From assembly GCA_965153455.1 (NCBI GenBank), contig OZ234493.1, forward strand, positions 11,894,213-11,958,212: a DNA stretch of 64,000 nt. The letters are read 5' to 3'. The notes below the pieces were generated by a model, which did no database searches, was not told where the DNA came from, and saw nothing but the letters and a program-made list of their open reading frames with translations. Position 1 is the stretch's first letter, and every line of letters starts with the position of its first letter. This DNA comes from Sphagnum compactum (taxonomy: Eukaryota). Below, one piece after another: positions 1 through 64,000 of the stretch. Both the position numbers and the translations under genes were made by a program.

Positions 1-319
1 AATTCCTCCTCTTCTTCTTCTTTTGTGCTTTAACTTCTTTGTTGCTCTAGTTCCATCTCTATCGGCTCTCTGCACAAATGATCGAAAGAACAAACGGTCG
101 TTGAAGAAGCGAATTTTTTTTTAAAAAAAAAATTCTTATCTTCTGCATGCCATCGTTACAAAGCTCGCGGACACGGATTGATCTATAACAGCGCGTACGC
201 AGATTGTTCTACAGCGCCGCGGACATAGATTGTTTTACAGCACCGCCAACGCGAATTGCTTTGCAACACCACGGACGCAGATCACTTTGCAACTTCGTCA
301 CAGTCGCCATCCCTTCCAT

Positions 320-720
320 TTTGGTCCGGTCCGGTCCATTCCGTTCGACATTTGTCGCCATTTCATCCAACGCCCGTCCCAGTTCCGTCCGACGTGTATC
401 GTCGTTTCGTCTGACATCCATCCCGATTCTGTTCGACATTTGTCACCATTCTGTCTGATGTCCCTCCTAGTTCCATCCGACGTTCGTCCCAGTTTCGTCC
501 GACGTCCGTCCAATTCTGTCCAACGTTCGTCACAGTTTTGTCAACGTCCATCCGTTCAATTCTGTCTGTTTGACCCCTTTCATCCACCGATGTCCATCCA
601 TAGACGTCCGTTCGTCCAGTTATATCTATCTGGCCCTTTCCATCCACCAACGTCCGTCCAGAAATGTCCGTCCACTAACGTTCGTCCGTCACCGTTCATC
701 CTTGTCGACACACCATATTC
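320..720. repeat. CpG-rich degenerate (CGTC/CCGTT/CATC)-type low-complexity repeat upstream of the Gypsy gag
   Basis: Dense recurrence of cgtccgtc, ccgttcg, tcatcca and gacgtccg words. The overlapping ORFs on both strands are repeat artefacts. Confidence 0.6.
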
Positions 721-1321
721 TTCCAATCGTATGTACTACGTACATACGTATCCGATACCGTATTCTTCAAACCGTATGTTGTGTTAGAATTTTGTAGCTA
801 GTGCTTTGTATTGCTACAAAATTTTGGGGCATGTCTGCCCCTTTACTTGCCATGGTATGAAATTGACCTTCCTAATGACCACCTGTACTTGTATATTCTG
901 ATGTGTTTTGAGCTTATAATCTTCAGGTTGCAGATACTAATTTAGAGGTGAAGATGGTGAAATTGCGAATTCCTGACCCAGGAATGGATCAGAGCAGCAT
1001 AACATCATGTGGGCAAGACAGTTGGCAAGTACTGCACCCACTCAGCCAGAACCAAGGTATCAATTACAAAATAACACACAATCATTTGAGTCGATTTCTT
1101 TGAACTCGCGATCTTCACGACAATACCATCAAGCGTTTATAGCACCACCATCATTTAGTACAAGTCCTACTAGGAATTCAGGTTCAAGTTACACTACGTC
1201 AACGATACATCAAAGTCCATTTGGAGGGTTTAATCAGTGGGGTACGCCTACTGCCGCACCAACTCTCACACCATCACTGTATATTCCGCTCCAAATCGTT
1301 ACCTCTACACCCATATACACC

Positions 1322-2440
1322 ATGGAGGTCAGTAGTTCCTCTGGGAGAATTGAGAGTTTAGCGGAAGGCCAAGTACCATTTCTTTGAGGGAGTTCAAGGC
1401 AACTTTCTAAACTGTGGTTTGTGAATTGGAGCTCAAGTATGGCGTTAATTACACCGAGGCGTTCGCATTCAAACAACTGGCCCGTTATGTGCACTATGAG
1501 GATTGGATGTCTACGAGCAACATTTTTCGAGGATTTTTGGCGTCACCCAAATCCCCAATTCAACTTATGCCACAGCCATCACCACCCCCTCTCAAGCTGC
1601 ACTACAAGCTGCCATTGCACATCATGGGACTATGCCCAATAATCCAGATCCAGTACCTACTTCAGTAAACCTTCCTCCTCAATAACTCATTGATGCTACC
1701 GCAAACATTCCTCCCGCCATCAATGCACCAGCTTTTACTGATCGAGTGGGGGAATCCTTTCGAATTTTTGAGCTGGAATTTTTTGTTAAAAGTTTTGAAA
1801 AAATTCTGCAGCTCGCCACCATCTCTCGGCAAAAGGATGAAACCCTCAAGATGTTCTACAGGAGGCTTCTCAAGCTCAAAGAGAATATTCAGAGCATCAC
1901 AGACCTAGAAGCTACCCATCGGTATCTTCGTTCATTGGAAGGTACTCCGACACTCCATGCGCAAGTTTTGCAACGAATTTTTTTTAGAATTTGGAAACTC
2001 ATACACTTTGTTGGATGTGTACAACATTTCTGAAAAGCTAGAACTAGTTCATGCACATTATGAAGCTAGTACTATGAGGCTTCCATCACATTCAAGGCCT
2101 CAGCCTCCACTAGATCATCGCATTCTTCTTTAAGGGCTAAAGCGGTGCACTCGGTTACACCCATCTTACCTTCTTGCAACTACTATGGCAATCTTGCCCA
2201 CAAAGCTAGTGAGTGCAACATTCCTTCCGAGGATCTCTTTTATGATTATTGTGGGAAAGAGGGACATTAAGAAGCTGTTTGTTTTGCCAAGTTCCCGGAA
2301 CGAAAACAACTCCGATTACCATGGCAAAATCTACCACCCTCTTTCGCTACCCCTCAACCAAAAGCCAAGGCACTTCAGCCTTCCACTCAGGCTTTCCCCA
2401 CCAAGGGTAATTCTAGTAAAAATGCTAAGAAGAAATAACA
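1322..2440 (+). pseudogene. gag remnant with two degenerate zinc knuckles
   Basis: Fragments include 'RQKDETLKMFYRRLLKL' (resembles the retrotransposon gag Q..E....Y..R motif) and CNYYGNLAHKASEC / YDYCGKEGH*EAVC (CX2CX4HX4C with C>Y changes). Confidence 0.75.
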
Positions 2441-2939
2441 CAATGCTGACAAGAGGGAGGTGCTTCAAGCCCATGCCATTCAAGTTCAAACTCTACAAAA
2501 TGAACTCGAATCATTTAGGGCCCAACTTGTGAATCTAAAAGGCAAGTCTTTCCAACCAACTAGTCATGCTCAACCTGTACAGGGTTCAGGATCACGGGAG
2601 GGACCTCCTAGGTCGTTCTATGGCCTCTCACACAATGCCATGGTTGGGGAGTACATTCTTTCCAATGCACACAATTCTAGTCTCACACCAGAATTTGTCA
2701 CTTTTTTTTACCCTTCCTATTTCGTGGCACAAGAGGCTAGTGTGGCACCCAAAGTTTCTGCCACTAGGCAGGTAATTCAGACTAATGGACTCACATCTGG
2801 TTCAAGTCCTATTACCAGGGTTAGAAGAGCTCGAGCAGTCATGCCACAATCTTTTCGTCCTCTTAACACGGAAGAAGAATGCAACTTGTTGGCGAGGGGG
2901 GAGGAGACTACTACACCACAAGTTGCTAGGGCATCAAAT

Positions 2940-3460
2940 TTTAGTGGATTTTCGAAGGTGGTGCCTAGTGAGAGAACTTCCATTGCCACCGGAGTCGCCA
3001 TTGTCGACAATACTAAGTCAGCAATCTACGTGGGAGGACATACACCCAAAATGGTACTTTTTGATACAGGTGCCCAACCAATGATTCTTGGAGTTCAATT
3101 TGCCAAGGAGATGGGGATGGTCGACTCCAAAGTATGGAAATCTATGTGGCAAATTCGCACTGCTAGTGGGAACATAGAGGAGGTACTTAGGGAGAGCTCG
3201 GATTTGATTACACTTAATTTCAATGAAGGTATAGATCAAGAGCTTTGCCTACGGGTCAGATGTTTACTCACCAATGCCACTAGTTATGATGTGCTCATTG
3301 GGCAAAAGGCCATGTTTTCACCAGGTTTCACAATTGACAACTGGTTCGAGCATGCGTATTACCGAGTGGATTGGGAGACTGATGGCCACCACCTAGGATA
3401 CATACCCCTTGATTTTTATGGGAACCATAATCCTATGGCTCACCATTGTATGTTCAAGGA
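2940..3460 (+). pseudogene. Retropepsin-like aspartic protease domain
   Basis: MVLFDTGAQPMILG, IRTASG and YDVLIG within ORF 2460-3683. Confidence 0.85.
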
Positions 3461-3699
3461 AGCACACACCATTTCCTATATCCAACAAGCTAACCAAGAG
3501 TGGATAGAAGGAGATGAAGAGGAAACAACTTACGTCCAAGCTACTAAAAGCTTGAGGGTGGTTCCTACTAACATTCAACACGGACCAGAAGTTTACAGAT
3601 GTTCAAAACAGCCCATGAGCCCTTGGTCAAAGCTCTATCTAGTTTTTAGAACATGGAAAGCTATGGCAAACCGATCAAGCTAGTACTTCGTCAGCTAAT

Positions 3700-4580
3700 C
3701 ACCTGGACACCGCCTAAGGAGGGGATTACATTACTAGAGCTCTTTGGTGGTATTGGTATAGGTCTCGAAGCCCTACTACAGTTAAGGATGGTGGTTTAGA
3801 GATATTGTTACGTAGACATTGATCCTATTGCAAGGCAAGTGGCGGCATCGAGAATGATGGAGCTCACAACCAGATTTCCACAATAGTTTGCAACCACTGC
3901 ATGGAAGGCTAGTTTCACTTTCTTGCCCTCTGACATACAATTAATTCAAAAGAAGCATATGGAATTACTTGGCCCCATGGACCTCATCATTTCAAGTTGG
4001 GAGTGTCAAGGATTTTAGCGGTTGGATTTGGAAAAGACTTATATGACTTTAGATCCGGTCTCTTCACGGACATGGTACGTGTAGTTCCAGGAGCACTACA
4101 CGCTAGTCCAACATTACCTTGGAGAGCCACTCCTACTCAATGCGGCATAATGCGGTTCCTATGCGCACCTGCTGCGCAACTGGTGGACCAACCTTGCACC
4201 ACTCTTAGTTCTACAGTTGGCTCTGAGATACACCATCAGAGACCCCAACCTGTAGGTTTCTCACATATTAGATGATTAGAGCTCCTGCCAACTAGTTACC
4301 AAGCAAGAGAAACCTCTTTGGTTTCTTGCAAACACAATAGGAAAACAAATAGGTGTTTGGCCCACCTTTGTCTCCTTCCCAAGAACACACACCTTTCAGG
4401 GAGATGGACCAAACCTGGTGTATCGTCATGCTTCAGCCACTTGGGATGAACCAAGCCCAAAAGAAAGAGAAACGGCTATGGGGTTCCAAACTCACACTAC
4501 TAGTCACACCCTGGTGACTAGATTGGAACATAATGTTCTACTGGGGAGAAGCATGGACCTGAATTCCCTTACATGGTTGT
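3700..4580 (+). pseudogene. DNMT3-like C5-cytosine DNA methyltransferase domain embedded in the retrotransposon pol
   Basis: Frame +2: LLELFGGIG (motif I, 3731-3757), YVDIDPIAR (II), SDIQ (III), MDLIISSWECQGF (IV, 3977-4015). Frame +1: GKDLYDFRSGLFTDMVR (V). Frame +2: EPLLLNAA*CGSYAHLLRNWWTNL (VII-VIII), ERETAMGF (IX, 4463-4486), LLGRSMD (X, 4538-4558). Motif VI (ENV) is not seen and was probably deleted near 4080. Confidence 0.88.
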
Positions 4581-4899
4581 TGGTAACCTGTATACTCTTT
4601 CAAATGTACACAACACTAGCATTGATTCAATCAGCTTGCAGTTCTGGCAATGCGACTACATGGCACCCCGACCAAGTACAATTGCCTATTTTCAACACTA
4701 CACTTCACTCTTAGTGATGGGGGGGAGGAGGTACCATGTAATTTGACTCAAGTTGTTTCTGATACACCTAGAGGTACATCAGCTTCTGGAGAAACAATTA
4801 CAACCTTCTACAAATCTGCGTAGTTAGATAGTGGAGAGCCCAATACACCAGGTTCTTCAAACACACTTTCCAACTCCATTCCATGTGTTTCCAACTACC

Positions 4900-6280
4900 C
4901 TTTCGTTATGGGGAACCAGCTCACCAAGAAGGAAAGAAACCAAGTCACAAACTTGCTAATTAAGTATAAGAATGTGTTTGCATTCTCAATGAAAGACTTA
5001 GGTAGGTGTAAGACCATGTAGTTTTTAATAGACTTTACAGATAAGACACCCATCTATCGGAAGAGGCATAGGTTAAGCAAGCATGAATGGGAACTGGTAG
5101 ATGAAAGATGCAAAGAGCTCCATGAGGCTGGTCTCATTCAGCCATCAAGTTCTAATTTCGCAGCCGTTATAATAATGCCAGCAAAGAAGGATTCAGCTGG
5201 ATTATGGACTGAGAAAAGGATGTGCGGGGATTATAGACCTTTGAACCTGGTTACACCTCAGGACAGGTACTCTATGCCCATCCTTGAAGAACTGTTTGAT
5301 AACATTAGAGACTTAAACATCTTCACAATTGTGGATTTGAGGCAAGGCTTCAACCAGATTGTGTTTGCTGTGAAGGATCGCAAGAAAACGGCATTCCGTG
5401 GAAGCAACAAGTTGTGGGAATGGCTTATGATGCCTTTTGGATTGAAAAATGCACCTGCCTTCTTTCAACAAATCATGGACCAGGTCCTTGAAGGGGCAGA
5501 TTTCCTGAAATGCTACATAGATGATGTCCTAATGCATAACAAGGGACTCTTGCAGCGCTTAGCTCATCTTGAAAAGTTATTCAAGAGGCTCCACGTAGTC
5601 AATATGAAGATCCATCCTAAAAAGTGTGAGTTTGTTATCACCTCAGTAGTCTACTTTGGTATTATGGCTCATTGGGCCAAAATAATAGCCATTTTGGAGA
5701 TGCCCAATCCTATTGATGTTCACACTTTTGAGGAGTTTCATCAGACTATGTGATTACTATAGGATTTATGTCCAAGACTTCAGTACTATTGCTCATCCTC
5801 TCTATGCATTATTAAATAAGTATGTTGCTTGGACATGGAGTGAAGAAGCTCAGGAAGCTTTCAACACATTCAAGGAAAAGCTTTCAGAGTTCCCCATTCT
5901 GAGAAGACCTGATTTCAGCAAGGTTTTCATTCTACACACTTATTAGAGTGTTCTTGGTATTGGTGTTATTCTTGGCCAACTTGATGAGAAATGCAAGGAA
6001 TATGTTATCGCCTATGCATCCTGAAGCAACAACAAGGCTGAGAGCAACTACTCTTCATACAAGGTTGAGTGTCTTGTTGTATGGGTCGTCATACATTTCA
6101 GGCCCTATCTTTATGGCACCAAATTCACTTTGTATACCGACCACTAACCTATCAAATGGTTGACAACCAACGACAAACGTACTGGTAAGTTAGCTCGTTG
6201 GGCGCTTATACTTCAGGAGTATGAGTTCAAGGTTATTCACCGACCTGATATTACACATCAGAACGCGAATACCATGTCGC
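4900..6280 (+). pseudogene. Reverse transcriptase and RNase H of the Gypsy element
   Basis: ORFs 5175-5753 and 5713-5946 plus frame +1 continuation. Canonical Gypsy RT motifs; LRRPDFSKVFILHT, YVIAYAS, GKLARWALILQEYEF. Confidence 0.95.
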
Positions 6281-6411
6281 AGAGACCCCTCACTACCTCT
6301 GAAGATTTCTCAGAAGCCAAGCAAGACTTTGACTAGACTCCAGTAGTACATGTATCTTATGCATTTAGTTATCTTGCACTACTGTAATGTAACCTGGTTG
6401 AGCATCCCATT

Positions 6412-6838
6412 GTGGATATATGGGAGGACTTGGACACTCTGAGATTTCTTCAACATGGGGAATACCCTCCCCAAGTTACATTAAGTCATCGGGATTGCAT
6501 ACAACAACAGTCCAAACGCTACTCATGGAGGGACAATCACCTTGTCCGATGCTTACCACAAGGCGACAAAGTGGTTCCTCCACCACATGAACGGCCTGGT
6601 CTTATTCAGAAGGTACACTTGGAGCTTGGACACTTTGGAGTTAAGCATATTTATAGCCTTCTCGCTCCTCATTACCATTGGAGAGGTATGTATGTTCAAG
6701 TCCGAGACATCATTGCTAGGTGTGAACAATGTGATAGAGTGAAAACTTCCTTCTCCTTTTGACAACTCACGCTTTCTCCACTCCCTATTCAGGGCATGTT
6801 CTATCGTTGGTCATGTGATTTAGTTGGAGAGTTACTAG
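6412..6838 (+). pseudogene. Integrase N-terminal zinc finger and start of the catalytic core (truncated)
   Basis: VHLELGHFG...CEQCDR (HHCC), then LSPLPIQGMFYRWSCDLVGEL (first catalytic Asp). The sequence switches abruptly to AT-rich unrelated DNA at ~6838. Confidence 0.9.
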
Positions 6839-6899
6839 ACCCAAAAATCAAAACAATATTAAAAATATAAAAACTACTTGGTTTTCATTCAAATGTTCA

Positions 6900-7850
6900 A
6901 TTCCTTGGCTAAATTCCAATTTCAACACAAGCCTTATTCCATTCTTGTTTTCCCTTCCCAGATTTCTTAAGCTAAGTGATGCACTTTTGCAAATCTACTT
7001 GAACAAACATAATGGAAACATTTTTCAAACTTTTGAAAACCTTTTCCTTTATTATGCCATATTAATGTGCCTTTGAAAAAGCGTGCCCAAAACAAGTTCC
7101 TTGGAAACTTTCTTCCAACCCAAAATATTCACAGCTTACAATAAATTTCAATGTAATAATCATGGTATTGAGATTAAAACCTTCATTATTGACATAGGCA
7201 ATGATTTTTTTCCTTACATCATACTTATCCAACAAATTTGTCAAATTTTTAGCCAATGTTTATCTTATAATTTTTGTGGCCTCAAACAAGCCAATAGTTT
7301 TGGTTGCTAATCATTCCCCAAAAAAATAATGACTAATGCAAACACATCATAAGCTTTTTGGGACATCTAAAGATCAAAACTAACGATTGCATAATGACAT
7401 TCTACCAATGTAAGAAAAACATACAAATGACTCATTTTCTCCAATAGCCTTAGTAATATTTCTTATGTAATTTTTTTTTGGAAAGGAAATTTAATTTTGA
7501 ACATAATTTCAGAACCAAACGTTTCAGCCAAGTATTTTCCATAAAATAAATTAGTAAATTATTTTTGATAATCAAAAGACCAAAGTTCTTAAGGAATTAT
7601 TTCTATGGCGCATCCTCTTTTTGGAAAGAATCGTTCACAACAAATTTTTTTTTGAAATTGACCTTCCTTAAATTTATATTTTTTTTGCAAGTTGTCTTTC
7701 CTCTATTTGCTTCAATGAATTATTCATTTCTTCAAAAAAATTTGCAATAATAGTATGATATATATTCACATGTTTTTTAAAAGAAGTTATTCCATTTCTT
7801 TTGCAATAAAAAATTAATCTTTTCTTACTTGTGCTTTTGGATTACAATTA
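6900..7850 (-). mobile_element. hAT-family transposase remnant (DDE core)
   Basis: Minus strand reads ENTWLKRLVLKLC, VSFDL*MSQKAYDVFALVI (first D), IIAYVNNEGFNLNTM (second-D region) and FQGTCFGHAFSK (CxxH). Boundaries approximate. Confidence 0.72.
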
Positions 7851-8459
7851 TTGTATTTTTATGACAAAATATACAATGCATGATTTGTGCATTTTCAAGA
7901 TCAATTTCCCTATTGTCATTTACACAATATTAGCCCCAACATAAAGACATTCTTCTATGAAGTTTTTAAATTTTCTTTGAACATGCAGCTTTTTTAAGGT
8001 TCATGTTTTCATTAATTCTTCACTTTCCATTTTTTCATTTTTGCTTACTTTAGTTTACACACTAAGATTCTCTTCAAATTTGTTTTCCATAATTACATCA
8101 TTCATGCATATTTCAATTGTCTCATCATTAAGGCTTATTCTATTTTCATCTTTAGAAGATCGATCCATCAACAATTTTCAAAAAAATATGTCCAAAACTA
8201 ATAGAAAAAACAAATACTCTATACCAAAAAACTCATTTTTTACAATGAACAAATGAGAAAATGTACAAACAAAGTAAGACATTTCCAAACAAAGCAGGTA
8301 AAGGTTTAAGAAACGGGGCTTAGGGTTTTAAATTAGTATTGAGGTTTAGAAATGGGGTTCAAGGTTTAGAAAATTAATCAAAAATCACTTCTCTTTGTTT
8401 CTCATCATGATTATAAAAAAAAAACGTATTAAGGGAGGGTAATTGTTTAATTTAAAATA

Positions 8460-9220
8460 TTTTTTAAAATATTAAAATCTTGCAAACAAACAAAAATAAA
8501 GAAAACATTAGAAATAAACAAAGAAAAGAAACTAGAACGAAAAAACTAGATAATAAACAATAAACATACAAAAATAAACGAAAATAAAATAAAACAAAAA
8601 CGAAAAAAAGAAAGGAAAGGAAAAGAAAGATTTCTCTTCTCATAACATAAGAGGAAAAAAACACAAAACAACTCATTTCAAAATTTAAACAAAAAAAAAG
8701 AAAAAAGAAAAAAAACATATCAAAAAATATTGATGTTCCAAGCTCCTTAACCTATAAAAATGAAATAAAAAGGGAAACACCAATTGACACAAGGCAAGCA
8801 ATGAGTAGTGAAGCAACAAGGGGGAGGGAGTGACAACATGTAACTTAGAAAAAGTGCGAAGCAACATGACAAGGTGCGAAGGAACAAACAAATAGCAAGG
8901 CAAAATGCAAAGGAAGGAGCAAGCAACATCAAGGGGAAGTGCGAGAGAAGGAACATGCAAGCAATAGGGCGAAACACAAAAGAGAGAGTGCAAAGCAACA
9001 AGACGAAATAAGAAAAAATAGGCATGAAGCAGAGGGGGGGGAAAGAAAGAGAGAAAAGAAGGAAGGAAGGGGAAAAAAGAAAAAAAAGAGAGAAAGGAAT
9101 TAAAGGAAAAAAAAACCTTAAGAGAAAGAAAAAGAGGGAGAGAAAATAACATGAAAAAAACAAAAATGAACACAAGATGTCAAAAATTGAAAGCTTGCAA
9201 CACAAAGAAGAAACCAACAC
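8460..9220. repeat. Purine-rich (A/G) low-complexity tract
   Basis: Poly-A/AG runs and short gcaa repeats. The F/L/S-rich minus-strand ORFs are compositional artefacts. Confidence 0.7.
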
Positions 9221-10726
9221 AAGAAGATTTTATGCGTTTTTGGAACCTTTTGTAACTATTAAACACTCAGTTATCATGTGTGACTGGAGTTGAATACAGC
9301 ATTGAAAGTCCAGATTACCATCACCAGATCAACTTGGCCTCACTTACAAGAGCAGAAGTAAGAAGTTCGTGTTCATTGAGTTGTGAATCACTCACTTCAA
9401 ATTCAGCCTTCAAGTCCATGAACAAGATGGAACGAAAAATATTGTTTTGCATTGACAGTTTCAGTGAGCATGTGTGCAACCTTTTGCCTTGTGGGACTTT
9501 GATTGTCATTCATGCCACCAGCATTTATACCTAGATGTCATTACATGTAGAGAGAAGAGAGGCATTGCTTTTACTTGGAAGATTGCAAATCCTTTTGCGG
9601 AATTCAAAAACGCTGTCATCAAAGTTTTTCAGACTATATTGTGAGCATGCTTTCAGGCTTTCAGTGCAAAATATTTCACAAACACATTCTCATCCCTTTG
9701 AAGTCATTTATTTTGTAATTGAGTTCATGAGAAAAATCATTGAATGCCATAGTTTAACATTCAAAATCTGCACCCTCAAGAAATCGTCTCAGCATCATGG
9801 AATCCCGAAAGAAGCCATGGATACTGACCTGTAAACTCTTGGAAATTGATCTCCGATAAACCTTTGGGTCTTGCATTTTGATGCAGATATAACCAATCTG
9901 CAGAACTCACAGGTTACACTCAATAAAAAATCCAAGCTTTTCCTACTTGTAGACTCACAATAAGCACCATAACAGATGCACAACGGTGCTCAAATCCCCA
10001 GTCATCATCAACAGGCAGGCCTGAATTTGCCTGGGTAGTGCATTCAGCTCAGGAATTCAAACTAATCTGCAAGTGCGGTAGCTGTTTACAAAAGTTAACA
10101 AACCTTGCCTGAATTATTGACACACAACATGGATTGTTGGTAAAGCTTCTTCCCTGGCAGAGATGGTTTTCAGCAAAAAATTGCCTTAACGTGCAGGAAT
10201 AGATGCACCCAACAAGCATCCTTTTCGCTGATTTGCTATGATTTCAATTGGGGACCCTGAGTATTCACAATTCCATGTAGCTTTTGACATTGCTGGTAGC
10301 CTGATTCGAACGTCTCAGATGTAGGCACCCAAAGGAAAGAGAGCCCATGGAACAAAAACTTGCTCCTGTTGTTCCATTTTGTTGCATCATCAGAAGCCTT
10401 AAGCTGGATGGACACCTTATTACCACAGGCATTCACATGATCTTCCATCTGGATAACATTATTGTACTCAAGGACAGAGCTCAAAATGCAGCCTGAACAA
10501 ACAAATGGGTGAGACATTATCACCGATGACAAAAGGGAAATGCTCCTGCTTTACTAGCCAGTCTGGTACCAAACTCTCCACTATTGATACATTTGATCTA
10601 TGAATCATGCAGCCAAGTAGTCATATGTGCAAACAATCCACAATTGGCACAAAAGCCGAGGCTCTGGTCAGCCAAAATTATGAACAAGGGAGGAGGATGA
10701 ATCAGCCAAAGCCTGATTAACTATAA

Positions 10727-12278
10727 CTACCAAGAATGAGAGGCACGTTGCATATCTCTCAAGAGAAGGGTATAGAGAAGCTCGTTCCAAGTGTCAGGAA
10801 CCCCAGGGAGGCACCAATGGCTGCAATCCATGGCACGGAAAGTGGAAAAATTGAAAATATGTGCATCCCGTCGGTAAGCTGACAACCTTGTGATGTCAAG
10901 GAGTGTTGCTTTTACTTGCAATGATCCCCAGAGTTGCTCAAGAACTTGTGCTTGTGATGACAGCCGGATATGCGATTCATTGAAAATTGGAGCCGTCTGA
11001 ATAGGACATTCGGTTTTGTGCTTCTTGGGTTCCTCCCAGTCATTCAAATGTCCCCATGAATGGGGTTCATAATTGCGGAAAAAAACATGGGTTTTGTTCG
11101 TGTCAATGTACTGTTTGACCCAGTCCGCCCATGTTGCAACAGCAATTCGGTATGCTGACTCCATGTCCATGCCAAGGCGGAGAGATGAACCCACCTGAAA
11201 GTAGCGCCCACTGTCCCCACCCCACCTCTTGTCATTTCCACTACAGACTGTCAGCGCACCTTCAATCATCTGAAATTGGTAAGAGCAAAACACCCTCAGA
11301 ATCTTTTTCTTCTAAGACCAAATGTTGAGACCAAATTTAAATGAGAAATGCACAGGGTGAAGTGTGAAACGCACAATCGATAGGTCTTGGCGGCGGTCCA
11401 CCAGTGACCAGAGTTGAAGACTAGGACATTTGCAGTCTGCCACTGAGAGCTGGCTGACTCCAAGGTATCCAGCTTCAGGGTGGCCTTGACCCTCTTAGGT
11501 GCATGCTTTGGAGGCTGCCCAATATGCACGAGCCATCGAGATCGGTAATACTCAATTGTCACATTGAACCCTGGGAACAAGACAGCAAGGTGTGGTGTTG
11601 TCTTTGTAATGGTTTTTCCATGAATCTCTTTCACTGACCATTTGTCATGGACTCCAGTCATTAGCAGGCAAACAAGTGACTCCCACTGTGTTCGACCCAT
11701 GGAGTCTCCTACAAAAGCCACTCGTTGGTCCCTTAACCTCATGAGCATACTCATTGCATCAAACCTGAATGTGTGAATCAAAAGACAGCAGGTAAATCCA
11801 TGTTCTATGTTGTGAAAAAAAAAAGCAAATGATCCACACATGCATGCACAGAAAAGAGACAGACAGACAGACACAGACACAGAGTGTGTGTGTGAATGCA
11901 AAAGAGAAGAGAAGCTAACCTTGGAATATTGCAATCAAAGGGCTGCCATCGCCAGTTCCGGTATGTAAGATTCTGTCGTCCATTGTTGGGGCACTGAAAT
12001 CCTTGCTCGATGAATGGGCACTCAGTATACAGTGGATAAGACTCATCAAATACCCAGCTGCCATTGAAAAGGTTGCATTCCAAGGGCACAATGGAGGGTC
12101 TGATGAAGGAAGGAAGAAAATTAGCCTCCAAGGCAGCAAGAGAAGGCCCAAGGTAAATGCTGTCAAGGATGAAGAGAGATGCAATGAAAAAGAGCGTGAA
12201 AATCGAAAGGATTATGGAGATTGGACTACAGAGGAGGCTGGAGTGGCGGACTCCTCCTTCAGAACTCCACAGTGACAT
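10727..12278 (-). CDS. TBL: TRICHOME BIREFRINGENCE-LIKE (PMR5N + PC-esterase) polysaccharide O-acetyltransferase; exons 12278-11920, 11764-11375, 11210-10727
   Basis: N-terminal TM segment, CNLFNGSWV...CPFI...WRWQP, FVGDS, NSGHWW, DCSHWCLPGVPDTWN (DxxH). GT-AG introns keep the frame. Confidence 0.93.
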
Positions 12279-13990
12279 CGTCTCCAGTTGTTCTTCGCCA
12301 GGATTCTCTTCCTCTTCTTCCTCCCCGCCATAGATGAGGCCCCATTTCTGTCCGCATCTGCAACCACCGCGGCTCCTCTCGCCCCGATGCACGTCTCCCA
12401 AACCCCGACCCGCAACAACCTACCATCCGCAGCAAACCACTAGGTACCTACCTACCGCACCCGCACTTCTTTCCCACACACACAACTACCTACCCGCGAC
12501 AACCCCACCAGGTACCTACCTCCCCTGCACTTCTTCGGCACAGACAACAACATACCCGCAACGACCTACCTACCTACCTACCTACCCCCCAAATGCACAC
12601 ACAATAAAAGTTTTCCCTTTTGGGAGAAGAGGAGGGACCCCCCACAAGGCCTCTAATTATTATACGGTCGTGCCTGCCTGCCTGCCTACCTACCTACCTA
12701 CCCTGGCAAGTTCAACAATTTCAGTGTCCAATAATAATTATTTTGTTTTAAAGATTTTATGATGAAAATTGGAATATATACCAAAGTTTTTCTAAGAGAT
12801 TTTTTATTTTCTTTCACACGATTTTTTTTTCAAGTGAAGAAACTTAGATTTTAAAAAAAAATTATTTTGAAAATTCCATGTCGAAAACTTGAATATATCA
12901 TCCCCAACTAATTTTTCTAAGAGATTTTTAAATTTTCCTTCATATAATTTTTTTTCTTTGAGATTATTTAATTTTCCTTCATATGATTTTTTTCTCTTTG
13001 AGATTTAAAAATTTTCCTTAACATAATTTCGTTTCTTTGAGAATTTTTATAGAAATTTTCACATTTTTTGGAAATAATATAATTAATGTTGATGCTGCCA
13101 TGGTTGGGGAGGGGGCATGGATTTTTTGGGGGGGGGGGGGGGGGTTTTCTCACAATGTTCTCAATGATGTTCCACAAGTTACAAATGTGTTTGTTCCCCC
13201 CATGATGTTCCTTAAGTTCCCAATGTGTTTCCATCCATACCGCACTTTTATCCAATATAATTTGCTCAAAGTTCTCCCCTTCTAATATTGGTGTGCCAAA
13301 GGTAGAGGCACTCCATCTTCACATAAAAACTTTTATTTTGGGGGAGTTTCAGCTTTTCTTTTTTGTATGGACCAATCAAAATGGCTCATTACACGCCCTA
13401 AATTAAAAAAAACTTGAGAATTACCCATTTAATTACCTAATGAAGATTTTTAAAAATAGGTACCCTAACTCTTATGACAAATAAGTTTCACACTAGGGCT
13501 TGATTTACAAGTCCCAACTATGAGTAGGAATCCTATGTGGCTATATATTTTTTGGTTCATGGGTCGGACTTAGGCAAGGAGTTGTTGGGTAGAGCAAAAC
13601 CCAACTCCAAAGACAAAGTCCCAACCAATTTGTTTTAGTAAAATAATAATAAAAGTAGCTTGAGACGGTCCACTCAATGTACGAGTCTTTCTTTTTGGCA
13701 TGAAATTGAAAGTTGGCGGGGCTGGCTGTTTTTCTTCTTCTTCAAGTGTGTCGGAGTTAGAGCAAAAGGTTTAGTTAGGGCAATTTTTAATTTTTTCCAT
13801 GTGAAAAGATGAAAGGTTTTTCACAAAATTCTTTATGTGTACACTTTGGAAGAGTGTGTTGTTGGTCTGGAGAAATTTTTTTTCCCTTACAACAAGTATA
13901 GAAAGGATAATATGGTGCATTTTGGTCCATTTGCATTTCAAGGTGAAGATAAAAAAAGTTTCAAAAATAATTAATGTATGCAGATGATTC

Positions 13991-14854
13991 AAAGTGAGTA
14001 TGAAGAAGAACCATCATCATCATTTCAACACTTTGCTTGTATAGTACAAGTTGTTGAATGATAACATACTCACAATGATATGTATATGTTTTACTACTAT
14101 AAAAGACAGCAAGAATCACTAGGGTAAACTGGCCCATCACCAATCACCTGCTTACAACCGAACACTCATTTATATCTTCATCATATGTGCTTCATTTTGA
14201 GTGATTTAAAATGTTATGGGAGTGCAACCTCAAACTCTAGAAATCATCTTCGAAGTGCAAAGGAAAATGAGTAATGAAAAAAGTGGAGCATGAAGAACCA
14301 CCATCATCATCATTTCAACACTTTGCTGGTATGTTTACAAGTTGTTGAATGATAACATGCTCACAATGATAATGTATTACTACTATAAAAGACAGCAAGA
14401 ATGACTAAGGGTAGACTGGCCCATCACCAATCACCTGCTTAGTAACAAACACTCGTTTATATCTTCATCATATGTGCTTCATTTTGAGTGATTTAAAATG
14501 TTATGGGAATGCAACCTCAAACTCTAGAAATCATCTTTGAAGTGCAAAGGAAAATGAGTAATGAAAAAAGTGGAGTATGAAGAACCATCATCATCATCAT
14601 TTCAACACTTTGCTGGTATATTTACAAGTTGTTGAACGATAACATGCTCACAATGATAATGTTTTACTACTATAAAAGAGAGCAAGAATGATTAAGGGTA
14701 GACTGGCCAATCACCAATCACCTGCTTAGTAACGAACACTCATTTATGTTTTCATCATATGTGCTTCATTTTGAGTGATTTAAAATGTTATGGGAATGCA
14801 ACCTCAAACTCTAGAAATCATCTTTGAAGTGCAAAGGAAAATGAGTAACGAAAA
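13991..14854. repeat. Tandem array of three ~288-bp units
   Basis: Units start at ~13991, 14281 and 14568 (aagtg(g)agYatgaagaa...catcatttcaacactttgc...gtgcaaaggaaaatgagtaaYgaaa) and are visibly highly similar. Confidence 0.95.
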
Positions 14855-15623
14855 TAATAATAATAATAATAATATTTAAATTCCAGCTACAAAATGCGTT
14901 TTTTTTTTTTTTTTTCCTTCTTTTTGGACCCCTCTTACTTTCAAACCTCATAACTTTCTTATTTCAAACCCCTAATCCTAACCCTTTTTCTTTTTTTTTC
15001 TGAAAAGGTGTAATTTCATCCGGTGGTCCTGAGCCGTTGGATCGGGAGTCGATGGGCAATCTTGACGGTAGCAGTGCATCTTTCGACCCTGTGTGTTTCT
15101 ACGAATTCTGTAGATCTTGGATTCTACCATTGTGTCACGTAGAATTTTCAGGAAATCTATGATTTCTTTGTTAATTTATGGGTGCTCTCTGAAAGGCATA
15201 TAATAAAAAGCGTTTTGTGTCCCACAGTGTGCACGGAGGGAGGGAGAGGAAGTGAGGGAGTGAGAGAAAGAGAAGAGTGCTTTGTTTCTGGTTGCTGTGC
15301 TCCCGAAAGATTTGATGGAAGATTGCTTTCCATTGGCTCGTAAGGGAAGAATAAATTGACTCTCAAGGTTGTCGGGAATCGTAAGTGACAGATTTCAAGC
15401 TCAGTCGTGTAGGATCGAGGAAGTTGTTGGCGGAAAGACAGTGTGACGTATTGTCGTTTCGACAATTGCGGATTCGTGGAATCGTGTAAGGGTTCTCTTG
15501 AACCCCGGAGACGGACTAGAGGGGTGGGACGTCAGTGGTTCAATGTGTTGAAGATCAAAGGAACTGTAAGGTTGTAAAAGGAAAGAGGAGACGAAGAGGA
15601 GGAGAGGTGAAGGGAGGAGAGAT

Positions 15624-18600
15624 ATGTCGTCAAGCAGCGGGTTGACATTTAAGCTGCATCCTTTGGTGATAGTGAACTTATCGGATCATTATACGCGCAT
15701 CAAGGCACAGAGTGGATCTTCCTCGCCGCTGCCTCGAGTATATGGCTGCGTTCTCGGCGTGCAGACTGGGCGCACTGTGGAGATTTTCAACAGCTTTGAA
15801 CTGCACTACGACGCCACTCAAAATGTCCTGGACCGCGCATTCTTGGAATCAAAGCAAGAGCAGTGTAAGAGCCATGCGGTTGTCCTTGCGAAGAAGACCC
15901 TGAAGTTAGGGCAAGCAGTGATCGTTTGTTGCCAATTTTTCTATAGGGTTAGGGCTAGGGTTTGCAAAGATTTGGGAGCCGAATTGGAGGTAATTTATTG
16001 CCATTTTTCATGATCTCAGAATGTTTACTGTTCTCTGCATCTGCAGGACCAGATTGTGTGCTCGGTGTCCATGTGCCTTTCTGGATACCATAGATGTCTT
16101 AGCTCAAGCCCTGTGGTCAGTTTAGGGTAGGGTTAGTGAGGGCTCACGAGGTTTGTGCTCAGGCTGTTTGCCCAAGAGCTTCCATCTTCAGTGATGTGAG
16201 CTCTGTAATATAGAAAATCCTTGTGGTGTTATTTGCTGTTTACTCAGAAACTTGACTGAAGAATCAATTAAACATCTTGTTAGTTGTCCTGTGGTTTTGG
16301 TTTCACAGATAAGAAGGTCTTCCCCAAGTATGATGTACTAGGCTGGTACTCAACTGGCAGTGACATTCAGGACTCAGATATGCTCATTCATAAATCTGTA
16401 AGTTTCTTTCTGCTTTCATCCTGACACGTTCTTTTCCAGCTTTCGTGCAACTGTTCGAAAGATTCATCTAATGAAGCATTAATGAAGGGTGTGCTGCAAT
16501 TGTTGCAGCTGACAGACATCAATGAGAGCCCAGTGTACTTGTTGCTCAATCCAGCCATCAACCATGCACAAAAGGATCTGCCCATTGCTATTTTTGAAAG
16601 TGGTGGGTACTTTTACTCTTGAGAACAGTTGTGTTTCATCCATCACTAAAGGGAATTTGAAGATTTCATAATTGTTTGGTTGTGTGTTGCACACAGTTCT
16701 AGTCCCTTTTGCCAAGAAATAACTGCCATCATCTAATTTGTCTAAGTAAATTAGACAAATATCTGTATGTTCCATATTTCGATAGGATCTGAAAATTGCT
16801 TCTCCAGTATCTGTGAGTTATGTGTGACCAGTGTATGTATGATGGGGTTTTTATCTTTCCAGAAATAGTGTTGCTCCAGTTTGATGTTGGACCCTGACTA
16901 GCATTCCCCCAACAACTGATTGCATGCAGAGCTGCATGTTATTGAGGGGGTGCCATCCCTTATATTTGTTAATGCAAGCTACACCATTGAGGTGATCTTT
17001 ACCTGTAGTTTTTTGCTCCCTTGTGGACACTTTCAAGTATTGAATGCTAAAAATCAGCTCTGGATCCTTGATGCATGATTTTTTATTGAACTGGTATTTT
17101 GGCACACTCAAGCACCAGAATGATTCTGGACTAAAGACACCTTATACCTGAATATGTCTGAATTTAAAAATAGATTGGGTGGTTTAAGACTCTTATTGGA
17201 ATTTATATGTGTTGAGGTATACTTTATATTTGCAGCGAATGGTCCAAAAATGGATTTCTGTGTAACCCAACCCTGCACTATGATGGTGAGCCTCTGCAGG
17301 ATATCATGTTCTTGAACTTATCAGGTGGAATTTGTGGATGGGTGTAGACAGTGGAGGCAGAGCGGATATCAGTGGACCATGTGGCACATATCAAGCCTTC
17401 CGATGGAAACTCAGCTGCTACACAGTGTAATTTCTTATCATTTCTTAGCCAATGTACTCTTCAGGTTGCAAACTGAGAGAACACTTTTAGACTGCTCTGC
17501 TAAGAGAATCAAGTTGCTGGTTGTGTAGTTCTCAGAGTTACAGAGTTTTGAGGTTTCAAATTAGAGACTTTCTGACTGAATTGTCATGCCTGCTACTGAT
17601 GGGAGAGCTTTGTGGCCCCCCTGAAGGAAATGCAGTGGCAGCCCATTTGACAGGTATGCACAGTGCCATAAAGATGTTAAACAGCCGCATCAGAGTTCTA
17701 CACCACCATCTTGTGTCTATTCAGAAAGGTATGTGACTCACCCTGTGTCACCATATGCATTCATCCACTCAAGTGTTGTATGACATTGTGCCATGAGCAT
17801 GTGGCCTTTTGGAGATACACTTCTTAGTTCCTTTCATCAGTAGACAATTGAGCTCTCGTACTGATTATGAAGATTGTTTGTACAGGAGAAGCTCCATATG
17901 ACCATTCACTTCTACGGCAAGTTTCCAGCCTAATTCGCAGACTACCTGCAATTGATTCTTCAAGATTTCAGGATGATTTTCTCATGGTATGTACTCATTT
18001 GAAGTGGGTTGAGCATTGGTTGCTCTGAGTAAATTCCCTGAGGAGAAAAAGACTAATCCTTCTGGACCCATTTTTGTGATTGCTGAAGTCCTAAAAATCT
18101 CTATTTTGCAATTATAGTCTGCATTTAACTACTCAACAGGCTTGTTTGACTGATAGGAGCATTTTTCTCTTGGTTGACAGGAGTACAATGATACTTTACT
18201 TATGACTTACTTGGCCACCATTACAAAGTGCTCCAGGTATGATCGAGTAGTGAATTGCAGCTCTGTAACAGCCCACCATGGTAGTCATCTTGTTATGTAA
18301 CTCCACGTATATGGTTTTTGGTGCCACTAGTAATTTTTGTATGCAACACAAAATCTTAAGCTCGGGCCTAACAATTGACAACCAAATTGCTTCATCATGT
18401 TGGATATTCTGAAGCTGAGGGGTGAAAACAGTCCATATTCATATCTTTAGAATGCTGTTTATTCATCTGGACAATTTAAGAATGAGACTTTTGATTGAAG
18501 GCAAGGATCCCACCTTACAAGATGTGGTGGAAGAAAGGAGAAATTTCCGTAGAATTTAACATAAGGTGTTCTAACATAGATGTGGCTGCCTGTTTCATGC

Positions 18601-18684
18601 AGTACTATGAATGAGCTGGTAGATAAATTTAATACAGCATATGACAAGCAAAATCGGCGGGGAGGACGCTCCACCTTCATCTAG
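15624..18684 (+). CDS. CSN6: COP9 signalosome subunit 6 (MPN domain); exons 15624-15864, 16309-16397, 16509-16602, 16930-16991, 17348-17426, 17636-17728, 17886-17986, 18181-18236, 18603-18684
   Basis: FKLHPLVIVNLSDHYTR, GRTVEIFNSFEL, VLGWYSTG, TVEAERISVDHVA, HSAIKMLNSRI, EYNDTLL, MNELVDKFN. All introns are GT-AG and in frame. Confidence 0.96.
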
Positions 18685-21600
18685 GTGAATGGTCTCTCTT
18701 TTAACGTTCAGGCACTTGCAGTCTTTGTTATAGGCATAAACAAATGAATTTGATTGATTGCAGAAAGGAAGTGGTCCTGGGCTGATCATAGTTTGCTCTT
18801 AGGTTGATAGCAATGCAAATCACCTATACTGAAAACTTGACCTGTAATCTATTTTGGGAGAGGTGATGATGATCTATAAGTTTGTGTAGATTTTAACTTA
18901 AGGAAGACTTAATGAAAATTTGTGTGAAATTTTATGTCTTTCTTATTTTGCCCATGTCTTATTTATGGGCCATCTTTCAATTCTGTTCAGGTTTATGTAT
19001 ATTTTAAGTATGTAGAAGTTTGCAGTACTTAGGAAGATATGACTTCCCTTGTCTTGTAGGTTCTTGATGGCCAGACTTTTCTGCTAAAGGTGAGCAAATG
19101 ACATGAAAGCTGTGAGGCAACAATGCTTCATTTCCAGGCTTGTTCTCTTTACCAAATAGTTCATGAAGAGCATATTAATAGTGTCACCACTGGCATTTTG
19201 GTTCTTTGAAACTTCCTCCCAACCATGTCATGGGTATTGTCCTGGTGGTCAGCCAAAACAGTGATGATTGCGTTATCAGCATGCAAGTGAATAGTTAGTG
19301 AGGATGGGTTTAACCACAGTTTAGCTGTCGAGTGAGCAGAGATCTAGTTGTAGCTTTACAGGAAGCATATATTGTCCAACCACGTTTAGCTGTGTACATT
19401 GAGAATATACAGGACAATGCCAAAGAGTGTTTTTTGTTACCTGGCTGGTTAGCAACTGGTTGCTTTTTACACTTCCAAGAGAGCAGGCTGTCTTACATTA
19501 GAAGCTTGTGAACTCATTGTTTGTGAGTCATTTTGAAGGGTCTCAACAAATTTTGAATATTCTCTTTTTTCAGTGAAGTTCGCTTTGAGACAAGTTATGC
19601 ATACTGCAGACAGTCAAATGGCAGATGTGCTCTGCATCTTAATCATGTGGATTAGGATGTCAATTTTGTAAGCACTGACCTGTCTGGACTCCTTCCTTGA
19701 AATATAGACTTGAACATTTTCTCCTTGAGTGAGTGAGCTAAACATTTAACATTAGAAATTGACTTAATTTTGTTTTCCTGCAAAAAAAAAATAAAAATGA
19801 CTAGCACCTTGTGTATTCTTCAGCTCAAAGATTGTGTACATTTATGCAAGACTAGGTGTTTTTGTCTTCGATGCATAGTCCTTTCGTTGTGATACAGCCC
19901 ACAAGTGATAAGACTACATTTGTAACGGGACCATAGTTTCACATGTCAATCTCGCAATCTGTGTATCACTTTACTTGATATGGTTCATGGCTAAAAGTAT
20001 TTTATGCAGGTCCCTTTAATTTTTTGGGACATTATATTTTCTCAACAGAAACATCTATTGCTTGTTTTTGTGGCACAGAATTTTGGGTCCCTGTTGTCTC
20101 TTCAATAGTCCGAAACAAGCAATGATATGCAATCAACCAGTCCTTGCCCATATACCTGGCAAGCAACTACTTCCCTTATGTTCCCGTGCTTTGTCTCTAT
20201 TGATGGACCCTAAACCCTTATCACACAGGAATTTCAAGCATTTGAAACTAGAGACAGTTTCAAGCTTGAAAATCGGGGATGTAGAAATGCAAATCACCAT
20301 GAGTCTTTGGAATTCTGAAAACATCTCCAAAACGTAATTTTTATTCCTAATACGTGTTGAATAAATCCTTTTGGATACATATTGAAATATGGTTGAGATT
20401 GGCATGTAATTTTTTTATGATTCAAATTATAACTCACTTACAACAAGCAAGAATCTAAGCTCAAAACACAAATCGAAAATTAACATAATCTAGATGCACA
20501 AGAATTTTACATAAAATTTATTTTTAAAAAAAAAAAAAAAACCTACAAAACAAAAAAAACACATTATATTTTTGTGATTTGAAAACTCCCAATTTAAAAC
20601 TATATTTCAACAATAAAATAATTTCGAACTTTGTTCACATTTGAATCGATTCCGAGATAAAAACAGAAATTCCTAATTATTGGAAACCTCACAAATCAAC
20701 TAAACTAACATTGTTGACAATACCATCAATTTCTTAGAAATTATAAATTATTATCACTTAATATATGTATTTTCTGTTATTTTTCATTTTTTGTCATCCT
20801 TGATGTTGTTTAAGTATGTTTTTGTTGTTGATGAAGCTTAAGTCATCCCTCAATCAAAATGCCCCATTGATTTGAATTTTTGTTTAAAATGTTCAAATTT
20901 GGAAACATTTGTTAGGTCAACAATCAATCTTGGGATATCTTTTTGGGACCTTGGCTTAGCAACAATCATAGTGATTTAAAGGTTCAAAAAGCTTTGGAAA
21001 TGTTAGATGAGCTGGGTTTTCATTAATTTTTAAAAAGGACCAAAGTTTAAGGGAGAATTAACTTTCAATAGTTAAGAAATAAAAAATAATTAAAATAAGA
21101 AAATATATCACCCATTCCAAGGAAAGGATGTTTAAATGGGGGAAAATAAAATGTTCACCTTTAAATCATGTGTGGAGATGATATTAAAATATTGTTAATA
21201 CCACTTCCACTAAATATTAATGAATTTAATGTTTAAAATGAGTTTAACAAGTCTAACTAATTTTGTAAACACGACATTGATAAAGATAATGTAAACTTGT
21301 CAACTTTGATAGATATTTCATTTTCAATGTTGAATTCAACATATTTTTTATTTTGATTAAAAGGTGTCCACTAAAATATTATAAAAATTTAATTTGAAAT
21401 TTATTTATTTTTAATTTTTATAATTGGTTTCATCAATGTAACATGATAATGTAAAATTATTATTTTAATTTTTTCAATATTATCACATTGAAAATATCAG
21501 AATATTAATTATAATGAAATTTCATATTATTTTATTTGTAGTTTGATTTTTAGTACAAGCCACAAGCTATTGTCATGTTAAGTTTAATGTTATCGCTTGT

Positions 21601-24600
21601 TGAATTATGAACATTATGAAAATTGATCAATATAAAATCCACTGAGGAATGAATGGAAATAATGTGGGGAAAAAAATGGGGAAAGGAAATATTTGTTGCA
21701 AGATTTTATTTTCTTTGAAAAAAAAAGTTCATCAATTTTATTTTATTTTTGGGGTCAACGTAGTTCCTTTCATATGAAACAAAATGTTAAAATTTAGGAC
21801 AACAAACACAATTTGCAATCATGTGTGTAAGTCAAAAACTTTAAATATAATTTAATATTCATGTTTCAAAACATAAATAATGCATAATTTAATATATCAT
21901 TAAATCTAAAAGTGTAGTTGTTGAATGAAAAGATGAAACACAAATGCACTTGAATGTGAATCATGCATTTTAAAATAACAACATGCACAAAGGAATTTCA
22001 AAGTTTTCAAAACTTTGGTGCGATACATTGTGATAGTAGGATGAGAGACATGTGATCAAAATATTAATTTTTTGTATAATGTAAAATTTTAAATCAAAAA
22101 TCAAACTTTGAACATGTTTCAACTACATAAAAAATGAAGTATATGAATTTTTTTTTTTAAATTATGATTAATTTGCATGGTTTTTAAATTCTTACCCATT
22201 TCAATTTGCAACCCAATTTGCAAGCATTGGTGTATTGTTGACGAATTAAATCAATTATTTTCTTCTTCCTTATTTAAAAGCCTTATTTTCTTTTTATTTT
22301 CCTTCTTGTAAAATTTTTATGACAATAAATCATTCATCCTCCCATGCATTTAATTCAAATAATGACACACATTAAAAGAAAGTTGCAACCCTACAACACA
22401 TTCATGAAATGTGGAAAAAACACATGATTTAATCAATTCATAATATTTTCAAAGATTATGTGTTTTCTTTCACAAATGTTTTTGAAAATTACAACATCTT
22501 TATAGATAATATAGTGTCATAAATGCTAAGGTATTATGTTAAAAAAATAATGTAAATATATAAATGACATTCATGCACAATAAATTATGCAATAAACAAG
22601 ATGGATTGTTTTCTTCTAGTAGGTCATATTTGCATAAAGGACAAGATCATGAAATGAGTTTTAAAAGACATATAAATCATTTGATTTCATCAAATCATGT
22701 TTGTTTTATGGCAACATTTTCATTTTCTATCATATTTTGCAATGTCAACAACAATTTTAAGGGTTTCCATAAGTTGCAAGGATATTTTAAATCCATATAA
22801 TAGGAATTGATAATTCTTATATTGAATAAAAAATACAAAAAACATATTTTTATTATGTAATCAATGTTTTTAAACAATAATCAATCATTAAACATAATTA
22901 GATTGATTAGAATTTTTTTGGATATGTTTACCAATATATTGAAAATAATATTGTATAACAAGTCCATTTGTAGTTCTTTTCCTTTTTTTAATAGTCCAAA
23001 ATACACAAAATTAAGCAGTGGTTACAATTATTAATGGTATGTGTTAGTGCAATTGAACCCACTTGCTCCCTCTTGCCCTTTGTGCATGTAATTCCCACTT
23101 AATATTTACATAATTCCAATAAATCATCTATCAAACAAAAAAAAAGTAGGTAGGGGATTGATTACCTTACATAGTATCAAAATGCATAATTGTTGTAATG
23201 ACAACCACTAATGGACCATATACATGTTCACACAAACTAATTCCAATTATCATCATCATTAGAATTAGGTGACAAGTGACAACATTGAAATTGAAATGCA
23301 TATATAAATTCTATCAAATTAAAGAATGAAAATCAAAACATTTACAATTGAGGTTGCCCTAGATTGAAAACAATTTGTCCAACACAAAGTTGACTAAAAC
23401 CCACACTGCAAACATGAAAAGAAATGTTTACAAACTCTGACTACATGAACTAATTTTCCATTTCTTTGAGCTCCAAAAGGCTTGCTTCTTTTAACAAATC
23501 TTCATTTTATTTCATGAACATATCTTTCACATAACTATAGAAAGCAATCACCCACTTCATGGTCAATGCTTATATGATTGAAAACCTAAATTAATTGAGG
23601 GTTGGACTTTATGTGAGCATATTAGGAACAACATCAATACAAGGTTTGATGATCATAGGAAGAAGAAAAAAGATAGAAATCAAAATTTTGGTAAAGAACA
23701 AGGCCATAGTCGTTCTCAAGGTCCTACAAAGAGACGTGTGAAAAAAGGAAAAACATTATAAATGACCTAGGTGGCACACATAGACAAATCTAAAATCAAG
23801 TTCACAACAACAAAATATGAATTTGTTGTTCGCATTGCACACCTTTGTGTCACACATAAACAAATCCAATCTTATCATGATGCTTGAATTCCAACAATTT
23901 ATTATTAATTTAAAAAAAAATTAGCACCAAATATAGTCTCTCATGGTAATTTTGATAATAGAATGACAATAAATTACTAGAATAATTTTGGTTTTACTAT
24001 AGTCTTAAATAGGAACTATAGTTTAGTTCCCATGTTAATTCCACGACATCATGAACTTGCGATTTCAATTGTTGAATCATTTCCTTATTCATTATTAGTT
24101 TTGGGTCATAATTTTAGATCTAAAATCATTGGTTATAAGGGCCAAAATAAATAATTGCCCAAATTTATGACTACCCATGTGACCCAAACCCATGAACACA
24201 CCTTACTATTTTGCCCCATTAAGTGAATGAACCCCAGTTGCAACCCACCCAAGTTAGTATGTTCAAGTTACCTATTTACCTCCTTGTTAACCTTCCTTTC
24301 CTCCTTCATACTACCTCCTCCCTAGTCCATTGTTATTGTCATCTCCAAAAATTGTAAAATTCTTCCACCATTGCCATCAAACTTTTCAACTAGGTCCCTT
24401 GGTTTTACTCTTGTTATTGTCATATTGTTGTTTTAGTGCACTCCCCCTTTATCTATCACTTTCTCTTGCCTTGTTTAATAGACCAATAATATAAGCTTCT
24501 CATGTTATTTTGGAAAGCTCCCACATTTGCATTGTGCAAGTACTGAGAACCTCCTAATGTGAAAGGAAAGACCTTAATTACCATCTCCCCCCCCCTTTCA

Positions 24601-27600
24601 CATATAAGCTCCACCTTATTTCTATTTTTTTTTTCCTCATTTCATGTTGTCAACTTGTTGTGCAAACAGGTGGGGAACTTGGAAAGGGACGGGGAATCAA
24701 GATCCCCACTACCATTGTCATCATCTTGATTTACAAAGCGATAGGGAGTTTGGCTCCCTATCATGATCAATCACGTGATGAGGATTGGCATGTTAACAAA
24801 TTGTTGGCTTAAATAACCAATTTTTTTTACTAAACCAAAAATTGTTTGGTGTTGGTTTTGATTGAAGTTTCAATCAAAAAAAAAAAAGGAAAATGACACA
24901 ATCTCTTGTAGTGATCTATGTAGTTTGACCTCATTTTTTCTTTGCTTTCGTTGCTAGTTTTGGTGAAGGTTAAGTCCAACGTATTTTAAATTTGTAAATG
25001 TGATTCAAGATGGTGACTTCCATGTTTGGTGTTTTGACTTAACAGTGATTTTTGAAATTGTTGTTGAACACAAAACAAACATGTTTTTCGTTTTCTCAGA
25101 TTTTCTATTACAAAAATTGAATTATCTTAATTCAAAATTCTTACAATCAAAATGTAGGCATAATGATGGTGTGCTTACACACATTGGAAGTGAAACTTTA
25201 TCTTGCATCCATTGAACCTAATTCATTGTATGCTTTGATAATTGATTCATTGTGTTGTTACAAAAGGATGGCTTCAATCACTTTTATTTTCTTGTTTTGT
25301 AGGATAGGGAATGGGACCAAAGAGGGTTGCAAACATTTTGGAGCTAAAAGATACTTCTCTAGAACCTTTTAAGTATCTACAAACTACCATCTTCAAATTA
25401 TCCACGCATGAATAGTTCTAATCCTACACAAATTTTTGCAATTACTAAGATGTTTGCAATTTGGAATGCTAAGATGTTCTTCTTTGATGGATACTAATGT
25501 GTTTGGTTGTAATTATGCAGTTTCAAGATGTAACAAAACTTGGGTTAAATGAGAAACTAATTTGTGACATTCTTAGTAAACTAAAATTTATGGTCTTTCT
25601 TTAGTTTTTTTAGTTGTCAAATAATAAAGTTTGAACATTTTATTTCAAACTATTGATATTGACAACTTTTCACTAAACCATCTATGTAGTTGAAATGTTG
25701 GTTACTTTATTTTGTTTATTTCACATAAGAATTTAACAACTAACAAGTTTAGATTACTATACCTACACCTAAGATTTAATATTAAATAATTCCCAAAGAG
25801 GAAAGTTGAAACAAATGAAATTACGGAGACCTACTAAAAAACTTGAGAATTTGAATTCATGATCTTTTGATTAAAAGATATAATCCCTTTTTATATTAAA
25901 AAATTATGTGCATCTCTTGTACTTAAAAACTAATTATCAAAATTTTGGAAAATTAAAATGGGGCTATCAAATCCATTTTGTTGAAAATATATGATTTTGA
26001 TAGTTGATGCCAAATGCTAGTTATGGGTATGGTATCCATTTTAACATGAACAAATGTAAGCATATGTTCATTCATGAGAATTTCATTAAGTTAGACTATT
26101 AAAAATATGTATAAAAAATCATATCAACACAAACTTATTCTAATAACAAATGAAAGGTATTTTATAACTTTTTGGAACATTCACAAGCATATGTTGTAAG
26201 AATATAAACAATTAGCAAAATAATAGACTTGACTACAAAGTGATTCCATTTATAATAGCAAATACAATGTAAACATGTGCCGAAATGATATATGACATTT
26301 TATTTGGATCATATCTTATTCATGACTTTCTCAAATGGTTAAGGATCTAAGAGCTATCCACTATGTAAACATATACAATGATCCCTAAATAACACAATTA
26401 TTCATGCAACCCAAAATTTCTTCCATGTTCCAATTCCCAATCCCAATGGCAACTCCTTTTCTCATGGAAGTTCAAATAGAAATATCTTCCCCAAAAGAAA
26501 AAAGGTATCCAAAAGACCAACCTTTTTAAAAACTTGATAACACTTTATTATTAATAGCAATTAAAACATAATTAAAAAGGCCAAACAAAAATCCTTCCAC
26601 ATATAACATAGGTATTTAAAACACTCCAAAAGTGGAAGGACACTTTCCTCCTACTTAACAAACCACCTCAATGGATCTCAATTATCTTTCTTCTGATCTC
26701 CACACCTCTTGGCTTCCCACACAAAAAGTTCCCTCCTTGCATGATCAATTGCCTCTTGCTCCTTAGCTCAAGTGCTTCTTCTTCCCCCTCCAATCCCTAG
26801 ATACCCTTTCTCTTGTGACCCCATTTTTTGCTTAGACTTTCATTTTGGCCCAAACGAAAAAAAGGCCATATACTTTGCTGCCATGGTGCGAGTAAGATAC
26901 ATAGTGAATCAATCAGAGGCTGATGCAAAACTATTGAAGGAGTTGTCATTGGTATGTATAACTTTTTATTACCTACCCACAACTTTTAATTCTAACTCAA
27001 TCCCATTCATCAATTGATCGAAGAATGAAAGTACATTGGGTGCAAAAGCTCAAAAATGTTAGGATGGGTATGATGACCACCATCATGATGATGACGATTA
27101 GGGATGTCAGGGATTCAAAGAACAAATGAGTAAGGTTTTGAACTTGAGGTAGGGTTGGTTTGGCTTTAAAAGAAGTTGACCCTTTTTTAAAATCTTCATT
27201 ATACGCTTCAATTACATACAGTAGGGTAAACCATAAGACCAGCATTGCAACAGAACGTGTGTCTCAAGCTACAAGTTCAACACCATGGCCATATCTTAAA
27301 AGTTCTTACAATTGTTGAAGATACATCTGCATGTATACCCAACACAAGTAAATGTTCAAAATCCTCATGCACACAATACTAATGACATCCCAATTTATAC
27401 TCATTGGAGAAGTAAATTGCTACATATAGTAATCTGAATTTCAACCTATGAGTATGTGATAGAGTTTTTGCAGGTGATATTGGGTTTGAAAGTGACAAGA
27501 AACTTCCAAGGTGAACACTACCCATTACTGCCATATTTGAAAACTAACTTTGCTGACCAAGTTATACAAATTGCACCCATGTTTTTAGCATCACCAATTT

Positions 27601-30600
27601 TGAAAGAAGAGAGGTGGTGTGTTGCACACAATTGAAGATTTCATAGAGCTTTGCAAAGATGCAAAAATCTGCACTTGTTTCCATTCATGGGTTAGATTGT
27701 GGGAGTGTGTTATCATAGCTGTTTGGTCTTGATAATTAATTGAGTTACACTCTACTGTATGCGAGACCTCATGAAGGTTTTGTCATTCCAACAATGTTCT
27801 TCAATGCAAACTCTTGGATTTTGCAAGATCAGACCTTAAAGAATTGTGCCAGAGGTTCCCATCTTTTCAACACATTTATAATTAATTATTGACCCATTTA
27901 ATCACTATATTGATTCAACAAAGCTCATTCATAAATCTTTTGGGGTTTTGTATTATTTTGGGTATATGCATTCTATGTATCCCTTGCTTTTGCACACCAT
28001 GCATATATTAGGTTTGAAGTACTTAGTAAATACAACCAAATGCAAAAATTTCACCAATAGTCTCTCACCATAGACCAAATTCTATGTTGATAGGTTCTAC
28101 AATGAACATAAACAAAGATTTTTAATTTACTTTTTTTTGTTTATGATTTGTTTTGTAGAATTTATGGCGAAGAATTAACGCAGGCTATTGCATCTACAAA
28201 AGGAAATTGGAGAGTCATTCCCATACCAATTACAAATTTGATTCAACAAAAGTATGCCACACCCTCCCCATTTGTTTTTTAATTTGTCTCCCAACTTTTC
28301 ATATGTGCCAATATTGTTCTACAACCAAAATTATATAGATGGGCTATTGAGTGAGTTGGTGATTGGTTGAATGATCATGTGCAATTTGTGCTTGGGAAGA
28401 AGGTTGTTTGAGCTTTGGGCCTTGAAATTTAATGTATCACTTGGTTCTAACCATTGATATGATCATACCCAATTACACAATTACTTGATGGGTGGGTCGA
28501 TTGTGCCTTGATGTGTTTTGCAGGTGGAAAAAGCAAATCACGAGTTTTTCCATAAACTAGATGACTTTGCAGTATACACAGAAGCTAAAGTTCGTTTCCA
28601 AATGATGTTGCCTCCACCCCCTAGGAAACCTCCGGTTTATATACCCATGAAACAAAAGATGGAAAATCAAGCAAAGTTAGTTGCAGCTAAAAAAAGTGCT
28701 AAAAAGGCAGCCGAAATTAAGTCTGGAGTTCGAAAGAAATCTACAACTTAAAGTACATGTTAATTAGCCTCATTTGCCTACTCTTTTGTCAATATTTAGG
28801 GCTTAGCATTTTATCATGTTAACATAAAGTTGTTAAAATTTATTCCATTGCAGAATTGTGGCTTGTTTGTGTTGTAGTGGTGAAACATTTTATTTCAAGT
28901 ATCCTAGGGTCCCACTTGAATCATATTGAAAAGAACTTTCAAATGCTTACACTCGCAAATCACACAAATTCAATATATAATTGACATGATATTGGAATTG
29001 TTTCTTTCAATCACTTACTTCTGTTGGCTACTATATGTGAATATTTTTCATCACCACCATGTTAATTACAATATATATCTATTGGCAATGAAAATCCATG
29101 ATGCCACAAATGCAATGATGTCCTTGAAATATATTGAAGTACAAAAGAATAGTGCATTCGACATAGTATATGGATGCTTCTCAATCTTGTCTGAGCAACT
29201 ATTTTGCTATTTAAAACACTTTTTGGCCCACTTCAACATGAATGCAAGCTTCTTTCTTACCATCATGAAACCCTAAACACTCATGTCTAGACAAACACCA
29301 TGTGGCTACTAATATTAACAACATTAGAAAAATTTGCAATCTTGTTGGGAATAGGAAAATTCAACCATTATCATACATGCACACACGCATTCATACATAA
29401 AATATACATACATATGGTGGTGTATAGGGTGAGCTAGGGAGTTGGGTGTTTGCATGAAGTAGCATTTGATTATTACTGAGTAAACAAGATTGTTATTAGA
29501 GTTAGAATGTTTTTGGCTCTACAAATTTTGACATGACAATCCAACTCCAAACTCAATTTCAAGAGAGGAGGTCAACAATGTAATTATGCTTGAGACAACG
29601 GCACTCTTTTACCTCAATTACACAAGAGTAGATCAATTGCTGCTGCTTGGACATTGGGATGGCACCAACTCTCCATGAAATTATTGTACCAGAAGAAGTG
29701 TTGTCACTTCATACCAAATAAAAAATCACATATAGAAACTAAGTGGAACTAAGTGGAGCAATTTTAATAGCCTTCTTGAGCTTTCCAAAATGTACCCCAT
29801 CGTCCCTTGGGAAAGGCATAGCCACTTACACAATTCCTTGATTTTATAACTCAAAAATTACTTTGTCAAGTTTGGTTCCTTCGCTGAGATGCATTGGTTT
29901 CACAATGCATTCGACCACCACCTCAAAGGGAGGGAAGATAAACACTATGATGAATTACTAACCCCAAACATCTACCCTTCTTGTATTGAAACAACCCTCG
30001 TGGTCACATAAGGATCCTTTAGTTCCCAATTACCTCAACACCTCACATTCAATGGACATCAAACATGTGATCATGGCAAGTCTAACTTTTGCCAATGTAT
30101 AAGAATTATTCACCCACTCGTCCATTTTGTCACATGGAACCTTAACACATATTTTTATAACAATGTGTTATCTTTAATAACAAATGTTTGTTCAACAAAT
30201 TACCTTGCCCACTTTGACAAGATTGAATAGTGCATTCAACACTTGAATTACTCAATAGATTGTGTGCCAAATATTAGGCCTAAAGACATTTGCGGAATTT
30301 CTTAGTAAATATTGAATTCAAGAGATTTTAATTATCTTAGATCTGAACACTTCCAATTCCCACTAGTCCACTCCATGATATGACTAATTAGATCTCGGCA
30401 AGTGACATTCAATGTCGTTAGATTTTTGAACTTTTGGAGGTGAAACCACTTATCAATTTTCACATCCTTGGGTTCCAAAAATGGGGAAGGCCTTGACTTC
30501 CAAAATGTCAATGATACATAATACAAAATTTTGAGAATAACATGTTCAATAACAAGGTCACCACGAAGGAAAGATATAAGTGTCCCATTCATCTCTTTCA

Positions 30601-32794
30601 CAACCTCATAACTTTTCAATAGAAGGCAAAGAATTAAGTATGTTGGATAAACCCCAATTATTAAAAGTTTACCCAAAGATTTATTAATTTTTGAGCTTTT
30701 CTCTCTATTTGTGTTGTACGAGATTTTTGTCTCCTTACTTTGTGTTTAGAGAACATATGATGGTTGTGGTATATATATTGCTATATTTTAATATTAAAAA
30801 AATTCAATCTAAACTAACCAATTGAATGATAGTCTCATCTAATAGAACTTTAAGAAGCTTTTTGTAAATGTTTACATTCTTTATAATTAAAAAGTTGAAT
30901 GTTTGTTTTTGGACTCTAGCATTCTCTAAAATGTACATAGTTCACACCTTTTTTAGATTTTATCAAATGTGAACTTGAAAACATATTTGGAGTCAAAAAA
31001 TTTATAACTTTTTTTGTTTTTTTTGAGTTCTTTAAACTAGGTTGCCTCTCCAACACATGTTATTAACTATGCCCCCAAAGTTGCTTGCACATGTGCATTT
31101 TTGCATAGGGTATGTATTTGAAATTGATGGACAACAATTTTGGGATATATCTAAATAATCTATTGGTGGAAAAAAAAAATCTTTATACAACAAGGATGCA
31201 TATTGCATGAGTGAAATTTATATATTTAGGTCAATTTTTAAATATGTTGTTTGAGTTGGGTTCCAATACCTTTAACTCGAATAGTTATCAAGTTATCAAG
31301 TTTTATATATTTATATATAATATAGTTATCAAGTTCCAACAACAATTGGGATGTACCTATGAGATGTATATGGCAATGAATAAACAATAACGACCATGGC
31401 AATATGCGTCATAAGATCCCAATGAAACACAAAGAATCCATTGTTTGATGATACAAATACGATTTAGAGTGGTGTGATGTGAGTTAATGTTATGCCAAGT
31501 TTTGTACTTGGGGATGTAAATAACTAGTGAGATATCATTTAGATCTAAGGGGAAATTTAAATCTAGCAACCACACCTTGCTTAGTATGATAAACATAAAT
31601 CTTTTAAAAATGTAATTCTACCTTCTTTCAAAAGTTTCACCTTCCTTCTTAAAATCTTGATTTTTTAAACACAAGTTAATTGTTAGGAAAGGTTGCTAAA
31701 GATGATCTTGAAAGATATTATGAATTTTAAAAAGTTGGAAAACAAACATAAAACATTGCTCCCAATTTCTTAGTGAATTTGAAGTATATATTATAAAACA
31801 TAATAACATAGCAGGCATTTTGTAAAATAAAATAGCCACCATACAACAATACGACATGCATATTTTTATTCAACCTTGAAATTATACTTCTAATGATCAT
31901 TGCAATAACTAGACATAAAATTGCTTATGTAAGACTCCAATCGTTTCACAAAGAAAAAATATGGTTTGCAATGAACAAGGGCATGCATGTGAAACCTAGA
32001 AGTTCAAGGCTCGATGTGATATATGGATAAATGTCATCCAAGTATGTTTCCAAGTGCATGACATCATATACTATGTTTCAACAATAGATTTTTATTTTTT
32101 TCAATTCTCACAACACAACAATTTATTTGATTACCAATCATATTACAACAATACAAATCAAAATTCAGAATTAAAAAATGTTATTACCTTTGCAAAAATT
32201 AGACATTTAACAAACATGATGATAATATTTGTCATTTTATAGTTTGAAAATGATAATTTAAAATTTATTATCAAAATTTTAATTAACATTATGTAAAATG
32301 TGTAATTAATAATAAAAAAAGGTAATTATTAAGTATAAAAACTAAATTCAAATATTGCTAAACATTTGTGTTATTGTTTTAGCTTCTCAAGGATTTAGAC
32401 ATGATGGTTTAATTATTAAATCTCCTATGCATTTTAAATCAAATTTTTTTTTTTCTTTTTCATTTCACTAGAAAACATGGTGATTTGAAAAATCGTGTTT
32501 GTATATATACACAACTTACAAAAGAAAAAATATTTTAATAAGTTATTAGATTTAACATTGAGGAATCATATTATTCGTAACATTTCAAACATGACATTTA
32601 TATCAATACTTAATGAAATTAGAAAAAAAATACATTTAATAACACCATGTTTTGCATTTTTGTGCAAAGATTCCAACTTAAAGGATAGGAACAATATGTG
32701 ATACATGGGAGAATCATAAAATTAAACATATTTTAATCTTTTATAAAATGTATTGTCATGAATAACATATGAGAATTCTTCAATTGTTGATGTT

Positions 32795-34080
32795 GAATTT
32801 AAGGTTTAGGGTTTGAGGTTTTTTTAGTTTGGTTTACAATAGGTTGTAGGGTTTGAGGGTTGGGAGTTCAGGTTTTTAAGTGAATGTTTAGGTTCAAAGG
32901 TTTGAGTCTAAGGCATTGGGTTTTAAGGTTTCAAACAAAATAAATGAAGCACAACCACAAAGAATAATTTTAAAAAAGGTTTCAAGAAAATTTCAAAATC
33001 AAAGTCCCGTGGACTTCCTTGTTACAAGTCATCTTATTTAAAACTAAATATAAAATTTTAAGACATTAAAAAAAAAATTGAAAAGTAAATAATGAGCATT
33101 AATTCCTTAAGCATTCGTGCATTACAATCCAATTTAGACGTTTTAAAATATTATTATGCTATTGGAAACATTATTATTTCATGATATACAATGTTTTCTA
33201 ACTGAAAAAAAACTAACAAACCATATGTATATTGTTGTCAAAAAATATCAACTTCAAATTGTTTGTGAAATAAACATGTAGATTTATCTATAATATATGT
33301 GAATTAAGAATTAATCATGATATTTCTTTAAAATTATTTTTGATTTCAAAGAAGATAATTAAACATAAAAAACCCAAATGATGAACACCCTGAACAATTT
33401 ACAAGACATACAATTTGATGCACCTATAAACACATTGATGATAATAAATAATCAAACCAATGTAAACCCTAAACCTTACATGTTAAACTATAGAGTCAAA
33501 CCCAAGAAATCTAAACCCTAACCTAGTTACTTAGATCATAAACCCTAAGATAACCCTAAAGCCTTAGATACTAAACTTTTTCAAATCACCAAAACCTAAA
33601 CCCTAAACCTTTAAACTTTGCCCTAAAACTTTTAAATACTAACCCTGAACCACTAAAACCCAAAACCCAGCATAAGTTGAAAACCTTAAAACCTTACACC
33701 CTAAAAATCTAAACCCTAAACTCCAACCATAAAAACCTAAACCTTCAATTTAAACCCTAAATCTGGAAAGTCTAAACCCTAAAACCACTAACTTCAAAAG
33801 TTGAACATAGACCATAAACTGTCAATTTTAAATCCTAAACTCAAATCACAAAAGCTTAAACCCTCACATGAAAACCTAAACCTCGAACCCTAAAAGGGTA
33901 ACCCATGAAGCACAACCCTAAAACTTAAACATGTAAAAGCTAACCAAAAACAGTAAAACCCTAAACTCAAACTCAGAACACAAAATCTAAACAATACGCT
34001 GAACACCTAAATCATAAAACCTCGAACCCTACAAGCTAACTCACCCCTAAAACCTAAAGCCAAACCCTAAAACTTAAATT
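32795..34080. repeat. Degenerate interstitial plant-telomere-like repeats (TTTAGGG-like at 32.80-32.93 kb; CCCTAAA-like at 33.46-34.08 kb)
   Basis: Many aaaccctaaa/aaacctaaa words from 33460, and opposite-orientation ggtttaggg words at ~32800-32930. Confidence 0.7.
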
Positions 34081-36817
34081 TAAATATGAAAATCCTTTTC
34101 TTGCAACATGAGAATAGTGCACTACTCTTCTACTTATAACAGAATATTAGCTCATAAAATGATGAAAAGATCATGAATTTTAACCAACAGCATTTAACAT
34201 AAAATATGTCATATGATGTATTTTATTGAAGTATATCAATAAAATGGGGCAAGACCTATGTGCTAATTCAACGCATTGTTGTCCACAGATAGAGATTGAT
34301 GATTAAACACAAGAAATCTCCAAAAACATTATTTAAAATTTGCAAATGTCGTTAAAAAACATAGACCAATGGAATTGAATACTGTTGCAGCATGAGAGGA
34401 AGATCAAGAGGAAGATCATGTTGGCTGCAAACAGAGTTAGCAAACATCGTTCAGTTCCTTAACTCCAAGCATGGAATATTTTGTATTTTCCATTGTGGAG
34501 AAATAACAAATGTTGTGCATTGAAATCTTGGGAGATGTAGGATTGTGAGGTATGTTACCCCATGTTCACATTCGAAGGCAATGCATTTGCTGCTACAACA
34601 AAGATGTTGGGCTCAACACCAAATGTTGTGGCCTTTGCATACCACAACTAGTGTGAGATTTGATGACCTTGATCAGTCATGGAATGCCCTGTTTCAGAAT
34701 GCGGCCTGTAGAGTGCCAATTCCATGTCCAACAGCATCCCTAGTTGCCACCAACAACTGGCATCTTCAGCTGCACCCTGAACACATATATAGACAATCTG
34801 TAGTGAGATTCCTTCTGATTGATGATGTCTTTCACAATGGGGTTTCAATAGTTTTCTAGAATTCACTAGTATTGAGCCAAGGAATTTATATGTGCAGCTA
34901 TAGATGACATAGTCAATCTAACCGTAAAGCTCAAATGCAAGTCTGCTTAAGTAAATGCTGTTCAAGATGTATTTGTTGATAGTAGATTTTTTCAAGAGGT
35001 AATATGTTCAAGCTTCCAAAACTTTGATATGGAGCCAGCCCCATATGATCAGACCATGGGTATTGTTGCATGAACTTCCACAGAAGTTTTGAGGTTTGGA
35101 AACACTCACCTAAGACCAAACAAAAGAACTCATTGTAGGAGTGTTGGAGCTCAGAACCCAGTTGTAGTCAGAGAGAGTGCTTCAAAACCATGCAAGGATG
35201 TTGATCGCTTACTTGATGAGCCCCTGAAGAGGAGAAGTTGAATGTGGAGGAGGAGCTTAAGGTGGGCAGTTCTTGTTGAGCTTCATCTCCTTTCTCAGAT
35301 TGTGGCATTGTCTTTCTTTGGAGATGAGGAGCTGAACATATCAATTAACACATTTCTTGCACTTGTAGCATATGCATCTCAACAACCTCATCACTCTCAC
35401 ACTAAGAAGATCATGCCAAACTTCTGCAGAAAGTTGAGGTCAAGCCATTTGACCACAAGCCAATTTCCAGGTCCAAACGATCTGAGAACTGAGTGTTTCA
35501 ATGCACACAATACTACAGCATACAGTGAGATGTGAAGCAAGGCTAGAAGATCACACACATCAGCCACTCAATGCCTTTTGCTACTCATGCAGTGCTTACT
35601 TCATGTCCTTGAGTAAGATTCAAAAAGTTGATTTCTGTTCATGCTTCTCCACCTTTAGAAAGGCTTGAATCTGTGACTTGGACATCTTGTGCCGGGGGAT
35701 GCAGTTTGGTACATTGGTAGCAAAACAACAGAATTCACACAAGAGTATTGTAAGAATTGCTTTCCCTTAGACTTGAGGTTCATGTTCCACAAGGAATGTG
35801 TATCTTTATAGCACATGGAAAACAGAGTACAGAAACCTGGGCTGACCAGTGCATAGCTGAAGACACATTTGTACATTTTCCATTAGAGTCTACTGAAAGA
35901 AATGCACATACTCTGAAACATTGGTGCATTCTATGGTTTGCATACTGAAGTAAAATGCATACCCAACAGTGGCACATCTAGGATTTGCACATATCTTATA
36001 CAATGCCAGCAAAATGACATTGCTATGAAACAGAAAATTGTGTTTTTTCTTACCTTTCCTGGTCTAGAATCCATGCAGCAGCACTTGATCATTTCCTGCA
36101 CGATCATCCTCATCATCATCATCATTTTGATTGTAGTAGTTTTGAAAACACTAAAGGACAAATAATTCTCTTCCTGATGATGATGATGCTGGTGATGATG
36201 GCGATGATGGTAGGAAGAGTTTTGCTGCTAGAGAGGCATGAATTGAATGCAGTTGTGCAGAGTGTGGTGGCCTGCAGCAGGTGATTGATTTTCCTGATCA
36301 AAAGAGTTGTAGAACTGCCATAGTTTGCTCCCAACTGCATCAGAACTCTCCTGTACATGAAAGAAATGCAAACAATTGAGAAAGCAGCTCAGAATTCAGG
36401 AAGCATTTTGACACCGCTTTCTCTCAGAATGCAGGTCCCTTTCTCTCCCTCTCTCACACGCACACACACACACAAGAAAAGATAATGAGCATGGGCAGCA
36501 AGCAGTTTAGGGTTTAGAAGAAGAAGAAGAAGAAGCTCCCAAGGAAAAATATTCTAGCAAAACATTGATGGACAATTTTCTCTTACCAATCTGAAAGGAA
36601 AAATCTTGCACATGGGAAGGGAAAGTCACAAAGCTACTACGTTGATGACATCTTGCAAAAGGCTTTGAGTCGAGAAGAGAAGATCACAACCCTAAACATA
36701 CCAGATCTGATCTGAGAAGCAGAAGATGTAAGAGCATACAGTGCAACGGCATTGCACGGACGAGCTGTTTCCTCACACAGAAACAGTGAAGAGTTGGAAG
36801 GAAAAATCATAGAATAG

Positions 36818-39014
36818 ATGGGAGACGAGGAGAAGGAGGAGAACCCTGTGGTGATGGAAATGGAATGGGTGGATTCCATTGAATGGGCTGCGATTGAACT
36901 TGCACTTGCTTCCGCTCAAAGACGTGTTGTTGCTCTTCCTTCTTCAAACGCTCTTGTTGGAGCAGGTGACAGAAGAGATCCACAAGGGGCACAGAGTCCA
37001 AAACAGACAACCACCCCTGAGAGTGCACATGACGTGATTGCCTCCAAGCAACCTATGGCAACCACAATAACGCCATGTCGAAGAGGATGTGAGCTCAGAG
37101 AGCCCTATGGAGGCGGAGCAGGAGGATGGAGAGAGGTTGTCGCTGCCACAAGTGATGACAGACAGCGAGAAACAAATAATGCCGCAGCAGCAGCGAGAGA
37201 ATGTGAAGGAGGTTCCGGTCACACAAAGAGGCAACGCAGATCCTTGCCAGCAGCTTGGGGACAGACTAATCTAAGTCAGCTCACAGATCCATGGCAAACA
37301 ACAAATGCAGGTAAACAATTGCTGCTAGCATTTCACCATCTCTGCAACATATGATTGATTCTGTGAAAAATGTCATTACGGATTAGCAATCTCTCTCTGC
37401 AGGCAAGGTGAAAAGCAAGTTGCCATTGCTGCAGTTCAAGGGTCGCATAGTGTACAGCAAGTCAGAAGCAGAGGTAAATATGGCTGCAGAAGAGATCTTG
37501 GAAATCGTAAGAGGGAAGAGACAGGAAGCAACAGCAGCAGAAGTGGCCATGGGGTTTGACACCGAATGGAAAGCTTCATTCCAGAGAGGTAGGTAAAAAC
37601 TCAATCCATTTCTGATTAGGGTTTGAAGTTCTTGTTTGGCAAGGGAACAGATTGTTGATTGTGTAATTTTATTTTTGTCTGATGATCTAATTCTAAGAAT
37701 CATTGTTTGGAAAGAGATTTCTCCAGGGGAAGGAGCAGGGAAGGTTGCTGTTGTGCAACTGTGCTTGGAAGCAAGCCGATGTGATGTGATGCATATCAAA
37801 CACTCAGGCATTCCTCCTTCCCTTCTTAGCATCTTACAAGACTCTACCATTCTCAAGGTAGGCGGCTCTCAAGACTTTCTATTCTCCAGCAAAGAAAATT
37901 TCACCTTCAATACTATCCCCACAAAGTCCAATCAATCAATGTGCAATGTACAACCTGTCAATGTTGCAAATCCTTAATGAGGTGTGGAGATTTGCGTCTG
38001 ACAACCTGAAACATAATATGAGCTTTGCATCTGACAACTTGAAGAAGCAGTTCTGTCTCATGCTATGTTTAAGACAGATCCTTCTCTCTGTTTGTCTGCC
38101 CCCCACCCCTAGATCCTCATATGCATGTCTTCATCTTATGTGTAAAAGATTCTTCACATGCACCTGCAGAATCTGACCTAAGAATTGACAGGTTGGGGTA
38201 GGTATACATGGAGATGCTGCAAAGCTGCGACAAGACTATCAGATCTGGACACATGGGCTGGTGGATCTCTCCATCCTTGCTAATGCGAAGCTCACAAGTG
38301 ACCCACATGCAGTCAAGCAGTGGAGCCTCTCCAGTCTTGCACAGGAGCTAACGTGTAAGCAGGTCTGGTGATCTATTGTTTCCTTTACTACTGGAAGAAA
38401 GATAATGATCATCTTATGTATTGGATCAGAGATGTGTGTTCTCTTTCGCTTACTTGCATGACTATTCCTGAACTAGGTAATACATTGGAGGAGAATGCTG
38501 TGCTTTTTCCTATGTCCATGGGAAGAAATTAGGGTTTCAGGGTTTTGAGGCAAAATGCCACTCACAGAATGCAAAGACACTGATGATTTGAAACCAGTTT
38601 TGCAAATGTTGGTTGTATCAACAGGTTGAGAAAGTGCAAAGCATTCGAACTGGAGACTGGGAAGCTGACCCATTGTCACAACCACAACTGTTGTATGCAG
38701 CAACTGATGCATTTGCATCATGGCATCTTTATCAGGTTACCCCTCCCCCCCACCATCATCACTGCTGCCCTTATTTACTCCATTCAATTCTCTGCAACCA
38801 TCATGTCAGCTAAAACAATCTTGTGGTTTCCAATTTGAGCAGTGGCTAATATTGTACAAATGTGGATATGGAAAAAAGAGAGGTGAAAGAAAGCTGGCTA
38901 AGCAATCCATCTGCACCACACCTGTTGCAGGTGCTTAAGTCCTTTCCTGACCCTGTGATAAGTTCATTGCCAGAGGGCAATTCTGATGTGAGCAAGTGCA
39001 AACCAGTTTCGTAG
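36818..39014 (+). CDS. WEX: Werner syndrome-like 3'-5' exonuclease (DEDDy); exons 36818-37310, 37403-37588, 37727-37857, 38192-38362, 38625-38735, 38931-39014
   Basis: FKGRIVYS, ExoI MGFDTEW, KVAVVQLC, KVGVGIHGDAAKL, ExoIII DWEADPLS..QLLYAATDA. GT-AG introns in frame. Confidence 0.92.
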
Positions 39015-40022
39015 CACTCGTGCACCGAGAAGAGATTGTGAAAACCTCACCAGCTTGCCCTTATGTCTACACCATCCTGCAATGCAAGCAGACTTTCAAC
39101 AGAAATGATCATAAGTACAGATACAAGCATATGAGCAGGGGAAGTGCAAGCTGCAAATGGTGAGCACTTGTATTGGTCCTGCTACTTCATTATTTCCTAT
39201 TTAGGAACTCTGGTGTTGTAAACATCCAGAGTCAAAAAAATATTCTGGACAAAAACTTGCAACTCATGGCCAATGCATTGCCATTGATGACCTGCTTGTC
39301 CACACAGTAGAATGCACATGCAAGCTGATCAGGCAAAAGTTCAAAGGGCAAGGACTAGATTAGGTGTGATCCATTGAAATTGACTGCAAAAACATGCAAA
39401 AAGTTGTATTTGCAGCAACTTGATGGTCTCATACAAAATTCTCACATTTGGAAGCTATCCTGATACAATCTATGAAACAGAAAGTCAAATCCCAGCTTCA
39501 AATCAACATGGTGTTGATAGATATAATATTTCCCATAAGAATCAAGAAATCTCCAATCTCACAATAAGAAAAATCAAAGCAAGGTGAACTCTTCAACCAG
39601 TCACAGAGAATTCCAAAGAAGGAAAAACAAAACAGAGAACAAAGGACCAAGAAACAAAAACTGAAAAAGATCTAAAAACAAAATAAAAAACTTATGCAGT
39701 ATGAACAACAGAGCCAGTCTCACACCTGTTCAGGGATCATTAACAGTAGCATGCATTATAGTGACTTCTCTATCACAACTTCCCCACTGAATTCATCAGC
39801 TCCCTGCAGTTGGTAAAGGCCAGTGAAAACACTAACTTGCATACCAAGTTTCTGCTGCAAATCCGGAAGCAATGGCAAGACTCAGCCATGCTACTGGCTA
39901 GCAACAAATGACAACACAAGGAGATAACAAAAAACAGAAAGACACAATAGGATAGACAAAACACACAGAAAAGGACAGCAGGGAAGAACAAAGACCAAGT
40001 GGGCTTACAAGAAGCTCCCCAC

Positions 40023-40295
40023 TTACAAGACTATACAGAATTGTTCAGAATACTGCAAATGCTGAAATTCCAAAAAGGAATTTTTCTTATCAAGCAACCC
40101 TCTAGTCCTTTTATACAGAATCTTTAGAGGGTAGCCTTTATTCTTCAGAAGGACAATAAGACTGACCATCTGAGAGACAAAGAACTCTTTACAACTACAA
40201 AGCCTCAAAAATCTGTAAAATTGACTATTGATAACTCCCAACTTAGCAGTATTTGAGATATGAAATGAACTTGAGGCATATGAATCAAAAGGCAT
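40023..40295 (-). mobile_element. Penelope-like element RT C-terminal (thumb/linker) fragment
   Basis: S.HISNTAKLGVINSQFYRFLRLCS...F......L...L.NKGYP matches the remembered PLE post-RT consensus. No RT core and no GIY-YIG domain seen. Confidence 0.65.
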
Positions 40296-40466
40296 TGCTT
40301 GTTACAACTCAAAGATCACAGTGCCGGCACTTGCAGAGAGTCACCTCCAACAAAACCTTCGAATGCCTTACAACAGACTGGGACTCTGCTCTTGACCTTA
40401 AAATAGGCCCCAAAGCCAAAGACACAGACAAGAAAAACAGAAAAACACACTACCAAGAGAAGACAA

Positions 40467-40787
40467 AGAACTCTCCTGATCAGTTTAAGACTTGTCAAAC
40501 TTCAGAATGACTCTCTCAGGAGCTAAAGCCTTACTACTTTGAACCCACAAGAGAACCTTACAGGTAAGCAAAGGATGTCTTAAAGAATAAGGAAAGGACT
40601 TTTAACAAGTAGAGACCTAAAAGTGAAAACAAGAGAAGGAAAAACAGACACAAGCAAAAGGGAGACAGAACTCTCCTAAACACTTAAAGACTTGTAAGAC
40701 TTTAGAATGACCCTCCGAGGAGCTAAAACCTTACTACTCTCGACCTGCAAGAGAACTTTACAGGTAAACAAAGCATGTCTTTAAGAA
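40467..40787. repeat. Two ~120-bp direct repeats spaced ~200 bp apart, next to the PLE fragment
   Basis: agaactctcct...agaatgac...ggagctaaa.ccttactact...caagagaac.ttacaggtaa.caaag.atgtctt.aagaa at 40467-40587 and 40667-40787. Confidence 0.85.
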
Positions 40788-41575
40788 GACAGCTTGACAG
40801 AGAAGCAAAAAAGAAAACAGGAGAAGAAAAACTGGACACAAAGAGAAAACCTTTTTCTGGAAGGGACCATGACTTTAGAAAAAGATAAACCCTGCTTTAG
40901 AAAATGGACCATCCTTATTACCCAATATAGGTAGCTGGAGGGGCCTTACGCTCCCAAAAGATAAACCTTGAAGTGCCCAGCTGATAGGTGTAAGTAACCA
41001 TCTCCTTGCACACTCCAGGAGCACTCAATTAATCCTTCATTTTGCAGTCTAAGATGAGATCTGAGCTGAGACCAAGAACAAGTATACAGAGATGCAACAC
41101 AACTGTTATCCTGGCTCATGACATAATTTGTCATTCAAGAGAGTGTTCTCCCTGCCACACACCGGACCTTCAAAGTACACTAAAGTAGCTATAGTATTCT
41201 CAAGCAACACAGGCATCTGCAAGGCATAAGCAGGGTGTTCCTTCTAGGGATCTATTCCTCAACAGCATTTTCTTTCATGAATTTTCTATAAAGAGAGAAC
41301 TGTTTCCTAGAATGCAGATAATCCAGCTACATAGTCAAACCCCGGAATTGGCAGCTCCTTGCAGAATGTGGAAATACCACCACAGTCCATATATTTGCAC
41401 TTCAGGTATACTACAAATTAAACCCACGGACAACACAGCAGCCAGGTGATGAAAATCCTGATAATATGCCAGATCTGCAAGATCCATTGAAACCTTGAGC
41501 AAGGGGGGTGAATGCACAGTACTATGGCAGTTCTCAGGTAGTGTATAGGTGTACTATGTATCCAAAACTTGAACA

Positions 41576-43397
41576 TCATAATGCTCTTGCTGACAATGGA
41601 ACAGGCACATAGGGAGGAGCATCTTTGAATCGCTGCGTCAACCATGATTGCTGTGGATCAATGAAATCTGGTGATAGAAATTGAGCAGCATCAGAATCTT
41701 GCAATTGGCAAGCCCATGAACAACGCTGAGATTTGTTGCTTCCAGGCCCTGAGCACTTGTACTCTACGTAGCATGCTGTTTTCTCATTGGCTCTGTCATT
41801 CCAGTTGTTCCAACCCACAGGCAGAATGCAAGTATCCATCCAAGTGTAAGCAAAAATGACTCGTGCACATGGTGCCCATGGCCGGCCAAGATGCATGTAC
41901 GGAGCACCACTGCCAATGCCTGTAATCACACATGTCAAAAACACAAAGCCTGTGGTCTCATTCGCATTTCGACGCTGCTGCGCTGTGATGAAGCCATTAG
42001 ACTTGCAGTGGATATGGCAGTGCTCCAACAGCACTTGCCCATTCCCAAAGATGAAATCTACACTTCCCTCAATGTAACAGTCTCTGAAGTAGTGCCTGCC
42101 ATAGTGCAGATAAGCAGTATCCTGCCATCCCAAAAACCGACAGTTATAGAATGCACACCGATCTGCAGTTACTCTGATGGCCACTGCTTGACCTGATCCT
42201 TGAGGTGCGCCATTTTCAAATGTGAGTCCTTGAGCTATGAAATCCTCACCCTCCACAATCACTGAGCCACATGCAAACGTCCCTGTCCCAATCACTCGTG
42301 ATGCCTGGTGATGTTCAATGTTTGTAGCAGTGTTGCTCCATGTAAGAATCGTGTCATGCGCATTTGCTCCCTGCACTTCCACCAGGTCCAAAGACTCAAA
42401 AGCCCAAACTTTCACATGTGCCATGAACTTGCACACAAAATATGATTGAATGATCACAGGGTGCATTTGCTCTCATTTTGAGTCATTCCACAGGTTCAGG
42501 CTATCTCTAGAACCATGGTACAGATCCAAGCATGTACTAGTACATCATCTGGACATGAAAGACTCAAGATGTCATAATTATGTCTTGTGCACTTGGGCAG
42601 CATTGGACCTCCATAAAGTTTTAAGATTCAGCTGCAGCCAATGCAAAGACTCAAACCAGAAAATGCAATGCACATCATAATTAACCAACTGGGAACTAAA
42701 GACTTCAACTCCTTGACTTGGTGAGCCACATTGCCTTGTTTATGGCCTTTAAGAAAGGTGTACACATCCTACAAGACAGGAGCTCCAAGGGTGGGGAACA
42801 AAATTCACTCAGGATTGTCAGGGTACAGAATGTTATTCTTCTTTACAAGAGGAAGAATCACACCTGCAAATCTGCAGTTATGAACCCTAATCCCAAAGGC
42901 AAGAAAGAAATAATTCCTTATTCTACCATCAACGCATGACTGAGAGCTGTCTTCACGACTCATAGGGCGACTTTCCTACTGCGAAGGTGGGATTTACACA
43001 TTTCCTTCAACCTTCAAACCCGATTTTTATTGCAACTGGAATAAAGCTCCCTGTTCAAGATTCAGCACAAAGGCCTGCTGCAGTTTGAATCCAGAACCGG
43101 CTTACACAAACGGAGACAATGAAGCTTTTCTTACAACAACCAAGGCTGCTTGGCAACTGTTGACCATCTACCCACACCCCAGCGACGGTCCAGACCCCTT
43201 TTTACCTGCAACGTGATCAGATTCTTGGTCTTGGGGACGTAAATTGGCTGTCGGTACACTCCAGCGGCAATGCTGATGACAACTCGCTGCGTATTGCAGA
43301 GCGGAACCGCGTCGATCGCCGCCTGCACTGTCAGGTAGTGTCCACTGCCGTCCTGTGCCACACGCACCACCTTCCCAACGCCATGGTTTCCCATCAT
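41576..43397 (-). CDS. PME31: Pectin methylesterase without signal peptide or PMEI pro-region (PME31-type); exons 43397-43206 and 42370-41576, 328 aa
   Basis: VAQDGSGHY, GVYRQP, IEHHQASRVIGTGTF, QAVAIR, QDTAY, DFIFG, LGRPW. One phase-0 GT-AG intron. Confidence 0.93.
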
Positions 43398-46300
43398 TGA
43401 AAAAAAATTCTCCGGAACAGGAACAGAAACAGAAGCCGAGGATGACGATGCAGCAGCAGCAGCAGAAGGAGGAAGTTCAAGCCCGTGCCGCTATTTGTGG
43501 CGATGGCGGCAAAGAGCTCTGCGACCGCAGCAACGGGCGCACGACGACGACGACAACGCCGTGCTTTGATTATGAACAAAATTGACCGTATTCTTGGATG
43601 AAAGTTTCAGAGGCTACCCAATGGATGAAAATAAGTTCAGCCCTGCTTCGTTTGCAGGATTATGGATAAAATTGATCTTATTATTGGATGAAAGCATCAG
43701 ATGCAACCAGATGGATGAAAATATGTTGAGGAAATCCCCCCCCCGACCCCACCCCTGGTATGGTTGTGTTCTTTCTGGACAGTTTTATCACAAATCGACC
43801 CAAAAATAAATAAATAGATTTTTAAAAAAAATGATCAACTAAATAGGTATTAATAAAACTGTAATAATATATTTCAGTCCCAAATGTGCTCAAAATTTAA
43901 GTTAATCTTCTTCTTTTTTTAAACCATGGTGCCTTTGCTTTTTATGTATTTATACAATTTTGCAATTAGAGACCTGGTTTTATTATGTGATTTTGAAAAT
44001 GGATTTAAATAAAAAATCTAGAATTTTATTTTTCAACGGTATTATAATCAAATAACAGTTTTTTAGAAACTTTCGATGATAATTTAAAAAATATACCTTT
44101 CATTTCATTTACCTCTTTTGAAATTGAGAAAATTCTTATAATTGCAAGGGGAATTATATGAAAACCTAAATCCTAAACCCAACAAGTTAATCATTCACTT
44201 TGTATACATTATATTCTATAAAATATCTAACATTATGAAAATGCTTTATTTTTATTATTCATTTTTTTGGGGGTTAAATATCCAAACAATAATTTACTTT
44301 ACAATAATTAAAAATTCCAAGTGAGATGAGAAATTGCAATAGCTCCTCCTATTTGCAATCTATTCAAACCCTTTTTTGGGCAAGTGTTAAGACTTTGTTG
44401 CGCCTTTACTATATCGTTCAACAAATTGTGCCAAAATGTTGGGCTAAAATCATTTTGTTAAGCCAAACCAGCATGTTTCGACTTTTCTTCAGACTAATTT
44501 TAATTTGCAGATCATGTATTGGGCACTACTAAAGCTACGCTAAATTTTTTTTTTAAAAAAAATTGATGCATCGATGGAACTCAACAAACTCACTAATTCG
44601 ATTGAAAAATGAATTCAATAATGAAACTCAAAAAATTTGTTGGATTTGATTGAGAAACTAATCCATTACAATTTCTTGTATCAACCTTCAATATGTAGCT
44701 AAAAATCAATGAGATCATCCAATGGGTGGCAATGATATCCAATGGATGATCCAAAAGGGTTCATCCATTGGACCAATTTTATCCAATGAGATCACCATCC
44801 ATTGGATCATCCAATGTATAAAGGGTTCATTCCAATGTATAAACCCTTTATACTTTCAAGTGATAATGCTCAAGTAGTTAGTAGGTACCTAATATTAAGA
44901 GGGTAATTATCATGTGAAAGCTGGTACATACCTAATTATCATAGGCTACATTTTGAACAATTTCATTTACTCATATCACAACATTATAGTAGGTAATTGA
45001 AAAATTATATAATTTTCAAATTTAAAAAATGAATTCATTTTTTAAAAAATTAAAAATTATTTATTAAAAGTAATATAACTTGTGCTGAAGCTGCCAAGGT
45101 ACTATGATGGGTTACCAAGGTGGAACCATGGTTACTAACACCGAGGTTGACACCATTGCTAAGTTACTAAAATATAGATGTACGGGTAAGAGTGCATCCA
45201 TCCCCCCACAACAATAAAATGGCCTCTAAAATATATTTTGGATGAAGCATATATATATATATATAGCCTTCAAATACTTTGGAAAATGGGGTTTGGACTT
45301 TGGACCTGTAAATTTTTCACAAGAAACAATGGTGTTCACAAGGCCCAGTAAAATAGATTATTTGTAATTAATTAGTTGACAATAATGATTTTTTTATTAT
45401 TATCAATTATTTCTTTTTATATTTTTTGGGCAATTTGGCTATAATGATTGACCCCGGTGGTGTGGTATTCTCTCATTTTTGGAGTGTCCAATTTTTCATA
45501 TTTGTGAGTAAGTTCAATTTTTCATATAATGGGTAAGTTCAATCAAAAGACAATGGAACCACAAAACATAGCTAAGTAACTTTTCTAAACAAATTACATG
45601 TAAATTGAATTTGATGGGGAAAAAAATTACCTTAAATAGTATAGCTAGGTCTCCATTTTTGCCTCTCACAAATTGGTTTCCAAATTCAAGCCAAAATTTG
45701 TATGATCCCAACTCATACATAGATGCAACTAGTGTGGTGGCATGTGTTGTTGGCCCAAGTGTGAACACATTCTTTATTTATGACATTTTCAGGATTGAAG
45801 TTTTTTTAAATTCGACAAAATGTGAACACATTGAGCACTCAACTGATTTTTTCCTTCCAAAAAAACCCAATTTTTGCAATTTGTTTAAACTTCCGAGCAA
45901 CAAAATCCACTCAAAAATCAATATCTTCCACACCTTCTTAGCTCTCAAAATTGTGAAAATAAAACTCTATTAAATCTGACTTGCTGAGAGGGCTTTCCAA
46001 CAACACCAAGAATTCCCCCAAATTCCAACTAATAAAAGTTTTTCGTTTCGATTTTATTTAATTTTCACTGAGAAAATGGTTCAATAATCAATAGCTTCCA
46101 CATGTATGTAGCTCCAAACACTCTAAAAAAAACCAAGTCGATGCACCCGTACTCTACTCATCCGTGGCTTTATGAAGATATGAAGAGTGCGACATGAAGT
46201 GTTGTGATTTGGGAGATCTGAGTTTGACAAACAAAACAAAAACAAGGGGTGTGTGTCAAACGGTGGCCTTGCTATTTACATTAAAAAAGGTATCTCAAGG

Positions 46301-49299
46301 CAAACGAAGAATTAGGAAAACTCAAATATTTCACCATACAAAAATATAATCTTCAAAACCCTCTAAAAGAATCCAAAATCATCCTTCACGATATCTTACA
46401 GATATCCGCAAAGTCACCCTGTCATCACACCCTGCCTTTGGGCCTCCTTTCACCTCCTAACCCATCTTCTAGTGGTATCTGTAAAGTAGGGAAATTTTAT
46501 TAAAACTCAGCGTGAAATGCTGAAACTCAGTAACAAAAATGCTGAAGCTCAACATTTAATGCTCAAGGTTCGTCGAGAGGAACTACAGTAGCTGTACGGG
46601 TAGGAGCAGTGAAAATCTATGTAGCAGCCATGGAGGCGCTCAGGAAAAAAAAGGGAAAGAAAGGGTGAAAACTAATATCAAATTTGATGGTTTTCTGAGT
46701 TTCATTATAACTAATAATCTCAAGTTTCAACAACACAAGCCAAAATATCATCTTTCAAAAATCCTCATATAAAAATAAATAGACCTATTATTATTATTAT
46801 TATTACCTTGGGGCCAAAATCCCTTAAGTTACTATACTCTATAATGAATCTAAACACAAAAACCCTTGCCTTGGTAGGCAACGCCAACAAAATAGCTACA
46901 ATAATGTGGTCACATAGGGAGCCACTTTTGGCTTTGGTTCCTAGGATTTGTGGGGAAAAGAAAAACCCCATTTGGTCCAATGGGATTCTCAAATCTCCAA
47001 ACTAGAGGACCACAAAACAAAACAAAATTTACATGGAACTTTGGGATCACTTTGTAGGAGGAGGATAAATAGCCAGGCCCCATTCATTTATGAACATGGT
47101 TCACATATTTGTGAGGAGATTAAAAAAAATAGAAAGATCTTATTATTTAGGGCCCATTAATTACTTAATGCAAAGTGGGTAACATTAGAAATTACGATTC
47201 CTTCACAAATTTAGTAAAATTTATATAATAAAAAATAATGGTGGTTAACTACCAAACTTGAATGTTCTTTGAGACCATATATTGTAGTATGGGGGCCATT
47301 TCAACACATGTCCGTCAAATAATTAATCAACTTTGAAAAAATCATTTCAACAAATGACTTTTCCTAAATATTCACTCTTTTCCTTCACAATTTTTTTGGT
47401 TTTGGAAGGAATAATTTTTGAAATTTTCAACATTTTTGAAAATAATATAATTAGTGTTGAATTGGCCAAGGTGGTAAGGTATATGCTTGTATCATGGGAA
47501 CCTGTGGTTCTCTGACCCAACAATATTTTTAAAACTTGAAGAGGCAGTTATAACAAAAATTCAATACCTACACATACTGGTTATGATGTTGGGTAGGTAT
47601 TGAAATCTCTGATACCCACTCCAATAGGTAGGTAGGTGGGTAAATAGGGACGACAATAGGTACATAGTTAGTTTCCCATGTATTTCATGTAGGTAGGTGG
47701 TTAGTAGTTGATATCCAGGTAAGCTAATGGGTTGTTAATATGGAGGAAGCACATCAATCTCATAGAACACATTCAAGTTTGTTTTTGCCACATTATATTT
47801 TTAGGCACTATTTTGTGCCATTTTGGCAAGTAAAGATTCGCACTCAAACACAACCCTATTTTTTTTTATTGGAGACATATGCTTTATCCACATGGTCTTG
47901 AATGTTGATGTTTGTATAATTTTTTTAAATTTTAGCTTGGAATGTCAATTAAATGTACACGTACTTGCAACTTTGTGAAAAATAAATCCTTGCATGCATA
48001 AAAATAAAAAAGACATGCACTATCGTGTACTTTTTGAGTTTTGGGTTTAAGGTTTGCAAGGCATTTTGAAAAATGAAATAACTTTCCTTTAACTAATTAA
48101 TTTTCTTTTGTTTATAGGTTCCAAAAATAAAGTGTAGACTATTATTATACAGGGCACACCCATAATTTTTTAAATTGTTCAAAATGGATAAAAAATGAAA
48201 GAACCATGCATGGGTGAAAACACATTAGGGTGTAACAATTTTACACATGTGAAGGTTCATAATCATCCAAATTAACATTATGAAAGCAATGTGAAGGCAT
48301 CATACTTGGAATCACATGAGTCATTTTGAAAGTTGTCATTAAGCATTCATCATTAAAAAAAAATTGATTTTAATTTAATTTGAAAAATGAGCTTCTAAAT
48401 TATTACTTTCACGAAATAAAGGACTTATAAGAAAAACTCATAATTCACGGTACATAAACAAACTTGGTCATCAAAATCTTTCCAAAAAGTCCTCCATGTA
48501 TCAAAGTCATCACACCATATTATCTTTGAATCCTTTATTCATAAAAAAAAACATTAGATGAAATGCATTAAGTTCATATTATTCAATTATGAATTGTTAT
48601 AAGAAAATTTAGTACTTTTCTAAAAGTCCACAAAGTTATGACAATTCAAAAACTATTCATGAAATTCATACAATGCGATTATAACATATGAAACATTGTA
48701 ATGTTGAGTCATTTATCATCTTAATCACTTTTATTTAATTCCATGGCCAATTACAAATCTTGTAATCTTGCAAATTTTGCATTATGATAACATTTTATAG
48801 ATAGTGTAATGTGTAATCACTTGTTACTCCAAAAATTGGGGCTCAAAAACTTGAAAAAACAATCCATCAAACACACATGGCCAAACAATCATATGTTGAC
48901 AAATGGACATTACCTACCCATCACCAAAATGGATGAAAAACAAACAAACAAAATTTTCAAATTGAATATTCATTTAAATTGAGTGTGTGGCTGATATCTA
49001 AATTAATATAGAGTTTAAGAATCAACATTCATGGGCGTGAAAATGTTTCATGAACAATCATGAGGAGAATGAAAATTCACCATCACAAGTTTGTAGGCAC
49101 AAGGTTTTTTTCTTGTAGAACTTTCATTCTATTCACCATGTCCTTCATGTCCACAACTCTCAATGATGTTTCACATTCCAAGCTTGAAGAAATCATGCAT
49201 TTATCCTCCCTCTTGCAATGTTTAGAGGAAGCAAAACCTCATTCATGATTCTTATAAGTTCTTATATTCCCAATGTTTTTTTGTTTTATTCTTTTGGTC

Positions 49300-49910
49300 A
49301 TATTGAATTGTATTCTACACATGGTCTCAAGTTGTGTTCTCCTAATCTCAATGGCCTCAAGATGTGCTCTTCCAATAGTATTGGTGGTCTCAAGTTGTGC
49401 TATTCACCTCATCTCTACGGTCAAGTTGTGTTCTCGTACTCATCTTAGTGGTCTTGAGATTTGTTTTTCGAGTGTTTTTTACAGTTTTGAGTTGTGTTCT
49501 CCTAATCATCTCCATGGTCTCAAAATGTGCTCTTTACCTAGTTTCGATGCTCTTGAAATATGTTTTCCTAATCATTTCAATGGTCTTGAGTTAGCTTTCT
49601 TAGTTATTTTAGTGCTCTTGATATGTGTTTTCCTAATTCATTTAGTGGTTTTCAGATGATCTTTTCACCTGATGTCAATGGTTTCAAATTTTGTTTTTCA
49701 TTTGGTCTTGGAAGTTTTGAATTGTGATCTTTTGGTCATTTCAATGGTCTTGATGGTCTCAAGATATGTTCTTCTGACTATTTCTAATGTAGTTTCAATT
49801 AGTTGTGCTCTTTTGGTTGTCTCAATGATGTCTGTTTTTTTCACCTCATATAGGTGGTTTTGAGTTGTGTTATCCTAATTATTTCAATGGATTTAAAGTA
49901 TGATCTCCTA
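49300..49910. repeat. Degenerate ~33-bp minisatellite (tggtctcaagttgtgttctcctaatcatctcaa-like)
   Basis: Recurring tggtctc/tggtctt cores at 30-33 bp multiples (e.g. 49322, 49352, 49385, 49448, 49515, 49581). Confidence 0.75.
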
Positions 49911-51889
49911 GTTGCATACATTTTTTAATGAAACCTTTTAATGGTTATGTTTAACCCCAAAATCTTAAAATTGGACTTAAAGACACTGATTTTGTTTTAA
50001 GGATGGGACATTTATAATATTGAAAAAAAACCCTAAAAATTGGGGTTTTTACCATGGTGCCAATTACATAGGTGTTTGTGCACCCCAAACAAGGCTAAGG
50101 TGAACCAATATTTACACTAAGACCTTCACCTTCTTGAAGGAGGCCTTTTAGTGGTGGTATTTAACTTGTGAAATGTTAAATTTGGAAAGGAAGACCATGA
50201 TTTCTAGTCTTGGGATGGGATGTTTATTATGTCATAAAGAAAACCAAAAGGAAAAAATGGGGGTTTACCAATGTTCAAGGGCAATTATTTGATTTAATAA
50301 GAATGACAATTTTGGTTCTTCCAAAAGTCAAATTTCTAAGAACCTATTTTTTAATAACCTTTTTGAAATTTCAAATAACCTATTTAGTTCCAACAAATTT
50401 TCCAATTTTTTACTAGATTAATTTTTTTAAGACCTTAAAAATGAAATTGCATTTAATAGTTTTTAAATCTTATATAACCTTGACATGTTTGAAAAATTCA
50501 TTGTTTTAAACTAGATTTTTAACATAAGGTGGCTTCTTTCACATCTTGCACATTAGAATTATGTATAAAGGCCACTTTTGGTATTGAATGACATTAAATT
50601 TACTTTGTCTTCATGCACTTGATGTTTAAAATATATAGATTTGAACAACTTGAATATGATGATGACACTAACAAATAATTATTGGGCAAGGGGTTGTTAG
50701 AATAAACTTATTATAGTTTAGTGGAAACATGTGATTACAACAAAGTTTTGTGTTGCAAATGAAATTTCTTATGTTTTTCCAACCTCAATACTAACTTATT
50801 ATAGTAGCCTCCATTTGGTGTCATATATAATGTAAAATCACCTGACTTTTGCAATGATTACAACATTCGACACAAATAAGCAACCCATAGACATGACTGG
50901 CACAATTGATACATATACCAAGGATAAAGTTGTTCCAACTTGCAACAAATCAAAGGCATTTCAAGCATTTAGTATAATTTTTTTAATATTCACCATCATT
51001 TGTAGTTTTTTATTTTAAAGAAACAGTTCAATGCCTTTACTATACATTAAATTCAGAGAAAAAAAACAAGCACATGCATATAATACTTTATTATCAATGG
51101 TGCCAAATTGTTAAACTACATATTTGATGAACTTTGAGTGTTGCCAAGGCATTTTGGCATTGTTGTCAATATTTGCAAGAAGAAAATCTTACATAAGGTT
51201 TCCCAACCATAGCTCAAATACTACAATGCCACTCAAACAAACATAAAGGGCAAAGTGTAGGTCTTGATTTGATTTATGACACAAAACACTTGTCTATAAA
51301 TGGGTGTCAATAGTTTATAGGTGACGATCAATTGAAAAAAACCTTATGACATTACAATAATTGTTCAACATGGCATGTGCTTTCACATTTAATAAAACAC
51401 AAAGCACCCATCACTTGCACCCATAGAAAATCATAAACTACAAAGTTTAATATTATGCAACATCAATATACAATGCAAGGAGATCTAAAAGTAAAAAAAA
51501 AAGAATGGTTGCATCCAAGTAGATTTAATATGAGTTACCCCTCTTGCAAGTTAATTGTATGGTTTACAAATTGCAAACCAACCCATGAATTAGTGGTTAC
51601 AAATGTGAAAGCAATAAATTGTTTCAACTCATGAAGTGGTTAACTTACAAAAACCTTTAATGTGGCAATTGTGTTCATTTGTATAATAGTGGTTCATCAC
51701 ACTAAATTTAGATCATGAATAAACAAGTTTAATTACATTTAAACAACTCACAGCATGTGACATGTGTAAGAACACTTAACTGAAGTTGTAAAAACATTCA
51801 AATCATTGCATCAATTCATGATTTTTTTTCAAACGCATGATACAAAATTAGTAACACTTGTTCAGTTATAATTGGTCTTCCAGCAATCA

Positions 51890-53480
51890 TGCACATCAAT
51901 TGTTTCCTTATGCTCAAAAACACCTTCAAATTCTTCTTCAAATTCTATCACAACCTTAGCCTTGGGCTCACGACCAAGGTAAAGGCTTACAAAGGTGAGG
52001 GCCAAGAGTGAAGCTCGAGAGTCACATTTCATGTTCTGGGAGTGTAGAAAAGTGTGAGGGAATAAACTCCCACAGTCCCAAGTGAGCTCCCACCTTGTGA
52101 GTTGAAGTTCTAATGGACTTCTGAATTTTCATAGGGCAATTACAGGGGTCAAAACTCATTGGATTGAAAATGTCATTATACCATTGGAAAGATCTTAAAA
52201 TGTAGATGTTTAAAATGGGCTTGCATGTCCCATTTGGGCACTTAAAACATAAGTTATGGCCAAAAGAAGGGTCGAAATTCAAATTGCCAATTTGATTTCC
52301 GACCACTAAAAGTCGGGAATCCCCCTGATTTCCTTGCAGGTGGTGTGCCACATATCGCTAGAAAGCTCTTAACGAAGGCTACAATTTTGCTTTAGACCTC
52401 ACCTCAATTGAAGGTCTGCAAACAAAGTTATGGGCCTCCAAAGTCGCGAGAGTCCTAATTTGGGGAATTTCGAGACTCCAATTTGGGAGTCCCAAGACAA
52501 AATGACATTTGGGTGCTGGCCCCATGGCTAGGCACAGTGAATACTATGAAAGGGAAGGTGGAGGCTTCCCTTAAGTCCGGGCTGTGGTGAGTCTTGTGAA
52601 TCAGTGCACCAAAAGTGCTCTAGCTACGCACTAACCAACTTGTTGTTTGGTTTGTGCACGTCCATGTGAATAATTGACCCACTTGTCACTCGTCTTAGTC
52701 TCAATCCCGGAGCTCCATCACGCCCCCTTACCCGCAAAATGCTACGAACTAGAGAGCGTGCCCAACTCCTTATCCTTTCGTTGTGTTCACCTTTGGACTC
52801 GCAGTTGAATCTATCCAAGAGTTTGGGGGTGCATCAAATTCTTTTGCCAATTTTGCTTTAAGTTCAACCACATCCACCAAGTTTTGTAGACTATTACAAT
52901 TGGACATTAAATCACTAGGCCAATTTTTGTGAACAAAGATCAATCATTCAAGATTGTGAATTTGTAATTTACATCACTGTAAATTGATCAACATATGAAC
53001 AAGGGAGAAAATGCATTCTATCTTTATTTGTGATTTGACAATTCTCTATGCAAAACAAACCCATAGTAAGGAACAAAGCTTTGTGTTTCCTCCACCGTAA
53101 CAATGGACATTTGATGTTATTTGCATCCATATAAAGTCTTTTGAATTGTAACACCTCTTTAGTGACATGGTCCTTTGTTAGGAATCAACAAAAGAAGAAG
53201 AAGTTATTAGATGTGAATGTTGATAATATTTTTAAAATCAAGGTTAGGGTTAGTGATTTTTAATCATAATCCCACACAACTTCAATTGAGCTTCATTGGC
53301 CTCTTTAAGGTCAATGAGAGAAAACATGAAATGAAGGTTTTTGTATTACAAATCCGACATAAAACACATGTTATGAACATTTTGGGCTTAGACATTTGTA
53401 GGAATGAATAAAAAAGACCAAGAAAAAAATGACATGTCTTTTGATATTTCACATGTATTCAACTTTGCCAATTCAACATC
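51890..53480 (-). mobile_element. hAT transposase C-terminal dimerisation-domain remnant, interrupted by the solo LTR
   Basis: IKCPLLRWRKHKALFLTMG and NLE*LIFVHKNWPSD. The frame KLAKEF/EEEFEGVFE rejoins when the LTR and one TSD copy are removed. Confidence 0.7.
51946..52836. mobile_element. Solo LTR (891 bp) with 5-bp target-site duplication AATTC
   Basis: Termini tatcaca...gtgcatca (TG>TA...CA), flanked by aattc at 51941-51945 and 52837-52841. GC-richer than the flanks. Confidence 0.85.
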
Positions 53481-55264
53481 GTACCCACTAGCCATGTCAT
53501 CATTCCATTTAGGGTTGATAAGTGCGACCATCAAAGATCAAAACATTAATTAAAACATATAGTTGCGGTCTAGAAAAAATAAATACCTAGTTTAAATATA
53601 TAAGCACGATTTTCAAAATTTTGAGGAAAAATCAAATAACCATTTAAAATCAAAGAATCACCCATAGATTGGTTTTTACCAACGTGACTTATTTTTTCCC
53701 CCTTCAAAATCAACAATGAAATGGTCTTTCTAAAATTCCCTTTTTCATCTCAAATAGGGCATCAAATAATTTGTCTTTGAATATTTTGAAATTTTCATGT
53801 TACATTTATCCTTAAATTCACCTTGCATTTGGGTCCTTTTTTAACCCCCGCAAACCTTTTTAGAGCCCCAAATGTTATTATTCACAAAAGAGAAATTTTT
53901 ATTAAAATTGAAAGTAAAACATTAGCAATTTTCATTTATTGGACATGTGCATAGTTAAATCACATAAATTCAAGGTGAAATTATTTTTACCAACACAATT
54001 CAAAGTCAATGTACTTTCCTAGCTTTGAATTTTGTTTTGCATTATACACTATTGTCTAGTTCATGGACCTTAAGTCTCGATGCTAACTTTTTATTTATTG
54101 AAGGGAATCTTTGATTTAATCTTGAATGAATTTAAAAAACCTTTGGTTTCGATCATTTTCTTAAAATATTAAAAGTTGGTTGAGTTCAAAACTAGGTCCA
54201 ATTCTATTTCCATTACACAAAATTAAACAAAGTTATTCTTTTTGTGTAGTACTATTTTATTCAACTAGTGCAGCACACAATTCAAAATAGATGTCATGTA
54301 GTTTTAATTATGCATAGCAATCAAAACTAATAACTTGCCTAAAATGGAAGCTCAAATAGGGTATCAAATGATCGAATTTTGAATTTATTTTTTGAAACTT
54401 GCAAGTTATGAATTTGTGTTTGTTTTGGCCATACCCTTATTAGCCTAGTACCTTGGCCAATTCGACATTAATTTTATTATTTTCAGAAATGTTGAAATCT
54501 TCAAAAATTATTTCTTCCAAATCAAAAAAATATTGTGAAAAAAAATAGTGAATATTTAGGAATATTCCATGTGTTGATATGAGAATTTCAAAATTAATTT
54601 AATTATTTGACCCATACTACTACGTTAGTAGGATTCCCAACTTTTAAAATAATGTTCATCTATTATGCATAAGGGTTTTTTTTGAAATACTCAAAACATG
54701 TTTGATTTGATAACTACCTCATATAATGTTAGGGTAACATCATGTACACAAAGCTTAAATTCTTTCGTTCCTTGTTTATTATCACAATTGTGATCTCGTG
54801 CTTGTGGAATTGTAGTTAAAAGGGGGAGCTAGTAAAAGTGGAGATCAAATCTATGAATGCAACAAAAATGAAGAGTGACACTCAAATGTTGGTTGGAATG
54901 TATAATAAGGATTCAAGAACATCTCTCAATGGAAACATGAAAGATTTTGGGTCACATTTTGGGTTTCATCAAATTAGCAAAATACCTACCTAGGCTATGA
55001 GGCTCTTGTATTCGGGTCTTTACAAAACATATATACCACAAAGGAAGGGTCTCTAGGTATTTGGTCGGGGGGCCATTGATCATTGACCAATTTGCAACCC
55101 TTGTAATCCTTGTTGATAACCAATGATTTTCTCAACAACCCATCAACACTAGGAACCAATTTGGACTCATTTGAAGCAAAATTGAATCCTTGAGTTGAAC
55201 CCTAGGGTTTAGGGTTTAGGGTTCTTCAAATCATGAGCTGTCCTTTTTAGGGTTTTATTTTTAG

Positions 55265-56226
55265 GGTTTGAATCAATTGATTTTCCCTCTAAAAAAATGG
55301 TGCCATGTAAGTTTAGCCTCAATTTGCCACTTTTTGGTCTTCGATCCTTGTCTAAAAGGCTGTGTGTGGGTCCAATTGATGACTCTCATGAAATAGGATT
55401 GCTCTATTTCATTGGACCCTGGACCTTGGGACCCTCAATCTAAAGGGGCCCTTAGCCTACAACAGGCCTGTTGCACCTCCTAGTAGGACTAAGAGCTAGT
55501 AGGTGCAAGAGGTCTCTTGTAGGTGTATTCATAAGGTTCCTCCTAGTCCTATTATAGGTGTAAGAAGGCTCCTATACACCTAAGATGTTTCCTGATCTTA
55601 GTGGCTCCTGGTCTACACGGGTAAGGCCCAAGGGTGGGAGACATTCCCAAAATCCAAGGCTACACTAGGCTAGGGTCTTATCCGAAGCTCCTTATTTAGG
55701 GATGCCCTCCACCATGGGGGCCTCACCCTACCCATAAAAAAATGGGTACAATTTTTCTAGCGTATCTGGATAGTGCCTTACCCTCAGAAGAATCCCTAGC
55801 TCAACAGAGGATGGCACTTTATCCTAAACAAATTAATAATAATTTAGGAGTTCTTTACATCGAGTAAGGACCTCGAATGGGGCTGTTCTCGGAGTCGGGC
55901 TCCCATGCTTGAGTCCCCACTCCTTGGACTGTCATTCCCATAACAGCCCCATCTGGGGTCCTTAGTCCTTATCCTACACTTCCTCACTAGACCCCACTCC
56001 CCACCCCCAAAATAAGGTTTTCCAACAATTAATTGTTCAAGGGTCACTTTAGATGAGGGTCCAAGGTCCATTGAGGGTCCAATGAAATAGAGCAATCTTA
56101 TTGGATGAGAACCATAAATTGGACCCCATGGCCTTTAGATGAGGGCCCAAGATGAAAAAGTTGCAAATCGAGGCTAAACTTACTTACATGGCACCATTTT
56201 AGAGGGAAAATCAATTGGTTCGAACC
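55265..56226. mobile_element. Non-autonomous foldback/MITE-like element with ~190-bp terminal inverted repeats
   Basis: 55265-55455 (ggtttgaatcaattgattttccctctaaaa..atggtgccatgtaag..gattgctctatttcattggaccct) is the reverse complement of ~56037-56226. TSD unclear. Confidence 0.85.
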
Positions 56227-57808
56227 ATGTAGTTATTATTTAAAATAAAATAAAATAAAATAAAATAATTTTTATAACCATTATTTGCCAAAATTTTCTG
56301 AGTTCAAAAAATCAAGTGCCAAATTTAAGCTTTAAAATTTAATTAATTATTCGACAGTTTGTTGCCAAATCCAACCATGGAGTATGGTAAAAAAAAATAG
56401 AATAGAATAAAACAAAATAAAATAAAATAAATCCCTAAGCGACATGTTCAAGGGAACTTTTTGAAAAAATTCAAAAAAATTCACCATATTTTGAGATTTT
56501 TTAAAAACAAAATTGCAAATGTTGTTGGGTAGATTTCTGGCTTTCTTCTTTTGTCGTGAAATTGCCATATTTACATTAGTTGAATTGATGATTTTTTTTT
56601 CCCCCAATAATTACCAAAATTACATTAGTTGAATCTACACTTCTTAAAACAACAAAAAAAAATCCCAAGTTTTCTTAAATTTTTTTGTTCCCCCCCCCCC
56701 CCCCAAAAAAAAAACGTTCGTTTTATTTTTCCGACTCAAATTATTATTCTCTTTTATTTTCCGACTCAATTTTATCAATCTAACTCAATTGTTTAGGTCC
56801 AGTGTTTAAAAAAAAAAAAAAAAAACTTCCTCTCAATTTTGTAATATAAAAAAAAATTGGCGAATTTTTCCAATATTTTTTACCAAAAATTACATTAGTT
56901 GAAACTACACTTTTATTTTTAAAAATAAATAAATTCCCCCAAGTTTTCTTAAATTTTTTTCCCCCCAAAAAAGAAGAAAAGATAAAAGTTTGTCCCAAAA
57001 AACATTCACAAATTAGGGTTTAAAAAAAAAACCCTTCCTTGTTTCCTGTGAAGTGGCCTAAAAATAGGTACCTACATACTTACCTACCTACCTATTTGAC
57101 CCCCTTTTTTCCTGCCTTCCTTTTTCCCTTGCTTCCTGGGCTTCCTTTGCATGATGGCCTTTGCTGTCGACGACGAAGCAGACGACGAAGGAGAAAGACG
57201 AAGAAATCGGAGAGAGAGAGAGACACAGAGAAACGGAGGAGGAGGACGGTGTAGAGAGGAGCAAAAGCAGGCGTTGATGACGCAATCGCGGCGTCCAATA
57301 GGGCCCCATGTACACAAGATCAAACCGGAGAAGATTTGTCCGCTGAAGATTTGTTCAGAGTTTTCACCAGGACCATGCATTACTCTCTCTCTCTTTTTCT
57401 TCAATCTTCTTGTCTAGAATGAGAGTTTGACTACCTAGTGGCAGTTTGTTTGTTGGAGAATGGATTGCTTCAGGTGACGACGATTTGAATTAAGGTTCAT
57501 GAATCATGGTTTTTTCAGCTAGGGTTTCGGGTATATGTCGACAGTGAGAAGGAGGAGGAGGAGGAGGAGGAGGAGACAAGGAATCGTTTTGTTCTTTTTC
57601 TTCGGGGACTGTTTGAGGGAGGCATTTGTAGGATGAGAAGAAGAAGAGCTTGAAGATTTTGCTATTTTCAAGAGTTTTCTTCTTATTTTCAAACGTATTT
57701 GCATGTGTTCAGAGTGAGCATTTGGAAGATTGCGGGGTTTTGTTTTCAGAGAGGCTCTTTTTCCATTTTTTTTTAGAATGAGAGATTGAAGAGAAGGGGA
57801 GGTGAGAT

Positions 57809-60800
57809 ATGGAACGAGACTCGAAGAAATGTCGGGAGGAGATTCAACAACAGCAGCCGCAGCAGCGGGTTTCCGGGGCCGTGTCGGACGAGAACCTGTC
57901 CCGGATATTCGAGTTGATCGAAAGCCCGCAAGATCGGGCGGCGGTTTCTCTGGTGTGTCGGCAGTGGCGGCGCGTAGACGGGAACACCAGGAAGAATGTC
58001 ACCATAGCCAACATGTATGCCGTGGCACCTACGGCGCTCACCAGCAGGTTCAAGCAACTGGAATGTATCAATCTAAAGGGCAAGCCGCGGGCGGCAGAGT
58101 ACGATCTGCTGGTACACGATTGGGGAGGATACGCGGAGCCGTGGCTGAAGGAGCTTACAAGAGCCTACGAGCGCTTGAAGACGCTGCAACTGAGGCGGTT
58201 GGAGGTTCGAGACGCCGACCTTCAGCTGCTGGCTTCCGCTCCGTTCAACGCCTCACTACAAGTGCTGCATCTGCACAAGTGTTCGGGTTTCACCACAAGG
58301 GGTCTCATCCCGCTCTGCCGCTCCTGCAGGTGAGCGCTGATGGTGACTTCGGGGATCTTTCAGCACATGACCACATATGGCAACAAATATAAGTCGGTGA
58401 CATGGATCCATTTGGACAAGTGCAAGAAATACAAGTCTGTGACAAGAATCCATTTTGAACAACTGCAAGAAATACAACTCTGTGACATGAATCCATTTGA
58501 AACAAGTGCAAGAAACATGAGTCTGTGGCATGAATCCATTTGAACAAGTGCAAGAAATACAAGTCTGGGACATGATTTGAGTGAATTTTATTTTGTTTTA
58601 TTTTATTTCTGTGTGTGAGTGGGTGTGCAGGTCCTTGAAGGTGCTAAGCCTAGAGGAAAGTGATGTAATTGATGAAGGTGGGGAATGGTTACATGCTTTG
58701 GCTCAACACAACTCAGTTATAGAATCACTTGACTTTGCAGTTTTGGGTTTGGACTCTGTGTCAGTTGAAGATTTGGCACTTCTCGCCGGAAGATGCAAGT
58801 CACTGGTGTCCCTTAAAGTTAGCGACATTGATATGTCAGAACTCAATGGGGTTTGGAGCAAGGTGCCATTTCTCAAGGAGCTCGGGACAGGGTCTTGCAA
58901 TGATCTTGGGGATGAAAAGAAGGGGATGGCTGTATCCATCAACTTGCCACAGCATCTGACGTCATTATCGGGTCTGTGGGCCATGCTTGATGTCGGGTTG
59001 CAAATGGTTCAACCTGTGGCTGCGAACCTGAAAAAGCTTGACTTAAAGTTCACTCTTCTGAGCAGTAGAGGCCATTGTGAGCTTCTAAGTCACTGCTTCG
59101 CACTTGAAGACTTGCAGGTGTGTATGCATCATTTGGTGTTACAAGCTTGGTTGAGTAATCCCTTCTGAATGCATAGCTCTGTTGTCACTCCTGAATGTTT
59201 TGTTTAAGACATCTCTTTCCCCTGAGCAGGACATACTGATGATAAAAGTGTAGGGTAATGTCCTTGGCTGGGAGCATTACTGGAATATGGGCCCTCGTGA
59301 GATGGAGCTGAGGCAGGCCTAATTCCGGTTATGCCTGCAGCTGAGGGTATTACACAGCATAAAAATCAACATGTTGTTTTTATTTTTTATTGTTTTTACT
59401 GTGATATCCGGTGGGTGCCAACTAGGTATCATGCTAACTACAATTATAAGTATTGCAGGCATTTTGAGAAGTGAAATGCCCGCCTCTGTGGGTGTTTAGC
59501 TTTTCGAAATGCCTGCTTGCTGCTGACACCTGATTACAGCATATAATGTGTTCTCCATTTACACTGCTGCAAAGCACAGGGGTTTTTACAAGCCTTTGAT
59601 TGTTCATGAAATTGTTGGTTCTATATTTTCCCAGTGATAAAACAGGTCTCTCATGTATTCTAAACTTCACTTCTATCATGGAGTGTCTTCCATTTATTCC
59701 TTTTACACATTTTGGTCTCCTCCTGTGGTGGGGTGGAAATATATTAAATTCTTAGGTCAAGATTCCTTTAATTATAGAGATATCACAAAGGACCTGAGCT
59801 CTTCAAGGTCCAGAGAAGTGATTTTGAGAGTGATTGGGCTTGTTACAATTTCCAAGTTTTTCTTAGAATACACTTTGGTCATGTAATTTCAACTGATGAA
59901 GGCTCTCTATGCCTTAGGCTGTGGTGCTTTATGGGGCCAACCTAAAATGACATGAAGCTCACCCTTGCAAGCCTGTTGCAGCTTGAATGAGGATTGTATT
60001 GACTTTTTGGTTTAGTGCTGTCTTGAGTGCTAGCCCAATATCATGACTGTTTTGTGTTGGTTCCAGGAATTCAGTATCAAATTTTGTGTAGTTGGTTGTG
60101 TGGAATTTGGAGCAGATTCTTATGTTCTTATCTGCGCCCACAGTTGGGAGCTCATGAAGTTGAGTGGGAAATCATGGCAGCTAGTCACTGCTATTCACAA
60201 GGAAGGTGATGGCCAGATACTCTGTGAGTAGCACTCACAAGGTTATGACCACACTTGTTATTGTCATGTTTGGTTTGATTTGGCCAGAACTGACATTACA
60301 GGTACCTTGAATGCCTGAATGTGCTGTTGTGAAGTTTCTGCTGCAACTCATAATATGCATAATAATGTTTTGTAGATTGCAAGTCTCTTTTACTCATCCA
60401 ATTTTGAGGATCTGTATGGGCAAGTCTGATGTTGGCAGGTGTTTCTTGGAGGCAGGTACTTAATGTTCTTGGGAATGAGGGTTTGAAAGTGCTGGGCAAG
60501 ACATGTAAGGAGCTGAGGCGCTTGCGAGTAGAGGATGATGATGCAGGCTATATATCACACAGTGGTGTGGTTGCTATTGCACAAGGTTGTGCAAAGCTGC
60601 GATATCTGGCCTTATATGTCTGTGATATCACCAATGCTGCACTTGCTATGGTGGGGCAGGGCTGTTTGCACCTCACAGATTGCCGTATTGTGCTTGGAGA
60701 AAGGGTCAAGAATTTTGCAGATTTGCCCCTGGATGATGGTGTGAAGTTATTACTGAAGGGCTGTGTGAACCTAACTCGATTTTGCCTCTACCTGCGGCAA

Positions 60801-61238
60801 GGAGCACTAACAGACCAGGGACTGGCTCATATTGGAGAGTATGGGCGCAATCTCAAGTGGCTGCTCTTAGGTACCACAGGGGAAAGTGATATGGGTCTTG
60901 CCAGTCTTGCATATGGATGCCAACAACTGGAACGCCTGGAAGTACGAGACTGTCCATTTGGGGAAGCAGGCTTTGCTACTGCAGTGGTGGCAATAAGTTC
61001 CTTGAAATATCTGTGGGTGCAAGGCCACCACCGAGTCAGTGAAACAGGGGTGCAACTTCTGGCCCTGTCTCGCCCATGTTTGCACATTGAAGTGTACCCT
61101 GGTGCCCAGGGACAACCTGGGCAGCTCTTGGCATACTATGCACTAACAGAACCACGCACTGATGGTCCCCCTGGGATGAAGGTGCTTGTCTCAAACCCAC
61201 ACAATCATCAGCAGGACATACTTCCATGTATTTTATAA
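57809..61238 (+). CDS. COI1/TIR1-family F-box LRR protein, COI1-like but divergent; exons 57809-58329, 58631-59117, 60456-61238, 596 aa
   Basis: F-box (DRAAVSLVCRQWRRVD), LKGKPRAA, DWGGYAEPW, LHKCSGFTT, CKELRRLRVE, DLPLDDGV, LYLRQGALTD, YLWVQG, LLAYYAL. The three-exon layout is typical of the family. Confidence 0.92.
58385..58575. repeat. ~42-43-bp minisatellite, ~4.5 copies, in intron 1 of the COI1-like gene
   Basis: tacaagtctgtgacatgaatccatttgaacaagtgcaagaaa units starting at ~58388, 58430, 58473, 58516 and 58558. Confidence 0.92.
60120..60260 (+). repeat. Dispersed structured repeat, copy 2 (intron 2 of the COI1-like gene)
   Basis: Aligns by eye with the reverse complement of 63645-63780 (ttgggagct.atgaagt..gtggg...ggcagct.agtcactgct...ggtgatgg...tgtgagt...tcacaaggttatgacc.cactt). 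Confidence 0.8.
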
Positions 61239-63177
61239 CTTGCCACTTTCTGGCTGAATCTAGGCAGGGATCTATGCTGTGACAAATGCATATTCCCAAT
61301 CTGAGACTGTGTCCTGGAGTTGGTTGCGCTGTGCAGAGTTGAAGGTCAATGCTGAACATTCTGCATATGGTACATTGAACTCAGGAAAACAAGAAAGTAA
61401 AACAGAAGATCATGTCATGATGCTGAGACTTACATTGTTGGCACAATTTTGCCAATAGACTATATTTACATGCTTATTCAAGCTTTCGTGCAGTTGTATG
61501 TAAATCAAATTGATGATTGGATCATGTGTATGTATTGAGATCTGTTGGCAACAGATTGGAAAGTGGAACAGCTGCTGGTAGTCAACCCATCCTTGGGTAA
61601 TATGCTGCTGAGGGCTTCTTGTTCTTGAGAAAAAATATGACAGTTTGATGGTTGACATCTTTGTGCCACTTTTGACATTGTACAGGGACAAGTGAAATGA
61701 AATGAAGCTTACACTCACAAGCTTGTCGCAGCTTGAATGTGGATGCTATTGAGTTTTTGATTAGCTTTTGTCTCTCAAGAATCTTCCTGTTGCATCTGGA
61801 AATGCATGGAACAAAAATTGTGGATGCAGATTTTGTATGATGGTTTGCCCGAAATTTTGGGGAATTATTTTTACACTTACCTACACTATCGTTTGGGAGC
61901 TGATGATGTGAATGGTAGTTATGGCAGCTTGGTGCTGCTGTTCAAGATGAATCTGGAGGTCTGGAATTTTCTTAGCAACTCTAATAAGGTGATGATGACC
62001 TTATTTATAATAAGGTTAGATCAGCCTCACAGATGCTGTGCTGTGCTGCTACTGCAACTTGCCATAAGGTAATTGAAATTACCATTGGGACTTTGAGAAA
62101 GTTTACTGCAATGGCGTTTATGTACTTCACTCTGATCAGTCAGATGATGGCCTGTACCCAAGCTGTTCTTGTTGACCTCCTTGAGATAGGGAGGGTTGAG
62201 AGCTTGAAATAGTGAAAGAGAAAGGTACCAATCTGTCTATGGAAGCTCACTAAGAATTCAATATTGAAGGTAATGAGGAATCTGCTGCATAAATAGGGGT
62301 GTCAATATGATTTACAGTGATCTATTTACAAGAATTGCTTACAATAGGTAGTGGAAAATATGCTGTCTGTATAAATTTCGGTATGATCTATGTTTGAAGA
62401 ATTACTTATATGGTACACAGTGAGAAATATGTTATATAATTTTGGTGTATGCATTTGGTATCATCCTCAAGTACTAGAACCAGAGTATTTGTTGGTGTGA
62501 GTTATGGAGGGAATTGTCATCAGGTCCCAAAAGCTGGTAATTATGGTTTCTGCAATGCATACATGTGTCCATGGCATCTAGGCAGATAGTGAGAATGTAT
62601 AAACTCTAGGATACAACTAACAAAAAGCATTTAATAAGCTAAATGATGTGTGCAGAAAGAAAAAGTTTAGGGGTTTAGGGTTGAGGCCAAAGTCCAGAAA
62701 TTACAATGACCTTTGATCAAACAATAACGAATTCAAGAATGGTTTTCTATCCTGTACAAGTAATAATACAACCAAATTTCTCTACCTTCAAGATGACAAA
62801 CTCTGTTGACCAAACAAGGGGATTGTTCAATTTGTATACCACCCAATCTCTTCACTTCAGAATGAGAACTCCATAGACCAAACAATGGATGGTTTGATTG
62901 TAATTATACCAATAGAATGCAACACATAATTTTATGAACAAAACAGACATCTATTCACAACCCAACCTTTGTTTTCTTCTCCTTACCTAATAGGAAGACA
63001 CGGTTCAATCATTTCAAGTACATGAAAAACTCAGGGCACACTCTACTCAATACCTGCAACAATCTGTTGAGACACTCCAGTGTGCTGACAACACAGGCAC
63101 CCATATCACCATCCGAAGCACATGCCTCGTGAACATCCTACCAAAATGCATTGTTGCTGTTTAGTGCAGCAGAATGG

Positions 63178-63512
63178 TCACATATGGTGTTGAGGGGGTA
63201 AAAATATGTTTCCATTACTGACTGTCTTCACCATCATTGCCTTGTCATCCTCCTCATCTACAACGGATTTCCAGATAATATCCTTCAGCTGTGCGCACAA
63301 GTTCTTGTAAAACTGCACAGGTGTCCAAAAAAAGAGAATCAGCATGAAAGAAAAAACCCCACCACAAATTCATCAACTGTACACACAACTTTATTAGAGC
63401 ACTGGAAAACAGTGCGGCGTTGTCTAGCTGGGTATACCTTGTGGTATTCCAACGTGTCACCAACTGCCTTGCGTACCTCAACCATGAACAATGAAGGAGC
63501 AACTTCAAATAC
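63178..63512 (-). CDS. CIPK: CBL-interacting protein kinase, last two coding exons (63512-63438, 63312-63178); the rest is outside the window
   Basis: VFEVAPSLFMVEVRKAVGDTLEYHK|FYKNLCAQLKDIIWK is the conserved CIPK C-terminus. GT-AG splice sites. Confidence 0.88.
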
Positions 63513-63639
63513 CTGCCACATAATGCACAATTAAGACTCCAGGGACTGTACAATCCACAACAAATGCAAAGAAAATTTCACAATAACACTTTAAAGTAAC
63601 TATTCTGTCACTTCAAGCCAAACCAAAATAAAGAAGGCA

Positions 63640-63780
63640 AGAATATAAGTGAGGTCATAACCTTGTGAAGTCACTCACAAAGCATCAGACCATCACCCTT
63701 TCATCAGGAGCAGCAGTGACTAAGCTGCCACTACTCCCCACTGACTTCATCAGCTCCCAATGGTGGGTGTAGATAAAAGT
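63640..63780 (-). ncRNA. Hammerhead-ribozyme-like motif within a dispersed repeat (CIPK intron); degenerate
   Basis: Minus strand: CTGATGA (63753-63747), A, GTCAG...CTGAT stem, GAAA (63702-63699). Stem I/III and the cleavage triplet are imperfect. Confidence 0.4.
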
Positions 63781-64000
63781 ATGTAACAATCTGCTTAAAA
63801 TTTCAGGCAACCAGTACACAGAAATCTGCACCCTGAGTTTCTGTCACATTTCAACCCATTCATGAGTTTGGCTAGAACTCCAGGTAGCATATAATTCACA
63901 ACTAGTGTGATCTGAAGGACAATGACAGGCTTGGGTAGTAATCACCTCAATTGCAACAGAAAGCTGGCCAGTGTTTCCACTAAGCCCCTCCAGCCTCATC

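Follow-up and report, generated by a model that had tools for sequence, protein, structure and literature searches.

A stretch of 64,000 nucleotides (the window) carries, at positions 760-6835, what is very probably a dead copy of a bryophyte Ty3/Gypsy retrotransposon, truncated at both ends and shortened by internal deletions. It belongs to a high-copy family whose intact pol encodes protease (PR), a DNMT3-like C5 cytosine methyltransferase (MT), reverse transcriptase (RT), RNase H (RH), integrase (INT) and a PHD finger. With the same high confidence we place it in the lineage of KnitGypsy-Dnmt3, a Gypsy element of Klebsormidium nitens with an intron-less DNMT3-related domain in pol (de Mendoza et al., 2018, PMC5890265). 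Elements of this kind were already known; what is new is their occurrence in land plants, where the lineage is found in two bryophyte groups and reaches a very high copy number in moss.

Comparison of the window with a related element, L066 (L066:3558-12873), by blastn returned four collinear HSPs at 85-89% identity. Missing from the window copy are the 5' repeat A and the entire 3' end (integrase core, PHD finger and B-A-B repeats), and reads of other copies continue beyond position 6835, where they appear as loose ends. A search for LTRs within the window found none. Upstream of the retained part, positions 330-760 gave weak blastn matches (69-81%) to the sequence that precedes gag in L043, L059 and L067. 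The gag region contains a zinc-knuckle-like CNYYGNLAHKASEC at ~2170-2240, and the deletion in the gag-protease linker leaves residues 536-696 of P0003 and 100-250 of P0004 unmatched in the window by tblastn. The window protease aligned to PF13975 below the cut-off (E 0.0011, 20 bits). Two minus-strand ORFs just beyond the truncation (7062-7259 and 7674-7841) look transposase-like by eye and have no Pfam match.

Table 1. Features of the element copy, in window coordinates.
Feature	Positions	Strand	Basis or remark
Probable diverged 5' untranslated region with 22/44/88-nt tandem repeats	330-760	+	Assignment not firm
Retained part of Gypsy-DNMT3 element	760-6835	+	Positions 1134-7594 of the 9316-bp L066 element
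gag, degenerate, across several frames	1322-2940	+	tblastn of P0003 residues 1-536; ORF translations
~447-bp deletion relative to L066, gag-protease linker	2940-2950	+	L066 element positions 3157-3604 without window counterpart
Aspartic protease region, DTG at 3063-3071	2949-3662	+	tblastn, 71-77% to P0003 and P0004
Decayed DNMT3-like C5 cytosine methyltransferase (MT) domain	3707-4660	+	Between protease and RT; motifs and alignment
Frameshifted stretch, then ~80-nt deletion	4017-4086	+	Alignment to L066:7920-8954
Reverse transcriptase	5022-5753	+	PF00078, E 3.3e-23; 84% identity to P0002
RNase H	5728-6144	+	tblastn to P0002 residues 682-820, 86%; P0002 matched by PF17917 and PF17919
Integrase N-terminal zinc-binding domain	6388-6762	+	PF17921, E 4.5e-15; homology to L066 stops at 6835

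An earlier note on this DNA had described the segment between protease and RT as split by stops and frameshifts and had listed eight methyltransferase motif strings in canonical order, and all eight are found there. Read in window frame 2 are motif I (LELFGGIG, 3734-3757), motif II (YVDID, 3809-3823), motif IV (SSWECQGF, 3992-4015, with the catalytic Cys present), motif VIII (AHLLRNWWTNL, 4163-4195), motif IX (ERETAMGF, 4463-4486) and motif X (LLGRS, 4538-4552); frame 1 encodes RSGLF (4051-4065). Pairwise alignment of the domain with the intact L066 MT ORF (L066:7920-8954) gave 87.7% identity (837/954 aligned nt); one nucleotide is missing after 4016, and the frame is interrupted by stops at five places (3797, 3884, 4148, 4253 and 4277). 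At 4078-4086, 7 nt replace 87 nt of the L066 reference; this ~80-nt deletion removes codons ~125-154 and with them motifs V-VI, including the catalytic Glu of motif VI (IENT in L066). The first Arg of motif VIII is altered as well (AHLLRN, against AHRLRN in L066). Loose ends at 4016 and 4086, seen in both DNA and RNA runs, indicate that the missing sequence is present in other copies. The stops, the shift and the verdict that the copy is dead were correctly described; the ~80-nt deletion and the loss of both ends had gone unnoticed.

Pfam matched neither the four raw window ORF fragments nor P0001, an X-read-through translation of the window MT, PF00145 included. We attribute this to the decay of the copy and therefore used its relatives instead. 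P0001 searched against PDB sequences matched DNMT3A/B/C in 25 of 25 cases (best E 0.0062, three collinear stretches). It also matched 918 cluster representatives at E<=1e-3 (87 of them at E<=1e-30) and is 74% identical to P0002, an 820-aa relative with the order MT-RT-RH; judged from such comparisons, its homology to its relatives is far beyond chance.

Six relatives exceeded the PF00145 gathering cut-off of 22 bits, namely the L066 MT (40.3 bits), P0215 (36.6), P0002 (36.5), P0004 (32.4), P0003 and P0217 (28.5 each), so that the PF00145 match expected in the earlier note was obtained for the family and not for the window copy itself. The best ESM Atlas matches of P0002 residues 1-340 were PF00145-bearing clusters at 0.88-0.90 (taxa unrecorded). 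When a profile of 43 relatives was compared with the PDB, the 29 best distinct sequences were all DNMT3A/B/C (E 5.6e-24 to 1.4e-16), matched collinearly in three stretches; DRM, M.HhaI and DNMT2 scored below DNMT3, and DNMT1 was absent among the matches listed. An AF2 model of the L066 MT domain (pLDDT 94.7, pTM 0.92) gave the same picture in a Foldseek search of the PDB, where 30 of the 30 matches listed (to rank 49) were DNMT3A/B/C, with target-normalised TM of 0.78-0.84 against their MT-domain chains. The motifs follow the order I, II, IV, VI, VIII, IX, X, collinear with DNMT3A. Together, these results support the earlier proposal that the element MT is a non-permuted, DNMT3-like C5-MTase and not a captured DRM. 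The case for its DNMT3 ancestry is built on the profile search of the PDB, the ranking of folds and a published tree in which the K. nitens element MT is placed with Dnmt3 (PMC5890265), because our own MT and RT trees are composed of element rows, with host DNMT3 and DRM sequences outside them.

The residues expected of an active enzyme are largely retained across the 43 aligned domains. The catalytic Cys of motif IV (C100) and the Glu of motif VI (E142) are invariant (43/43), N143 is kept in 40/43 relatives, R182 and R184 of motif VIII in 42/43 each, and G15 of motif I in all 38 rows with a residue there (gap in 5/43). The position before the catalytic Cys is E in 21/43 and P in 19/43 relatives, and the moss family has Glu (WECQ). 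A Pro at this position is near-universal in C5 methyltransferases.

Relatives of P0002 were found in at least 586 stretches of JGI metagenome contigs, from which 80 loci were fetched for analysis, and 34,916 contig pieces from DNA run X1 fell on window positions 3000-7000 at >=85% identity. In L066, positions 6696-12179 form a single frame of 1828 codons with three internal stops. Pfam matches within this pol follow the order MT, RT (RVT_1), RNase H (RT_RNaseH), integrase zinc domain (Integrase_H2C2), rve and PHD, and the protease region was placed by phmmer mapping. Two further relatives, P0003 (1214 aa) and P0004, read gag-PR-MT. The MT is conserved at a fixed position in pol and belongs to the element itself, as the earlier note had proposed in ascribing it to a Gypsy family. 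The PR-RT-RH-INT order with a DDE integrase is that of Ty3/Gypsy, and the PR-DNMT-RT-RH-INT pol that had been proposed for a land-plant family is present in L066 in one frame, with the PHD finger as an additional C-terminal domain.

Full copies are ~9.3 kb long and have the layout A-internal-B-A-B, which was seen in 13 loci (12 distinct) and partially in truncated contigs (BAB in 8, AB in 9). The repeats thus run A1...B1-A2-B2, and the termini TGTC...GACA belong only to the whole A...B-A-B unit, unlike ordinary LTRs, which are two identical flanking copies, each TG...CA. The B1|A2 junction (GACA-NN-TGTC) resembles joined termini, and a G-rich tract, as expected of a polypurine tract, lies immediately before B1. 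A 4-bp target-site duplication (TSD) was exact at 7 of 12 distinct loci, carried one mismatch at 4 and was unresolved at 1. Whole A...B-A-B units were therefore inserted with 4-bp target duplications.

The family has decayed extensively. The plus strands of the 80 loci together contain a single ORF of >=500 aa, all 68 aligned copies other than L066 contain at least one stop within the MT domain (68/68), and the A1 and A2 repeats are only 83-92% identical. Since nearly all sampled copies are dead and A1 and A2 have diverged, present-day activity of the family is doubtful. In the MT domain, N/S was 1.83 for variants common to at least 3 of the 68 copies and 3.76 for those seen in a single copy (ratio 0.49, p 3e-6), and the corresponding ratio for RT-RH was 0.39. 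These values suggest past selection on both MT and RT-RH, in a test that is open to bias from segmental duplication of dead copies and from recurrent mutation. Family contigs across all 30 bins were also present in three metatranscriptome runs, of which two carry the label moss metagenome and one the label plant metagenome; such libraries can contain DNA, so these contigs are no proof of transcription.

The neighbours of the element in the window are COI1, TBL/PC-esterase and pectinesterase genes, and contigs of 18 and 67 Mb from Sphagnum magellanicum and the liverwort Calypogeia fissa carry named relatives. These neighbours and named matches place the host among the land plants, with a moss as the most likely identity. 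The PR-MT order is common to relatives from Klebsormidium nitens, Closterium, S. magellanicum and C. fissa; the K. nitens protein GAQ93235.1 (P0152) reads gag-PR-MT, and four Closterium clusters read PR-MT or MT-RT. Both trees suggested in the earlier note were built, and each gathers the PR-MT-RT elements on one side of a branch. In the MT tree this branch has an SH-aLRT of 98 and holds 21 rows (17 of this type and 4 of unknown order), moss, K. nitens and Closterium among them; in the RT-RH tree, where no K. nitens RT is included, support is 100 (6 rows versus 47). In its domain order, its position in the MT tree and its A-internal-B-A-B layout the moss family agrees with KnitGypsy-Dnmt3, which points to one lineage. 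The land-plant host claimed in the earlier note stands, but a separate land-plant invention does not.

Other explanations were weighed against a shared lineage. Bryophytes have host DNMT3 genes (PMC5890265, PMC11540031), and the window MT is broken and without a Pfam match, as would be seen if a piece or retrocopy of such a gene had become nested in a single Gypsy copy. We regard this one-off origin as practically negligible and already refuted: the MT recurs at an identical position in at least 586 stretches and shares one frame with PR and RT in the L066 pol, homology to L066 runs continuously through the window MT with no TSD or intron at its flanks, and Klebsormidium, Closterium and Calypogeia elements carry the domain too. 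It is also quite improbable that a bryophyte Gypsy captured a host DNMT3 independently of the charophyte element. Retrotransposons have taken up DNMTs repeatedly (PMC5890265), and trees that hold no host DNMT3 leave formal room for a second capture from a similar gene. Against this, the gag-PR-MT-RT order is identical in K. nitens, Closterium and moss, MT and RT-RH each form the single branch described above, and the moss repeat layout matches the DIRS-like layout given for KnitGypsy-Dnmt3 in a figure legend of PMC5890265.

A third alternative concerns function. The MT could be a pseudo-enzyme that was retained for a non-catalytic role (for instance in oligomerisation or in binding DNA or SAM) and methylates no DNA, a reading for which the replacement of Pro-Cys by Glu-Cys in motif IV of the moss family speaks. 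We consider it unlikely, given the conservation of the catalytic Cys, the motif VI Glu, the motif VIII Arg pair and G15, and given that other retrotransposon DNMTs are reported to methylate CG de novo (PMC5890265).

We favour an MT that would have been catalytically active in intact copies. The enzyme would be made within Pol and then be released by the protease or work while still fused. Its de novo targets would be cytosines in the cDNA or the new insertion of the element and perhaps also in nearby host DNA. Methylation activity is predicted here from sequence, and CG is the likely context by analogy with the retrotransposon DNMT activity cited above (PMC5890265). The PHD finger at the C-terminus of integrase probably reads histone H3 tails and could thereby steer integration. 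The window copy performs none of these steps.

A broader scenario can be offered tentatively, as one that we think possible and on balance rather doubtful as a whole. One Gypsy-DNMT3 lineage, whose moss member at least has a PHD finger, would have persisted from charophytes to bryophytes and amplified to very high copy number in peat moss, possibly with horizontal transfer between bryophytes. While active, its enzyme may have helped to methylate the host genome de novo, and its replication and integration route may have been unlike that of standard LTR elements and of DIRS. The possibility of horizontal transfer arises because the Calypogeia fissa relative is 69% identical to the family, while the window COI1 exon is 58% identical to COI1 of Physcomitrium; an unusual route is suggested by the A-internal-B-A-B layout, the internal junction that resembles joined termini and the DDE-type TSDs. 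Methylation is usually seen as a weapon of the host against transposons, a picture that is inverted by retrotransposons with a cytosine methyltransferase of their own. The moss family offers a land-plant system in which the role of a DNMT3 carried by a transposon can be studied, many dated dead copies for evolutionary analysis and a second, better-sampled case of the puzzling split-repeat Gypsy structure. Retrotransposons with their own MT were described for Klebsormidium and dinoflagellates (PMC5890265), and the later papers, in the parts available, say only 'streptophytes' and cite that work. Our targeted literature searches, with subscription journals and supplements outside their scope, returned no land-plant report of such elements.

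Among known systems, KnitGypsy-Dnmt3 is the closest. It shares with the moss family the gag-PR-MT order, the MT branch, non-permuted motifs, a domain without introns that lies in the pol frame between protease and RT, and split direct repeats, the K. nitens layout being taken from the Fig. 4c legend of PMC5890265, which describes DIRS-like repeats combined with Gypsy domains. The two MTs are ~33% identical. The host is a charophyte alga there and a moss here (with a close liverwort relative), and K. nitens has few copies, reported as under purifying selection (PMC5890265), whereas copies are very many here and almost all dead. The main text of PMC5890265 makes no mention of a PHD finger after integrase. 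Such a finger does follow integrase in a group of algal Gypsy elements (for example Haematococcus lacustris KAJ9527864.1 and Cymbomonas tetramitiformis KAK3250090.1), which have the same Ty3/Gypsy RT-RH-INT core and an MT 31-39% identical to ours (over long, polyprotein-length rows). Their order is RT-RH-MT-INT-PHD, however, with the MT between RNase H and integrase rather than between protease and RT; they form a separate branch of the RT tree (SH-aLRT 100), and 80 of their 84 rows stand apart in the MT tree, with 4 beside the PR-MT-RT group. Animal DNMT3A/3B/3C are the best profile and fold matches, with collinear motifs I, IV-VIII and IX-X, but identity is ~21%, the element MT lacks PWWP and ADD and forms part of a polyprotein, has W-E-C-Q instead of S-P-C-N in motif IV, and is ~60 residues longer (345-aa model versus 285-aa chains). 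Plant DRMs are likewise DNMT3-derived C5-MTases of streptophytes; their motifs are circularly permuted (VI-X before I-V), unlike those of the element MT, and DRM chains match only positions ~102-236 of the 43-relative profile, with E no better than 9e-13. Retrotransposons with a cytosine MT also occur in Symbiodinium (SymbioDIRS-Dnmt3, SymbioLINE-Dnmt); these have DIRS and LINE backbones, encode a tyrosine recombinase or an endonuclease, and are described as independent acquisitions (PMC5890265).

Every C5 cytosine methyltransferase motif string that the earlier note had listed between the protease (PR) and reverse transcriptase (RT) of a Ty3/Gypsy pol was recovered in canonical order from a three-frame translation of window 3600-4760 (Table). 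We searched Pfam with this methyltransferase segment (MT; window 3707-4660, + strand), and neither its open reading frame (ORF) fragments nor P0001, its read-through with X at stops, gave a match, because the segment is too decayed. The proposed PF00145 match therefore failed for the window copy itself but held for three longer relatives returned by a word-indexed protein search (cut-off 22 bits): P0002 (820 aa, MT-RT-RNase H, 74% identical; 36.5 bits), P0003 (1214 aa, gag-PR-MT; 28.5 bits) and P0004 (676 aa, PR-MT; 32.4 bits). When P0001 was compared with PDB sequences using phmmer, all 25 sequences found were DNMT3A, 3B or 3C (best E 0.0062), matched in three collinear stretches.

Table. Element features and host genes in the window
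Feature	Position	Strand	Detail
Aspartic protease	DTG 3063-3071, upstream of MT segment	+	weak PF13975 match, E 0.0011
LELFGGIG	3734-3757	+	frame 2
YVDID	3809-3823	+	frame 2
SSWECQGF	3992-4015	+	frame 2
RSGLF	4051-4065	+	frame 1
AHLLRNWWTNL	4163-4195	+	frame 2
ERETAMGF	4463-4486	+	frame 2
LLGRS	4538-4552	+	frame 2
Reverse transcriptase	pol, downstream of MT segment	+	PF00078, E 3.3e-23
RNase H	pol, downstream of MT segment	+	
Integrase zinc-binding domain	pol, downstream of MT segment	+	PF17921, E 4.5e-15
TBL/PC-esterase gene	10727-12419	-	
JAB/MPN domain gene	15570-16013	+	
Pectinesterase gene	41576-42472	-	
COI1-type F-box receptor gene	57806-61238	+	

We then examined related copies. When 1.84 billion cluster representatives were searched exhaustively with HMMER, 918 matched at E<=1e-3, of which 452 reached E<=1e-10 and 87 reached E<=1e-30. 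Many of these matches are polyproteins of 1500-3400 aa. Relatives of P0002 were encoded by at least 586 stretches of JGI metagenome contigs. These stretches, and the same domain order in relatives, rule out MT as a one-off feature of the window copy. Among 80 loci sampled from the JGI contigs, only L066 held a + strand ORF of at least 500 aa (L066:7920-10460, corresponding to P0002), and it was the exception among 69 copies aligned over MT-RT-RNase H (RH), the other 68 bearing at least one in-frame stop in MT codons. L066 is nearly intact: L066:6696-12179 forms a single frame of 1828 codons, in which Pfam placed DNA_methylase, RVT_1, RT_RNaseH, Integrase_H2C2, rve and a C-terminal PHD finger in that order, with the protease region located by phmmer mapping. 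Together with the domain orders of P0002, P0003 and P0004, this frame bears out the proposed PR-DNMT-RT-RH-integrase (INT) pol; the continuous ORF that had been sought was found as one frame, still interrupted by 3 internal stops.

Measured against the L066 element (L066:3558-12873, 9316 bp), window 760-6835 corresponds to element positions 1134-7594, lacking the 5' repeat and everything 3' of the integrase zinc finger. The gag-PR linker carries a ~447-bp deletion, and the MT is interrupted by five in-frame stops and has lost 1 nt after 4016; the first Arg of its motif VIII is altered, and ~80 nt are missing between 4078 and 4086, a gap that takes out motifs V-VI with the motif VI Glu. The copy is dead, as had been claimed. 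Tandem-repeat arrays of 22/26/44/88-nt units (window 166-690) lie upstream of gag and show weak similarity to the 5' untranslated sequence in some of the other copies. A single public DNA run yielded 34,916 contig pieces matching window 3000-7000 at >=85% identity, and transitions prevailed among their differences (C>T at 239 and G>A at 234 places versus A>G at 102 and T>C at 93), an excess consistent with methylated cytosines having been deaminated in old repeats.

To characterize the domain, 43 MT domains were aligned (alignment A1; L066 first, the others 30-43% identical to it). The catalytic Cys (C100) and motif VI Glu (E142) were invariant, N143 was kept in 40/43 and R182 and R184 in 42/43 each; the residue before the catalytic Cys was Glu in 21/43, including the moss family, and Pro in 19/43. 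Against PDB sequences, the top 29 distinct matches to the A1 profile were DNMT3A/B/C (E 5.6e-24 to 1.4e-16), collinear across motifs I, IV-VIII and IX-X, whereas tobacco DRM matched part of the profile only (9e-13), M.HhaI reached 2e-9 and Arabidopsis DRM2 3e-9; DNMT1 was absent among the matches listed. An AlphaFold2 model of the L066 MT ORF (L066:7920-8954), with A1 as input, had pLDDT 94.7 and pTM 0.92, and among the Foldseek matches listed from PDB (30 rows to rank 49) only DNMT3A/B/C chains appeared (best E 5.3e-19; target-normalised TM 0.78-0.84 for MT-domain chains). Judged by profile ranking and predicted fold, MT is a non-permuted methyltransferase domain of DNMT3 type and not a DRM capture, in agreement with the earlier reading.

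Self-comparison of loci revealed a repeat A of ~300 bp at the 5' end, with a second copy ~8.5-9.7 kb downstream (83-92% identity), and a repeat B of ~175 bp directly flanking the second A on both sides. The resulting layout, A1-internal-B1-A2-B2, was complete in 13 loci (12 distinct), with partial patterns on truncated contigs (split-repeat full elements: L066:3558-12873, L022, L025, L032, L037, L050, L059, L060, L067, L069, L076). Full units span 8.6-10.2 kb, begin with TGTCATG and end with CACGACA, and the flanking sequences, before A1 and after B2, vary from locus to locus. A G-rich tract precedes B1, and the B1|A2 junction, GACA-NN-TGTC, resembles two joined termini. Across 12 loci, 4-bp target duplications were exact in 7 and had one mismatch in 4 (one exact case after a 1-nt by-eye boundary adjustment). 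Whole units inserted via a DDE-type route, and within pol the DNMT3-type domain is a conserved, integral component.

The host assignment was drawn from neighbouring genes. The COI1-type gene has Physcomitrium patens COI1a as its best named match, with 58% identity in the last exon. Judging by this gene and the TBL/PC-esterase, pectinesterase and JAB/MPN genes, the host is a land plant, most likely a moss distant from Physcomitrium, and the element lies in gene-containing land-plant DNA. A moss host agrees with the Sphagnum match described below and with fragments found in moss-metagenome runs. Window 14121-14981 also holds a 287-nt unit three times in tandem (copies 2 and 3 being 95% and 67% identical to the first), unrelated to the element. 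Members from two further bryophytes agree with the land-plant host proposed earlier. A Sphagnum magellanicum gene model, CY35_15G039600 (P0220), matches part of MT at 93% identity; by phmmer mapping it mixes spliced PR, MT and PHD pieces of the family, and is therefore likely a mis-annotated dead copy. A PR-MT protein from a 66.6-Mb contig of the liverwort Calypogeia fissa (P0217) passes PF13975 and PF00145 and shares 69% identity with P0003 over 490 ungapped residues, exceeding the 58% of the window COI1 exon against Physcomitrium COI1; horizontal transfer of the element between bryophytes is possible. P0219, a relative of 455 aa (42% identical), is labelled as a DNA cytosine methyltransferase from a MAG of Candidatus Obscuribacterales; its 2.4-kb contig is probably eukaryotic and binned in error.

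Taking singleton variants among 68 copies as neutral, the nonsynonymous/synonymous ratio was lower for variants shared by >=3 copies in every region tested: MT (1.83 versus 3.76; ratio 0.49, p 2.8e-6), the MT-RT linker (1.75 versus 3.68; 0.48, p 0.0041) and RT-RH (1.52 versus 3.85; 0.39, p 4.6e-10), a comparison open to bias from duplicated dead copies and recurrent mutation. This suggests that MT was constrained while the family replicated. A PHD finger occupies the integrase C-terminus (L066:12027-12161, residues 1778-1822 of the pol translation P0229), where chromoviruses carry a chromodomain; with MT in the same element, a putative DNA-methylation writer is therefore combined with a likely histone reader. 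The PHD finger may steer integration, and the MT may methylate the element's cDNA or new insertions, by analogy with PMC5890265, whose abstract reports that retrotransposon DNMTs methylate CG de novo and proposes self-methylation.

PMC5890265 describes DNMT-bearing retrotransposons in dinoflagellates and Klebsormidium nitens. Two later works, a preprint from 2026 and an MBE paper from 2025, cite this as 'streptophytes' with land plants unnamed in the passages available, and according to PMC6338049 land plants 'such as tracheophytes' lack such transposons. No report of a bryophyte DNMT-bearing retrotransposon was found in the literature searched, outside which lie most subscription journals and supplements. 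The original observation is confirmed and its interpretation supported with corrections: the known Gypsy-DNMT3 lineage has a member in a land plant, of which the window holds a dead copy. The advance is an extension of host range with some new structural detail rather than a new kind of element.

By phmmer mapping, the stored relatives comprised type A, gag-PR-MT-RT-RH-INT (26 proteins, among them the complete 2188-aa P0076, K. nitens GAQ93235.1 [P0152; partial, gag-PR-MT] and several Closterium proteins), and type B, (PR-)RT-RH-MT-INT-PHD (87 proteins, with Haematococcus lacustris and Cymbomonas tetramitiformis named). Type B examples are P0005, P0014, P0018, P0020, P0021, P0101 and about 80 more representatives; chlorophytes have no occurrence in the main text of PMC5890265. 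In quick, unrooted trees of MT-bearing elements only, one branch of the MT tree (129 rows; SH-aLRT 98) set apart 21 rows, namely all 17 type A rows and 4 of unknown order, with moss, K. nitens and Closterium sequences among them, and in the RT-RH tree (53 rows) a branch with support 100 separated type A (6 rows) from type B (47 rows). In type B Gypsy elements a related MT follows RNase H and precedes the integrase, and these algal elements share the PHD finger. The split direct repeats of the moss-family element are DIRS/Ngaro-like, yet it has a DDE integrase; the Fig. 4c legend of PMC5890265 likewise gives the K. nitens element, KnitGypsy-Dnmt3, a DIRS repeat structure with Gypsy domains.
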